In this document: piece by piece, positions 1 to 39,459 of the stretch
Layout of the letters: every line of letters starts with the position of its first letter
Numbering within the stretch: position 1 is the stretch's first letter
Source of the DNA: Abditibacterium sp.
Lineage (GTDB): Bacteria; Armatimonadota; Abditibacteriia; Abditibacteriales; Abditibacteriaceae
DNA: 39,459 nucleotides
Assembly (NCBI GenBank): GCA_043773205.1
Contig: JAYVFL010000263.1
Location: forward strand, 1-39,459
Reading direction: 5' to 3'
Notes under the pieces: generated by a model
Told to the model about the DNA's origin: nothing
What the model saw: the letters and a program-made list of their open reading frames with translations, nothing else
Database searches by the model: none
Translations under genes and position numbers: made by a program

Positions 1-6
1 CTGGCT

Positions 7-20
7 GCGAATTCATTCGC
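7..20. repeat. Short REP-like palindrome GCGAAT-TC-ATTCGC
   Basis: gcgaattcattcgc at 7-20; the same core recurs inside 38698-38729, and the window ends in ...tcggcgaa, the start of the same motif. Confidence 0.6.
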
Positions 21-68
21 CGGTTCGTATGATTGCGTGCGCCTCAGTTCTAATTCCCTTTCCTTCCG

Positions 69-500
69 ATGAAATTTCTCTTTTTGGCGCTGCTCGCGGG
101 CACGCTTTTACCAGTGCAAGCCGCCATCAACGCGACGCTGCGCCCTCCTTTGGGCGGCGCGGTGTGGGCGGCCTTCGCCTCTTTTTTCGTGGGCACAGTG
201 TCGCTGGCAATTTACGGCTTGAGCGCGCGGGTTCCGCCCCCACAATCTTTGGGCGGCATCGCGGCGTGGCAATGGATAGGCGGATTACTCGGCGCGGTTT
301 TCGTGAGTTTGACGATTTTTCTCACGCCCCGAATCGGCACTGCCACACTTTTCGGTCTGATTATTTGCGGGCAGTTGTTGGCGTCGCTGATGTTGGATCA
401 CGGCGGCTGGATTGGCGTGCCGCATCACGCTTTGAACGCGCCGCGCGTTTTGGGCGCGCTTTTCCTATTGGTGGGCGTTTTCTTGATCCGCAAATTTTAA
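69..500 (+). CDS. DMT-superfamily small membrane transporter (YdcZ/DUF606-like)
   Basis: 143 aa with about 5 hydrophobic segments; motifs AGxLLPVQAAIN, WQWIGGLLGA, PRIG, GQLLASLMLDHxGW are typical of the YdcZ family. Confidence 0.85.
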   Translation: MKFLFLALLAGTLLPVQAAINATLRPPLGGAVWAAFASFFVGTVSLAIYGLSARVPPPQSLGGIAAWQWIGGLLGAVFVSLTIFLTPRIGTATLFGLIICGQLLASLMLDHGGWIGVPHHALNAPRVLGALFLLVGVFLIRKF

Positions 501-513
501 GAAGTGCCAATTT

Positions 514-543
514 CACGCACCAAAACCACACGCACCAAAACCG
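514..543. repeat. 15-bp tandem duplication (cacgcaccaaaacca / cacgcaccaaaaccg) in intergenic DNA
   Basis: Read directly; two copies with one mismatch. Confidence 0.8.
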
Positions 544-582
544 GGTTTTTGACGTCATACAAGAGGCAAATTTCGCCAACTC

Positions 583-2475
583 ATGTCCAGATTTCCTACT
601 TTTTTACTTGCGGGTGCGCTTGTCGTCTCGACCCCGCACTTTTCGCTGCCTCTTTTTGCCCAAACTCCCAATTCGCCTGCCATTTCTCCGCGAGATCCGG
701 CCACATTCGGCATCCGACGCGAAGCGGGCAACTGGCTTTTCAATGGAGCCATCTCGGTTGCACCTGGAGAGAACATCGGCGTTGCGGGCGGCCCAGTTTT
801 TATCGCCAATTTGCGTCGCGAGCAGAAAAATAAACTGCCACTTTTTCGCGCCACGACCAATCGCGCGCCGCTGTTTTGGGCGACCATGCCGTTGCCAGAT
901 TTCCGCACTTTAAGCGCGCCCAACTACGATTTTGCCGCTTTGCAAACGTTTTTGACGGGGCAGGTTAGCGCCGCGCGAACTTCGGGACGTAGTTTTGTGG
1001 GATGGTCTTTACCGGTTGGCGTGCCCGCGGGCAGCGAAAATGCGCCCGCGCTCACCAAAGCGAATGCAGCGCCAATTTTGAAGCGACTTCGCAGCGTTTT
1101 AGACGCGGTTGCGCCCGATTCAGCCCTTGTTTTGGACGCCGATACAACATCGAATACGTTACGCAGCACCATAGATATCGATGCCCTTGCCGCGTCGTGC
1201 GACGCCATTTTGCTGCGCGTTGGTTTAGCCAATCAAAGCAGTTTGTGGCCCCTCAAAGTCGCGCGCCGCGTCGCGGAAGAGCAAAAAGACTTCGATTTAC
1301 CCATTTTCGTGGCGCCGTTCAGTTTCGCATCGTCGAGCCTTATGCCATCGAGCCTCACACCGACCAATTCTAATTCGGTTAGGGACTTCGAGGCGCAGTT
1401 GATGGAATTTTGGATGGGCGGCGCCACCGGATTTGTATTGGAAGAAGCACAAACGCCGTCGTGGGCAGTTGCAATTGCTCGCAATCCGGGCCTTTTCACG
1501 GGCGCCGTGACACTGGAAGATGCCGCCGTTTTGCCTTCGATGAACCCGCAAACCTTGCGAATTGTGTCGCAGTTGCGTGCGGCCAGCCGCGTTCCCCTTG
1601 TGGGCCGCCTGCCCGCCGACGACCAGAACGGCGCCAAAAATGGCGAATCGCTATTCGCCGTGCTGGACGACCAAACTTCCTTGGAAGCCTTAGACGGACT
1701 CGATAAAGCGGCGCGCAGTGGAGGCACAATTTATCTGGAAGGCCTTCCCGACTTAAAAAACAAGCTCTTGGTGACCAAAATGAGCGATATGTCGAACGCC
1801 ACGCTGGAAATTTTGCCAGTTTCCAAAAAAGAGGTGTTATCGCTGAGTGACCCGTGGCTTTTCGGAACGGCGCGCGGGCTGGAAATTGGCGTGACACAAC
1901 GCTTGAAATGGACTTTGAAAACCTCGCTGGCGGCTCAGGCGCGCAAAAAAAAGGGCGAGAGTCTGTTGGAAGCCGTTAGCGTCGCCAAATTATCGAGCGA
2001 CGAAAACGGGTTGCTGATGGCGCCGCTCGGCAAGGGCCGCATCCTGTGGCTGGCTCACGCGCCATCAGGCAGTGCTTCGGACGAAGTGGCGCGGCGCACT
2101 TTTTATGCGGCCATCGCGGGCAATTTGCAGGGCGCGCTGGCCAATTTCAGTTTCGCCTCGGTGGAAGAAAGTTTTCAAGGCAGCGGTTCCGTTCATCTTG
2201 CGCTGCGGGCTTCTAAATTAGGCACGCCAATTGTCGCGCTCTTCAATCGCGGGGCAAGCGACGCCACTGTTTTGCTCAGCGCGCGCAGTGATGCAACGAT
2301 TGCACTCGATTTAATCACCGAGCGCGAAATCGCAGCAACAGTCAGTGGTTACTCCTCAAATTTGAAAGTCACTGTGCCCGCGCAGGGGTTTGCTTGGCTG
2401 ACGTTTGGCGCCACACGCGCCGCCCTCGATAAAGAGCGTCGGGCGCTACGCCCCAAAGCCAGAATCTTGAAATAA
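583..2475 (+). CDS. Secreted hypothetical protein; C-terminal half resembles a beta-galactosidase trimerisation (class I GATase-like) domain plus a beta-sandwich
   Basis: 630 aa with a signal peptide (…LPLFA|Q); segments EALDGLDKAARSGGTIYLEG and APLGKGRILWL resemble GH42-type trimerisation domains; followed by a terminator. Confidence 0.55.
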   Translation: MSRFPTFLLAGALVVSTPHFSLPLFAQTPNSPAISPRDPATFGIRREAGNWLFNGAISVAPGENIGVAGGPVFIANLRREQKNKLPLFRATTNRAPLFWATMPLPDFRTLSAPNYDFAALQTFLTGQVSAARTSGRSFVGWSLPVGVPAGSENAPALTKANAAPILKRLRSVLDAVAPDSALVLDADTTSNTLRSTIDIDALAASCDAILLRVGLANQSSLWPLKVARRVAEEQKDFDLPIFVAPFSFASSSLMPSSLTPTNSNSVRDFEAQLMEFWMGGATGFVLEEAQTPSWAVAIARNPGLFTGAVTLEDAAVLPSMNPQTLRIVSQLRAASRVPLVGRLPADDQNGAKNGESLFAVLDDQTSLEALDGLDKAARSGGTIYLEGLPDLKNKLLVTKMSDMSNATLEILPVSKKEVLSLSDPWLFGTARGLEIGVTQRLKWTLKTSLAAQARKKKGESLLEAVSVAKLSSDENGLLMAPLGKGRILWLAHAPSGSASDEVARRTFYAAIAGNLQGALANFSFASVEESFQGSGSVHLALRASKLGTPIVALFNRGASDATVLLSARSDATIALDLITEREIAATVSGYSSNLKVTVPAQGFAWLTFGATRAALDKERRALRPKARILK

Positions 2476-2489
2476 CATCAAGGCAAACA

Positions 2490-2522
2490 AAAACCGCGCT
2501 CCAAAAGTTGGAGCGCGGTTTT
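2490..2522. terminator. Bidirectional intrinsic terminator between convergent genes
   Basis: aaaaccgcgctccaa-aag-ttggagcgcggtttt: perfect stem with A and T tracts at the ends. Confidence 0.85.
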
Positions 2523-2538
2523 CTTGTAATTGGTTTTT

Positions 2539-5500
2539 TCAACTCACGTTAAAGACTTCGGGAACTTGCGGCAGACGGAATCCATAATCGGTGTCATCTG
2601 GCGTAGTGCTTAGATCGTTCTGTTGGAACCCGTTAAGCACAACGGTTGGATCGAAAATGTATTTGATTCGGTCGTTCGTGAGCTGGGTTGCCGCTGTAGA
2701 ATCGAAGGTTGTTGTGGCCCACTTGTTCATCCAGTCGGCAACTGCGCCCTTGGCTGTGACCGTAGTTCCTACTACTACATCGTTGACAAGCGCCGTCTGA
2801 TTCTCGGAAATGGCGCCGGTGAAATTAATTTGGTAATTGTAACGCGCGTAACGTGTCATCGCATACCTTTCGCTGTCCTCGATGGTGCCATTACGGTTCA
2901 AATCGGCGTATTCACCTACATCCCAAGTTCCATTGCCGGTGTCCAAATACTCACCTGCGTCTGGAACCGCAGGAAATACTGCCGGAGTTGTCAAATCCAT
3001 AAATGTTTGGGTGGCATCGCCGTGGAGACGAGACTCGAAAGTGGGACCAGGAATGACGAACCAACTGCCGTTTTGAGCATAAACGAAGGCGTTTACATCA
3101 AAAATATGTCCAGAATTAATTTTGGTTGTGGTGCTGTTTGAAGTCGTTAAGGCAACGTCTTCCAACTTCATGCCAAGCATTCGATAGTCGGGCAGAGCTG
3201 CTGCCGGCAAAACGTTAGCGGCCAGTGCGTTTTGACGAAGAGTGAACGAATTAAGACCGACATTCAAAGCCCCCACAGAGCGGCTATCTAAAGTGCTTCT
3301 CACCGGGGCTGTTCCGGTTGAAGTCTGATAAAAGCCTTGGTCGCCAGTCAGAATATCTTCGCGGTTAGCGCCTGACGTTGAATTAAGAAACGTTGGATCA
3401 AAACCAAACGCCCCTGTTTGGTCATAGGCTGTGCCATTCCAATTTTCGTTCGACATGATGGCAGGAGCTGTCGGGCCATTGACCCACATCGAAATCGAGG
3501 TGGCAACTGGCACGTCATAAGCGCCTGCTGCCACATCACTGTTAGCGATTTTGCCCTGCCAGCCAATTAAACCACCAGCTGCTACCAAAGGCGGTGTCGC
3601 TCCAAAATCATAGCGATTTCCAATTCCAGCGAGGTAGAAAAATGGAATTGAGCTATAAAGTGGAGTCGCAGTGGGAAGAAGAGTTACCTTGTATTTCCAC
3701 CCTACTGGCGCGTTAAGGTGAGTTCTCAGTTCCATCTCGTTCTTTAACTCTGTCAAGTCGAAATTTTGTGCAGAGGGTTCAGCAGTTATTGCGGTAGCGG
3801 GAAAAGAATCGGTCCCGGCGGGTGAGGGGCTGCTGAAATCTCCCCTGACTCTCTTATTCACTTCTGAAACGTTAGTTGCTGTAGTCACAAATGAAGTTTG
3901 AGGAGTATCAAGAACTCTTTTATTGGACAAAAATGTTCCTGATGCTGGCTTAGTTCCACCACCAAAATCCTCGGTTTCTACCTTCATCGCCGGAATTCTA
4001 TCGGCACCATGATTTAAGGCGATACGAACGTTCGCTAAATTGATTGGTGGAGTCATCGCCGGGATATTGAAGCGGCGTTGCATCGCATCGCCCGCATTCC
4101 TAATCACTTTGAAGGGTGTTGATGAAGTAGCTGCAGCATTCTGCTCGGCACGCGAACGCACAAAAGAGTTCGCCGCTATCTGGGTTGCTGGAGCCACTCT
4201 AACAAAGACCGTCATAGATGTAGCAGAAGAGTTGATGGAAGTAATTTGACCAATGCTTGAGATTGTGTCTACACCAGCCACCGAACTGGATGTTTCAACG
4301 AAATCATTAACGCGAAAATCACTGGTGCCTGTATTGGGCACAGTTATGTTGACTGAATTTCCCACAGTTACTGTTGGGGTGTTGGTAACGATTGTTTGTG
4401 CGTCTGGTCGGCCCAAAACGCGCGTTGGATTCATCACAACGTTCTTTTTGGCCAAAAGCAAAATTTTGCGAGGAAAACCAGTTGCTAAATTACCATCGGC
4501 ATTCGAATCGGCTGATAAAGAATCTTCGATATAAATGTTGCCCATCGAGACAACTGTGAGAGATCTGGGCGCATTTAAAACTTTACCTTTGATGCGCACA
4601 TTCCCTTCAGCGAATAAAACGCCGTTAACAGGCCAAAGCCGAGGTGATTTTCTGTATATACCTGCTTCAGTCGCTCCTGTGGCGGTATCAGCTTTCCAGG
4701 CTTTTTGGGAAAGTGGTCCTAAAGCATTTGTGAGTGCGCCTGTTCTATTATCGTCGCGAGGATCGCGAGTAATAGTGAGAATCGCTGTGCCATTAGATAA
4801 ATTAGAAAGCTCAATTTCAACACCACGCCCACGAAATTCATCGGGACCAACCCAGCCTCGCAAGTGTTGTTGCTCAAGTGAAGCCGTTGCTACATTGTTA
4901 GCATCAATTGTTGTTGCTACCCGTGAATAATTTTTAGCCGCTGACGTTGTTGGGCTTAACCACATTTCCACCAATTCACTTTGAGTCATCTCGCGTAGGC
5001 TTCCAAGCGTTGTATCAAAGACTTTTTCCTTGTCTTGCAAATTGTCAATGTAAATGCCTTGACCATATCCGTTCAGCGAACCAGAAAATCTATTTGCAGT
5101 AAGTGGTGTAGAAAAACGAGTTAAATTCCGGTAACGCTCAACACCATCACCAGAATCGATGGTAGGGGGCCGGAAATCCCGGACGTTGCGGGTGCTATTG
5201 TTGCTGGCGCGACCAGATAACCGGTTCCAGCCATCACTGACCAATTGATAATTGGGTGTTCCGGTCGTGAAAATGCCGTTTATTTCGCTGGAGCGCAGCA
5301 TTTGTGGAGTAGCGGTCGCATCAATCGCCACTTGACTCGTGGTGGCATCGAGAGCGATAACACCGGAAGTGAAAATATTGCCAGGGGCTTGATTACCTGC
5401 AAAAGCCGCCGCGTTGGAACGCAATTTTGTGGTCAATAAATCACCTGTAAGAACTAAGCTCGCATTGATTCTGGCTCCATCCACTTCGTTGATGCCTATT

Positions 5501-6576
5501 CCATCGGACAAACGAATTTTGCCCGAGGTTGACATGTTAAACGGAGTGACTGGCGTTGCGGGATTATTGTCGTAATCGATACCTTGTGGGGCACCAAAGT
5601 TGGCGGCAGCTTCAACCCGTTCTGGTCCCATCACTGGAGTGATTGGTTGAGCAAGTGTCAAAACGAAATTGGGCCGAGTCCCGACAACTGCAGTGACAAC
5701 TGCGCTGCGAGCCGCTACTCCAGCACGAGGGTTTGATACCGTGATGGAAAAAGGTGTTCCCAATTTTGTAAAGTCGCCCTGCGCGTTGATAACCGGCAGT
5801 GTGGGAGTCGCACCCGTTCCATCGCTTCCAGCCATTGGGTTGGCTTGACCTACCAGGCTTTGTCCCGTCAGAAAATCCCAATTCGAAACCGTGCGCGGCG
5901 TTTGGCCAACAGGCGCATTACGGGAGCCACCGAAATAGCTCACCGAACGCGTGTAGGCGGTGGGATCTTCGGTTGAAATCCCAATAACGGTGATTTCCAA
6001 CGATCCCGCGTATTCGACGCCCGCACTGAGCGGCGCCCGTCTCACTTGAGAGAGGAAAGTCGGAGCATCGCTGACTTGCGCACCTTGAGTGCGGGGATCG
6101 GGCGATTTAACAAGCTCTAATTTGCCAGACGCCGATGAGCGCGTTGCAACAAGGGCAAGGCGTTCGTCATCGGGATCAATTCTGGTTGGAAAAACTTCTC
6201 CATCGCCATCCAAATCTCCGGGATGCGGCGTGGTGCGCGCCCAACCCTGAGCGACTTCCATTGGTGTGTAGTAGAAAGCGTAATCGGCGTCTCCGGGCGC
6301 TGGCGGCACGTTTTCTAATTCGTTGCGCCATTTGTCTCCATCGTTGCTGTATGCCAGTTGCTCTTTGACATATTTCATTCCCGCTTCAGCTGCTACAATC
6401 GAGCGGTTTTTATCGACCTGACGCGCCGTTTGGTTGAGGTTCACCGACACAATCGCGATAAACGAAGCGCTCAAAAGCGCCGCGAAAATCATGATTAAAA
6501 CGGCCAGCAGCAAAGCCTGACCGCGTCGCGGCTGCCTGCAACCGGTTTGGCGATATTGTAAAGAGATTCGGCTCAT
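2539..6576 (-). CDS. Giant PilX/GspK-like minor pilin (~1345 aa), putative pilus-tip adhesin
   Basis: PRRG|QALLLAVLIMIFAALLS is a class III signal without Glu5, followed by the AAEAGM motif of PilX N-termini; several DxDxDG-like Ca-binding loops. Start placed at ATG 6576 because the longer ORF overlaps the upstream gene. Confidence 0.75.
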   Translation of the reverse strand: MSRISLQYRQTGCRQPRRGQALLLAVLIMIFAALLSASFIAIVSVNLNQTARQVDKNRSIVAAEAGMKYVKEQLAYSNDGDKWRNELENVPPAPGDADYAFYYTPMEVAQGWARTTPHPGDLDGDGEVFPTRIDPDDERLALVATRSSASGKLELVKSPDPRTQGAQVSDAPTFLSQVRRAPLSAGVEYAGSLEITVIGISTEDPTAYTRSVSYFGGSRNAPVGQTPRTVSNWDFLTGQSLVGQANPMAGSDGTGATPTLPVINAQGDFTKLGTPFSITVSNPRAGVAARSAVVTAVVGTRPNFVLTLAQPITPVMGPERVEAAANFGAPQGIDYDNNPATPVTPFNMSTSGKIRLSDGIGINEVDGARINASLVLTGDLLTTKLRSNAAAFAGNQAPGNIFTSGVIALDATTSQVAIDATATPQMLRSSEINGIFTTGTPNYQLVSDGWNRLSGRASNNSTRNVRDFRPPTIDSGDGVERYRNLTRFSTPLTANRFSGSLNGYGQGIYIDNLQDKEKVFDTTLGSLREMTQSELVEMWLSPTTSAAKNYSRVATTIDANNVATASLEQQHLRGWVGPDEFRGRGVEIELSNLSNGTAILTITRDPRDDNRTGALTNALGPLSQKAWKADTATGATEAGIYRKSPRLWPVNGVLFAEGNVRIKGKVLNAPRSLTVVSMGNIYIEDSLSADSNADGNLATGFPRKILLLAKKNVVMNPTRVLGRPDAQTIVTNTPTVTVGNSVNITVPNTGTSDFRVNDFVETSSSVAGVDTISSIGQITSINSSATSMTVFVRVAPATQIAANSFVRSRAEQNAAATSSTPFKVIRNAGDAMQRRFNIPAMTPPINLANVRIALNHGADRIPAMKVETEDFGGGTKPASGTFLSNKRVLDTPQTSFVTTATNVSEVNKRVRGDFSSPSPAGTDSFPATAITAEPSAQNFDLTELKNEMELRTHLNAPVGWKYKVTLLPTATPLYSSIPFFYLAGIGNRYDFGATPPLVAAGGLIGWQGKIANSDVAAGAYDVPVATSISMWVNGPTAPAIMSNENWNGTAYDQTGAFGFDPTFLNSTSGANREDILTGDQGFYQTSTGTAPVRSTLDSRSVGALNVGLNSFTLRQNALAANVLPAAALPDYRMLGMKLEDVALTTSNSTTTKINSGHIFDVNAFVYAQNGSWFVIPGPTFESRLHGDATQTFMDLTTPAVFPAVPDAGEYLDTGNGTWDVGEYADLNRNGTIEDSERYAMTRYARYNYQINFTGAISENQTALVNDVVVGTTVTAKGAVADWMNKWATTTFDSTAATQLTNDRIKYIFDPTVVLNGFQQNDLSTTPDDTDYGFRLPQVPEVFNVS

Positions 6577-6616
6577 GGAAAAACCTGAAATGAACTGTTG
6601 GAAAGCGAAATTCCGC

Positions 6617-7771
6617 TTAATTTGGGCAACCCGCATTCGGCAGATCGAAAGTTTGAGAAACGGGCACACGCTGCGCCTTACCTTGCCCATTGACGGCTGC
6701 CGCGCCAATCTGGTCGTATTGAGCCAGAGTCATGTTAACGGTAATGCGGTCGATGCGTTTGCCATCGGATGTACTTTCGACAAACGAAAGCTCAGGAATG
6801 TAAGAACCGGCACCGCCAGCCGGAGCGGACGGAGCGACCAGTTGCATTCCGCGCGGCGTAATCAAAGTGTGCGAACCGATAACATCCTCTGCGACTTGGT
6901 TGCCCGTTGTTGAAGGAGTTTCAGATGCGTCAATACACAAGGGCTGTAAATTTGCCTCGCCGAAGAAATTGTGGGTGATCCACAGAAAATTACGGTTGAT
7001 AATGGCATCATTACTTCCACTTACAAGAGCGGCAGGGAGCTTAGTCCAATCTGTTTCTACATTTATTGATGTTGGTGGACTTGGTGAACTTGGTGAATCT
7101 TTGGCAGGCTGATCTTTAAATGAGGTGTTGGGAACCATTCCCTCTAAACGACGATATGGATATTGGGCGCGAAACAGGACAATGGGATTGTCGATGACAT
7201 CGTAACGTTTAGAAATATCCAAACGACGTGGATAATAAGTAACCACGTAATCTTCGCCCACTTGTGATGCTCTTCCATTATTGCGACCTAAAAGAAGCAT
7301 GTCAATCCGACTCGGATTGCTGATAGCCTTGACCGAATTGCTTGTAATTCCAATGCCTGAGAGAGCTGGATCAGAGGTTGCGCCAGGGGCTACGTCAGAC
7401 CTAATATACGGAAGGCGCTTCCAATCTGTATTTCCATTAGTTCCGTTAGAGGGGTAAGGTGCCAACGCGCAATCAGATGCTAAATTCGCAGTGTTATCGC
7501 TAATTCCAGAGATGCGAGAATTAGGAAACACGAAGTTGGCGCGCTTGAAATCTTTGCTGATTTGCTGCATTGTGAGCTGCATTTCTTGTTGCAACCCAGA
7601 GCGCGCGGTTCCAATGTGGTAGGTCTCGAAGCCCAACCTCAAAGGAACCAAGATGATCGCTAAAAGCAGCGACATAATAGATACCGCTACCAAAATCTCA
7701 ACTAAAGTGAATCCGCTGCGCCGTTGCACTTTGCGGCGCAACTTGGGGTGAAATTGAATTGAATGTTTCAT
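6617..7771 (-). CDS. PilW/GspJ-like minor pilin with N-terminal methylation motif
   Basis: RRSG|FTLVEILVAVSIMSLLL followed by an amphipathic helix (MQQISKDFKRA); ATGA overlap with the upstream gene. Confidence 0.8.
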   Translation of the reverse strand: MKHSIQFHPKLRRKVQRRSGFTLVEILVAVSIMSLLLAIILVPLRLGFETYHIGTARSGLQQEMQLTMQQISKDFKRANFVFPNSRISGISDNTANLASDCALAPYPSNGTNGNTDWKRLPYIRSDVAPGATSDPALSGIGITSNSVKAISNPSRIDMLLLGRNNGRASQVGEDYVVTYYPRRLDISKRYDVIDNPIVLFRAQYPYRRLEGMVPNTSFKDQPAKDSPSSPSPPTSINVETDWTKLPAALVSGSNDAIINRNFLWITHNFFGEANLQPLCIDASETPSTTGNQVAEDVIGSHTLITPRGMQLVAPSAPAGGAGSYIPELSFVESTSDGKRIDRITVNMTLAQYDQIGAAAVNGQGKAQRVPVSQTFDLPNAGCPN

Positions 7772-8796
7772 GGCGATGGAACGCAGTCAGTTATCAAAAT
7801 AGTAGAAGGTGTAGATGTAACCAGCATGTCCTCAGCCTTTTCTCGCGGCACACGCTGCCAACCTGAACAAGTGCCCGTGTTAGACCCAGACGCATTCTGC
7901 ACATTTTGAACTACGGGAAGGCTCTGAACGCTGCCATCGGAAAACAACACGTTGTCGAAATTACGGCTTGTCGTGCGAGTGAGACCGTCTTTGTCCAGAG
8001 GACGATGGAAGCGGCACCAAGTTAAAACGGTCATGTCCTTAATGGAGCGATCAACAATTCGCGTTGCATTGCTTGAAGTGTCGATTTTGTAAGGAGTGAT
8101 TTGACGATATTTTATTGTGGCTTCCGGCCTTCTAAAACTCGAATAAGTCGGTTCAGCCGCTGGTGAATCGTCTGTCACTTGATAAGACAAATAAGACGGA
8201 TTCAAGTAATTGTAATTACCGTCTTTGATTAGCAGAGTGGGGCTGTCCACAGTTGCCGTTTTGCAATCGAAAGTAGGTGAAGTGGTGTCTGTTAAATCCC
8301 GGTATTGAACGTCGCGGCTAAAGTTGTCGGCGGGACAGTGAAAAATCTTGGCACTGCGAACGTAGCCTGAAAGCCCGACGAAACCATTGGCGACCTGAGA
8401 GGAATCTTCCAATTGCGCAGGCAAATCAACACTGGACAAAGAGCAATTTGTGCTGGCAGTGGCGCTCAACGAATCGGGTCTTTGAAATCCAGGTTTGCCA
8501 AATGTATATAACGACCATAGGCCAATGCCGCCTTTTAAGGTCTCATTAATATTTGAGTAACCCCCCATGTTGGGATCGCCATTTTCGTTTATATAGGGCA
8601 GACGACCGTCGTAATCCTGCGAATAGAGCCTCACCGATTTATAAATCTGGGATAGATTGCTCTGGCAGGATGTGCGCTTATTCCCATCGGAAATAGAGCG
8701 AAATGCACCGAAAGAAATCGAGCTAATAATGGCGATAACAGCCAAAACTACCAGAAGCTCAACCAGTGTAAAGCCACTTTTGTGTTGTTTGCGCAT
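7768..8796 (-). CDS. Prepilin-type protein, DUF1559/H-X9-DG-like
   Basis: KSG|FTLVELLVVLAVIAII, CQSNLSQI, YSQDYDGRLP, IFHCPAD and C-terminal NVLFSDGSV. Confidence 0.85.
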   Translation of the reverse strand: MRKQHKSGFTLVELLVVLAVIAIISSISFGAFRSISDGNKRTSCQSNLSQIYKSVRLYSQDYDGRLPYINENGDPNMGGYSNINETLKGGIGLWSLYTFGKPGFQRPDSLSATASTNCSLSSVDLPAQLEDSSQVANGFVGLSGYVRSAKIFHCPADNFSRDVQYRDLTDTTSPTFDCKTATVDSPTLLIKDGNYNYLNPSYLSYQVTDDSPAAEPTYSSFRRPEATIKYRQITPYKIDTSSNATRIVDRSIKDMTVLTWCRFHRPLDKDGLTRTTSRNFDNVLFSDGSVQSLPVVQNVQNASGSNTGTCSGWQRVPREKAEDMLVTSTPSTILITDCVPSP

Positions 8797-10826
8797 TATT
8801 TGCTATCTCCTCGAAACCCAATCGTGGATACCTGGGCGAAATTAGAGCCATCGAGCCATGCTGTCCGCGCTTGGATGCTAATACCTTTAACGGAACGGAT
8901 CGCGTTAATCATAAGTGCACTGCTACCAGATAATTGCGGCTCTGCATAAGCTAACCAACTGTCGCCATTGGCGTCAGTAATAGCCAAATCTTGTGTTGCA
9001 CCGGCAGGAGCATCCGCGGCCCGGATCCAACGAGTGTTGATTGTAATTACATCGTTTGTGACTTCTTTCTTAAGGAATGCATCCGTATAAACGTAAGACA
9101 ATGAAATTGTTTTACCCGCTTCAGATGGTGGAAAGAAAATTCTGCCCGGTTGGGAGCCTGAAGCTGCGTTCCACACATAATAACGCCAAGGCTCAGCCAC
9201 ACTGACGTTACCGACATCGCCTACAAATTGGAGAGAGGTGTTCCTGTTATTCAATCCAACACCGTAATAGGGTGTGTAGTTAGAGGGAGCAACCGAGAGC
9301 TGATGCGTCCAACTGTCTAAGTTTTGATAAACAACGCGGGACTGGAAAACCTGATAATCCTCAGTGTTGTCAAATCGGTCGTTGGTATCAAATAAAATAC
9401 GACCGCCTTTACGATTGATGCCCCACAGAAAAAATGGATTGTTCGCCGATAAGTTGGCTATCGCTTCGGTTGGCGCAGTGATTGGCGGCGTAGCAAGAGT
9501 GTCACTAACATTTAATGCGTTGGCTTGCAGCGTCGGATATTTAGTCATTGTCGCTGGGTTTGTCGCGAGATAAGACATCAGCGCAAATGTAGCAGGAGAC
9601 GGGGTTGTTCCATCTCCACCATCCGATAGCGCCCTGAGTGGCAAAACAACTTCACGCGGTGTGCGTTGGAGCGGAGTTGGAGGAACTGTGACTGGCCCTG
9701 GTGTGGGTGTGACTTCTGGAATAATCGAAGGCACGCTATTGCTTACAATTTGACGCCAGTCGTTAATTTGATAATCAACGCTCACTTCATCACCTTCAAC
9801 AAGTGGACTAACGCCATTTGAAACATTGGTTAAAACCAGAACCCCAAGATTATTGAGAGTATTTTGAACTTCTATGTCACTGCTCACATTGGGATTGTTG
9901 ACAGGATTAATCAGCTGCCGGCGAAATTTCAACTGAATAGGGCCATCTATCACACGGGATTGGTTAAGCGCTCCGGTGGCAGGCGAATCGGGGAAACGAC
10001 GCCCTTGTAAAAGGCGCGCTTGGCTTATAGTGATGTTTGGATTGGTGCCATTTGGGGTGGATGAACGTAAAACTTCATCATTCGTGGCATTCACAATACC
10101 ATTTGTTAGTCCACCTGAGATAGCATCCAAATATTTGTAGCTGGCGTAGTAAAAATCTTCAGGATTCGCTGAGGTCAGTTGTGCAGAAGCAAGGGAAGGC
10201 TCTGCTTCTGTGAAATTGAGAAAGCCACTTTTCCTCGTTGGCGTTGCGCCACTGTTATCGAGCCTTGTTTCAGCAACAACTCCGCTGACAGGAATCTCTT
10301 TATAAACCTGAGCCAAAGGAGGCCGGGTTTGATTGGGCGCGCTTCCCACCAAAGGCCCAGCAATTGGGAAAGACGTTAAAACGTAGTCAATCGGCGTTGG
10401 AACGCCGCCCACTAAAACGAAAACTCTGCGAACGATTTGCTTTTCGCCACTGATATATTTGAACCGGCCCAGCGCAGACAAATTGTCCACGGCCTGCAAG
10501 TTACGCTTGGGGAGCGAATTGTTGCGAATCGCCGAGCCTATAACTGCCGTGGGGCCTGAACCGGGAATATCTGCAGTGATGTATGTATCGTGGACTGAAG
10601 AGGGAACTGCGCTCGACTCTTTGGCGAAACGCGCCAAGGCGGTGCGATTCAAACTGAGCGCTGTGGCTTTGTCACCCGAATTCTGGATGAGGCCCAACGC
10701 AGGAGGAAAGATGCGAATAATCGCTATTGCGCCGAAGAGAAAAATCGCCAGAGCAATAACAACCTCTACCAAGGTGAAACCGCCGCGACGGGTTGCGTCG
10801 CGGCGGGAAAAAAGAGCTTCGTTCAT
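8796..10826 (-). CDS. Large PilV/GspI-like minor pilin (676 aa)
   Basis: RRGG|FTLVEVVIALAIFLFGAIAIIRIFP; Pro/Thr-rich internal linker; TAATG coupling to the next gene. Confidence 0.8.
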   Translation of the reverse strand: MNEALFSRRDATRRGGFTLVEVVIALAIFLFGAIAIIRIFPPALGLIQNSGDKATALSLNRTALARFAKESSAVPSSVHDTYITADIPGSGPTAVIGSAIRNNSLPKRNLQAVDNLSALGRFKYISGEKQIVRRVFVLVGGVPTPIDYVLTSFPIAGPLVGSAPNQTRPPLAQVYKEIPVSGVVAETRLDNSGATPTRKSGFLNFTEAEPSLASAQLTSANPEDFYYASYKYLDAISGGLTNGIVNATNDEVLRSSTPNGTNPNITISQARLLQGRRFPDSPATGALNQSRVIDGPIQLKFRRQLINPVNNPNVSSDIEVQNTLNNLGVLVLTNVSNGVSPLVEGDEVSVDYQINDWRQIVSNSVPSIIPEVTPTPGPVTVPPTPLQRTPREVVLPLRALSDGGDGTTPSPATFALMSYLATNPATMTKYPTLQANALNVSDTLATPPITAPTEAIANLSANNPFFLWGINRKGGRILFDTNDRFDNTEDYQVFQSRVVYQNLDSWTHQLSVAPSNYTPYYGVGLNNRNTSLQFVGDVGNVSVAEPWRYYVWNAASGSQPGRIFFPPSEAGKTISLSYVYTDAFLKKEVTNDVITINTRWIRAADAPAGATQDLAITDANGDSWLAYAEPQLSGSSALMINAIRSVKGISIQARTAWLDGSNFAQVSTIGFRGDSK

Positions 10827-10850
10827 TTCTGAAGTCCAAGTGGAGCGATA

Positions 10851-11708
10851 TTAATTGGTCTGTGTCTGCCAGAAGTTGGTGGGTGGCGTCGCAGTTTTCC
10901 ACTGCGTGACGTCTACGGCTTTCGCACTTCCATCAAGGCGCAAAACGATGTCTCTGGTATTTGCGCTGTCGATGGGAGTCGGGCCATAAAGTTCGCCTGG
11001 AGTGGTTACGTTTTTACCAGTCTGAAAACGGTGATGAATACAGTGAGTAATAATGGTTGCCGGGGGCGCAAACCGGTTCGACATCGAAAATTTAATGAGA
11101 TTTTCGGTCGCATTGGCATTGAACCCTGTCGCAAGCTGCTGATTGTAGGGAAGTGCCGGGTTGACTAACAAAACTCTGGCGGGCACCGGGGTTGTCGCAG
11201 TGGCTGCCTCGGTGGGATTGGCGTAAGTGAAGCCATCTTCGCGCGTGCCCCAGTAATTCCAAACGAACTGGCTTAAATCGCCCGTGAAATTGGTTGAATT
11301 GATTTGTCCGGTTGGGAGCGGCGTTGGCTGTGCGGTTTTTGACAAAAAACCATAAGAAGAACGCGGCACATCAGAGAGAGTGTCGTCGTTTTGGCAAGTC
11401 AAAGAGTCTTGACCCGCTTTGAAGTAGCCTGGCGCGTTATTTCCTAAAGTCGCGGGCGTCGTTGTGCCGTCGTTGTATTTGGCACCCTCGGCCAGAATAT
11501 CCAGCAAAGTGGCGGGATAGCGGCCTTCGTCCTGCTTGTAAAGCTGAACCGCAGCATATATTTGCTGCAAATTGCTTTGACAATTGGTCTGGCGGGCACT
11601 TTCTTTCGCGCGATTAAACGCGGGGAAAAGAATCGCCGCCAAAATCGCAATGATGGCCAGCACGACCAGAATTTCTACCAGAGTAAAGGCACTTCGACGC
11701 TTGTTCAT
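10851..11708 (-). CDS. Prepilin-type protein, DUF1559-like
   Basis: MNKRRSA|FTLVEILVVLAIIAILAAILFPAFNRAKESARQTNCQSNLQQI is a classic DUF1559-type N-terminus; AGAGGA SD before ATG 11708; C-terminal VLRLDGSAK. Confidence 0.88.
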   Translation of the reverse strand: MNKRRSAFTLVEILVVLAIIAILAAILFPAFNRAKESARQTNCQSNLQQIYAAVQLYKQDEGRYPATLLDILAEGAKYNDGTTTPATLGNNAPGYFKAGQDSLTCQNDDTLSDVPRSSYGFLSKTAQPTPLPTGQINSTNFTGDLSQFVWNYWGTREDGFTYANPTEAATATTPVPARVLLVNPALPYNQQLATGFNANATENLIKFSMSNRFAPPATIITHCIHHRFQTGKNVTTPGELYGPTPIDSANTRDIVLRLDGSAKAVDVTQWKTATPPTNFWQTQTN

Positions 11709-11772
11709 AAATCCTCTTATTTGAAGGCAAAGCCACACCGGGTTATCAACTGATTAATAACCAATACAGGGA

Positions 11773-11801
11773 ATTATACCTTGTTTTAGCCCTTTTTTCA
11801 A
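11773..11801 (-). promoter_or_regulatory. Sigma70-type promoter for the minor-pilin operon
   Basis: Minus strand TTGAAA (11801-11796), 17-bp spacer, TATAAT (11778-11773), about 65 nt upstream of ATG 11708. Confidence 0.7.
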
Positions 11802-11813
11802 AACGGCGCGCGT

Positions 11814-12767
11814 TCAGCGCGCACCGAACATTGAGGGTTCGGGTATCAAAAGCCGCATATAAGCGGCGTTAATTTCTGTGCCATAAAGCAGCGCTGCAAC
11901 GGCTCCGATAGCGAGCATCGGGCCAAATGGCATCACTTTTCGAAAAGCACGTCGCGCCAGCAAACCGGCAATCGACTTTTTCCCATAACGCTGCTCACGA
12001 CTTTTTGCCCATTTATAAGAGCGAATTGCACGCGGAATTTGTGCACTTACTCCGATGAAAGCTCCCAGGGTGGCAGCGAGAAAGAAGAATGTCAATAATG
12101 TTGCGTTCCAACCTAAATTTGCTGCAATGGCCGCAACCAAAAGAACATCGCCAAAGCCAAGGGCCTCTTTTTTGTAGAGGCGCGAAAAACCCTCCCGCAC
12201 CAACCAAAGTCCTGTTGCACAAATTGTCATCGCTAAAATCGAAGCCGGAAGGGGAGCGGGAAGCATAGCGGCAAAAAGCGCGCCATTTTCCAACCGTGCG
12301 CCTTGAGATGCACGCCACGCATCGAAAGCCACGCCTGCCACGCCCATTAACAGCACCGATTCCAGCTGAATCAAACGCGTGTCGTAGTCCACAAAAAACA
12401 CCACGACGAGCGTAGAAACAAAAACCAGATCTCTGACTAAACGGGCATAATCTCCCGTCCAGGCCGCGAAAAAGCTCCCATCCGCCAGGTTTCCCGACTG
12501 CAATGCGACTAAAAGAAACAAAATGGCCGTTAGCAGCTCGATACCGAAATAACGCCACGAGAATTTTGCTCCGCAATACCGGCATTTTCCGCCCAAATAG
12601 AGTTGCGAAACTAACGGCACCAGGTCCATGCCGCGCAACCGCGTGTTGCAAGTGGGGCAGTGCGATGGCGGATGCGCGATGCTTTCGTGCCTTGGCATTC
12701 GCCAGATACAAACATTCAAAAACGAACCGATATTGGCGCCCAAAACGAACAGAATCAGCGGAAACAT
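11814..12767 (-). CDS. pilD: Prepilin peptidase / N-methyltransferase (A24A)
   Basis: GSFLNVCIWRMP, SHCPTC and GKCRYC Zn motifs, DYDT and GFGDV catalytic aspartates, C-terminal PFGPML. Confidence 0.95.
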   Translation of the reverse strand: MFPLILFVLGANIGSFLNVCIWRMPRHESIAHPPSHCPTCNTRLRGMDLVPLVSQLYLGGKCRYCGAKFSWRYFGIELLTAILFLLVALQSGNLADGSFFAAWTGDYARLVRDLVFVSTLVVVFFVDYDTRLIQLESVLLMGVAGVAFDAWRASQGARLENGALFAAMLPAPLPASILAMTICATGLWLVREGFSRLYKKEALGFGDVLLVAAIAANLGWNATLLTFFFLAATLGAFIGVSAQIPRAIRSYKWAKSREQRYGKKSIAGLLARRAFRKVMPFGPMLAIGAVAALLYGTEINAAYMRLLIPEPSMFGAR

Positions 12768-12782
12768 AGAAAATATGTGCCA

Positions 12783-12816
12783 AGAAAGGGCAGAAGCAAC
12801 CGCTTCTGCCCTTTCT
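12783..12816 (-). terminator. 15-bp perfect hairpin between pilC and pilD (terminator or mRNA-stabilising stem)
   Basis: agaaagggcagaagc-aacc-gcttctgccctttct; only a weak U-tract on the minus strand. Confidence 0.6.
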
Positions 12817-12828
12817 CACACCGGCTTT

Positions 12829-14061
12829 TTACTTGTCGTCGCCACCCGACAAACCGTTGATAAGCGCAATCATCGGCATGAACATCGCGATAACGATGAA
12901 GCCGACCATCAAACCCAAGCCAACGATCATTAAAGGCTCAATCGTCGCCGCGAGCTGTTCTAACTGCGTTTCGACTTCCACAGCGTAAAAGTCGGCGACT
13001 TTGCCGAGCATTTGGTCCAAAGCGCCAGTTTCTTCGCCGATGGCAATCATTTGCACAACCATAGCGGGAAAGAGTTTCGATTTTTCCAGCGGGTCGCCAA
13101 TCGGGTCGCCTTCGCGAATTCGCGCGCGGGCGTTCATGATGACATCGGTGAAAGTCTCGTTGTCAATGGCCGCCGAAACCGTTTCTAACGCCTGCAGAAT
13201 CGGCACGCCCGAAGTGAGTAGGGTAGAAAGCGTGCGGCAAAAACGCTCGACCGCGATGTTATGCGACAATTTGCCGAAAACCGGCACTTTCATTTTGTAT
13301 TTGTCGTAAACCCGTTTGCCCCACGTCGTTTTCTTCCATTTTTTAAATCCGCCTGTGGTGAGGACGATAAATATAATGGTCGGGACTATGCTTTTCGGAT
13401 TGGTCATGAAGTTCGAGGCCGAAATCAGCGCCAGCGTGATGGCGGGCATCTCGATTTTGAAATCTTTGAAAATTTCCATGAACTTCGGCACGATGAACGT
13501 CACCAAGAACGTCACGATGACAATCGCGACCACGCCGACCAAAACCGGATACGTCATCGCGGCTTTAATCTTTTGGCGCATCCGAATGTCGGACTCCATA
13601 AATTGAGCCAAACGATCCAGGGTCTCGTCCAAGACGCCGCCGACTTCGCCCGCGCGCACCAAACCAAGACACAAGTTAGAAAACGCAACCGGATGGTGAG
13701 ACATCGCGCGCGACAAGGTTTCGCCCGCTTCGACGCGGTTTTGCACGTCGCGAATGATGTCTTTCAGTTTGGTGTTCGTCGTCTGCTTTTCCAAAACCGA
13801 CAAGCAGCGCACGAGTGAAACGCCTGCGTTGATCATCGTGGCGAACTGACGGCAAAAAATGGAGATTTGCTGCATCTTCACTTTCTGCATCGCTTTGAGC
13901 GGGTTGAATTTCTTCTTTTTGGCGACTTCCGCCGCGACGGATTGAATCCAGAAACCCTGATCTTGCAAACGCTTTTGCAACATCTTTTCATTGGGCGCTT
14001 CGATGCGGCCCCGATGAATTTTTCCGGCCTGATCTTTGGCCACATATGCGAAAACCGGCAT
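12829..14061 (-). CDS. pilC: Type IV pilus inner-membrane platform protein (GspF family)
   Basis: MPVFAY start with GGGAG SD; FCRQFATMINAG, AGEVGGVLD, AMTYP, IGEETGALDQML and IEP motifs. Confidence 0.95.
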   Translation of the reverse strand: MPVFAYVAKDQAGKIHRGRIEAPNEKMLQKRLQDQGFWIQSVAAEVAKKKKFNPLKAMQKVKMQQISIFCRQFATMINAGVSLVRCLSVLEKQTTNTKLKDIIRDVQNRVEAGETLSRAMSHHPVAFSNLCLGLVRAGEVGGVLDETLDRLAQFMESDIRMRQKIKAAMTYPVLVGVVAIVIVTFLVTFIVPKFMEIFKDFKIEMPAITLALISASNFMTNPKSIVPTIIFIVLTTGGFKKWKKTTWGKRVYDKYKMKVPVFGKLSHNIAVERFCRTLSTLLTSGVPILQALETVSAAIDNETFTDVIMNARARIREGDPIGDPLEKSKLFPAMVVQMIAIGEETGALDQMLGKVADFYAVEVETQLEQLAATIEPLMIVGLGLMVGFIVIAMFMPMIALINGLSGGDDK

Positions 14062-14161
14062 AGTTTTTCTCCCTGAAACCAACTGAATTTAAAGCGCGAA
14101 TCGAGAAAAACGCGCGGCAATCGCTATTTGTCGCCGATAAAAAAGGCGACGAGCGTAAAAT

Positions 14162-15442
14162 TTAACCGTTCATGCCACCCTGAATCATCACTTCGAGTTC
14201 AGCGGGGTTATGAGCGCGGCTCATGGCATCTTCATACGTCACCAAACCGTTCAAGACCAAGTCGCGAAGCGCTTGATCCATGGTTTGCATGCCGATGCCG
14301 TTCTGGGTTTGAATAATCGACGTCATTTGATGCGCTTTGGCCTCACGAATCAGATTTCGGATCGCCGAATTCGCGATCATGATTTCGATTGCGCCAATAC
14401 GTCCGCCCCCGATTTTAGGCAAAAGCTGCTGCGTCACAATCGCAACTAACGAGTTGGAAAGCTGCGTGCGCACCTGTTCCTGCTGGTCGGCTGGAAAAAC
14501 GCCTACCATGCGGTCGATGGATTCCGCCGCTGAGTTGGTGTGCAAAGTGCCAAAAACCAAGTGACCGGTTTCGGCTGCGGTGACAGCCAGGTGAATGGTT
14601 TCGGTGTCGCGCATTTCGCCGACCAAGATTACATCCGGGTCTTCGCGAAGCGAGGCGCGCAAAGCGTTTTTGAACGAGTGAGTGTCGGTTCCCACTTCGC
14701 GCTGGTTCACGATACATTTGCGATGTGGATGCACAAACTCAATCGGATCTTCGATGGTGATGATGTGACCTTCGTGTTCCGAATTGATTTTGTTGATAAT
14801 CGCGGCTAAAGTCGTCGATTTTCCGCTTCCCGTTGGCCCGGTGACAAGCATCAAGCCGCGCGGACGGTTCGCCTGCTCCATGATGACGGGCGGCAGGCCT
14901 AAATCGTCGGGATTGGGGATTTTGGTGGGAATAACGCGCATTGCCGCAGCGAGCGCGCCTTTATCTCGGTAAGCGTTGACGCGAAAACGGGCGCCCGCAT
15001 CGGCTGTTGTGTAAGCGAAATCGAGTTCGAGATCGTTTTCAAAACGCTGGATTTGCTCATCCGACAAAATATCGTAAATGATGCGCTGCAAAACCGAGGC
15101 GCGAACCACTTCGTATTGCTCGATTTCTTTGACGTTGCCGTGAATGCGAATACAGGGCGCTTTTCCAACTGCCAGATGTAAATCGGAGCCTTTGGTGTCG
15201 AGAACATGCTGCAAAAGTTCGTCGATGTGGATTTCATCGAGCGACACTTTTTCAACCGGGGCTTCCACCGGAGTTTCCGATGCGATCCCATTTCCGGCGT
15301 AGCCGCTCTCGCCCGGTGCCTGAGCAGGTCGGGCACCCAAAGGGCGAGGCGTGAGACCATTGCCATTGGTTAAACCTTGCGGGCGCGGTGGAAGTGTGCC
15401 GGGAGCAACCGGACGGCCAACTGTGGCTGGATTTTGTGCCAT
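14162..15442 (-). CDS. pilT: Type IV pilus retraction ATPase
   Basis: GSDLHL, Walker A GPTGSGKST, IEDPIE, LREDPDVILVGEMRD, His-box TLHT and the PilT signature AIRNLIRE; GAGG SD before ATG 15442. Confidence 0.95.
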   Translation of the reverse strand: MAQNPATVGRPVAPGTLPPRPQGLTNGNGLTPRPLGARPAQAPGESGYAGNGIASETPVEAPVEKVSLDEIHIDELLQHVLDTKGSDLHLAVGKAPCIRIHGNVKEIEQYEVVRASVLQRIIYDILSDEQIQRFENDLELDFAYTTADAGARFRVNAYRDKGALAAAMRVIPTKIPNPDDLGLPPVIMEQANRPRGLMLVTGPTGSGKSTTLAAIINKINSEHEGHIITIEDPIEFVHPHRKCIVNQREVGTDTHSFKNALRASLREDPDVILVGEMRDTETIHLAVTAAETGHLVFGTLHTNSAAESIDRMVGVFPADQQEQVRTQLSNSLVAIVTQQLLPKIGGGRIGAIEIMIANSAIRNLIREAKAHQMTSIIQTQNGIGMQTMDQALRDLVLNGLVTYEDAMSRAHNPAELEVMIQGGMNG

Positions 15443-15553
15443 GAAAGATAAAACCTCGAAAAGAATGAAAAACGGAGTCCCCAAAAGAATTCCGTGAAGA
15501 TGACTCGCAAACTCGCGGCCCACACAAAGCGTAGGACGCATTCACCAACCTGA

Positions 15554-15595
15554 ACGTCTGTCGTTCCACGTCTGTTGTTCTACGTCTGTTGTTCT
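15554..15595. repeat. 14-bp tandem repeat x3 (acgtctgtYgttcY) upstream of pilT
   Basis: acgtctgtcgttcc acgtctgttgttct acgtctgttgttct read directly. Confidence 0.85.
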
Positions 15596-15604
15596 ACACG
15601 TCGC

Positions 15605-16129
15605 TTAAATGACGTTAGAAAAACGCATTTCGACGCGTTCACCCCACACAGTGGGATGCGTTGTGACGTGCAACTCGTAAAATTGCTCGTCCACTTGAAG
15701 CCGGATTCGTCCACCTAAAAGAGCATTTTCCTGTTGCAGCTCGATTTGAGCCAGCATTTTGAGACGCGCAACAATTGGTTTAAGTGCCAAAGTCGGCAAT
15801 TTAATATGCTCACGCACATCGCCAGCCACTGTGTAGCGCACGCGCACGTTGCGAGTCTGCGGTTCGATGGAAATAACCGAAGCGCCGTCGCGCACGGCGC
15901 AAAGCAAAATCGTGTTAACGATGCGCTCGACCGGTTCTTGGCCCCGCCAATTATCGGCGCCCGCAGGCGCTTCATTGAGTTCGGGATAAGCCAATTTGAG
16001 CGGCGCAGGCTGCTTCTCTTCTTCGCCGCCCGACTCGAAATCGCGCAGAGTCGCACGTTTTAGCCCTAAAAACGACCAGTATTCGGGTTTCACACGCGCC
16101 TCCTTCACTTGGGATGCGAACTTTCCCAC
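15605..16129 (-). CDS. Stand-alone PilB/GspE N2-domain paralogue without an ATPase domain
   Basis: Its C-terminal ~105 aa align without gaps to the N2 domain of the adjacent PilB (RIVNT.LL.A..DGAS.I.IEPQ...PTVWGE...MR); no Walker motifs; GTG start is uncertain. Confidence 0.75.
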   Translation of the reverse strand: MGKFASQVKEARVKPEYWSFLGLKRATLRDFESGGEEEKQPAPLKLAYPELNEAPAGADNWRGQEPVERIVNTILLCAVRDGASVISIEPQTRNVRVRYTVAGDVREHIKLPTLALKPIVARLKMLAQIELQQENALLGGRIRLQVDEQFYELHVTTHPTVWGERVEMRFSNVI

Positions 16130-16156
16130 ACCGCCGTTTCGCCTCGACAGCGGAAA

Positions 16157-18061
16157 TTAATGGCCGCCGGTGAAAACGACACGCATCACTTCTTCGACTG
16201 TTGTGTGGCCATCTTTGCACTTTTGGAAGCCGTCTTCCTGTAAAGTGCGCATGCCATTGGCGCGCGCGGCTTCGCGAAGTTCCGTGACCGGGCTGCGTCG
16301 CACGATAAGCTCCTGCATTTCTTCGTTGACGCGCATCAGTTCGTAAATTCCGGTGCGGCCTTTGTATCCCGTCTGTTTGCAGACGTCACAACCGCGTCCG
16401 TGCCAGAATTTTTGCGACGGATTCTTAAGCGGATCGAAGCCAAAACGCATCAAAGTTTCGCGCGGCGGCGTGTATTCTTCTTTGCAGCTCTTGCAAATCG
16501 TGCGCGCGAGGCGCTGCGCCAGTGCGCCTGTAAGCGAGGCCGAAATCAAGAACGGCTCGACGCCCATGTCGCCCAAACGTGTCGCGGTCGATGGCGCATC
16601 GTTGGTGTGAATCGTAGAAAGAACAAAGTGACCGGTGAGCGAGGCTTGGACCGCGATTTCCGCTGTTTCCAAATCTCGAATCTCTCCAACCATGATGACG
16701 TCCGGGTCTTGGCGCAAAAAGGCGCGCAGCGCCGTCGCGAAAGTCAGGCCGGCTTTGCGATTGACCTGAACCTGCGTCAAACCGGGCAACTGGTATTCCA
16801 CCGGGTCTTCCACGGTTGAAACGTTCTTTTCAATGGTGGAAACCACGTTCAAAAGCGAATAAAGTGTGGTGGTTTTGCCTGAACCTGTCGGGCCGCAAAC
16901 ATAAAGCATGCCGTTCGGCTGGTTGGCGATGTCGAGCAATTCTTCCTGATGGTCGGGATACAAGCCGATTTTGTCCAAACCGAGCATAACCGAAGATTTG
17001 TCCAGGACGCGCATGACGATTTTCTCGCCCCACACCGTTGGACAGGTGTTGACGCGCATGTCGTATTCCTTGCCCTGCATGGTGAGTTTGATACGTCCGT
17101 CCTGGGGCACACGGCGCTCGGCGATGTTCATTTCCGACATGATTTTGATACGCGAAATCAGCGGATTCAAAACATACTGCGGGATTTTCATCTGCTCGTG
17201 CAAAACGCCGTCGATGCGGTAGCGAATGCGCACGCCGCGTTGCTGCGGCTCGATGTGAATGTCACTGGCTCCGTCTTTCAGGGCGTAAAGCAGCACCGTG
17301 TTCACGATGCGGATAATTGGCGCTTCTTCGGCTAATGTTCCGTTGGACGAGACTGAATCGGGGTTGAGGTTGGTTCCAGCTTTGGCCGCGTCCTCTTCGG
17401 ACACGACCTCGACTTTTTTGACCTTCTTTTTCTTGGCATTTTCGTCTTCGACGACTTCCACCGGCGCGACTTCGCCCAAAATGGCAGCCATGTCGTCGTC
17501 GTATTTGTCCCAGGCTTCGGGTGCAAGCGGGTCGCTGTCGGCTGGTTTTTCGGCGGCGCCATTTTCGCCGGAGTGCCCATTTGAACCGTTGCCGTTGGAG
17601 AGACTGGAGAGTTTGCCGTTTTTAAAGGCTTCAACTTGCGACGGCGCCGCCAAAACGCCGCGAATTTCCATTTTGGTGCGGGTTTTGAGGTCTTCTATCG
17701 CGTAGAAATTTTTGGGGTCGTCCATCGCCACAACGAGCGTGTTGCCCTCGATGGCGACGGGCGTGACTTTCAAACGCGCTTGCAGGTCGTCGGGAACGAG
17801 GCCTTTGGCTTCGTCCGAAGTCGTCATTTTGAGCAAATTGACGAACGAAACGCCGATGACTTCGGCACGCGCTTCGGTAATATCGACGTCCGAAAGCCCC
17901 ATTTCCAACAGAATTGCTTCCATCGGCGTGCCGGGCGCGTTTTGCATGCGCCGTTTGAACTCGTTGCCTTGTTCTTGACTGAGCTTGCCCTTATCAAAAA
18001 GAACGTGAGCAACTGTTTTACGATTCGCGCCCGCGACGGGCTGAGGAGTGGAAAGCGCCAT
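16157..18061 (-). CDS. pilB: Type IV pilus assembly ATPase (GspE/PulE family)
   Basis: GASDIHIEP, ERRVPQDGR, Walker A GPTGSGKTT, VEDPVE, LRQDPDVIMVGEIRD, HTND, CKSC...CDVC Zn motif and GYKGR; GAGG SD before ATG 18061. Confidence 0.95.
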   Translation of the reverse strand: MALSTPQPVAGANRKTVAHVLFDKGKLSQEQGNEFKRRMQNAPGTPMEAILLEMGLSDVDITEARAEVIGVSFVNLLKMTTSDEAKGLVPDDLQARLKVTPVAIEGNTLVVAMDDPKNFYAIEDLKTRTKMEIRGVLAAPSQVEAFKNGKLSSLSNGNGSNGHSGENGAAEKPADSDPLAPEAWDKYDDDMAAILGEVAPVEVVEDENAKKKKVKKVEVVSEEDAAKAGTNLNPDSVSSNGTLAEEAPIIRIVNTVLLYALKDGASDIHIEPQQRGVRIRYRIDGVLHEQMKIPQYVLNPLISRIKIMSEMNIAERRVPQDGRIKLTMQGKEYDMRVNTCPTVWGEKIVMRVLDKSSVMLGLDKIGLYPDHQEELLDIANQPNGMLYVCGPTGSGKTTTLYSLLNVVSTIEKNVSTVEDPVEYQLPGLTQVQVNRKAGLTFATALRAFLRQDPDVIMVGEIRDLETAEIAVQASLTGHFVLSTIHTNDAPSTATRLGDMGVEPFLISASLTGALAQRLARTICKSCKEEYTPPRETLMRFGFDPLKNPSQKFWHGRGCDVCKQTGYKGRTGIYELMRVNEEMQELIVRRSPVTELREAARANGMRTLQEDGFQKCKDGHTTVEEVMRVVFTGGH

Positions 18062-18474
18062 AAAAACCTCTAACGGAAATGGATTCGAGACAACACCGGC
18101 AAACAACGTTATGTCCAAAAGCTGCAAACCCAATTGCAAAAAATGCAAAACAGGTTGGAAACAACACAAAAGCTATACAAGGCACCCAAAAGAGCGCCTC
18201 CAGTTCGAACAGCGATAATTTTACCCGAAAATCATCGAGAGTTGGAAGCAGTTATAAGCTGGCGCACATAGTTTGTGGGCCAATGAGAGCCAGGTCAGAG
18301 GAGAATCGGAGGAGAAAACGCAAGACGCGATGTCAAAGTCAAGCGTTCCCGCGCCCTTCACGCCCGATTTCGCTGATGCGCCTGATTTTGCCGATGCGCG
18401 CAACCTGAACCAATTTCCAGTTGTCCGTTTTTCTGCTTCTCTTCCCGTTTCTGTTAATTGTTCCTGCTCCCAAA

Positions 18475-21400
18475 ATGCGCCGCTCCCTTTCCCTCCTCTT
18501 ACTTTTGAGTTTTTGCTACTCCAATTCGCGCGCCATCGCCGCACCCGAATTTCTCGATGACGAGGCCGAGATCGCCTGCGACGTCGAGTTTTCGCTGCAA
18601 AAAGCCGCTACTGGCCGTTTTGCGCTTCATTTCGACACTCAAAACCCCAAAAACGGCTACATCATGGAAGCGACGCCAACTGGCGCGTCGTTTTTCGCGT
18701 TGCAAAACGGCCAAAAACGGCTTTTATCGAGCGCCAATCTGGTCTGGAAAGCGCAAAATCGTGTGGTTTTGCAGCGTCGGCCCTGGGTGATGCGACTTTT
18801 AATAGATAATCGCGTGGCTTTGACCGCTTTCGATTCCACGTTTCAAAGCGGCAAAATCGGCTCGGAAACCCTTGGGGGTGCGCCCGCATTGGCTACATCA
18901 TTACCCACAGCGGGTTGGAAATGGAACGATGCGCGCGTGCAGCCGGTGGAAAACATTCGTTTCGACGATGATTTCACGCGCGCCGACGGCTCGGGCGATT
19001 CGGCCTGGCAAAGCGCGTCGGGAAAATGGGCGCTCACCGCAAGTTCGACGCACGTTAACGCTCGCAACGCGACGATGAGTTCCAATCCTTTCGCGTTTGA
19101 GGCCAGCGCGCCCAAAAGCAGCGCACTGGCGCGTGCGGGCCGAAAATTCTGGGATTCCTACGATGCGCGCGTGGCCGCGCGTCCGCTGGGGCGCGGCACC
19201 ATCGGCATCGCGGCCTATGTGCAAGACCCCCAAAATTACCTCGCTTTCACCTGGAGCGGAGTGGAAAGTGCGGCATCGCGGCGCCTGATTCGGGTGAAAA
19301 ACGGCGTCACGACGACTTTGGCCAGCGCGTCGGGCGCGTTTTTGCCGCGCGCCTGGAGTGAAATCGGAATTCGCACCTCGCCGGGCGGGGTGGAAGCGCT
19401 TCTCGATGGCGCCCCGGTATTGCGCGCGAGCGATGACTCGTTTGGGCGCGGCCAGGTCGGTTTGATCGCCCAGAATTTGGAAGCCGCGTCCTTCGATGAT
19501 GTGCGCGTGCGCTCGGCAGAAATCTACCGGCAGAACCGCGCTTTGAAAGATGGAAGTTTCGTCAGTCGCGGCGCGTTTTCACTCACCGGACGCGCCAATA
19601 TGGACAACTACCGCTTGCTCGCGCCGCTTCAAAGCGCCCAAAGCGGAGCGTTTGGCCTGGTCGCAGGCTGGAAAGACGCCGAAAACTACACGCTGTTTCG
19701 CGCGGCGAGCGCATCTTCCGTCGATAAAAGCGGCGCGGCGTTTCGCGGTCGCGCGCAAATCGTGCGTTTTGTGAAAGGCGCACCGCAAATTTTGGGAAAT
19801 GAACCGCTGCGCCTCGATTTAAATCGCAATCCGCGCTTGACACTGCGCGCTCAGGAAGGAATTTTAAGCGTTCTCGACGGCGAAAAAACCGTGGTTCAGG
19901 CCGCGCAAAAAGGCCTCACAACGGGCCAGGCGGGACTTTACAACCCGCAATTTTTCGCGCCAGAAACGGTGCTGTATTTCTCGCCGCCCGCCGAAGCGCC
20001 CAAAGTCGCGGCGCGCATGGAAGATGACGCTTACATGGTCGGCTGGGCCAGCGCGACCGGCGAATGGCCACCCACGCCAGGCGATAACGGCCTCGAATTT
20101 TGGAACAGCGGCGAGTTTTTGGGCGATGCGAACCTCGAATTTCCCTGGCGCGCGACTTATAAAGGCAGTTTCGAGATCGCGCTGCGCGCCGAACGCGAAA
20201 AGTTCAATTCCGGCTACATTTTGCGCGGCGAATCGACAGACGACCTCACAAACGTGAAATGGACGCTCCGGCGCGGCGAAAAAGTGCTGACATCGGCCAT
20301 GGCCTCGCTGGACGCGACTTACAAACCGAGCGGCAGCACAAATAGCACCCCGAGCAGCACCACAGGCGATGCCGTGGACGCGACTGCATTCAAGGTCGTG
20401 TTGGATAATGGCAGCATCACGCTTTTTGCGGCGGGCGCTCCCATTTTAAGCACCTTTGACGCGCTGCCTCCAGCGGGACGCTGCATGGCGGTTCGTTCGC
20501 AAGGTTTCCGGGTGCGCGCCGAGCGATTGCGCGCCGTGAGTTCCAACCGCGACGACAGCACTTTTACCGGCGCGCCAACCGATTTTTACTCGACATCGGG
20601 CCGTTGGAGCATCTTTTCGCGCTGGCCATGCTATGGCGACTGGTCGTTTTTCGGTGGCGCTGGCAAAAACCCGACGCTGTGGAGCAAACGCACTTACGGC
20701 GGCGATGTCGTGGCCGAAATGTATGCCCATCCACAGATGAGCCTGCCCAAAGAGCCAGGTTACACCCATCCCGGCGACCTCAATATCACTCTCGCAGGCG
20801 ATGGGAAAAACCTATCTTCGGGCTACTCTTTCGTTTTGGCGGGCTGGGATAACACCCGGTCGCGCGTGATGCGCGGCTCTAAAGTCATCGCGGAAAACGC
20901 GGGCGATGAAGCCTTTTTTCATGAAACCATCACTAATAACATGAAGTGGCACCGCACCTGGTTTCATATTCGTGCCGAAGCGCGCCGCGCCGCTAAAGAT
21001 GGAAAAAACGGCGTTCAACTCACCTTAACTTTGGACGATGCCGTCATCGTAAGTGCTTTCGACCCCAATCCGCTGCCTCAGTGGGAAAAAGGTGGCCGCG
21101 TCGCGTTTTGGACGCTGGATTCCACCATCATGATCGCGCGCGCCAAAGTCGAAGCCGAATATCTGGGCCTCAAAACGCTGCCCGCCGGTTTGCTCGATTC
21201 AACTCCGCCCCTCGCAACCCCGCTCGCGGCCAATGCGAAAGCGCCGATTCCCATCGTTTCAGGCGACGATGCCACTGCCATCGTGAGCGCCGAAACAGAA
21301 GGTTGGAGCGTCACAGATCCAGCATCTGGCGGGATTTTCGAGGTGAAACTGCCGCTTGCAAAGGTGGAAATCACGCCGAAAACCCGCTTGGAGTTGGATG

Positions 21401-21714
21401 TTCAAATTCCCGCTGGCGTTAAAATCGACGCTTATCTTCAAAGCGAAGACGCGCTTTCAACCATCGAACTTACGGGTGACCAGCCCAACGACCCGATGGC
21501 GCCTTCGCTTGGAAAAATGACCAAAAACGGCGAAAAATGGGGTTTCGATATCGGCGCGGCGCTGCAAAAACGTTTTCCCAGCCAAAAAACCTGGAAAATC
21601 GATGCTCTGAGCCTGGGCGCGCGCCACGGCGAGGCCTATCGCTGGGTTGGCTTCGATGGCAATGCGCTCGGCAGCACTTACAAATTACGCGGCTGGCGTT
21701 TAGTCGAAGGCTAA
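18475..21714 (+). CDS. Large secreted protein with repeated concanavalin-A/LamG (DUF1080-like) beta-sandwich domains
   Basis: Signal peptide MRRSLSLLLLLSFC…AIA|A; repeated end-of-domain motifs (FQSGKIG, FGRGQVGL…SFDDVRV, TTGQAGL, KGGRVAFW). Start placed at ATG 18475. Confidence 0.6.
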   Translation: MRRSLSLLLLLSFCYSNSRAIAAPEFLDDEAEIACDVEFSLQKAATGRFALHFDTQNPKNGYIMEATPTGASFFALQNGQKRLLSSANLVWKAQNRVVLQRRPWVMRLLIDNRVALTAFDSTFQSGKIGSETLGGAPALATSLPTAGWKWNDARVQPVENIRFDDDFTRADGSGDSAWQSASGKWALTASSTHVNARNATMSSNPFAFEASAPKSSALARAGRKFWDSYDARVAARPLGRGTIGIAAYVQDPQNYLAFTWSGVESAASRRLIRVKNGVTTTLASASGAFLPRAWSEIGIRTSPGGVEALLDGAPVLRASDDSFGRGQVGLIAQNLEAASFDDVRVRSAEIYRQNRALKDGSFVSRGAFSLTGRANMDNYRLLAPLQSAQSGAFGLVAGWKDAENYTLFRAASASSVDKSGAAFRGRAQIVRFVKGAPQILGNEPLRLDLNRNPRLTLRAQEGILSVLDGEKTVVQAAQKGLTTGQAGLYNPQFFAPETVLYFSPPAEAPKVAARMEDDAYMVGWASATGEWPPTPGDNGLEFWNSGEFLGDANLEFPWRATYKGSFEIALRAEREKFNSGYILRGESTDDLTNVKWTLRRGEKVLTSAMASLDATYKPSGSTNSTPSSTTGDAVDATAFKVVLDNGSITLFAAGAPILSTFDALPPAGRCMAVRSQGFRVRAERLRAVSSNRDDSTFTGAPTDFYSTSGRWSIFSRWPCYGDWSFFGGAGKNPTLWSKRTYGGDVVAEMYAHPQMSLPKEPGYTHPGDLNITLAGDGKNLSSGYSFVLAGWDNTRSRVMRGSKVIAENAGDEAFFHETITNNMKWHRTWFHIRAEARRAAKDGKNGVQLTLTLDDAVIVSAFDPNPLPQWEKGGRVAFWTLDSTIMIARAKVEAEYLGLKTLPAGLLDSTPPLATPLAANAKAPIPIVSGDDATAIVSAETEGWSVTDPASGGIFEVKLPLAKVEITPKTRLELDVQIPAGVKIDAYLQSEDALSTIELTGDQPNDPMAPSLGKMTKNGEKWGFDIGAALQKRFPSQKTWKIDALSLGARHGEAYRWVGFDGNALGSTYKLRGWRLVEG

Positions 21715-21738
21715 ATGCGGTCTCCGAGGGTGAAACGT

Positions 21739-21854
21739 GTGTTGGATTTGTAGGGACACGGCATGCCGTGTCCGCTAACGTGCATTGCTAAAGTTCAAAA
21801 TCTTGCCCAAAAATCCAGCGATTACGACACGTCGTGACCCTACAAATCCAACAC
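21739..21854. repeat. REP doublet (REPIN-like), GTAG-type
   Basis: gtgttggatttgtaggg (21739-21755) is perfectly inverted at 21838-21854; inner palindrome GGACACGGC-AT-GCCGTGTCC with a diverged partner copy. Confidence 0.8.
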
Positions 21855-21897
21855 CTGTCACGGCGAGTTACGGCGCCAAAATAGGTTTAGTAAATTG

Positions 21898-22701
21898 TCA
21901 AAAATGAGCATCGCAAATCACGATGAAATCATTGTGATGCTTTTGGATCAGGCATTGGTAAATCTTTTCCCACTCGGCAGTGGCGTTGGCTCGCTCGCGC
22001 AGTGGCATCCACGGCATTTCCTCATTTTGGTGCCATTTCCCGCCCGCGACGATGGCATGGCACAACGGCCCGCCCGCCGGTAAATCGCGCACCGCGACAA
22101 GGCAACCTTCGTATTCTGAGCCGGTTTTTCGTTTTGATTCGACTTCTATTTCACTTTCTGCTTGAACCAGGGTGCTGAAATTCTCGCTGAAGCCGCCACT
22201 GATACACCAATAATCCCATTCGGCCTGTGGATTTTGACGTGTTTTCACCCTGCCGCTGCCACGGCACTTCCCGCAATGAGTTTCGGCCTGGTTTTTGAGT
22301 GGGTGATGAAGCAGAGCCTCATGGTAAGCCCGCTTGTATGGCTCGTGAGCCGCGTCCCAGTTTTGGCTGAATTTCTCGCTGAGTTGGGTCAATTCGCTCG
22401 TTTCAGCTTTGGTCAGGGTTTGTGCGTAAGCCAACCGAAAAAGCGCGATGCGGCGGGCGTTAGATGCGCTGTGTTCCCGTTCGAAACGCGCCTCGATTTC
22501 CGCCTCGGTGCCGCACGATTTCTGTGCTTGTTGCTCGGCTTCTCGTTCGGCTTGACGGCCCACGCAACTGCAATTGATTTCGTGTTCCGCCATTTCCAGG
22601 TCGCAGTTGAACGGCGCCATTTTTTGACTCACCGTTTCGTATAGATCCGCTGCCGCGTTCGCGGAATCGGGCGAAATAACCACAAAAATAAGGTAATGCA
22701 C
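21898..22701 (-). CDS. Hypothetical protein, phage-like, with split CxC…CxxCxGxG Zn motif
   Basis: 267 aa, GTG start; NCSC, HCGKCRGSG, NPQAEWDYWCISGGFS and C-terminal ICDAHF. Confidence 0.65.
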   Translation of the reverse strand: MHYLIFVVISPDSANAAADLYETVSQKMAPFNCDLEMAEHEINCSCVGRQAEREAEQQAQKSCGTEAEIEARFEREHSASNARRIALFRLAYAQTLTKAETSELTQLSEKFSQNWDAAHEPYKRAYHEALLHHPLKNQAETHCGKCRGSGRVKTRQNPQAEWDYWCISGGFSENFSTLVQAESEIEVESKRKTGSEYEGCLVAVRDLPAGGPLCHAIVAGGKWHQNEEMPWMPLRERANATAEWEKIYQCLIQKHHNDFIVICDAHF

Positions 22702-22711
22702 AATTCAATCA

Positions 22712-22894
22712 GGAGAAACGCCGTTGGCAATAAGATCTGGAAGGAGATCTGGAGTGCGGCGGCTTGACGCCGCGTTTGGATCGCATCTCGGTATAAATTG
22801 GCAATGTGGCGTGGCTGGGAGGCAATCCAAACGCGGCGTCAAGCCGCCGCACTCCAGATCTCCTTCCAGATCTCATTGCCAATGGCGTTTCTCC
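22712..22894. repeat. 70-bp near-perfect inverted repeat (REP doublet or MITE-like) with TGGAGTGCGGCGGCTTGACGCCGC core
   Basis: Arms 22712-22781 and 22825-22894 differ at 2 of 70 positions by manual comparison; 43-bp spacer. Confidence 0.88.
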
Positions 22895-23043
22895 CATCAA
22901 AGTAAAGCATTTTTCTTGCGTTCTTTTGAAAATGTGAAGCTGCTTCGAAAAACCGCTTCACATGGAGCGATTTCGAGGAATCGCCAGGTTTCGTTTGCAC
23001 ATTCATGGCGCGAAAAAGTTAAAATTGGGGCGTTTCCATTGTT

Positions 23044-24003
23044 ATGTCAGGTCTTTCCGTCCTTAAATTCGAAGCGCAGCAGCAAGCGGCGCGACTTTCG
23101 CTGGGCGCCAACATCTTTTTGGTGGCGATCAAAATCGGCGCGGGTCTCCAATCGGGGTCGCTTTCGGTTTTGGCGGAGGGAGTTCAGTCGCTGCTCGATA
23201 TTTTCGCGTCAGCGATGATTTTGTATGTCGTCAAAGCCGCCGCCGCGCCGCCCGACGAGGCGCATCCCTACGGACACGGCAAATTCGAGAACTTGATGGC
23301 GCTCGTGCAAATGACGACCGTTTTGGGTTCGATTTGCGGCATCTGGTATGCGGCGTGGCGACGGTTTCAAAACCCGGTGATGCCGCAAATCGATTGGGGC
23401 GTCGCCGCGATTGTGGTTTCAATTGCGGTGAATTTGTGGGTTTCGAGTCGCATTTTCAAGGTCGCGCGCGACACCGATTCCGCTGCGCTTCGTGCCGAAG
23501 GTGTGCATTTGCGCGGCGATTTATGGAGTTGTGCGGGCGTTTTGACCGGACTCATCGCGACGTGCATCTGGAACGACGCGCGTCTCGACCCGATTTTTGC
23601 CGCTGCCATGACAGTTTTTGCGATGGTTTCGGCGCTTCATCTGCTGCGCGACACGCTGCGGCCTCTGCTCGATGAAAGTCTGCCCGGCGACGAAGAACGC
23701 CAAATCCTCGCGGTTTTGGAAGCCGAGCCGCGCGTTTTAGGCTTTCGCAAGCTGCGCACGCGTCAGGCGGGCAGCGTGCGCCTCGCCGATGTGCATATTT
23801 TGCTCGATGACCACCTGAGTTTTCGCGAGGCGCACGACCTGGGCGAGCAAATCGAAGACGAAATTCGCCGCGTTTTGCCCAATCTCGATGTCATGGTTCA
23901 CACCGAACCGTTCGAGGCCGAAATCCAGCACCAGCGCGAAGTTCATGGCGGCATCACGCATCAAAAAGGTGAGGAAAGAAAGCGGCGCGAAGCGGGCGGA
24001 TAA
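23044..24003 (+). CDS. Cation diffusion facilitator (FieF-like) transporter
   Basis: SGSLSVLAEGVQSLLD, PPDEAHPYGHGKFE, HLRGD, LDP, LRTRQAG, EAHD and VHTEP motifs. Confidence 0.93.
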   Translation: MSGLSVLKFEAQQQAARLSLGANIFLVAIKIGAGLQSGSLSVLAEGVQSLLDIFASAMILYVVKAAAAPPDEAHPYGHGKFENLMALVQMTTVLGSICGIWYAAWRRFQNPVMPQIDWGVAAIVVSIAVNLWVSSRIFKVARDTDSAALRAEGVHLRGDLWSCAGVLTGLIATCIWNDARLDPIFAAAMTVFAMVSALHLLRDTLRPLLDESLPGDEERQILAVLEAEPRVLGFRKLRTRQAGSVRLADVHILLDDHLSFREAHDLGEQIEDEIRRVLPNLDVMVHTEPFEAEIQHQREVHGGITHQKGEERKRREAGG

Positions 24004-24017
24004 GCGATAAGCCGCGT

Positions 24018-24779
24018 TTAACGCAGCAAGTCGCGCCGAAAATCTGGTCCCAGTTCGTTCGCCGTGAGCTTGATTTCAAATTGTCCCACCGCATAAGGCC
24101 CCATTTCGTATTGGTTGAACACCCAGCGCAAGCCGTCGCGCCCGGCGGCGAAGTTGTTGAATTGCGCGGTTTCGAGCGTTTTGACGCTGCCATCTTGCAC
24201 CCACATCGCGTTTGGGTCTTTTTTCAGTTTGGCGAAGATTTTGGCTTCCACTTCTTTGCGATAAGGCGTGCCGGAACGGAAGAAATCGCCCAGAGTGAGA
24301 GCTTTGGCCCGCCCGTTAATCACCGCGAAATTGAGCGGGCTAACTACGGTCATGCCGTGCGCGCCGCCTTCGAAAGCGTATGTCACAAGTTCCGTCGAGA
24401 TCAAACGGCGCGTGGCATAAAACTCGGTTGACGGCGCGCTCGCGTAATCGAAGGGCACAGATGCGACCTCCTTTTCAAGCTGAGCCTGAGTGCTTTTCAC
24501 CCAGGCGTTGAAGCCCCAAACGATTCGGGAGCGCAATTTTGCGTTGGCGAAGCGCGCCAGCGGAGTGCGGGCGCGAAACACCGGATAGACCGCTTGGGCC
24601 GTGAAACCTTTGCCGCGCGCACTCAGCGTTTTGAGCCGCGCGACACGACTCAGCGCGGTCAATTTCTGCCCGCCGACGCTTTCCTGAGCATCGGAAGAGA
24701 CCGTGGCCAGCGAAAATGCGGTTAACAGCGAAAATGCGGTAACCCGCGTTGAAAAGGGAGAAAGTGGGCAAATTTTCAT
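24018..24779 (-). CDS. Secreted DUF3298/DUF4163 (RsiV/PdaC-like) protein
   Basis: Signal peptide; YAFEGGAHG, LTLGDFF and FNQYEMGPYAVG motifs; ATGA overlap with folC. Confidence 0.8.
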   Translation of the reverse strand: MKICPLSPFSTRVTAFSLLTAFSLATVSSDAQESVGGQKLTALSRVARLKTLSARGKGFTAQAVYPVFRARTPLARFANAKLRSRIVWGFNAWVKSTQAQLEKEVASVPFDYASAPSTEFYATRRLISTELVTYAFEGGAHGMTVVSPLNFAVINGRAKALTLGDFFRSGTPYRKEVEAKIFAKLKKDPNAMWVQDGSVKTLETAQFNNFAAGRDGLRWVFNQYEMGPYAVGQFEIKLTANELGPDFRRDLLR

Positions 24780-25993
24780 GATTTGGGTGTTGTGGGCGTT
24801 GCGGTGCGCGGCACCTCAGCGATAGTTGTGAACGAACCGGTCACTAAAATCGTGTCTTCGGGACGCGCCAGGAGTTTGGCACGCGCGAGGGCGGCTTCGA
24901 CAGGCGTGATTTCCTCAACGTGATGGCAAAATTGGCGCGCGATTTCAGCGATTTGCGAAGCAGTTGCCGCGCGCGGCGAGTTAGATTGCGTTGCGATGAC
25001 GGTTTTGGCCAGCGGCGCGAGAATTTGCGTCATTTGGGCGAAATCTTTGTCCGCTAAAATGCCCAATACGAGGATGAGATTGGGGGCATCGATTTGGCGC
25101 CGCTTCAATTCGACGGCGATGCTTTGAGCGCCATCGGGGTTGTTGGCGCCATCGATGACAATGTGTGGCGAAGCGGCGATAAATTCGAAGCGGCCCGGCA
25201 CTTCGCTCATGTGATGTGCCGGGAGTTCAGGTGTCGACCAGTGGAGTTGTCTTTTGAATTGGCTGGCCACAACCATTGCAAAAGCCCGATTTTGATGTTG
25301 AAACGAGGGCAAATTCAACGTAGAATTGACGAAAACCGCGCCAATTTGCTCGCAATGGTCGCGGAAAACCGCGAGAACGTTCTCTTTGTGTTCCGCCGTG
25401 ACAAAAGGCCGTCCCGCGCGCGCGATGCAGACTTTATCGGCGGCAATTTCTTCCAATGTGTTGCCCAATCGGTCCATGTGGTCGAGCGCGACGTGAGTAA
25501 CGACCGAAATTAGTGGATCGGTGACATTGGTTGCGTCCCATTTGCCGCCCAGTCCCACCTCGATAACAGCGGCATCGACATTTTGGCGGGCGAAATGCCA
25601 CAAACCCAGAAATGTCACGACTTCGAACTCGGTGGGCTGGCCCAAAGTGCGCGTAACGGCTTCGATATGCGGTTTGGCATCGTTGAAAAGCGCGTCCAGA
25701 TCGGCGTCGCAAATGGCGCCTTCGAAAAGTCCCTGGCCGGGCATAATGCGGATGCGTTCGTTCCAATTGTAGAGGTGAGGCGAAGTGAAAAGCCCGATTG
25801 TGCGCCCGTTTTGCGCTAAAATGCGCGCGGCGAATTCGCAGGTCGAGCCTTTGCCGTTGGTGCCGCCCACCAGCAAAACCGGGTAGCTGTTCTGGGGGTT
25901 CCCGGCGCTCTCGAGCAGGGCACGAATGCGTTCCAGGCCGGGTCGAATGCCAAAACGCTGCAAATTTTGCAGATAAGTGTCGAGTTGAGTCAT
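24776..25993 (-). CDS. folC: Bifunctional folylpolyglutamate synthase / dihydrofolate synthase
   Basis: GTNGKGS, FTSPHL, NERI, TEFE, EVGLGG.WDATNV, LDH…LG, PGRFE and VTGSF motifs. Start placed at ATG 25993 (alternative 26053). Confidence 0.95.
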   Translation of the reverse strand: MTQLDTYLQNLQRFGIRPGLERIRALLESAGNPQNSYPVLLVGGTNGKGSTCEFAARILAQNGRTIGLFTSPHLYNWNERIRIMPGQGLFEGAICDADLDALFNDAKPHIEAVTRTLGQPTEFEVVTFLGLWHFARQNVDAAVIEVGLGGKWDATNVTDPLISVVTHVALDHMDRLGNTLEEIAADKVCIARAGRPFVTAEHKENVLAVFRDHCEQIGAVFVNSTLNLPSFQHQNRAFAMVVASQFKRQLHWSTPELPAHHMSEVPGRFEFIAASPHIVIDGANNPDGAQSIAVELKRRQIDAPNLILVLGILADKDFAQMTQILAPLAKTVIATQSNSPRAATASQIAEIARQFCHHVEEITPVEAALARAKLLARPEDTILVTGSFTTIAEVPRTATPTTPKS

Positions 25994-26176
25994 GGTTTTG
26001 AGCGCGATTTCGGGGGCGAATAGGCCCTGAAACTGGGGGCGAAAAATCGCCATTATGTTAACATATGGCTACGTTCCTGCCCGAAATTGAAGGAGTAAAC
26101 CGCTCTACAGCGCGTGCTTCTGTTTTCCTGTTTCGTCTTTGACGTGAATCCCTGATTATTTTTGAGGTTTCGCTGA

Positions 26177-29100
26177 ATGCGTTGGCCCCGCCGCATACCC
26201 TCTCTCTTTTTACTTTCGCTGGTTATTTGGGTCGTTTTGTGGCCAAATACCAGTTTTGCGCAAACTTCCGATGCCGCAACTTCTGATGTCGCCGCGCGTT
26301 TGCGCTCTGATGTCGAGGCGCTGACCGCTTTTCCTTCCCGCGTGCCTGGAACGCCAGGAAATCGCGCGGCGGCGGCGTTTGTTGAAGCGCGATTCAAGCA
26401 AATCGGGCTTCAACAAACGCGCGCCGACCAAGATTTCATCACCGCGCCCGTGACTCAAAGCGCCAGCCTGACCCTGGGCGGGCGGGTTTTGGAAATCGCG
26501 CCGATTTACCCGAATCACGTTGTCGCCTCAACCACGCCCATCGCCGGGCTTTCCGGCCCGCTGGTTTATGCTGGGCAGGGCAGACCCGTCGATTTCAACG
26601 GGCAAAAAGTGGCGGGTTCGGTTGTGGCGCTCGATTTCAATTCGGGTATGAAGTGGATTACAGCCGCCGATTTGGGCGCCAAGGCCATCGTCTTTTTGGA
26701 GCCAACTCTCACCGAGCGCGGCGAAGCGGAGCGGAAATTCACGTATTTGCCCGTCGAAGTGCCCCGATATTACGCGCGCGGCGCCGTAGCAGACGCGATT
26801 CGGGCTTCCAGCGGCCAAAACGCCACCGTGAAATCGCTTGTGGAGTGGAATCGGGTTAAAGTCGCCAATGTTTTGGGATTTCTGCCTGGCAAAAACCCGC
26901 CCGCCAGCCCGAAAGAGAAGCCCGTCGCCAACACGGTGATCATTTCGGCTTACTTCGATTCGATGTCGGTTGTGCCCGATTTGGCGCCTGGAGCCGAAGC
27001 CGCTGGCAACATGGCCGCGCTTTTGGAAGTCGCCCGGCGTTTCAAGGCCAACCCGCCATCTTATAACGTGCTTTTCGTGGCGAATGGTTCGCATCACATG
27101 GCCTTGGCCGGAGTGCGAAATTTCATCGCTAACCACGTTATCGACCGCGATGGCAAAGGCGACGCCGCCAAAAAAGCCGAAATCGCATCGTATCGCGCTT
27201 TTATCGGCTTGGATTTGACTTCGCGCACCAAAACGGTGGGAATTTTCGCCAAATCGTGGTTCTACAACCAGATGACAGTGGGCAGCGAAAACATCCTGCT
27301 CAACCAGTTTTCCAACCTCGCCAAGTCGGTGGGACGTTACGCACAGGAAGAGGCCGATAAAACCAAATCGCCCATCGAAGAAGCCTTTGTCGATGGCATT
27401 ACAGGTCGCGAAGGTCGCACCTGGCGCTCTTATTTGCCCTCGCAAATCGCGCTCGATTCCGAAGCGGCGACCATGGCGGCGCTGCCCGGATTTTCGTTTG
27501 CCACCGCCAACGATTCCCGGTTGTTACAGGACACGCCTTTCGACACTGTCGCGGCGATGAACCTGCCCAATTTAACCTCTCAAGTGGAATCAGTTGAAGG
27601 TTTGATGCGGCGCACTCTGATTGACGTGGCCGAAGGCGACGCGAAAAGTGCGCCGCTTTTGCCTGCGCCCGGAGTTTTGTCGAAGAATTTCGGTTTTGTG
27701 ACGGGACGCGCCATTTTTCGCGATGTCTCCAAAGCCACCAGTTTTTTGCCCGATACGCCGCTTCCCGATTCGCAAATCGGCAACGCGGGCGTGCAAGCCG
27801 TCGGCGCCGTGGTTTCCGACCGCATTCTCGGCCCGGTTTTAGAAAACAAAACTTATTCGGGCGTGCGCGGCGTAATGATTGAGCGCGCCCAATACTCGCT
27901 GGGCGCCAAGGGCATCAATCAGGTTTCGCAGTTCACTTTTGTCGGCCCCCGCGTGGGCGACCCCAAAGGTGGCGGCACTCCGATTTACGAATTTGAAGCC
28001 TTCGCCATTAACCGCGACGGTCACATGATTTTCGCGCCCGACCGCGGCGCCGAACGCCAACGCTTCATCCCCACTTTCATCAAAGCCAATGCAACGCGCG
28101 ATTATAAAGATGAAAAGCTGCGTCAAATTAACCCGCAGGCCTCGCTGATTTGCTTCAAAGCGCGCGCTGTCACGATTTTCGATACCTTGGATCAGCGTTA
28201 CTTCTCGGTTTTGAAGGAGATGACGGTCTTGGATGCCCGAACCGATGCCAGTCCGGTCGAATACTCGTTTTTGCGGCCCAATGCGCCGGGCGGCATCGCC
28301 GAAATCGAACCCATCGCGGTGATTTTTGGCAAGCGAGACGAGCGCTTCAAACTCATTATGGCGGCGGGTCTGCTGGGAAAACGGCTGGTTTTGCTGCGCA
28401 CAGAAACTCCCGACCTCAAAACCCAGCCCATCTCTTACGAAGGCGCTGGATTCACGGTTGACGACACCTCGGATGCGCTTCGGATTCCCTATTTGGCCTA
28501 TCAAACGGCGCTCGATTTGTGGACGCTCGACCAGCAGCGCATTCAGCTTCTCAAAGGTTTTGGCATTAACAACGAACGCGTCGATGCTTTGCATGGCGCG
28601 GCAGGTTGCCCGCCGGGGGAAAAGAGCGCGTTTTTATGTCCGAAGGCGGCGATTGCACTCCCAACGGGCGGCTCGCTCAAACTGGCGGGAGATGCGCTGG
28701 GCGCGCAGCAATACGACACGTTTTATCGCGAATCGCGCCGCGCTTTCGCCCTCGAATCGCGCGCTTATCCCGACGTGGAAGGCACCTCGCAGGACGTGCT
28801 GAAAGGCATCATCTTCTATCTGGCGCTGCTGCTGCCCTTCGCTTATTTCATGGAGCGGATTCTGTTCGGCTTTTCCGATGTGCGCAAGCAAATCGCGGGC
28901 ACATCCTTTGTGTTCCTCGTTGTTTTTGGCGCGATTCGGTTTGTCCATCCGGCGTTTGAACTCGCGGCGACACCGTTCATTATTTTGCTGGCGTTCGTGA
29001 TTTTGGCGCTGACTGTTGTGGTAACGGCGTTTTTGCAGTCGAAATTCGAAGCCGAACTCAAACGCATGAAGCAGGGCGTGCATTACGCCGACATGGGACG

Positions 29101-31294
29101 ACTTTCGGCGCTTGGCGCGGCGCTAAGCCTGGGCGTTGCCAACATGCGGCGGCGCCCGACGCGCACGGCGCTGACCTGCACCACGCTGATTCTGCTCACC
29201 TTCACGGTGCTATCTTTCACATCGGTGACGGCCAACATCGCGAATTTCGCGCGGCCCTGGGGCGATGAAACCCGTCCGCCAGCTTATCAGGGCTTTTTGG
29301 TGCGTCAGCCCGATTGGGGATCCATGTCCGAAGTGGCTGTTGGATCTTTGCGCAACGAACTCACGGCGCAAAAATTGGGTGAACCGGCGCTTCGCGCCTG
29401 GTATTTATCGCGCGATCAGGGCGAACCGCTTCAAATTCGCGTCAACAGCGCAAGCGACCCCAACAGCTTTTACTACGCGCCCGCGCTGGTTGGAATGACG
29501 CCGCAGGAAGAAGAAATCGGTTCGCCCATTGTCAAAACTCTTTTGCCGGGTGGCCGCTGGTTCCGCCCCGGCGAAACCGATGTGGCGCTTTTGCCACGCG
29601 ATGTTTTGCTCGATGAAGCCACCAAATCTGCCGAGCGTCCCGCCGTTACAAACGGCGCCGCCCCAACGACTTTAGTCGCGGATTCAACACCGAAAGGCTC
29701 GCCGTTGGGCCTGACTTTAGCCAATGCGGTCGGCTCGAAAATTCAGGTGGGCGGGAAAACCTTCACGGTTATCGGCGTTTTTGACGACCGCAAATGGTAT
29801 GGCCGCCAGGCGGCGGGCAACTTGCGCGACATCGACAACGAAGAATTCACGCCGGTCGATTATTCCAGCGATTCCACGCGTCAAAACCAGACGGCGGGCA
29901 CCAATGCCGCGGCTTCGGGCGGCGAAGTGCAGGTTCAGCGCTACGAACATATGCAGGCCAACGCGCTTCTGGTGATTCCCTACCAAACCGCGCTTCACAT
30001 GGGCGCCACCACGCGCTCTTTTGCCGTTGGAATCAAAAATCCAGACGCCGCGCAAAGCGAACTCGAAGATTTGATGTCGAGGGCCGCGCTCGGAATTTTC
30101 GGCGCCACGCCCGACAAAGCCAACGGCGGCAAGCTCACGGCGCGCTTATATTCCTCGGTGGAAGCGACTTCGTATGAGGGTTTTGCTTCGCTCGCGGTGC
30201 CCATTTTGATTGCGGCGCTGATTATCGCCAACACCATGCTCGGTTCCGTTTACGAGCGCACGCGCGAAATCGGCATTTATTCCTCGATTGGACTGGCGCC
30301 GATTCACATCGCGACGCTTTTTATTGCCGAAGCCATCGTTTACGCGGTTTTAGGCTCGATTTCCGGTTATCTTATCGCGCAAATCACCGCGAAAATTATC
30401 ACCGCGACCAATTTATTGCCTGGAATTACGCTCAACTATTCGAGTTCCTCGGCTGTTATCGCGACGCTCATCGTGATGATGACGGTGCTGCTTTCCACGC
30501 TTTATCCGGCTTATGCGGCCTCGAAATTGGCGAATCCCGACTCGGAAAAGAAAGATTTGGGCGATCCGGTAGGCGATTTATGGCGTTTGCAATTTCCGTT
30601 CACCGTGTCGGGGTTGCAATCTTTGGGCATGGCGCAGTTTTTGGCCGATTTTTTCGAGCAGCACACCGACACTTCGGTCGGAAAATTCTACACCGATAAA
30701 ATCAATTTGAACGGCTTGCCGCTCTATGAGGCTGTCGAGCTTTTGAACAATGGCGTTCTCGATCCCGAGATTGAAGTTCACGGCGATGAAAACTCATCTA
30801 ACGGTCAAAACTCAACTAAAGGTCAGAAAAATGGCGCGGCGCCGAGGAAAACCTTGCTGCGCCGCATGCCAAAGCCATCGGAAACGGCGCTCCTAAGCGG
30901 AACAGACACGCCGATGATGCCCTCTACGCCGCCAAAAGGCGGGCGCATCGAATTGGAAAACATCGCTGCCGACCCGCAAACCGAGGTTTATCGTTTGTCG
31001 ATGCGCACTTGGCTTGCGCCCTTCGATATGGGCGTTTCGCAGGATACCGATATCATTTTGCTGCCTTCGGATGAGCCTGGGCTTTTCGAATTGCAACTAC
31101 GTTTAGAGCGCAAAAGCGGCGAAATCGCGGCCTGGAAACGAGTCAACCGCGAATTCATGACCGAACTGCGCAAACAGCTTTTGGTGTGGCGCACGGTGAA
31201 GTCGGCATCGCAACAAGAATACATTTTGCGGGGCCGCGCGCATGTGGCGGGTCAGAAAGTGCCGGTTGAAGAGGCGGGCGCCGTCGTTGTTTAG
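26177..31294 (+). CDS. Fusion protein: signal peptide, M28-peptidase-like (PA-containing, apparently inactive) ectodomain, TM bundle, MacB-type periplasmic domain, FtsX permease, cytoplasmic tail
   Basis: SRVPGTPGNRAAAAFV, PA-like GPLVYAGQG…GAKAIVF, NVLGFLPG, AALLEVAR; MacB TM1 NMRRRPTRTALT; GKTFTVIGVF; FtsX motif NTMLGSVYERTREIGI..SIG…LFIAEA. Confidence 0.85.
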   Translation: MRWPRRIPSLFLLSLVIWVVLWPNTSFAQTSDAATSDVAARLRSDVEALTAFPSRVPGTPGNRAAAAFVEARFKQIGLQQTRADQDFITAPVTQSASLTLGGRVLEIAPIYPNHVVASTTPIAGLSGPLVYAGQGRPVDFNGQKVAGSVVALDFNSGMKWITAADLGAKAIVFLEPTLTERGEAERKFTYLPVEVPRYYARGAVADAIRASSGQNATVKSLVEWNRVKVANVLGFLPGKNPPASPKEKPVANTVIISAYFDSMSVVPDLAPGAEAAGNMAALLEVARRFKANPPSYNVLFVANGSHHMALAGVRNFIANHVIDRDGKGDAAKKAEIASYRAFIGLDLTSRTKTVGIFAKSWFYNQMTVGSENILLNQFSNLAKSVGRYAQEEADKTKSPIEEAFVDGITGREGRTWRSYLPSQIALDSEAATMAALPGFSFATANDSRLLQDTPFDTVAAMNLPNLTSQVESVEGLMRRTLIDVAEGDAKSAPLLPAPGVLSKNFGFVTGRAIFRDVSKATSFLPDTPLPDSQIGNAGVQAVGAVVSDRILGPVLENKTYSGVRGVMIERAQYSLGAKGINQVSQFTFVGPRVGDPKGGGTPIYEFEAFAINRDGHMIFAPDRGAERQRFIPTFIKANATRDYKDEKLRQINPQASLICFKARAVTIFDTLDQRYFSVLKEMTVLDARTDASPVEYSFLRPNAPGGIAEIEPIAVIFGKRDERFKLIMAAGLLGKRLVLLRTETPDLKTQPISYEGAGFTVDDTSDALRIPYLAYQTALDLWTLDQQRIQLLKGFGINNERVDALHGAAGCPPGEKSAFLCPKAAIALPTGGSLKLAGDALGAQQYDTFYRESRRAFALESRAYPDVEGTSQDVLKGIIFYLALLLPFAYFMERILFGFSDVRKQIAGTSFVFLVVFGAIRFVHPAFELAATPFIILLAFVILALTVVVTAFLQSKFEAELKRMKQGVHYADMGRLSALGAALSLGVANMRRRPTRTALTCTTLILLTFTVLSFTSVTANIANFARPWGDETRPPAYQGFLVRQPDWGSMSEVAVGSLRNELTAQKLGEPALRAWYLSRDQGEPLQIRVNSASDPNSFYYAPALVGMTPQEEEIGSPIVKTLLPGGRWFRPGETDVALLPRDVLLDEATKSAERPAVTNGAAPTTLVADSTPKGSPLGLTLANAVGSKIQVGGKTFTVIGVFDDRKWYGRQAAGNLRDIDNEEFTPVDYSSDSTRQNQTAGTNAAASGGEVQVQRYEHMQANALLVIPYQTALHMGATTRSFAVGIKNPDAAQSELEDLMSRAALGIFGATPDKANGGKLTARLYSSVEATSYEGFASLAVPILIAALIIANTMLGSVYERTREIGIYSSIGLAPIHIATLFIAEAIVYAVLGSISGYLIAQITAKIITATNLLPGITLNYSSSSAVIATLIVMMTVLLSTLYPAYAASKLANPDSEKKDLGDPVGDLWRLQFPFTVSGLQSLGMAQFLADFFEQHTDTSVGKFYTDKINLNGLPLYEAVELLNNGVLDPEIEVHGDENSSNGQNSTKGQKNGAAPRKTLLRRMPKPSETALLSGTDTPMMPSTPPKGGRIELENIAADPQTEVYRLSMRTWLAPFDMGVSQDTDIILLPSDEPGLFELQLRLERKSGEIAAWKRVNREFMTELRKQLLVWRTVKSASQQEYILRGRAHVAGQKVPVEEAGAVVV

Positions 31295-31355
31295 TTAGCG
31301 TTAAGACCTAAAAATTTTCTTTAAACGCTTCATTTATCACGCGAATTTTCGAGTC

Positions 31356-33431
31356 ATGGCATTACTTTCTCAAATCGAACCCGAAAAAAAGGGAGGCCTT
31401 ACCGGTCCACTCGATATTTCTTCGCCAACCAACGATGCATCACTGGATGTCACGGGCGAAGACGAAGAGTTTTACGACGGGTTTTCCTGGAAAACCGTGA
31501 TCGGCGCGCTGTTCATCGGTTTCATTATGATGCCGGGTTCGATTTATCTGGGCCTTATCGCGGGGCAGGGCATGGGGCCAGCCGCCGAATGGGTCACGAT
31601 CATCCTGTTCATGGAGGTCGCGCGGCGCTCCTATCAAACCATGAAAAAGCAGGAAATTTACCTGCTTTATTACGTGGGCGCCGCCCTGACAACACAAGTG
31701 GCCGGAATTGCGATTGCGGGTGGCCCGTTTGCGACTTTAATTTGGAACTCTTACGTGGCCAACACGCCCATCGCCAACCAGTTGGGCATTACCGAAGGGC
31801 TTCGCAACGCGCCGTGGGCCGCAATTATCGGCGATTCGCCCGGTTTATTGAACCGCACCTTTTTCAGCGCCGATTGGCTCCCCGCCATCGGTTTGCTGAT
31901 GTTCAACCAGCTTTTTGGTCGCATGACATCCTGGGGCTTAGGTTATGTGCTGTTTCGCATCACGAGTGATGTCGAAAAACTGCCGTTTCCCCTCGCTCCC
32001 ATCGCGGCAGAAGGCGCGACGGCTCTGGCCGAATCGTCGTCGCAAAAAGAGGGCTGGCGCTGGCGTATCTTTTCGATTGGTTCGATGATTGGCGTTGGCT
32101 GGGGCGCGATGTATATCTTGCTTCCCGCCGTCACCGGCCTGATTTTCGCGCAACCCATCACGATTTTGTCGGTGCCGTTCATCGACTACACCGCCAACAC
32201 CCAAAAAATCTTGCCCGCCGCGCTGACAGGTCTTGGAACCGATTTAGGCCAGGTATTCATTGGGTTTTTGCTGCCGCTTCCGGTTGTGGTGGGCACTTTC
32301 ATCGCCTCGATTGGGTGTTTCGTTTTTGCGAATCCAATTTTGCAAAACGGCGGCATCTTGCAGCGTTTTGGATACAACGGCGGCGTGCTGAAAACCTGGG
32401 TTCAGGGCACCGATATGCTGCAAACGCAGCTCGTCAACACGCTCGATTTCTGGCTTTCCTTTGGAATTGGCACCTCGCTTGTGGTCGCTGTTATCGGGGT
32501 TTTCAGCGTGGTGCGCTCGCTAATTAAGGCGCGCAAACAGAATGAAATGGGCGTGGGCACGTCCAGTTTGGTGCCGCCGCCCGGTCGCGGTGACATCTCG
32601 ATTTGGCTTTCTCTGGCGATTTTTGCCGTGGGAACGGCGGCCTACATCATCATGTGCCACGCTCTGGTGCCAGCCTTCCCGCTGTGGGTTTTGATCTTCT
32701 TCGGTTTCGTCTGGACGCCGATTTTCTCTTATATCAACGCGCGCATGGCGGGTTTGGCGGGCACGAACGTCTCTATTCCTTACGTGAAGGAAGCCAGTTT
32801 CATGCTTGCGGGTTACCGCAATGTTGACATTTGGTTCGCCCCGATTCCACTCGCCGATTACGGCTACATGGCGACTCATTTTCGCACCGTTGAACTGACC
32901 AAAACCAAGTTCACTTCCATCATCAAGGTCGAACTTTTGATGCTGCCAATTATGCTGGGTTGTTCGCTGCTTTTCTGGAGCTTCATCTGGAAATTGTCGC
33001 CGATTCCGGCTGCGAGCTACCCATTTGCCGCCAAATTTTGGCCCATTAGCGCGCAAACGCAGGCGCTGTGGTTCACCGCCAACCGCGAAGGCGAAAGCAA
33101 CTTCTTGTTGCAATCGATTCGCATGCCTTACATCCTGGCGGGTGGCGGCGCGGCAGTTTTGTCGTTTGGAGCCATCGTCGCGGGCGGCTTGCCGGTGCTG
33201 CTGTTTTACGGCCTCATCAACGGAACTCACACTTTGCCCGCATACGCTCTGCCGCAGTTCATCGGGGCGATGCTGGGCCGCTATTACTTCCAAAAACGCT
33301 ATGGAAAAGAGAATTGGCGGGCATTTACGCCGGTTTTAGTCGCCGGATATTACTGCGGCATGGGCTTAATTGGAATGGCGGCGGTTGCACTCGCTCTATT
33401 GTCCAAAAGCGTGTCGCGGTTGCCGTTTTAA
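31356..33431 (+). CDS. OPT-superfamily-like polytopic membrane protein (putative peptide transporter)
   Basis: 691 aa with many hydrophobic segments; FSWKTVIGALFIG…YLGL.AG N-terminus and EKLPFP motif resemble OPT/YSL transporters; 61 bp downstream of the fusion gene. Confidence 0.7.
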   Translation: MALLSQIEPEKKGGLTGPLDISSPTNDASLDVTGEDEEFYDGFSWKTVIGALFIGFIMMPGSIYLGLIAGQGMGPAAEWVTIILFMEVARRSYQTMKKQEIYLLYYVGAALTTQVAGIAIAGGPFATLIWNSYVANTPIANQLGITEGLRNAPWAAIIGDSPGLLNRTFFSADWLPAIGLLMFNQLFGRMTSWGLGYVLFRITSDVEKLPFPLAPIAAEGATALAESSSQKEGWRWRIFSIGSMIGVGWGAMYILLPAVTGLIFAQPITILSVPFIDYTANTQKILPAALTGLGTDLGQVFIGFLLPLPVVVGTFIASIGCFVFANPILQNGGILQRFGYNGGVLKTWVQGTDMLQTQLVNTLDFWLSFGIGTSLVVAVIGVFSVVRSLIKARKQNEMGVGTSSLVPPPGRGDISIWLSLAIFAVGTAAYIIMCHALVPAFPLWVLIFFGFVWTPIFSYINARMAGLAGTNVSIPYVKEASFMLAGYRNVDIWFAPIPLADYGYMATHFRTVELTKTKFTSIIKVELLMLPIMLGCSLLFWSFIWKLSPIPAASYPFAAKFWPISAQTQALWFTANREGESNFLLQSIRMPYILAGGGAAVLSFGAIVAGGLPVLLFYGLINGTHTLPAYALPQFIGAMLGRYYFQKRYGKENWRAFTPVLVAGYYCGMGLIGMAAVALALLSKSVSRLPF

Positions 33432-33446
33432 GCGAAATTGAAAACA

Positions 33447-33478
33447 AAAACGCCCGCTTCGGTCGAAGCGGGCGTTTT
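33447..33478 (+). terminator. Intrinsic terminator closing the M28-FtsX/OPT operon
   Basis: aaaacgcccgcttcg-gt-cgaagcgggcgtttt. Confidence 0.85.
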
Positions 33479-33605
33479 GTATTGCATAAACGGCGGGTGA
33501 AAACTCTCACAAACCACGGCTCAATTTTCGAAAGAGGCTGCCATCAAATTTGAAGGCACGCAACTGGTTCCAACGCGGGTCGGGCTACAATATCAGGTGA
33601 TAATT

Positions 33606-34589
33606 ATGAGAACTCTGGCTTTATTTTTAGCCAGCATCGTGGGGTCATCGTGTCTTCCATTCGCCGTCCAAGCGGACATTGCACCTGACCCCATGAGCGG
33701 TGGTGTTTCTCTTGAAGTGCCGGGGAGCAGCCAGACAGAAATTGCCTTGCGGCACAACACGGTGAAGATACAAGTCTCGCCCTCGCGCTGCAAAACGCGG
33801 GCGTTCTTCCGCTTGCACAACACAGGCAAGGACACGAACCTCGAAGTGGGTTTTCCTCTGACACGGAAAGGGGAAGCTGCCGATTTTCAGGTTTTTGTTG
33901 ATAATAAGTCAATCGGTTTCAATGATAAAACCAAAGAAGGCACCACACCTATTGGACAGAAACGTATTCGGCGCTGGAAAGCATGGACGATGAATTTCGC
34001 TCCGAACGCTACGCATTTAGTCGAGGTTCGTTACAGCAATCAGCTATCAGAGGGCTGGTCACGCAATTTAAGTGACTTTTATTATCCGACTTACCGTGAA
34101 TGGGAAACGACTGGAAAGGATTACAACGTGGGCGACTACGGTTACAAAGAACGGGCAGAGCTTCATGATTGGCTCCAGATCAAGCAAGCCGAATACATTT
34201 TGGTGACGGGAAGTTACTGGAAAGGGCCTATTGAGCGTTGCCGCGTTGAGGTGGATGTTGAGAATGTGGCCACTGACTCAATTGCGGATGTTCAGCCACC
34301 GCCCAAGTCATTTTCTCCGCGACAGATTGTGTGGCAATGGAACAACGTGGAACTGCCACGGAACATCGGAATTGTCTTCGTAGGCGGCTTATCTCCGCGA
34401 AGGACAATCATTCCCTATGTCGAGAAAATAGCGGCTCAAAATCCACAAGACGAAAAGATACAGACAACCCTAACAATGATGAAACAAGACTTTCCAAATG
34501 AGCAAAAGGAAAAAGAGCGTCAAAATAGCTTTTTTCATCCGAATAACGGTTCATTCACATTCCCGCGAGTCGCGAAGCCCAACCCATAA
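33606..34589 (+). CDS. Secreted DUF4424-like hypothetical protein
   Basis: Signal peptide ending AVQA|D; FRLHNTG…LEVGFP, DFQVFVD, VEVRY and YILVTGSYWKGPI motifs. Start placed at ATG 33606. Confidence 0.6.
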   Translation: MRTLALFLASIVGSSCLPFAVQADIAPDPMSGGVSLEVPGSSQTEIALRHNTVKIQVSPSRCKTRAFFRLHNTGKDTNLEVGFPLTRKGEAADFQVFVDNKSIGFNDKTKEGTTPIGQKRIRRWKAWTMNFAPNATHLVEVRYSNQLSEGWSRNLSDFYYPTYREWETTGKDYNVGDYGYKERAELHDWLQIKQAEYILVTGSYWKGPIERCRVEVDVENVATDSIADVQPPPKSFSPRQIVWQWNNVELPRNIGIVFVGGLSPRRTIIPYVEKIAAQNPQDEKIQTTLTMMKQDFPNEQKEKERQNSFFHPNNGSFTFPRVAKPNP

Positions 34590-34632
34590 CAGAGGTGTCG
34601 CTAAAAATCTCAGTCTTGTTTTGTTTCTACTT

Positions 34633-34945
34633 TCAACCATCAATCAAATAGCCGCATTTCCAGCACGCTCCAAACTGCCCTTCATTTTTCTCCTCGCAAT
34701 GCGGGCAAATCCACGATTCGAAAGTGCTTTCGTTTTGGGTGTTAAGTGGCTAAAATCGCTTCTGCTCTGCTCAAATCTTCGTCTTTTAAAATCCAACGTT
34801 CCAGCTGGCATTCCAAAAAAGGCACGCTTCCCGTCGCGATGGAAAGATGGATGTTGCGCGCGAAACATTCCACTCGTTCGGCCTCCAAAAGACCGCGCAA
34901 CAGCCCAATTTCCGCGCTATTAGACGAAGTAAAAACCCGTTGCAT
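34633..34945 (-). pseudogene. DUF2007 (putative signal-transducing) protein whose C-terminal RanBP2-like Zn finger is split off by a +1 frameshift
   Basis: Frame 0 (34945-34742) gives MQRVF…LLEAERVEC…AEAILAT-stop; the +1 frame continues LNTQNESTFESWICPHCEEKNEGQFGACWKCGYLIDG-stop at 34633. Confidence 0.75.
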
Positions 34946-36031
34946 TTATAACTCCAGCAAGTGCACAGGTTTGGGCGTTTGGGTGAGAATTTCGGCGCCA
35001 TTTTCGGTGATAAGCAGCATGTCTTCGATGCGAACGCCACCAAATTCGGCGAGGTAAATGCCCGGCTCGCTGGTCACGATCATGCCCGCCGCCAATTTTC
35101 CGCTGCCAAGTTTGGACAAGCGCGGCGCTTCGTGAATGTCGATGCCCACGCCATGCCCCAAACCGTGGCCAAACTCCTTCAAATAGCCCGCATCTCCGAT
35201 AATTTTGCGCGCCACGGCATCGGCGGCTTTGCAACCTAAGCCTGGCCTCAGCGCCTCGCACGCCGCAACTTGGGCGCGAAACGTAATTTCGTAAATTTCC
35301 CGCTGCTTTTCATTCGATTTGCCCAAGCACACGGTTCGCGTCATGTCCGAGCAATAATCGTTGAATTTGGCGCCCATGTCGATGGTTATCATGTCGCCGC
35401 GCTCTAATTTCTTGTCCGATGCCACGCCGTGTGGCAAAGCGCCGCGCGTGCCCGAAGCCACAATAGTTTCAAAACTGAGGCCCGATGCGCCGCGCGCCCT
35501 CACGCCATTTTCGATGAGTTGCGCCACTTCCCGCTCGCTAAGACCGGCCCGCAACTGCGCCAGAACTTCGGCCATAGTTTCATCGGCGATGCGCACGGCA
35601 TCGCGGATGATTTTCACCTCGTCCTTGTCTTTCAAAAGCCGCAAATTCTCGACAGCATGAGAAATCGCCACGGTTTCGCAGCTTTCGCCCAAAAGTTTTT
35701 GCGTTTCCTGCCACGCGGCCACCGAGGTATGCTGCGCTTCGAAACCAATTTTCGTCGCGCCGCTTTTCTTGATGATTTTGGCGGTTTCGCGCCACAAACC
35801 GCGCTCGGCGATGTGAATTTTGAGCAGATCGCCCACCTGCGATTGAGCCTGAGCGCGGTAGCGGAAATCGGAAATGAAATGCGCGGCGTCGGGCGTGACC
35901 AAAATCATGCCCGACGAGCCGCTAAAACCACTCAGGTAGCGCACATTGGTCAGGTGCGTGATGGCCAGCGCATCGCAGCCTAAAAAGGGCAACTGAGCGC
36001 GCAAATTCTGCAAACGAAGCGAATAATTCAT
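34946..36031 (-). CDS. Xaa-Pro aminopeptidase (M24B, YqhT/YpdF-like)
   Basis: NVRYLSGFSGS, DFRY, ALPHG, IDMGA…YCSDMTRT, HGLGHGVGIDIHEAP and EPGIY…GGVRIED motifs. Start placed at ATG 36031. Confidence 0.93.
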   Translation of the reverse strand: MNYSLRLQNLRAQLPFLGCDALAITHLTNVRYLSGFSGSSGMILVTPDAAHFISDFRYRAQAQSQVGDLLKIHIAERGLWRETAKIIKKSGATKIGFEAQHTSVAAWQETQKLLGESCETVAISHAVENLRLLKDKDEVKIIRDAVRIADETMAEVLAQLRAGLSEREVAQLIENGVRARGASGLSFETIVASGTRGALPHGVASDKKLERGDMITIDMGAKFNDYCSDMTRTVCLGKSNEKQREIYEITFRAQVAACEALRPGLGCKAADAVARKIIGDAGYLKEFGHGLGHGVGIDIHEAPRLSKLGSGKLAAGMIVTSEPGIYLAEFGGVRIEDMLLITENGAEILTQTPKPVHLLEL

Positions 36032-36050
36032 GATTTGGGGTGGAAATTGG

Positions 36051-36479
36051 TTAGGTCGAGGCCAGTTCAACGGCGGCGCGAAAGCCGAGTTCATAGCTCA
36101 AAATACCGAAACCGCTGATCGAACCGGCGCAGACCGGCGCAATCAGCGAGGTGTGACGCCAGGTTTCGCGCGCATAAACATTGGAAAGATGAACTTCGAC
36201 AACCGGACGTGCAATCGCCGAAATCGCATCACGCAGCGCGTAGGACGTGTGCGTGTAAGCTCCCGCGTTCAAAACGATGGCTCCCGCATCGCTGCGGTGC
36301 AACGCATCGAGAAGCGTGCCTTCGTGGTTGGACTGCAATGTTTCCACTTCAACGCCCAGAGATTCGCCCAGCGTTTGCAAGCGTTCGTTGATGACATCGA
36401 GGCCCAGCGCGCCGTAAATCGCGGGTTCCCTGGTGCCGAGCATGTTGAGGTTGGGGCCGTGTAAAACCAAAATTTTCAT
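36051..36479 (-). CDS. aroQ: Type II 3-dehydroquinate dehydratase
   Basis: HGPNLNMLGTREP..YG, QSNHEG, NAGAYTHTS.ALRDA and EVHLSN..ARE..RH.S motifs. Confidence 0.97.
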   Translation of the reverse strand: MKILVLHGPNLNMLGTREPAIYGALGLDVINERLQTLGESLGVEVETLQSNHEGTLLDALHRSDAGAIVLNAGAYTHTSYALRDAISAIARPVVEVHLSNVYARETWRHTSLIAPVCAGSISGFGILSYELGFRAAVELAST

Positions 36480-36502
36480 AATCAAACCACTTTATAAAGT
36501 TG

Positions 36503-36621
36503 AAGGCGACACAAGGCCGCAGCCAGCGAAAAGGGCAGCCTTCGCCGCCAATTCCTGAGTGTCACAATCTCGATGGCGGCGAAGGCCGCCCGTTTCGCTG
36601 GCTGCGGCCTTGCGCCGCCTT
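36503..36621. repeat. 48-bp inverted repeat pair in which each arm is itself a hairpin (REP doublet-like)
   Basis: Arms 36503-36550 and 36574-36621 differ at 4 of 48 positions; each arm reads ggcg.cgcaaggccgc…gc.gccttcgccgcc. Confidence 0.8.
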
Positions 36622-36627
36622 TTTTCC

Positions 36628-38661
36628 TCATCCAGCAATTTTAAGCGCTTGCAAACTCGAAATGAGAGTTTCAAGGTCATCGTTGTCGTTTAGGCCGAAT
36701 TCGCCGCCGGTTTCGCGTCGTGTTTGCTCGTTTAGCGCCACGAAAGTGCGGGCGCGGTTGCAATCGGCGAGCGCGCTTTCGATTAATTTTTGACCGCGCG
36801 CGATTTGGCGAGTGCGTCTTAGTTCGGGCACCAGCCGCGCCGTTGCGCGCGCAAAATCGAGATTGACATTTTGCTCGACGGGCGCGTAAAGTCCCAAAGG
36901 CTGCGTGCGGAGCGAGATGATTTTCTCCAAATCGGCGTATCCGGCGCTGTTTTTGGAGTCGAGCCGAAAAATCGCGCGTTCGAGCAGAATCGCGGTGTTG
37001 AGCGGGTCGTTTTGCAGCGCGCGGTCATAAAAACCCTCGATTTCCGCGGGCGAACCTCCGCTGCGAATGGCTGCGCGCGCCAAATTTGCCCAGTTAGAGC
37101 CGCGCGTTGGCTGCAAGCGCGCCGCCGTTTGGAGCGCAGCGCGGCCATCGATGCCACTGCTTTCCTGAAAACGGCCCAAATTCGACCACAACCGCGCCGA
37201 GGTAGAATCGAGCGTGACCGCTTCAGCCATTTTCTGCGCCGCCACCGAAGGCGCGCCGTTTCGCAAAAACTGGTCTGCGCTAAAGCGGGCGTTCTCGCCA
37301 CTCGCGGCTTTTTGGGTCTGATTTCCGCCCCACGCCAGCAAAAGCGTCGCGCCAATCCAAAACAGATTCAGCCTCGATTTCGCGGGTTTAATCTCGCTTT
37401 GCGCTGTTTCGCCCGCCGTTAAAATCGCCAATGCAACGGCGAGCAGAATCACAATTGAAGTCGTTTGAAAGCCGGAATCGACGCAGCCGTGCGCCAGAAG
37501 CGCGAAAACCGCACCTGTTGCGCCCGCGATGTGGGGCCAATCGCGGGTTTTGAGGCGCGACCAGCCGCTTTTCAGCGCGCTCGCCACCGCGCCAAGCAGC
37601 AAAATTAGCGCGGGAAATCCGCCTTCCGCCGCGACTTGTAACCACGATTGATGCGCGCTGCGCGTGTAACCTACGCGCGCAAATCGCGGGTAAACGTGCG
37701 GAAATGCGCCCGGTCCGAAGCCAAGCAGCGGTTTCTGGGTGGCCATGTCGAGCGTCGAGCGCCAAATGTAAGCGCGAAACATCGTCGAGTTGTCATCCGA
37801 ACCGCGCGCGTTTTGTAAGCGTGGCAGAATGGTTTTGGCGCCGATAACACCAAAAATCAGCAGAAAGACCAAAGTTCCCACGCCTAAAATCGCGCGGTTG
37901 CGACGCGCAAAAACTCGAATTGGCGCTGATTTCGCGCGAAAAACGAGGATGGATGTAACAAAAATCGCCAGAATTGCGGCCAGAAATCCACCTTTGCTGG
38001 AAGTCACGATAAGTCCCAGAGCGCAAATCAGAAACGGCGCCGCGCCAAGCTTCAAAACCGCGCGGTTTTTGCTGAATCGCGCTAAACAAATCGGAAAAAC
38101 GAGGGCGATGGGTAACGTCATCGCGAGTGCATTGGCGAACAGATTGGTATTGAAAAACGGTCCAGCCTGGCGCGGATAACGCGTTTGCGCGAAATCCCAC
38201 AGCGCGGGGCCGCAAATCCACGTCATACCCAAAACCCACGCGCCCACGATCCACAAAGCGCGCTCCGGCTTCCACAGCGCGCGCGTCGTGAAAAACACGG
38301 TGAAAGCTCCCAACAAGCGCGCCAATTCCAAAAAAGCGTCGTGGCGATAGCTGGAGGTGAAGGTTGAAAGCGCGTTCCAGCCCAAAAAAGCGATTAAAAA
38401 AACGCCGGTTGCGTTCAAATGCGGCCTGGCGTCGGGCGAGATGGCCAGCAAAAGCGTCGCGCCCGCGCCCAAAAGCAAAAACAGCGCTTGCGGCCAAAAA
38501 TCGTAAGTTGTGGCCCAAAACCCCGATAACTCAAATGGAGCGAGTATCAAGAGGCCCAAAAGCGCGCCAAAAGACAGCAACGCGGTGAGCGATTCGAAGC
38601 CCCACGTGTGTTCGCGCGCGGCGTCGGAAGCGGGGTTGGAAACGGGGCGAGTGAGAAGCAC
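36628..38661 (-). CDS. O-antigen ligase-like (Wzy_C) membrane protein with C-terminal TPR-like helices
   Basis: GPFFNTNLFA, TSSKGG, R.YIWRS…PLLGFGPGAF, AHQSWLQVAAEGG and HGCVD motifs; helical C-terminus (ARLWSNLG, YDRALQNDP); start uncertain. Confidence 0.85.
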   Translation of the reverse strand: MLLTRPVSNPASDAAREHTWGFESLTALLSFGALLGLLILAPFELSGFWATTYDFWPQALFLLLGAGATLLLAISPDARPHLNATGVFLIAFLGWNALSTFTSSYRHDAFLELARLLGAFTVFFTTRALWKPERALWIVGAWVLGMTWICGPALWDFAQTRYPRQAGPFFNTNLFANALAMTLPIALVFPICLARFSKNRAVLKLGAAPFLICALGLIVTSSKGGFLAAILAIFVTSILVFRAKSAPIRVFARRNRAILGVGTLVFLLIFGVIGAKTILPRLQNARGSDDNSTMFRAYIWRSTLDMATQKPLLGFGPGAFPHVYPRFARVGYTRSAHQSWLQVAAEGGFPALILLLGAVASALKSGWSRLKTRDWPHIAGATGAVFALLAHGCVDSGFQTTSIVILLAVALAILTAGETAQSEIKPAKSRLNLFWIGATLLLAWGGNQTQKAASGENARFSADQFLRNGAPSVAAQKMAEAVTLDSTSARLWSNLGRFQESSGIDGRAALQTAARLQPTRGSNWANLARAAIRSGGSPAEIEGFYDRALQNDPLNTAILLERAIFRLDSKNSAGYADLEKIISLRTQPLGLYAPVEQNVNLDFARATARLVPELRRTRQIARGQKLIESALADCNRARTFVALNEQTRRETGGEFGLNDNDDLETLISSLQALKIAG

Positions 38662-38697
38662 CCCAAAAGTTTAGTTGCCTGGCACTTTCAGGTTTCA

Positions 38698-38729
38698 TAA
38701 GTTTCGGCGAATTCATTCGCCGAAACTTA
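38698..38729. repeat. Perfect 15-bp palindromic REP-like element; may act as a terminator or stabiliser after upp
   Basis: taagtttcggcgaat-tc-attcgccgaaactta. Confidence 0.75.
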
Positions 38730-38752
38730 CAATTTTTGTGTCAACAAAGACT

Positions 38753-39406
38753 TTAATCGGTGCCAAAAGCGCGGTCGCCGGCATCGCCGAGGCCTGGCAT
38801 GATGAAAGCGCGTTCGTTGATGCTTTCGTCCACGCCCGCGCAAAAAATGGAAACGCCCGGATATTTGGCGCCGATGTTTTCCAGCGCCGGTTTCGAAGCC
38901 AAAATCGACAAAACTCGCACCAGGCTAATATCGACGCCGCTTTGCGTGAGCGTGTCTAAAACCTGAATGAGCGTGCCGCCTGTCGCCAGCATCGGCTCTA
39001 AAATCAGGATGCGCGCGCCTTCGGGCATGCGGTCGGGAACGCCGGTCAAGTAGCACTCGGCGCGCGCGGTTTTCTCGTCGCGCCGATAACCGACGTGCAA
39101 AATTTTCGCGTTGGGCAACAGCGGCAAAACGCCTTCGACCAAAGCCAAACCCGCGCGCAAAATCGGCACGATTTCCACGCGGTTCGCGGTTTCGACGCGC
39201 TGCACATCCGCGACCGCTCCGGTGGGCGTTTCAACGGTGGTTTGTAGTGTCGGAAGCCATTCGCGGCAGATTTCATAGCCCAAAAAGCGGCCCAAAGTGG
39301 CAACCGCCGCACGAAACGCGACTGTGCCGGTATCTTTGTCGCGGCAAGTGGCCAGAGCGTCAGCGATAAGTGGATGGTTGGGCGTGAAAACAAGAGGATT
39401 TGGCAT
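38753..39406 (-). CDS. upp: Uracil phosphoribosyltransferase
   Basis: HPLI, VETP, VPILRAGL, RDE, EPMLATGGT and IMPGLGDAGDRAFGT motifs. Confidence 0.97.
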   Translation of the reverse strand: MPNPLVFTPNHPLIADALATCRDKDTGTVAFRAAVATLGRFLGYEICREWLPTLQTTVETPTGAVADVQRVETANRVEIVPILRAGLALVEGVLPLLPNAKILHVGYRRDEKTARAECYLTGVPDRMPEGARILILEPMLATGGTLIQVLDTLTQSGVDISLVRVLSILASKPALENIGAKYPGVSIFCAGVDESINERAFIMPGLGDAGDRAFGTD

Positions 39407-39459
39407 GATTTGGGAAATTTCGTCGAAAACTAATGACGGACTATTTTATTCTCGGCGAA

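What the first reader, a model, noticed from the sequence alone, without database searches (positions are those of the whole stretch)
2539..11801. Self-contained operon of five oversized prepilins forming an unusual pilus-tip complex
Seen: the order DUF1559-like (285 aa), PilV-like (676), DUF1559-like (342), PilW-like (384), PilX-like (~1345), partly translationally coupled (TAATG, ATGA), with its own promoter and terminator. Known: canonical T4aP minor pilins are mostly 150-300 aa and pair with a separate PilY1 adhesin, and DUF1559/H-X9-DG proteins are abundant in PVC and Armatimonadota genomes with unknown function. No pilY1, small major pilin or pilMNOPQ is in this window. Inference: adhesin functions are fused onto the pilins, and DUF1559 proteins are true subunits of a retractile PilB/PilT/PilC pilus, which would give the family a functional context.
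Basis: partly seen in the sequence, partly recalled or inferred. Interest (0 to 1): 0.7.

Follow-up and report, generated by a model that had tools for sequence, protein, structure and literature searches.

The report
Armatimonadota's oversized pilus-tip pilin set
Five adjacent genes encode unusually large pilus subunits that likely build the tip of this bacterium's type IV pilus, capped by a 1,345-residue protein predicted to carry a beta-solenoid and a sugar-binding-like module; the set is standard across its phylum and follows a design known from Thermus and cyanobacteria.

Summary
Observation confirmed: five prepilin genes directly follow pilB-pilT-pilC-pilD in an Abditibacterium-type genome. 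They are not an isolated operon but the core minor-pilin (H-I-J-K) set of Armatimonadota. The PilV-like family occurs in 147 of 151 phylum genomes, and 51 of 65 related loci keep the order V..W-X. The 1,345-aa protein lacks Glu5. Its model (pLDDT 85) best matches ice-binding beta-solenoids and Thermus ComZ, with a CBM35-like domain added. The PilY1 family was found in 0 of 151 genomes. This PilY1-free solenoid cap is published for Thermus and cyanobacteria, and this scan has reported similar giant caps in other phyla. What differs here is that all of I, J and K are enlarged, and a divergent DUF1559-like subfamily fills the fourth slot. These two genes fail the H-X9-DG test, so they give the wider family context only indirectly. 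The phylum's small PilA (59 of 151 genomes) was not found in 27 Abditibacteriaceae genomes. There, dozens of dispersed DUF1559 pilins, often directly behind LacI regulators (also seen earlier in this scan), are the shaft candidates. Complex formation could not be modelled; nothing is shown experimentally.

The parts
11773..11801 (-). sigma-70-like promoter in the pilD-D1 gap (TTGAAA-17-TATAAT)
   Evidence: 11 of 12 match; exact TATAAT at the same junction in 11 of 25 relatives
10851..11708 (-). D1: 285-aa prepilin of a locus-linked, DUF1559-like subfamily; likely the fourth core minor pilin (FimT/GspH slot); major-pilin role not excluded
   Evidence: N_methyl and partial PF07596; first gene in 44 of 51 complete loci; tree; alpha-1 helix resembles major pilins
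8796..10826 (-). [quoted passage not shown]
   Evidence: model pLDDT 70.5, pTM 0.78; top VIA hits EpsI Z 5.3, XcpV Z 5.0, GspI Z 4.5 over residues 30-660; family in 147 of 151 phylum genomes
7768..8796 (-). D2: 342-aa paralogue of D1, present only in some lineages, between V and W
   Evidence: hhalign with D1 probability 100 over 221 columns; own clade; absent from 20 D-V-W-X loci
6617..7771 (-). W: 384-aa pilin, likely GspJ/PilW class (assigned by position and weak N-terminal hits; not folded)
   Evidence: N_methyl; sub-threshold hits to PRK10557, HpsC, ComGF and GspJ; directly before X in 51 of 51 complete loci
2539..6576 (-). X: 1345-aa GspK/PilX/ComZ-class cap pilin without Glu5; predicted pilin sheet, beta-solenoid (about aa 218-1318, interrupted), small beta-barrel (aa 722-811), CBM35-like jelly roll (aa 810-1141) and a terminal strand returning to the pilin sheet
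   Evidence: model of aa 146-1345, pLDDT 85, pTM 0.90; VIA: 3wp9 Z 10.1, ComZ 6qvi Z 8.8 with 271 aligned, CBM35 Z 8.3-8.7; homologues in 37 of 41 genomes
2489..2523 (-). 16-bp intrinsic-terminator-like hairpin, usable on both strands, between X and the convergent 630-aa gene
11814..18169 (-). context: pilD (11814-12767), pilC (12829-14082), pilT (14162-15541), 174-aa PilB-N-like gene (15605-16129), pilB (16157-18169)
   Evidence: same order in relatives

Best explanation
The five genes likely encode the core tip (priming) complex of the Armatimonadota type IVa pilus, with the giant X protein predicted to cap the fibre in place of PilY1. Shown: prepilin signals, gene order, phylum-wide conservation, no Glu5 in X, adjacency to pilB-pilT-pilC-pilD. 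Predicted from models: V is a GspI-type pilin with inserted domains; X is a pilin whose sheet is interrupted by a ComZ-like beta-solenoid and closed by its own C-terminal strand. Inferred from known systems: PilD cleaves all five; X sits at the apex and supplies in cis the licensing strand that PilY1 supplies elsewhere; V and W form the I-J pair; D1 (and D2 where present) link the tip to the shaft; PilB extends and PilT retracts the fibre. The solenoid and the CBM35-like graft, which distant relatives mostly lack, likely bind surface or substrate polysaccharide. In this family the shaft subunit is likely DUF1559-type, because no small pilin was found.
For: Order and motifs. Glu5 is invariant in the V, W, D1 and D2 alignments and absent in X orthologues. 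51 of 65 genome loci hold V..W-X in order, 37 of them with pilD upstream; the other 14 held only X or W-X. The V family is in 147 of 151 genomes, mostly as a single match. There is one X, one V, one W and one PilD in this genome. The X model's top hits are three ice-binding solenoids and ComZ, whose alignment runs from the N-terminal sheet to the last strand; the same solenoid kinship is reported for ComZ (PMC6561018, passages). The V model's two hits with Z of 5 or more among 48,161 chains are both GspI homologues. PF05567 was found in 0 of 151 genomes, with a positive control that rang. Atlas feature neighbours of an X orthologue include PilX_N (31% of members) and DUF4900 (20%) clusters at 0.90 (a lead only). 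D genes stay in the locus in five genomes that also have a separate small PilA (G031, G032, G036, G038, G039).
Against: The Z scores are modest: the tool notes that a best Z of 7-8 is common without true kinship, the ComZ rmsd is 4.6 A, and V's best Z is 5.3. Foldseek found nothing meaningful, and there is no sequence-level hit to PDB or Pfam for X. The first 145 residues of X, and all of W, D1 and D2, were not folded. D1's first helix matches major pilins best, so the H-slot assignment is not secure. In several lineages the two D genes are recent duplicates. The PilY1 control scored only 36 bits, so divergent PilY1 could be missed. The genome is 79% complete and has a second PilB-like and a second PilC-like gene. 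A CBM-like fold shows no ligand.
Confidence: 0.78

Rival explanations
1. D1 is the major (shaft) pilin, transcribed first from the internal promoter, and only V, W, X (with D2) form the tip.
For: D1 follows pilD and the promoter directly. Its alpha-1 profile best matches Geobacter PilA, Thermus PilA, Myxococcus PilA and PulG and aligns with the phylum's small PilA up to a Y-x-K...C-P motif. No small pilin was found in this genome or in 27 family genomes.
Against: No terminator-like site was listed in the 24-nt D1-V gap. D1's codon usage is in the 11th percentile against six highly expressed reference genes (a weak proxy). D genes persist in the locus in genomes with a dedicated small PilA. The dispersed paralogues share the same kind of helix.
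Confidence: 0.25
2. The locus builds a short periplasmic pseudopilus (T2SS-like or uptake piston) rather than an external adhesive pilus, and the large heads handle secreted enzymes or imported glycans.
For: The cap closes its sheet in cis as GspK does (PMC13533445, parts 1-2 read). The X head of about 1,300 residues may be too bulky for a secretin (inference). The genome has four non-Tad secretins and many LacI- and CAZyme-linked prepilins.
Against: pilT lies inside the locus and passes the PilT family cut-off; pilB scores higher against PilB than GspE; pilM is present. ComZ and cyanobacterial PilX also lack PilY1 yet prime T4aP filaments (PMC6561018, PMC13759059). Fimbriimonas is reported to have fimbriae (PMC4072686, passages).
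Confidence: 0.15
3. The tip is mainly a competence (DNA uptake) tip like ComZ, and the extra domains are spacers.
For: ComZ is the closest solved pilin to X and binds DNA (PMC6561018).
Against: X's size and grafted domains resemble the enlarged, adhesion-linked PilX-EPS/HpsA class more than the compact Com class (PMC13759059, sections 7, 8, 12). The CBM35/CBM6-like graft points to glycans. I did not test DNA-binding residues or competence genes.
Confidence: 0.15

Closest known systems
ComZ (with PilA2) of Thermus thermophilus, PDB 6qvi; PMC6561018 (passages read)
   Same: GspK-like pilin without Glu5, with an ice-binding-protein-like beta-solenoid inserted before the last strand; last large gene of a five-gene pilin locus; proposed tip cap. 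VIA Z 8.8, 271 residues aligned across the whole model.
   Different: X is about 2.5 times longer than the 518-residue ComZ chain and carries a beta-barrel and a CBM35-like domain; 11% identity and no sequence-level hit. Its partner pilins are also giant, and DNA binding is untested.
Cyanobacterial core minor-pilin sets FimT-PilW-PilV-PilX, especially PilX-EPS/HpsA; PMC13759059 (sections 7, 8, 12 read)
   Same: Four-class priming set, PilX solenoid proposed to replace PilY1, lineage-specific domains grafted on the solenoid, some genomes with a second set (here G002, G010, G012).
   Different: Here V (491-726 aa mature) and W (237-727 aa) are also strongly enlarged, the fourth slot holds a DUF1559-like protein, the set follows pilB-T-C-D, and Abditibacteriaceae lack a detectable small major pilin. 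HpsA homology was not detected (no NCBIfam hit for X besides weak GspK).
T2SS GspH-I-J-K and T4aP FimU-PilV-PilW-PilX plus PilY1; PMC13533445 (parts 1-2 of 8 read)
   Same: Gene order I-J-K, K without Glu5, V folds like GspI/EpsI/XcpV, terminal strand likely supplied in cis as in GspK.
   Different: Subunits are two to several times larger, no PilY1 family match in 151 genomes, and a PilT motor is in the locus.
DUF1559 / SBP_bac_10 (PF07596) with H-X9-DG (TIGR04294) prepilin-like proteins
   Same: D1 and D2 share the N-terminal helix, the C-x-S-N-L-x-Q motif and a C-terminal H...DG motif.
   Different: They have C-x-x-H followed by a longer spacer, fail TIGR04294, and group apart from 33 dispersed paralogues of this genome. 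Papers found treat the family as of unknown function or as solute-binding proteins (PMC10632474, PMC4807772, PMC2754498; passages).
Modular pilins (Streptococcus sanguinis PilB, PilC); PMC8179133 (passages read)
   Same: Functional modules grafted on pilins for display at the tip.
   Different: There the module follows the pilin domain; here domains are inserted inside the pilin sheet of V and X.

Membership tests
Type IV filament core tip complex (H/I/J/K) | Class III signal peptides with Glu5 on the H, I and J subunits | tested here: met
   N_methyl over cut-off for D1, V, D2, W; Glu5 invariant
Type IV filament core tip complex (H/I/J/K) | K subunit lacks Glu5 and follows I and J in the operon | tested here: met
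   G|QALLL in X and orthologues; V..W-X order in 51 of 65 loci, 14 incomplete
Type IV filament core tip complex (H/I/J/K) | I subunit has the GspI fold | tested here: met
   Top VIA hits EpsI Z 5.3 (80 aligned, rmsd 3.6) and XcpV Z 5.0; low Z because the core is small
Type IV filament core tip complex (H/I/J/K) | J subunit has the GspJ/PilW fold; H subunit has the GspH/FimT fold | not tested
Type IV filament core tip complex (H/I/J/K) | Subunits are PilD-processed, bind each other and are needed to start the fibre | not testable with these tools
ComZ / cyanobacterial PilX beta-solenoid cap pilins | Ice-binding-type beta-solenoid inserted between the penultimate and last strand of a GspK-like pilin | tested here: met
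   VIA: 3wp9 Z 10.1, 5uyt Z 9.9, 7bwx Z 9.2; ComZ aligned over model 41-1198 against chain 35-514; model lacks aa 1-145
ComZ / cyanobacterial PilX beta-solenoid cap pilins | Sequence-level homology to ComZ or HpsA | tested here: inconclusive
   No PDB sequence hit with a 40-row profile; no Pfam hit for 17 X orthologues; Atlas leads to PilX_N and DUF4900
ComZ / cyanobacterial PilX beta-solenoid cap pilins | DNA or polysaccharide binding | not testable with these tools
   Fold likeness only
DUF1559 / H-X9-DG proteins | PF07596 match over the cut-off | tested here: inconclusive
   D1 24.1 bits (cut-off 23.3) over 35 residues only; D2 no hit
DUF1559 / H-X9-DG proteins | C-terminal H-X9-DG domain (TIGR04294) | tested here: not met
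   No hit for D1 or D2, while two dispersed paralogues tested scored 26.1 and 29.5 against a cut-off of 19
Type IVa pilus system | PilB, PilT, PilC, PilD, PilM and a secretin | tested here: met
   pilN and pilO assigned by position next to pilM only; PilB scored 625.6 against a cut-off of 675.65
Type IVa pilus system | Small major pilin | tested here: inconclusive
   Not found in this 79%-complete genome. The phylum's small-PilA head profile gave one weak hit, in a 235-aa frame, among 27 family genomes but hit 59 of 151 phylum genomes
Type IVa pilus system | PilY1/PilC adhesin (PF05567) | tested here: not met
   0 of 151 genomes; control record rang at 36.4 bits; divergent forms could be missed
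Verru_Chthon cassette (TIGR02596, TIGR02599 and companions) | Matches to the cassette models over their cut-offs | tested here: not met
   Only N-terminal helix hits of 19-22 bits against cut-offs of 70 and 256.5; none for X

The most novel reading that the evidence does not exclude
In Abditibacteriaceae the whole pilus is built from DUF1559-class pilins. One conserved giant tip (this operon) primes a retractile fibre whose shaft subunits are drawn from dozens of interchangeable H-X9-DG paralogues, many placed directly behind sugar-type LacI regulators and beside glycan-degrading enzymes. The cell would swap substrate-specific pilins onto one machine to catch and pull in particular polysaccharides.
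Probability: 0.3. Interest if true: 0.8.

Novelty: new variant of a known kind. Interest (0 to 1): 0.45.

Why it matters
It defines the apparently undescribed core pilus locus of a whole, poorly studied phylum, in which the tip subunits are all unusually large and PilY1 is not detected. It extends the ComZ-type solenoid cap to a further phylum. It also narrows an open question: in Abditibacterium the only assembly route seen for about 40 to 140 DUF1559 prepilins per genome is this one PilD and tip set, and no small pilin was found, so shearing pili from the cultured species and running proteomics on different sugars would directly test what DUF1559 proteins do.

Tried and rejected
No RNA holder was listed, so expression was not examined. 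Foldseek against PDB gave no usable match for X or V; a second VIA look recovered only the barrel and CBM-like domains. A profile search of PDB sequences gave nothing for X and only the signal helix for W. Pfam found no domain in 17 X orthologues. The Atlas did not hold D1 or X, so an orthologue of X was used. Codon usage did not single out any prepilin as highly expressed: the best was at the 89th percentile, the five locus genes at the 2nd to 11th; this is inconclusive. Recent horizontal acquisition was considered because the operon's GC is low (0.47-0.51 against 0.555) and rejected: the locus is phylum-wide, the D1 and D2 trees group by genus and family, and GC3 follows the host in distant relatives. 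Verru_Chthon membership was rejected. The IQ-TREE run did not finish, so a FastTree tree was used; it has long-branch warnings, and its dispersed paralogues come from this genome only. Ten literature searches listed no paper describing this locus or a LacI-DUF1559 link. The library lacks most subscription papers, I read listings or passages only, and no supplements were opened, so supplements of the modular-pilin and T4F surveys may list these proteins.
Full report
Observation. The five ORFs, their sizes, the two overlapping junctions, the promoter-like site and the terminator are all in the sequence. Four carry a class III signal with Glu5. The fifth (X) has G|QALLLAV and no Glu5. Directly upstream on the same strand lie pilD, pilC, pilT, a 174-aa PilB-N-like gene and pilB. 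Named close homologues of X come from Abditibacterium, and more distant ones from other Armatimonadota, so I take the window to be from an Abditibacterium-type genome. That genome is 79% complete and in 572 contigs.

Distribution. X homologues were found in 37 of 41 genomes, and the V family in 147 of 151 genomes drawn across the phylum. Of 65 loci fetched around X from the genome collection, 51 hold V..W-X in order. The patterns were D-V-D-W-X 23 (one of them fragmented), D-V-W-X 20, D-D-V-W-X 1, V-D-W-X 3 and V-W-X 4; 37 have pilD upstream within the flank. The other 14 showed only X or W-X. The usual minimal set is therefore D-V-W-X, which is the H-I-J-K order, and D2 is an optional extra copy. 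Mature sizes in these loci, leaving out four fragmented ones, are X 831-1365 aa (n=53), W 237-727 (n=46), V 491-726 (n=39) and D 229-320 (n=62). Oversize is thus a trait of the phylum. Three genomes have a second D-V-D-W-X cassette with no motor genes in the stretch fetched, and five have tandem X copies.

The rest of the machine. This genome has pilM with two adjacent pilN/pilO-like genes on contig C54 and six secretins, two of them beside Tad-type cpaB genes. It has one PilD, one X, one V and one W, plus a second PilB-like gene, a second PilC-like gene and two more PilT-like genes. The PilY1 family PF05567 was found in 0 of 151 phylum genomes. The same search rang, though weakly at 36 bits, on a control record.

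Structure of X. A model of residues 146-1345 from 40 sequences was confident (pLDDT 85, pTM 0.90). Against 48,161 solved chains the best matches were ice-binding beta-solenoids (3wp9 Z 10.1, rmsd 3.6, 198 aligned; 5uyt Z 9.9; 7bwx Z 9.2). Thermus ComZ matched at Z 8.8 (rmsd 4.6, 271 aligned), with an alignment running from the N-terminal sheet to residue 1343. A small barrel (aa 722-811, phage-tail and ATPase-type hits up to Z 9.3) and a jelly roll like CBM35, CBM6 and CBM36 (aa 810-1141, Z up to 8.7) are grafted into the solenoid. Seven more distant orthologues fill only 33-38% of those columns, against 74-91% for most of the core blocks. These Z values are modest, and Foldseek and sequence searches found nothing. 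ComZ is described as a GspK-like pilin with an ice-binding-type solenoid inserted before its last strand, placed at the tip (PMC6561018, passages). Cyanobacterial PilX has the same build and is proposed to replace PilY1 (PMC13759059, sections 7, 8, 12). GspK supplies in cis the terminal strand that PilY1 supplies in trans (PMC13533445, parts 1-2).

Structure of V. The model (pLDDT 70.5) has a 53-residue N-terminal helix and a sheet completed by C-terminal strands. Its only two hits with Z of 5 or more are the GspI homologues EpsI and XcpV, aligned over residues 30-660; an immunoglobulin-like sandwich at 344-489 scores lower. W was not folded; its J assignment rests on position and sub-threshold hits.

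The DUF1559 question. D1 and D2 are paralogues. They keep the family's helix and a modified C-terminal motif but fail TIGR04294, which two dispersed paralogues pass. In a FastTree tree of 95 rows, 33 dispersed paralogues of this genome separate from all locus-linked proteins with SH support 98; one orphan gene on C12 falls with D1. The genome has 43 N_methyl matches; five relatives have 26 to 143. A small PilA of about 105-115 aa exists in the phylum: its head profile hit 59 of 151 genomes but only one of 27 Abditibacteriaceae genomes, weakly and in a 235-aa frame. A sensitive search of this genome showed no complete small pilin. Five genomes with a small PilA still keep D in the locus, which favours D1 as a core minor pilin. 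Against this, D1's helix best matches major pilins.

Dispersed paralogues. Among 91 neighbouring proteins of these genes I found LacI-type regulators, GH5, GH9, GH16, GH26, GH28, GH42, GH43, GH97, pectinesterase and uronate enzymes, along with many unrelated housekeeping genes. A prepilin motif starts within 800 bp downstream on the same strand for 7 of 14, 16 of 25 and 7 of 18 LacI-type genes in three Abditibacterium genomes, against under 1% expected by chance (the genomes are kin and not independent). A pulG-like gene with 67 paralogues, and a pseudopilin induced on alginate, are reported in a verrucomicrobium (PMC13274419, passages). I found this link before looking at earlier notes of this scan, which report it on other genomes; giant ComZ-like caps were also reported there for other phyla.

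Verdict. The operon is real and most likely encodes the phylum's standard type IVa pilus tip, a new variant of the known PilY1-free solenoid-cap design (confidence 0.78). The distinctive points are the enlargement of all three of I, J and K, the DUF1559-like subunit in the fourth slot, and the lack of a small pilin in this family. Binding between the subunits, processing, location and ligand are inferred only; the complex predictor was not available. The bolder reading, a pilus made of swappable sugar-regulated DUF1559 subunits on one shared tip, is not excluded (about 0.3).

Noticed in passing
G000 C69, C128, C159, C368, C418, C455, C508; also G009 and G008: LacI-type regulator genes lie directly upstream of dispersed DUF1559 prepilin genes in 30 of 57 cases across three genomes, often beside glycan-degrading enzymes.
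   Followed up: partly
window 15605-16129 (-): A 174-aa gene matching only the N-terminal part of the PilB/GspE ATPase sits between pilB and pilT. It was found at this place in genus-level relatives but not in other genera examined; it may be a motor regulator.
   Followed up: partly
G000:C12:5596-6432 (-): An orphan D1-clade paralogue away from the pilus locus, convergent with a CHASE2 adenylate/guanylate cyclase gene.
   Followed up: partly
L257:7229-7600 and L259-L278: A small PilA family (about 105-115 aa mature) in 59 of 151 phylum genomes shares the helix and a C-P motif with D1; several of these loci also carry a small PilV-like pilin of 117-140 aa, hinting at a second, conventional pilin set in those lineages.
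   Followed up: partly
L041, L043, L075; L039, L045, L047, L050, L072: Second motor-less D-V-D-W-X cassettes in three genomes and tandem duplicate X genes in five, suggesting alternative tips.
   Followed up: no
window 7305-7277 (-): A second 11-of-12 promoter-like site inside W, about 700 bp upstream of X; it may be chance.
   Followed up: no
G000:C372 (L252:5777-11278): Three secretin genes in tandem, one of them divergent; which secretin serves this pilus is unknown.
   Followed up: no
window 18421-21714 (+) and 583-2475 (+): Two proteins without Pfam hits flank the locus: a 1097-aa gene divergent from pilB with three paralogues in the genome, and a 630-aa gene convergent on X. Both recur at these places in some relatives.
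   Followed up: no
G000:C54:2049-4634 (-): PilM is 843 aa, with a long acidic low-complexity insertion splitting the PilM domain.
   Followed up: no
G000:C207:7169-8275 and C174:3576-4754: Two prepilin-like proteins with Gln instead of Glu at position 5.
   Followed up: no

Follow-up and report, generated by a model that had tools for sequence, protein, structure and literature searches.

The window, that is, the whole stretch of 39,459 nucleotides that was analysed, carries a cluster of motor genes on its minus strand in the order pilB, N2-domain gene, pilT, pilC, pilD and pilin-like genes. The open reading frame at 15605-16129 of the minus strand, between pilB and pilT, was confirmed, and its start was moved from 16129 to 16093 because AAGGAGG lies before a GTG codon at 16091-16093 and homologues begin there; the revised product is 162 aa long. 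Homologue lengths were 159-169 aa for 33 of the 36 sequences in alignment A1, with all but one beginning at the GTG column, and an SD-like motif precedes the start in 19 of 22 loci. The features of the locus are listed below.

15605..16093, minus strand: stand-alone PilB N2-domain gene, 162 aa, GTG start (corrected), TAA stop
16099..16105, minus strand: ribosome-binding site AAGGAGG, 5 nt upstream of the GTG
15947..16093, minus strand: N-terminal extension, residues 1-49, acidic (mean net charge -4.7), low-confidence structure
15617..15940, minus strand: N2 domain copy, residues 52-159, with the PilB/GspE N2D fold (Pfam, fold searches, prediction)
16157..18061, minus strand: pilB extension ATPase, Walker A intact, parent of the N2 copy
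17009..17326, minus strand: N2 domain of pilB, the region matched by the copy (BLASTP)
17435..17494, minus strand: conserved hydrophobic motif in the PilB N1-N2 linker (ML..L.P type; family PilB comparison)
14162..15445, minus strand: pilT retraction ATPase, TIGR01420 above cut-off
12829..14061, minus strand: pilC platform protein (Pfam)
11814..12767, minus strand: pilD prepilin peptidase (Pfam)

Counts of promoters and terminators internal to the locus were at chance level. A 14-bp tandem repeat of 3.1 copies (15554-15597) lies between the N2-domain gene and pilT, and PilT itself bears a Pro-rich N-terminal extension of about 70 residues ahead of its core (window 15300-15445). Four prepilin-type genes of 295-676 aa are followed by a 1389-aa ORF without a Pfam match (window 6617-11738 and 2539-6708), while a 1097-aa ORF at 18421-21714, also without a Pfam match, is divergent from pilB and occupies the same position in most of the genus loci read.

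The encoded protein aligned without gaps to residues 282-387 of the neighbouring PilB, with 46 of 106 positions identical (43%, E 1e-30, BLASTP), in close agreement with the roughly 46 of 105 counted in the original prediction, and no similarity to the neighbouring PilT was found by BLASTP. Its sole Pfam match, T2SSE, covers only profile positions 4-111 of 370, and its C-terminus corresponds to PilB residue 392, slightly beyond the N2D boundary at which the frame had been said to end; as described in PMC5424180, the Geobacter PilB N2D spans residues 181-288, and by alignment its R286 is R387 of the neighbouring PilB. AlphaFold2 predictions (36 and 52 sequences) gave pLDDT values mostly of about 90 or above for the N2 domain and of 41-71 for the extension of about 50 residues. 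Fold searches placed PilB and GspE N2 domains first, with EpsE among the matches (1p9w; Z 16.4, rmsd 2.2, 107 aligned), and the protein thus has the PilB/GspE N2 fold, with no PilZ domain. The C-terminal ATPase domain, with its Walker A/B, Asp and His boxes, is absent, and the TIGR02538 score was 75 bits against a cut-off of 675.65; the protein is therefore not a member of the PilB/GspE ATPases (TIGR02538, PF00437).

A profile search of 27 genomes of the family recovered a full-length, short-frame orthologue in each of the 13 genomes of the genus and in none of the 14 genomes from five other genera, one of which is 63% complete and gave no match of any kind. The order pilB, N2-domain gene, pilT was seen on one contig in 12 of the 13 genus genomes and is interrupted by a contig end in the 13th. 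Among the metagenome loci with the gene, pilT follows in 12 of 12 and pilB precedes in 11 of 12, the contig ending in the remaining one. Where the corresponding junction was readable, in 11 genomes of other genera, pilT comes immediately after pilB in 10, and in the eleventh, G032, the two genes flank another freed N2 domain, one that carries an N-terminal zinc ribbon (L060:2878-3447) and may fill the slot's role independently. Across 151 sampled genomes of the phylum, full-length short-frame matches came only from the seven genus members, among the matches listed (150 of 207), and of 1.84 billion representatives searched, 14 matched at E up to 1e-30, the top rows being family members of 109-183 aa, some of them deeper-branching. 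Homologues that bear a name come from Abditibacterium, to which the genus was therefore assigned. The orthologue in the cultured A. utsteinense is 81% identical, compared with 96% for PilC. In the window only one stop lies between pilB and the gene, and the two share a reading frame; such a single in-frame stop follows pilB in only 7 of 22 loci, and the close relatives L085 and L086 differ in frame. A conserved read-through fusion with pilB was rejected on the basis of the 7 of 22 count.

Selection was assessed by Nei-Gojobori counting on 24 coding sequences, which gave 276 pairs, 217 of them with a finite dS. In all 217 the dN/dS ratio was below 1; it ranged from 0.04 to 0.23 across the 13 closest pairs, with values for the closest of 0.041 (95% bootstrap 0.009-0.092), 0.13, 0.135, 0.076 and 0.119. 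The frame is intact in all 13 genus genomes and in all 12 metagenome loci, at synonymous distances above 1. It is thus a real conserved gene and not a decaying duplicate, and the earlier claim that the frame was selected rather than decaying is borne out both by its intact syntenic orthologues and by these ratios, which show purifying selection on a gene fixed between pilB and pilT throughout the genus. Its rate of change is several times that of the PilB N2D (dN 0.146 against 0.018 in one pair) and similar to that of PilB's own N1 region. In a quick maximum-likelihood tree, which has long branches and leaves the exact sister of the clade unsure, the 19 sampled members formed a single clade (SH-aLRT 99, stem 1.05) among the PilB N2Ds of the family, which indicates a single origin through an old duplication of the family's own PilB N2 domain.

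Conserved positions were then compared in the residue numbering of the 670-aa PilB, with counts given over 52 family members. Residues were mapped by alignment to Geobacter PilB (R372 = R271, R387 = R286, R359 = R257), and the interface mapping was based on what the BfpD and Geobacter PilB papers describe (PMC9765406, PMC5424180). Among 61 PilB/GspE rows with an intact Walker A, 31 columns were at least 80% invariant, of which 12 were kept and 11 lost in the family. The lost set comprises D303, H305, R318, D320, L323, V385, R372 and the I349-D357 loop. R318 and D303 are each kept in 3/52, H305 and D320 in 2/52 and V385 in 1/52, the last being replaced by Glu in 45/52, and the loop (ERRxPQD) retains R352 and P355 in 0/52 and D357 in 2/52, and its length, 16 residues in PilB, ranges here from 12 to 35. 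Substitutions at the ring-facing positions are D303 to A or L, H305 to S, T or F and R318 to T, V or I. Kept in all 52 members are R287, A296, A301, P330, P336, K/R342 and M/L344, with partial retention of E307 (49/52), R316 (47/52), K/R383 (45/52) and R387 (38/52).

All four motif changes named in the original prediction (SDIH to SVIS, RIDG to TVAG, ERRVPQDGR to QENALLGGR and DMRVN to ELHVT) are present in the sequence. PilB R318, the Arg of RIDG, aligns with R140 of BfpD, allowing for a one-residue numbering offset, and that residue is described as forming a salt bridge to the RxDPD motif of the neighbouring subunit (PMC9765406); this RxDG inter-subunit Arg is present in only 3/52 members. 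The two arginine fingers are not jointly retained either, as the R372 equivalent is found in 1/52 and the R387 equivalent in 38/52. In Geobacter, the former (R271) is reported to bind the Asp-box Glu and help to sense the gamma-phosphate, whereas the latter (R286) contacts phosphate directly (PMC5424180). The claim that a nucleotide-contacting Arg had been lost needs correction: R372, within DMRVN, is gone, but R387, which makes the direct phosphate contact, is still present. The wider suggestion of a targeted loss agrees with the family-wide pattern, in which the lost residues are the ring-forming and catalytic set, and the sheet face that binds the ATPase domain of the next subunit is largely lost.

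The surface inferred to be still under selection is a hydrophobic patch formed by the start of helix 1 and the turn between strand 3 and helix 2. In Pseudomonas PilB, a hydrophobic patch on N2 (F187, P228, P229, L232 and I236) is reported to bind the protein's own N1-N2 linker as well as the phage inhibitor Aqs1, and to support hexamer stability (PMC13436744). Its equivalents here, mapped from residue spacing via the Geobacter sequence without a direct alignment to Pseudomonas PilB, are I288, I329, P330, V333 and L337, each of which carries a compatible residue in 52/52 members; the patch residues L99 and P100 (protein numbering) are invariant in the 52. Adjoining the patch in sequence are three family-specific residues, E56, R94 and H96, each present in at least 90% of the 52 members, at positions where the PilB of the genus has I, H and Q in 13/13; the direction faced by R94 and H96 was taken from strand register and not from coordinates. 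The extension in turn has a set of conserved residues (W6, L9, G10, L11, A14, L16, D18, E26, Q28 and P29), and shares its position and its acidic, hydrophobic composition with the PilB linker as described in PMC13436744. In 18 of 19 PilBs of the family, a linker motif (ML..L.P type) is found 47-61 residues ahead of the N2D, and the copy at 17435-17494 of the window may correspond to the linker leucines of Pseudomonas. By eye, the motif can also be recognised in P0072, an unrelated freed N2D, and nine or ten N2D proteins of the zinc-ribbon type match the PilB profile over positions 1-66 only, ending just past the patch.

Given these observations, the reading preferred here, at a probability of roughly 40%, is that the gene encodes a non-catalytic accessory protein which regulates PilB at the linker-patch site by an exchange of linkers. 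The protein would act at the docking site of the PilB N1-N2 linker and not as a subunit of the ATPase ring, its acidic extension, studded with hydrophobic residues, presumably standing in for a linker. Linkers would be swapped with PilB, such that either the patch of the protein captures the PilB linker or the extension fills the patch of PilB, and the exchange would tune how easily PilB forms hexamers or stays on the machine. Damping of extension is the likelier sign of the effect. Tests gave no support, however, for homology of the extension with the PilB linker motif (hhalign probability of 0.06; 21 of 21 shuffle p values above 0.05) or with the PilB N1 region (hhalign 0.11), so that the resemblance of extension and linker is one by eye and position only. 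Patch conservation may also reflect the fold alone, since P330 caps helix 2, and the extension could dock on the protein's own patch and thereby neutralise both. The linker-patch mechanism itself is known from Pseudomonas and some other proteobacteria only, and its structural model is described by its own authors as low-confidence (PMC13436744). The retention of R387, E307, R316 and K/R383 leaves room for a contact with the ATPase domain in remodelled form. An amphipathic, membrane-targeting N-terminal helix was also considered and rejected, as the mean hydrophobic moment was 0.22 and the extension is net acidic.

The best-surviving alternative, itself rather doubtful, is that the free N2 domain serves as a decoy or placeholder on the platform, binding the cytoplasmic domains of PilC in competition with the docking of PilB. 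In published AlphaFold models, the N2D sits on the platform through helix 2 and the loop behind it (PMC10790770; 10.1101/2025.10.14.680967), and the half of this contact formed by helix 2 is well represented in the family, P336, K/R342 and M/L344 being universal and R340 being kept in 40/52, but I343 is kept in only 10/52 and E346 in 1/52, and the loop half of the modelled contact is lost with R352, P355 and the fixed loop length. Natural fusions of PilC domains with N2D-bearing proteins, found in 5 of 149 representatives screened, would also favour such a partnership, although one of them, P0140, is possibly an assembly chimera. A monomer would, moreover, be expected to lack the avidity of a hexamer. 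The fusions join PilC cytoplasmic domains to an N2D or PilB-like protein in P0055, P0071, P0160 and P0140, and the PilC N-domain to an N2D or PilB-like protein in P0094.

It is unlikely that the protein is instead an adaptor or chaperone for PilT, PilM, the PilB N1 domain or another partner, acting via the extension and the remodelled sheet face. The ring-facing positions have turned hydrophobic or small, and together with the Glu that replaces V385 they resemble a rebuilt surface; the genome also encodes PilM and further PilT-family genes. A rebuilt face could, however, be covered by the protein's own extension, the protein shows no similarity to PilT, and positive evidence for such a partner is absent. 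The PilM match of the source genome falls in an 861-aa frame and is interrupted by a long insert (L099, G000 C54), and the only PilZ match in this genome, which is 79% complete, lies in a 555-aa frame.

The original prediction had proposed a dominant-negative or adaptor protein, and a subunit poisoning the ring through the normal hexamer contact was accordingly weighed. In such a cap, the N2 copy would replace a subunit of PilB or PilT at the N2D-CTD interface, which is described as the main inter-chain contact, of about 1,600 square angstroms (PMC5424180); E307, R316, K/R383 and R387 are largely kept, and SDIH and R318 survive in P0039 and P0046, two deep-branching members. It is nevertheless precisely the residues of this contact that have been lost: with the central salt-bridge Arg of RIDG and the Asp of SDIH each kept in 3/52, its His in 2/52, and D320 and V385 as scarce as noted above, the dominant-negative subunit is unsupported. 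A cap would be expected to keep the ring face and lose other surfaces, the opposite of what was observed, and since most of the sheet surface packing against the adjacent subunit is gone, this reading is very unlikely. Lastly, a partial duplicate undergoing decay, or a tail translated by read-through from pilB, would fit the faster change relative to the PilB N2D and the single in-frame stop seen in this window, but is extremely improbable given the intact frames at high synonymous distance, the ratios below 1 at a rate comparable to that of the PilB N1 domain, the differing frames of other loci and the gene's own SD-like motif.

Freed, degenerate N2 domains recur in relatives, as proteins with a zinc ribbon and membrane segments, as tandem copies, as tiny stand-alone forms and as fusions, most of them single unannotated sequences. 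In 32 such sequences, which were hand-picked as degenerate and short and not blindly, so that they illustrate a common pattern without giving its frequency, P330 was kept in 31/32, D303 in 2/32 and D357 in 1/20. A zinc ribbon with hydrophobic segments and a degenerate N2 was seen in L044, L047, L049, L050, L051, L052, L055, L056, L058 (two genes) and L061 and in P0060 and P0086, and the members of this group, some of them tandem-duplicated, are scattered through genomes of the family. Very small stand-alone N2s of 120-150 aa occur in L045, L046, L054, P0053 and P0062, and a second type with a conserved N-terminal helix motif in L043 and L053. As single sequences, a degenerate N2 stands behind sigma-70 regions 2 and 4 (P0127), behind region 4 (P0164) and behind a zf-HC2 anti-sigma-type finger (P0143). 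One relative also encodes a PilB-like protein whose Walker A is altered and whose N-terminus, judged by eye, is likely to be a helix-turn-helix (L057:1086-2573).

Relative to the N2 domain of PilB/GspE (N-part of PF00437; 5TSG/5TSH, 5ZFR, 1P9W), with which it shares its fold and, in the case of the neighbouring PilB, 43% of its residues, the N2-domain protein retains helix 1, the helix 2 core and the linker/Aqs1 patch. It differs in being encoded by a separate gene without the N1 and ATPase domains, in having its own 50-residue extension, and in lacking the ring-locking Arg, SDIH, one arginine finger and the ERRxPQD loop. Like Aqs1/Tip as described in PMC13436744, it is small and non-catalytic, and those proteins target the same N2 patch that is probably under selection here. 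Unlike the phage-encoded Aqs1/Tip, it is chromosomal, lies within the motor gene cluster and is derived from PilB; moreover, PilB binding has been shown for Aqs1/Tip (PMC13436744), whereas for the N2-domain protein we only infer it. Aqs1/Tip were absent from the fold-search lists, which N2-domain matches dominated. PilZ, FimX and CpiA are likewise chromosomal accessory proteins, which stabilise or inhibit the extension ATPase, but the portion of PMC11656802 available presents none of them as a motor fragment, and PilZ binds the N1 domain. PilU, a PilT paralogue, is similar in being a motor-derived duplicate kept as an accessory adjoining motor genes, but it retains its ATPase and its hexamer, whereas the N2-domain protein has no ATPase domain (10.1101/2025.10.30.685630). 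The available portion of the same review of PilB regulators (PMC11656802) covers PilZ, FimX, CpiA and phage peptides, with no motor-derived fragment among them, and a PilB N2 protein standing alone was nowhere described in the literature covered, from which subscription journals are mostly missing.

The finding is limited to one little-studied genus, within which the cultured A. utsteinense carries an orthologue, so that tests are possible. The pattern of kept and lost residues amounts to a natural experiment, separating the ring-forming, catalytic, platform-binding and linker-binding surfaces of N2. How the motor switches between extension and retraction is an open question, and the known PilB regulators (PilZ, FimX, CpiA, Aqs1/Tip) are unrelated to the motor; if the reading of a linker-patch regulator is true, control by a conserved protein carved out of the motor would be a new route. 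More broadly, and with considerable doubt, the protein may be a host counterpart of Aqs1 that derives from the linker-binding module of the motor and sets the balance of extension and retraction, while its many cousins, joined to zinc ribbons and membrane helices, ECF-type sigma factors, an anti-sigma-type zinc finger or PilC domains, may couple the motor to localisation and gene expression, making N2 a free-standing regulatory module in the Armatimonadota-Abditibacteriota.

Follow-up and report, generated by a model that had tools for sequence, protein, structure and literature searches.

Two adjacent genes of Abditibacterium sp. (Armatimonadota) raise the question of what a membrane system does in which an exported, peptidase-like head is fused to a MacB/FtsX-type permease and encoded next to an OPT-like transporter. 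The genes lie on contig JAYVFL010000263.1 of assembly GCA_043773205.1, in a stretch of 39,459 nucleotides that was analysed as a whole (hereafter, the window). The pair encodes two parts of a membrane system of seven components, namely, its large FtsX-type subunit and its OPT-fold core. The seven families of this system, with their folds or domains and operon order, co-occur in an all-or-none manner and combine a mostly single-copy core with a variable number of DUF6785 proteins. The preliminary description of the locus, made from the sequence alone, knew of no characterised system with such an architecture, and we likewise found no description of this seven-part system in the literature.

Anatomy of the gene pair

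In the list of open reading frames (ORFs) of the window, the large gene occupies positions 26177–31294 of the forward strand (1705 aa) and is followed after 61 bp by the co-oriented OPT-like gene (31356–33431, 691 aa). The pair is divergent from folC (24776–26053, reverse strand; Mur ligase domains), from which it is separated by 123 bp, so that the ORF coordinates agree with the layout initially described. The same description had a terminator closing the pair. A GC-rich hairpin of 14 pairs with A and T runs at its flanks is indeed found at 33447–33478 and is a plausible terminator, but the scan scored it only on the minus strand, and the region has no more terminator-like sites than shuffled sequences do (20 versus 23.8).

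The large gene, present in one copy in the source genome, encodes an FtsX/MacB-type subunit with an exported pseudo-peptidase head. It starts with a predicted Sec signal peptide (residues 1–28, 26177–26260; hydrophobic segment 10–28, cleavage site placed by eye), followed by an M28 peptidase fold with an inserted PA domain (residues ~35–496, 26279–27664). The latter is recognised by a profile match to 2ek8 (E 3.5e-25) and by Foldseek and VIA comparisons of the model (pLDDT 88.6; Z 26.7, rmsd 8.1, 375 aligned residues). Beta-rich domains and long helices, confidently modelled, link the head to the membrane (residues ~497–873, 27665–28795); the fold matches listed for the large-subunit model mostly cover the M28/PA part only and not this region. 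Hydropathy then places three extra transmembrane (TM) helices at residues 874–953 (28796–29035). They are highly conserved, with P887, E893, R894 and H924–F927 being invariant, and may form the docking surface for the OPT-fold subunit.

The following module has the topology of type VII ABC permeases, namely, TM1, an extracytoplasmic domain, TM2–4 and a coupling helix between TM2 and TM3. A MacB-type amphipathic helix, TM1 (residues 999–1017) and the putative periplasmic core domain span residues 974–1336 (29096–30184), and the FtsX C-terminal permease domain spans residues 1337–1450 (30185–30526), with its three helices at 1337–1442. The coupling-helix motif, ERxREIG, contains E1360, R1361, E1364 and I1365, which are invariant among homologues. 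Pfam FtsX (PF02687) matches residues 1339–1450 above its cut-off (E 1e-13); the MacB_PCD match is weak (E 3e-4, below its cut-off), and NCBIfam FtsX/ADOP models give partial matches below cut-off. The PDB sequence matches include MacB, LolC, YtrF and FtsX, and the FtsX domain aligns to MacB 5lil. The protein ends with a conserved cytoplasmic tail domain (30527–31291), which carries a lineage-specific insertion at residues ~1520–1600 (occupancy 0.19 among homologues), has no PDB sequence match and is also found in archaeal-type homologues. Hydropathy, Pfam and the conserved tail motifs thus bear out the anatomy previously proposed for this protein.

The proposal of an exported M28-like head with a non-canonical site was equally well founded, since the fold is recovered by profile and model and the ligand positions are replaced. 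The comparison is with the canonical zinc and catalytic residues of 2ek8 (HxD, the bridging D, EE, D and H). Among 89 head sequences, the position of the first zinc histidine is occupied by tyrosine in 71 and by histidine in two, the bridging aspartate position is variable, EE is changed to x-His, and the last histidine is changed to aspartate in 87. A different set of residues is conserved at the site (R55, D261, H306, D346, E429, D446, R448 and D452). The first histidine is retained in archaeal-type heads, some of which also have GADD.

Two OPT-fold families

The second protein is an OPT/Yellow-Stripe-fold membrane protein, the conserved core permease of the system. Its model (pLDDT 90.4) matches HvYS1 in Foldseek (E 2e-11, TM 0.58–0.65) and the Yellow Stripe/OPT fold in VIA (Z 20.5, rmsd 4.3, 547 aligned residues; next match 5.3). 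The OPT fold suspected from the sequence is therefore confirmed, by structure only: Pfam OPT (PF03169) does not match the window protein at E 0.1 and matches three of 25 homologues (best 6e-7). Of the two motifs given for the OPT family in passages of PMC3061005, NPG is present in 2/104 homologues and a KIPPR-type motif in 0/104. Neither the protein nor its profile has a PDB sequence match that would align it to Asp446/490/494, the YS1 residues associated with proton-coupled uptake. The cultured Abditibacterium utsteinense has a core permease 89% identical to that of the window. A complex prediction for the core (residues 38–691) with two membrane pieces of the large subunit reached a score of 0.03 against a mark of 0.32, controls not having been folded, and was given no weight either way. 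A 2488-aa joined ORF of one genome (G256, L031) was considered as proof of contact by gene fusion but was left uncounted because it is a single case and possibly reflects a lost stop codon.

DUF6785 is a full-length homologue of the OPT-like protein (HH probability 99%). DUF6785 together with DUF6784 aligns to the core permease family over 570 columns (probability 99.0, E 4e-18), and the DUF6785 profile has no PDB sequence match. In 30 Armatimonadota genomes, DUF6785 matches range from one to at least 24 per genome versus a mostly single-copy core. Six genomes have a single match, suggesting that exchange is not always needed.

Partner genes and their co-occurrence

According to the preliminary description, the pair has no ATPase. 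This is true of the window, whose 23 long ORFs gave no ABC ATPase when scanned, but not of the system. A cognate MacB-type ATPase (ABC_tran E 2e-35; intact Walker A, LSGGQ and DEPT motifs) is encoded on another contig of the same genome (C221), beside a small FtsX protein and a PqqD-like protein, and a Cys-rich partner is encoded on a further contig (C531). The small FtsX protein (201 aa) has only a short loop where the periplasmic domain is expected, and the family usually lacks this domain; thus, MacB-style bellows action is not to be assumed. The PqqD domain (PF05402) is detected above cut-off in two PqqD-like homologues (E 3e-12 and 5e-13). The Cys-rich protein has no PDB sequence match and contains a short internal repeat (probability 91.8, 40 columns). 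Outside the host family, Abditibacteriaceae, the six core genes often form one operon.

We compared 50 Armatimonadota genomes, related and chosen non-randomly, of which 30 carry the OPT-like gene and 20 lack it. The large subunit, small FtsX, Cys-rich protein, ATPase (at 60% identity or above), PqqD-like protein (E 4e-12 or better) and DUF6785 were each found in 30/30 of the former and 0/20 of the latter, based on tblastn, HMMs or genome search, as the script ORF calls, which use a rough composition score, missed some genes. Even single genera show the contrast (g18, 2/4; g40, 1/2), and several families contain both kinds of genome. The control family DUF1559 is present in 51/51 genomes, indicating that the all-or-none pattern is not a general lifestyle signal.

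The large and OPT-like genes are adjacent in 35/40 Armatimonadota loci and lie within 10 kb of each other in 65/80 cross-phylum loci, so the pair does co-occur when checked as suggested earlier. Outside the host family, the cognate ATPase is present at 23/32 loci. Within the host family, the motor gene is found within 20 kb at 0/8 loci, and in six genomes the motor genes are located 55 kb to 2.5 Mb from the pair. Among the 34 genomes reached through cross-phylum loci, 33 encode the small FtsX, 32 the ATPase, 32 DUF6785 (up to at least 32 matches per genome) and 29 the Cys-rich protein; the small FtsX gene adjoins an ATPase gene in 30 of the 34, and three Poribacteria-type genomes carry two cognate ATPase paralogues. 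Of 20 archaeal-type loci, 11 combine the large gene with the core and a DUF6785-like gene; genes for the small FtsX, the PqqD-like protein, the Cys-rich protein or a cognate ATPase were found within 10 kb at none of the 20.

Proposed function and alternatives

Genomic and predicted-structure evidence leads us to favour, at slightly less than an even chance, an ATP-driven modular importer in which one type VII ABC motor would serve many exchangeable DUF6785 OPT-fold permeases. Like LolC and LolE, the large and small FtsX subunits would form a pair, whose coupling helices would engage two ATPase domains. The OPT-fold core would dock onto the three extra helices, and a DUF6785 paralogue would complete a YS1-like dimer as its other half and determine the substrate. 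ATP-driven helix movement could then drive or gate the elevator motion of the OPT-fold subunits, with the non-catalytic head serving as an outside lid or receptor and the Cys-rich and PqqD-like proteins as a cytoplasmic adaptor. The substrates would most likely be varied catabolic breakdown products, sugars included. Parts of the published record are consistent with such a division of labour: type VII ABCs are described as working without a translocation channel of their own (passages of PMC5985334), YS1 as a dimeric elevator transporter (passages of PMC9691689) and ECF S-components as exchanging on a shared module (PMC7755397). Against the importer, known OPT/YS proteins are presented in part of PMC9691689 as proton symporters that need no ATPase, and peptide binding, as suggested by the PqqD/RRE domain, is not required for importing sugars. 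Further points against it are the weak sugar link, the DUF6785 genes located among housekeeping genes, the archaeal-type loci with no motor gene within 10 kb, the usual lack of a periplasmic domain in the small FtsX and the genomes with a single DUF6785 match. We propose only tentatively that the system represents a new class of ABC importer, in which a type VII motor powers the elevator stroke of OPT-fold heterodimers, each pairing the conserved core permease with one of dozens of interchangeable DUF6785 specificity subunits, in many little-studied bacterial phyla and some archaea.

The importer has to be weighed against other roles for the same parts. The PqqD-like and Cys-rich proteins could bind a cytoplasmic peptide that the OPT-fold subunits move and that the ATP-driven FtsX module, with the head, extracts, releases or modifies on the outside; alternatively, the module could relay a signal, like other type VII systems. 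This peptide or protein handling, which we consider rather doubtful, agrees with the above-cut-off PqqD domain, with peptides being among OPT substrates (in part of PMC3061005) and with type VII ABCs acting outside the membrane (in part of PMC5985334). The invariant polar pocket of the head (R55, H306, D346, E429, R448, D452) would be a candidate catalytic or binding site, and the histidine and GADD retained in archaeal-type heads fit as well. However, no precursor-peptide or modifying-enzyme gene recurs among neighbour clusters of 120 loci (ORFs of at least 100 aa), there is no ready reason for 10–30 DUF6785 paralogues near catabolic genes, and the monoderm nature of archaeal-type hosts would argue against an outer-membrane (Lol-like) job. 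Nicalin and GPAA1 have scaffold roles in eukaryotic membrane complexes, and the head might similarly be the scaffold of an assembly or quality-control machine, whose core would insert, fold or remove DUF6785 transporters, the latter then acting as proton symporters on their own. Such a machine, which we judge unlikely, would account just as well for the fact that DUF6785 depends on the core in an all-or-none manner; the head profile matches nicalin (E 3e-9) and nicastrin (E 9e-4), the head model matches chain 7w72_A of the GPI transamidase (Z 18.5), and a PqqD-like peptide chaperone would suit client handling. Yet active bacterial M28/PA aminopeptidases (E 1e-25) score far above nicalin, suggesting that the nicalin likeness reflects the common fold; descent of the head from nicalin or nicastrin was rejected, having no support over ordinary M28 proteins. 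In addition, ordinary prokaryotic OPTs are not reported to have partners of this kind in passages of PMC3061005, and the second, strongly conserved OPT-fold core protein would be left unexplained.

Gene linkage bears on two further readings. The preliminary description envisaged a two-gene unit, possibly independent of ATP, whose dead peptidase domain would capture peptides or proteins and whose FtsX module would hand them, or a signal, to the OPT-like subunit, a member of a proton-coupled family. Its appeal lies in the host family, where the pair stands alone, and in archaeal-type loci, likewise without a motor nearby; the latter might represent an ATP-free form. On the other hand, the coupling-helix motif is invariant, and the ATPase and small FtsX are kept in 13/13 host-family genomes and lost with the pair in 20/20. 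Given this conserved cognate ATPase (23/32 loci, 30/30 versus 0/20 genomes, 32/34 cross-phylum genomes), which the preliminary description had itself named among the findings that would speak against it, the two-gene scheme fails for bacteria, where it is largely refuted, and we regard it as highly improbable overall. All the same, this is no standard ABC exporter. Even less credible is that a stand-alone type VII ABC and a stand-alone OPT are neighbours by history only. The OPT gene is apart from the large gene in 5/40 and 15/80 loci, but the separated genes are still both in the genome (G209, G111, G037), and the linkage extends across many phyla and archaeal-type contigs.

Relationship to known systems

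Type VII ABC systems (MacB, LolCDE, FtsEX and YbbAP-TesA; described in part of PMC5985334) share with the present system the four-helix FtsX topology, the coupling helix and the MacB-type ATPase, and LolCDE is also built from two different membrane halves. Here, however, a pseudo-peptidase head of 840 residues, three additional helices and a cytoplasmic tail belong to one half, whereas the other usually lacks a periplasmic domain; OPT-fold permeases and two proteins of the cytoplasm are the partners, and no MacA/TolC, LolA or EnvC recurs among neighbour genes. With OPT/YSL proteins (PF03169; HvYS1, PDB 7wsr/7wst; PMC9691689, in part) the whole-chain fold is shared at 14–16% identity. Unlike in these, an ABC motor is linked by genomics, and the 50-genome test invariably finds two divergent OPT-fold types, the core and DUF6785, in company. 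Group II ECF transporters (PMC7755397) would be similar in logic only, with one ATP module and many dispersed variable membrane subunits, an arrangement with which the copy numbers and co-occurrence seen here agree. The paired ATPase paralogues of the Poribacteria-type genomes are reminiscent of EcfA/EcfA'. Except for the ABC ATPase, no folds are common: FtsX stands in place of EcfT, and OPT-fold proteins of 650–700 aa in place of small S-components. The M28 pseudo-peptidases transferrin receptor, nicastrin, nicalin and GPAA1 have the M28 fold without the canonical zinc site and are tethered to membrane complexes, but the present head is prokaryotic, fused to an ABC permease and has a sequence more like those of active bacterial M28/PA aminopeptidases. 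RiPP/PQQ clusters have the PqqD domain in common with this system, which has no recurrent modifying enzyme in its neighbour clusters (ORFs of at least 100 aa).

The proposed shared-motor design is not known to have been described for the FtsX/MacB or OPT families. If true, the importer would join type VII ABCs, which are considered not to transport solutes through the membrane they sit in, with OPT/YSL proton symporters, two superfamilies regarded as working separately. It would also give a job to the large unannotated family DUF6785/DUF6784 in Armatimonadota, Poribacteria, Latescibacterota, Gemmatimonadota and Planctomycetota, phyla with many polysaccharide-degrading members, and loss of the single-copy motor would silence all DUF6785 routes together. 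Whatever the mechanism, this conserved seven-part machine, hitherto without a description that we could find, is present in 250 of 301 Armatimonadota genomes sampled, as judged by core permease homologues.

Genomic neighbourhoods of DUF6785

High-scoring DUF6785 matches from four genomes were compared with fixed-position controls, 20 loci each. A glycoside hydrolase or esterase is encoded within two genes of 9/20 DUF6785 loci and 5/20 controls (p 0.32), the Pfam E-value being stricter for controls (1e-9) than for tests (1e-6) and evened for pilins only, in one motif search. The test scan omitted 11 short neighbours of 83 and included one third-neighbour, which lies outside the 9/20. A pilin motif occurs at eight DUF6785 loci versus two controls (p 0.065), and either feature at 14 versus seven (p 0.056). 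A strong polysaccharide-locus signal was thus dropped as not significant against controls, and the neighbourhoods lean only weakly to sugars, with DUF6785 genes next to fructan (GH32) or dextran (GH66) genes among them. DUF1559 pilin-like proteins, considered as an obligatory part of the system, were rejected owing to their presence in all 51 genomes. A mere lead comes from Fervidibacter sacchari, where genes for an FtsX, a PqqD and a hypothetical protein of the 'OPT superfamily', with accessions not tied to the present families, are expressed on all eight polysaccharides in the RNA-seq and proteome data given in part of PMC11535203. Some DUF6785 genes are located among housekeeping genes (Lgt/LspA, Lon/ClpX-like).

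The gene pair and its products

The gene pair is real and conserved and belongs to an undescribed seven-component system that is not ATP-free; the assembly is what is new, and it is made up of folds already known. The genes for the large subunit (26177-31294, + strand, 1705 aa) and the OPT core permease (31356-33431, + strand, 691 aa) run in the same direction, diverging from folC and separated from each other by 61 bp, as the preliminary description stated. Also as described there, the large subunit carries about three extra helices and a MacB/FtsX module: from the N- to the C-terminus, it comprises a signal-like segment, the three helices and a four-helix MacB/FtsX arrangement, and its TM1, extracytoplasmic domain and TM2-4 with a coupling helix are those expected of a type VII ABC membrane subunit.

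A profile of the head (67 sequences, residues 30-1030) matched M28/PA aminopeptidases best (2ek8, E 3.5e-25), with nicalin, transferrin receptor and nicastrin ranked lower, and the predicted structure (pLDDT 88.6) concurs. Judged by zinc and catalytic positions in an alignment of 89 head sequences to 2ek8, the head lacks the site of an active M28 enzyme: the first zinc histidine is replaced by Tyr in 71/89 and the last histidine by Asp in 87/89, the bridging aspartate is absent and the EE pair has become x-His. The M28-like head described earlier thus stands, with a peptidase site that is not canonical. Since a different polar set (R55, D261, H306, D346, E429, D446, R448, D452) is nearly invariant, the site is remodelled rather than decayed.

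The OPT core, whose nearest named relative is an Abditibacterium utsteinense protein (89%), in keeping with an Armatimonadota origin of the window, has no Pfam match and no PDB sequence match. Its model (pLDDT 90.4) resembles the barley Yellow Stripe transporter YS1 along the full length (E 2e-11; Z 20.5, rmsd 4.3, 547 aligned; next-best match 5.3), which bears out the proposed OPT-like nature of the second protein; the fold is present, yet the protein was negative in Pfam and motif tests. Homologues occur, mostly singly, in 250 of 301 sampled Armatimonadota genomes, with ~45-52% identity outside the window's family. Some homologues are enlarged to 810-1080 aa by extra segments (proteins P0124, P0125, P0128, P0130, P0138; loci L099, L107, L131), one of them under a Planctomycetota name. 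The sole case of large subunit and core in a single frame (2488 aa; locus L031:4522-11988, contig C432 of genome G256) possibly reflects a lost stop codon.

A split operon and its cognate ATPase

Among 40 phylum loci of ~20 kb, selected from the listed OPT-core matches for long contigs, the large gene adjoins the core in 35. Outside the window's family (32 loci), a Cys-rich protein (~320 aa) follows downstream in 22, and a PqqD-like protein is found in 20; 24 encode a small FtsX (~210 aa) and 23 a MacB-type ATPase, as counted with queries derived from some of these same loci. The usual order is large, OPT, Cys-rich, PqqD, small FtsX, ATPase. The eight loci of the window's family hold only the large gene and the core. 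The remaining four genes lie elsewhere in the window's genome: contig C221 encodes consecutively a PqqD-like protein, which the contig end truncates, a small FtsX and an ATPase (66% to operonic counterparts), and contig C531 carries the Cys-rich gene. In six genomes of the family with long contigs, a stretch of 55 kb to 2.5 Mb separates small FtsX from the pair, and the ATPase is no more than ~1 kb away from small FtsX. The operon in this lineage is therefore split, not reduced, and the absence of an ATPase, as originally proposed for a two-gene system, does not hold beyond the window.

Several loci depart from the usual layout. A membrane-anchored protein with a terminal DUF1559 H-X9-DG-type motif follows the core within the operon in L048, L049, L053, L066 and L069, and L058:15302-16933 encodes a 543-aa small FtsX in which a 340-residue insertion replaces the usual short loop. 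Three Poribacteria-type genomes (G301, G303, G304; loci L074, L079, L073) have two cognate ATPase paralogues each, one in the large-gene operon and the other next to small FtsX, and a large subunit of ~2400-2500 aa with large insertions within the head. In L135, L136, L140, L141, L142 and L148 (Latescibacterota, Gemmatimonadota), the core lies downstream of a giant TPR protein/ExbB/ExbD/PPIase operon, hinting at a connection to outer-membrane uptake.

Co-occurrence across genomes and phyla

We compared 30 genomes with the OPT-core gene (13 from the window's family, 17 picked from others) with the 20 genomes listed among 51 negatives, the completeness of these 20 being 90-100%. Large subunit, small FtsX, Cys-rich protein and DUF6785 each occur in 30/30 positives versus 0/20 negatives, the genomes being mutually related; core presence varies within genera g18 and g40 and within six families. 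A PqqD-like protein is present at E 4e-12 or better in all 30 positives, with weak matches (E 3e-6 to 8e-5) in three negatives. The cognate ATPase is found in all 30 positives at ≥60% identity, a cut-off set after the data were seen, and its best match lies within ~3 kb of small FtsX in 29; a single negative has a 52% match resembling generic paralogues of the positives. The ATPase thus tracks the core, contrary to the earlier suggestion of ATP independence.

Beyond these genomes, the best 80 of 566 loci, from Poribacteria, Latescibacterota, Gemmatimonadota, Planctomycetota, Nitrospirota, Desantisbacteria, Omnitrophota and further Armatimonadota, contain the large gene in 65, so that the neighbourhood survey links both genes here too; Cys-rich (22/80), PqqD (21/80), ATPase (20/80) and small FtsX (12/80) genes are rarer in these loci, many of which end at contig ends. 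Whole-genome searches of 34 corresponding genomes (completeness not given) recovered small FtsX in 33 (one copy in 32), ATPase in 32, Cys-rich protein in 29 and DUF6785 in 32, the last with a maximum of at least 32 matches.

With a protein of a cluster named Thermofilaceae as query, 20 partly redundant metagenome loci were fetched. Large gene and core occur together in 17 and are joined by a DUF6785-like gene in 11. The contigs are unnamed and identity to the query is 64-98% in 11 loci and ~30% in the others; hence their archaeal origin is one that we infer. No motor gene was found within 10 kb in the 20 loci. Only for such loci is a two-gene machine working without ATP tenable, and we consider it very improbable.

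A variable family of OPT-fold relatives

Of 120 loci, 17 have next to the pair a member of a membrane family with DUF6785 and DUF6784 (650-700 aa). Its alignment to the core family (570 columns, probability 99.0, E 4e-18) suggests a distant OPT-fold paralogue. Positive genomes yield from 1 to at least 24 matches, which are not exact copy numbers, and ten paralogues within one genome are 43-69% identical. The window's genome has four DUF6785 genes, two on contigs resembling strain duplicates: C13 (11647-18254) and C15 (1-6425) share nusG, PPIase-like, DUF6785 and glycoside-hydrolase-like genes at ~80% DNA identity, probably because a second strain is mixed into the assembly. DUF1559 pilin-like proteins, often near DUF6785, were rejected as a component: they occur in 51/51 genomes and show no tracking.

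Around 22 DUF6785 genes (20 loci, four genomes), we found GH66/GH13, GH32, GH43, GH2, GH51, GH39, GH29, GH116, glucuronyl esterase, LacI-type regulators and sugar isomerases or oxidoreductases. Compared with fixed-position control loci, glycan enzymes occur in 9/20 versus 5/20 (p 0.32), pilin motifs in 8/20 versus 2/20 (p 0.065) and either in 14/20 versus 7/20 (p 0.056). Because this excess is modest and the four genomes abound in such genes, catabolic uptake via DUF6785 is a lean rather than a result.

Possible mechanisms

What needs explaining is that the core, together with its ATPase, is fixed and mostly single-copy and is accompanied by a variable DUF6785 family that never occurs without the core in the 50-genome test. 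Type VII ABC proteins are described as turning ATP into movement without a pore of their own (PMC5985334), YS1 as a dimer that rests on its scaffold domains and whose core domain is mobile (PMC9691689) and ECF importers as having one ATP module common to exchangeable subunits (PMC7755397). By analogy with these precedents, we tentatively favour an ATP-driven modular importer, albeit one that differs from ECF transporters in fold. The large and small FtsX proteins with the ATPase would make up the motor, the three extra helices, which are conserved, would be the docking site of the core permease, and substrate specificity would come from the DUF6785 paralogues. The dependence of DUF6785 on the core would be accounted for equally well by an assembly machine for DUF6785 proteins, which we regard as unlikely; a peptide-handling or signalling machine, which would better account for the PqqD-like domain, seems slightly less doubtful. 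An OPT family review, where it treats genome context, mentions neighbouring peptidases and a xylanase but no ABC motor (PMC3061005). In the open-access literature, we found no paper on DUF6785, DUF6784 or their accessions, and none treating PqqD, RRE, oligopeptide transporter and FtsX together.

Other genes of the window

A type IV pilus/type II secretion-like cluster (2539-18169, - strand) encodes PilB- and PilT-type ATPases, PilC/GspF, a prepilin peptidase, four N-methyl pilin-like proteins and a 1389-aa PilX-like giant with no Pfam match. Two exported proteins flank it, of ~630 aa (583-2475, + strand; no Pfam match at E 0.1) and ~1080 aa (18421-21714, + strand; no Pfam match at E 0.1 and no NCBIfam match).

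Follow-up and report, generated by a model that had tools for sequence, protein, structure and literature searches.

The 39,459-nucleotide stretch of Abditibacterium sp. analysed here (contig JAYVFL010000263.1, hereafter the window) encodes a giant membrane protein, P0001, whose N-terminal head resembles an M28 aminopeptidase with an altered active site. A preliminary description had proposed that the head has lost its zinc-binding and catalytic residues, that it resembles nicastrin and nicalin, and that it gates a substrate instead of cleaving it. The locus raises the question of whether the head is still an enzyme, what it is related to, and what it does on a membrane protein.

Architecture of the giant protein and state of its active site

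The coordinates of the protein and of the segments discussed below are as follows.

26177..31294, forward strand: 1705-residue membrane protein P0001, comprising head, stalk, extra helices, MacB/FtsX permease and cytoplasmic C-terminal domain
26177..26260, forward strand: probable signal peptide, residues 1-28, placed by a hydrophobic stretch at 7-25
26450..26842, forward strand: PA (protease-associated) domain, residues ~92-222, inserted in the M28 fold
26852..27646, forward strand: degenerate M28 core, residues 226-490, from profile and AlphaFold2 model
26948..26959, forward strand: AYFD, in frame, residues 258-261
26990..27004, forward strand: GAEAA, in frame, residues 272-276
26948..27004, forward strand: segment from AYFD to GAEAA, with Tyr259 for the first His, Asp261 kept, a 10-residue loop and a one-residue deletion
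27086..27097, forward strand: GSHH, in frame, residues 304-307, with His306 at the general-base Glu position
27212..27214, forward strand: Asp346, one retained metal-ligand position (146/150 rows)
27455..27547, forward strand: polar set D427, E429, D446, R448, D452, T453, P454 and D456 (112, 127, 135, 143, 121, 130, 141 and 142 of 150 rows, respectively)
27527..27547, forward strand: QDTPFDT, in frame, residues 451-457
27647..28792, forward strand: predicted extracytoplasmic stalk, residues 491-872, beta-sandwich domains followed by a helical bundle
28796..29047, forward strand: three extra predicted membrane helices, residues 874-957, from hydropathy
29171..30526, forward strand: MacB/FtsX-type permease, with a helix at 999-1017, a periplasmic domain and PF02687 at residues 1339-1450

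The AlphaFold2 model of residues 30-490 (pLDDT 94.2) displayed a PA-inserted M28 fold, which is a Zn-exopeptidase fold. The isolated head domain scored 36-38 bits on Pfam Peptidase_M28 (cut-off 21.3), and the PA domain model PF02225 was found in 11 of 35 aligned family members. Fold searches with the head model ranked active PA-M28 aminopeptidases first; glutaminyl cyclases and the GPI-transamidase chain share the fold. The stalk (residues 491-872) gave no clear structural match. As judged from PF02687, PF12704 and hydropathy, the permease core consists of four helices, the first two of which are separated by a periplasmic domain, and at least seven membrane helices are predicted in P0001. The head is 86% identical to a protein of Abditibacterium utsteinense, a cultured close relative, so that the system is open to study.

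The motifs AYFD, GAEAA, GSHH and QDTPFDT, from which the loss of the active site had been proposed, were all confirmed in frame in the open reading frame at 26177-31294. We aligned P0001 with 21 listed homologues and 128 further phmmer matches (alignment A2, 150 rows). The controls were 68 ordinary M28 proteins from the same phylum, which remained from 75 loci after removal of six wrong ORF picks and one duplicate. The canonical H, D, D, E, E/D, D/E and H were retained by all 68 controls. In the family, the first His was present in only 15 of the 150 rows, with Tyr instead in 118, and Glu was found at neither general-base position in any row. His at or next to the last-ligand position was found in a single row; P0001 has D452 there. 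The segment with the bridging Asp was one residue shorter in 150/150 family rows than in the 68 controls and 29 nicalins. Two positions are retained, namely Asp261 (150/150) and D346, which is the ligand Asp/Glu after the fourth core strand (146/150). At D261 and D346 the proposed loss needs correction.

As judged from the alignment, the site substitutions are a family-wide property and reflect neither chance nor decay. The data support the loss of the canonical two-zinc site across the family, and the head very probably lacks canonical aminopeptidase activity. The preliminary description had also suggested that the new HH pair might form a rebuilt metal site. His306 was indeed present in 148/150 rows, but His307 in only 37 (F in 68, Y in 14, G in 12); since H307 occurs in so few rows, the pair is a local trait and was rejected as a metal site common to the family. 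In the Vibrio aminopeptidase mutant E151H (2anp), the introduced His is the residue that aligns with H306, and the mutant scored higher than the wild type against the family core profile (40.6 versus 34.6 bits).

The picture differed among the 56 matches obtained with an archaeal query, where H259 was kept in 32, D274 in 32 and E275 in 46. By the counts for H259 and E275, the archaeal branch is less eroded than the remaining family. Several of its members, including P0245, P0266, P0294 and P0290, keep His259, Asp-Glu at 274-275 and Asp346, and one metal site may survive in members of this branch.

Resemblance to nicalin and nicastrin

For comparison with nicalin we collected 52 loci from metagenomes, of which 11 unrelated or short ones and one duplicate were removed; the remaining 40 were scored and 29 were aligned. 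A profile of these sequences gave 691-696 bits with the PDB nicalin and 36 bits with P0001. Several comparisons placed nicalin close to the family. The family core profile had nicalin as its top match in the PDB, with 48.2 bits versus 45.0 for YwaD, and a 40-column motif profile gave 33.1 bits for nicalin versus 18.1. Conversely, the nicalin core profile yielded a median of 29 bits (max 50) for the 150 family members as compared to 14 (max 45) for the 68 controls. In profile-profile comparisons with seven prokaryotic M28 groups, the best match of nicalin was the family (132-140), followed by the M28-PDZ group (118) and the others (71-97), with family alignments that were deeper than those of the other groups, and depth can raise such scores. 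The profile alignment of nicalin with the family had a probability of 98.7; its 292 columns started in the PA region and continued to the end of the core. A 10-residue loop that separates the conserved Asp from GA(D/E) was found in 150/150 family members, 29/29 nicalins and 0/68 controls; the 29 nicalins were chosen by a pattern requiring this loop, and PDB nicalins not so selected align gap-free there. An aligned Glu in DSE/EHE is also shared by the family and nicalin.

The similarity was less exclusive from the family's side, where intact M28 groups scored 159-164 and 142-145 versus 125-132 for nicalin in profile-profile comparisons, and controls reached 55.5 bits with the family core profile versus 52.7 for nicalins. 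Nicalin retains the first His in 24/29 sequences, has Gly-Lys for Glu-Glu and is without the one-residue deletion of the family, and these differing replacements fit a parallel decay of the two sites. Nicalin was not among the top 50 structural matches in any fold search with the head model. A search among long proteins with the nicalin profile returned three animal nicalin fusions and no family member, which is weak evidence. The Asgard members were no more nicalin-like than the others, with scores of 25-30 bits against the nicalin profile compared with a median of 29-30. The top nicalin-profile scores in the archaeal-query set were those of P0374 (54.2 bits) and P0359 (49.5 bits).

The phylogenetic trees were based on 172-192 columns and were unstable; their intact controls represented two bacterial phyla and no archaea, and nicastrin was included in none of them. 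Under LG+F+G4 (69 rows), the family and nicalin grouped with two intact proteins, presumably ERMP1-like, with UFBoot 95, and with UFBoot 99 when 17 motif columns were excluded; the family and nicalin alone received UFBoot 8 and 5. Mixture-model trees (LG+C20 PMSF, quick search), in which support was given by SH-aLRT only, placed the family with nicalin at values of 0, of 91 with more ERMP1-like rows, of 36 without motif columns and of 69 with archaeal rows. Nicalin was not nested among the Asgard members in the free tree. AU tests rejected none of the groupings: nicalin with the ERMP1-like proteins gave p 0.66, with a likelihood above that of the free tree, the family with M28-PDZ p 0.45, and the nicalin and Asgard clade p 0.38.

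The proposed likeness to nicalin was thus borne out in part. The profiles and the 10-residue loop lend it modest support, and nicalin leads the PDB sequence matches by 3 bits, whereas the fold searches favour active PA-aminopeptidases and the trees neither show nor reject a sister relationship. These comparisons suggest, to a modest degree, that the head resembles nicalin more than the other peptidases tested do, and make the family a candidate relative of nicalin.

Nicastrin gave a different result. Family profiles matched nicastrin chains with 13-14.6 bits (E 0.38-0.46 for the core profile), and the motif-only profile did not recover nicastrin at E<=10. The Pfam model PF05450 had no match in the source genome at E<=0.01; elsewhere in the phylum it matched eight ORFs of 308-686 aa in 7/61 genomes, none of giant length, and in the family it was found in 5/35 members at E<=1 (best 0.002). 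P0001 is without the DYIGS motif. A special resemblance to nicastrin was therefore rejected: PF05450 matches other M28-type ORFs and not the giant protein, and what similarity there is can be described as generic for M28.

A more far-reaching reading takes the family as the prokaryotic sister group or ancestor of nicalin and, by way of nicalin, perhaps of nicastrin. The zinc-less head would then be of prokaryotic origin, having first served an ABC/OPT machine as its substrate lid; early eukaryotes would have separated it from the permease and put it to new use in the multipass translocon and in gamma-secretase. The Asgard carriers in this scenario are Heimdall-, Hod-, Promethe- and Jordarchaeal. 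We consider the scenario as a whole doubtful, though worth stating, as the family provides a concrete and testable candidate source for the nicalin ectodomain that is present in Asgard archaea. In the literature searched, which was mostly without subscription papers, we found no paper linking Asgard archaea to nicalin and none on a prokaryotic source of the nicalin or nicastrin ectodomain.

Distribution of the family and its partner genes

A phmmer search identified 1860 clusters (50% identity) at E<=1e-3, the weak tail of which may include ordinary M28 proteins, and 629 at E<=1e-30. Named carriers among the best 80 of 381 loci included Armatimonadota/Abditibacteriota, Planctomycetota, Kiritimatiellia, TA06 and Omnitrophota; further carriers, from a search with 91 matches of which only a minority are named, included Thermoprotei, Thermofilaceae and Deltaproteobacteria. 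Four proteins are named by their source as Promethearchaeota, Heimdallarchaeota, Hodarchaeales and Jordarchaeales, labels that derive from metagenome bins. No relative was found on viral contigs. LysM (PF01476), which hints at binding of glycans, occurs in part of the family; the entries noted in this respect are P0359, P0374, P0377 and the Atlas cluster of rank 9. The Atlas clusters of ranks 23 and 25 contain proteins of 923-1109 aa, most commonly from Thermodesulfobacteriota, with scores below 0.9. In one of these two clusters M28 is present in 78% and no FtsX is listed; the two clusters may represent permease-free relatives.

Downstream of the giant gene in the window lies a second gene of interest.

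31356..33431, forward strand: 691-residue polytopic OPT-like protein P0270, 61 bases downstream of the giant gene

An OPT-like gene was found in this position in 51 of the 55 loci where the sequence extended 2.5 kb or more (55/80 of all loci). The assignment of P0270 as OPT-like is weak: PF03169 matched 3/20 of its homologues (best E 5.4e-8, below full length), a comparison with DUF6785 gave a probability of only 47.8, and P0270 itself had no match to PF03169 and no sequence match in the PDB. Recurrent neighbours in 81 loci were a 300-aa protein of unknown type (20), a PqqD-like protein (17), an ABC ATPase (12, including 11 on the same strand) and DUF6785/6784 proteins (9), and a small FtsX protein also recurred. 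The locus order was giant, OPT-like, 300-aa protein, PqqD-like, small FtsX and ABC ATPase. The 300-aa partner had no match in Pfam, NCBIfam or the PDB, and no OPT-like or DUF6785 domain was fused to the giant in any of 269 proteins.

The source genome is 79% complete, and other parts of the system were located on contigs C221, C531, C13, C15, C133 and C438. The PqqD-like, small FtsX and ATPase genes lie together on C221, where the ATPase displays Walker A, LSGGQ, DEP and TH motifs; four DUF6785 genes are located on other contigs. The best NCBIfam model for the ABC ATPase was LolD with 231 bits, as compared to 146-149 for ECF ATPase models.

Of 61 genomes of the phylum, the same 46 contained the head gene, the P0270-type gene and PF20581 (DUF6785). 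The small FtsX was present in 45 of these 46, and head, P0270, PF20581 and small FtsX were all absent from the other 15. The 15 negative genomes make up seven whole families, none of which is mixed, and the pattern thus represents few independent events. The head core was mostly present in a single copy (up to three), whereas DUF6785 gave from 2 to at least 20 matches per genome. In a sample centred on Planctomycetota, the head was found in 7/61 genomes, all with DUF6784, which itself occurred in 11/61. In all likelihood, the head is part of a multi-gene system, in which a second permease and a LolD/MacB-type ATPase are present by gene linkage (small FtsX in 45/46, ATPase adjoining). The fused FtsX/MacB permease and the partner genes, which the preliminary description did not mention, are the most informative features with regard to the function of the head. 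This would be a machine whose head is found in 46/61 sampled genomes of one phylum, and whose variable subunits number 20 or more in the genomes with the highest counts.

Other observations concern genes at or near these loci. The 300-360 aa partner (G000 C531:1465-2544 and L016:14851-15723) has an invariant CxxC and C-terminal Cys/His residues. DUF4432 (PF14486) follows the OPT-like gene in 9/81 loci (L032, L044, L046-L048, L050, L071, L073 and L080). A FolC-like Mur ligase gene (24776-26053, reverse strand) is divergent from the giant gene in 12/81 loci, all from close relatives. OPT proteins are described as transporting folate in fungi and plants (PMC12687453), and the combination is a lead only. 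Elsewhere in the window, a type IV pilus/T2SS-like cluster (2539-18169, reverse strand) encodes T2SSE ATPases, T2SSF, four N-methyl pilins and an A24 prepilin peptidase, together with a protein of 1389 aa that matches GspK weakly. Three ORFs of 1097, 630 and 267 aa (18421-21714, forward; 583-2475, forward; 21898-22701, reverse) are without a Pfam or NCBIfam match.

The literature searched, mostly without subscription papers, contained no paper describing the family, the combination of an FtsX-like permease with M28, PqqD and an oligopeptide transporter, a type VII ABC protein with such an ectodomain and OPT-like/PqqD-like partners, or DUF6785, DUF6784, PF20581 and PF20580. The ABC/OPT-like machine is apparently undescribed.

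Proposed function and comparison with known systems

We propose, with a probability of roughly 0.55, that the head acts as a lid that binds a ligand without proteolysis, and that it does so on an ATP-driven type VII ABC (LolCDE/MacB-like) motor working with OPT-like permeases in nutrient uptake. The observations behind this proposal are the fold, the site loss, the FtsX/MacB fusion, the co-occurrence and the LolD-like ATPase beside the small FtsX. The narrower claim that the head pocket binds a ligand without catalysis is probable, based on the fixed loss of the site and the strong conservation of the pocket residues. In the proposed machine, one energising core would serve many subunits, as in group II ECF transporters, which combine such a core with interchangeable specificity subunits; here, the scattered DUF6785 paralogues would be the interchangeable specificity subunits on a shared core. 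The giant protein would pair with the small FtsX, as a LolC/LolE-like heterodimer, and with the LolD-like ATPase. Driven by ATP, movement of the stalk would make the former active-site pocket (H306, D346, E429, R448 and D452) open and shut. A ligand, which may be peptide-like, a chelate or an oligosaccharide, would be captured there and passed to the OPT-fold subunit. LolC and LolE are described as forming heterodimers, and ATP is described as moving the periplasmic domains of MacB-type permeases, with the substrate not being carried across the membrane (PMC5985334).

One challenge to a binding head comes from the residues that remain in the pocket. H306, D346, Glu/Asp274 and D452, with His259 in archaea, could hold one metal or act metal-free in an acyl transfer, cyclisation or deacylation on a substrate presented by the motor. 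The near-invariance of H306 (148/150), D346 (146) and R448 (143), the archaeal counts of H259 (32/56), D274 (32) and E275 (46), the fold shared with glutaminyl cyclases and the GPI-transamidase chain, and the pairing of a type VII ABC protein with a hydrolase in YbbAP-TesA (PMC12646458) would all be consistent with such a rebuilt site. However, most members have lost the general base as well as three of the canonical ligands, and D452 and E274 vary between branches, which makes a rebuilt enzyme unlikely. That the head is an ordinary aminopeptidase, or the product of a decaying or mis-sequenced gene, is scarcely credible: although active PA-aminopeptidases lead the fold-search results and members carry the database label 'M28 family peptidase', the same substitutions recur in 150 diverse homologues with intact frames of 1450-1900 aa. 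Such labels are probably wrong for the family members.

The direction of transport and the nature of the client can also be questioned. The machine might export, extract or mature peptides or lipoproteins, with the PqqD-like protein binding a peptide in the cytoplasm and the head holding it outside. The PqqD-like gene, which is found in 17/81 loci and beside the ATPase in the source genome, is as compatible with the export or modification of peptides as with import, and the ATPase is nearest to LolD/MacB. Yet there was no recurring precursor peptide or modifying enzyme among the clustered neighbours, and the DUF6785 paralogues, which number 20 or more in some genomes, would better fit many imported substrates; we regard export as quite unlikely. 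A further suggestion, prompted by the sequence likeness to nicalin and by the role of nicalin as part of a translocon for multi-pass proteins (PMC7505659), is that the giant serves as a scaffold or chaperone for multi-pass membrane proteins such as the DUF6785 paralogues and has no small ligand. This we consider improbable, since P0001 and nicalin differ in topology (seven or more helices plus an ABC permease versus an ectodomain with a C-terminal anchor) and since entire families of the phylum are without the system. The matches listed for the stalk included no NOMO or TMEM147 structure. The preferred reading remains a ligand-binding lid on a type VII ABC motor.

Several known systems can be compared with this one. 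Group II ECF transporters likewise have one shared energising core and many scattered membrane subunits, but their folds are unrelated to those of the giant system. The PA-M28 aminopeptidases of the YwaD/AM-1 type (B. subtilis YwaD/BSAP, 6hc6 and 6hc7; Aneurinibacillus AM-1, 2ek8) keep the two-zinc site, which is absent from the head; a further difference is the fusion of the head to a membrane motor. Nicalin (NCLN; 6w6l, 7tm3) shares with the family an M28 fold without the full site and the 10-residue loop; it is an ectodomain with a single C-terminal anchor and no FtsX fusion, in contrast to P0001 with its at least seven helices and FtsX permease. Nicastrin (5a63, 4r12) has an aminopeptidase-derived ectodomain with a pocket proposed to bind or gate the substrate (PMC7248309, PMC2647162), as is proposed here for the head, but its partners, presenilin, APH-1 and PEN-2, are unlike those of the head. 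The type VII ABC systems LolCDE, MacB, FtsEX and YbbAP-TesA have in common with the giant system an FtsX/MacB core of four helices, in which a periplasmic domain follows helix 1, as well as a second small permease and a LolD-like ATPase (PMC5985334). P0001 differs from these in its 870-residue N-terminal ectodomain and three extra helices, and its system in that a PqqD-like protein and OPT-like proteins of two kinds strictly co-occur with it.
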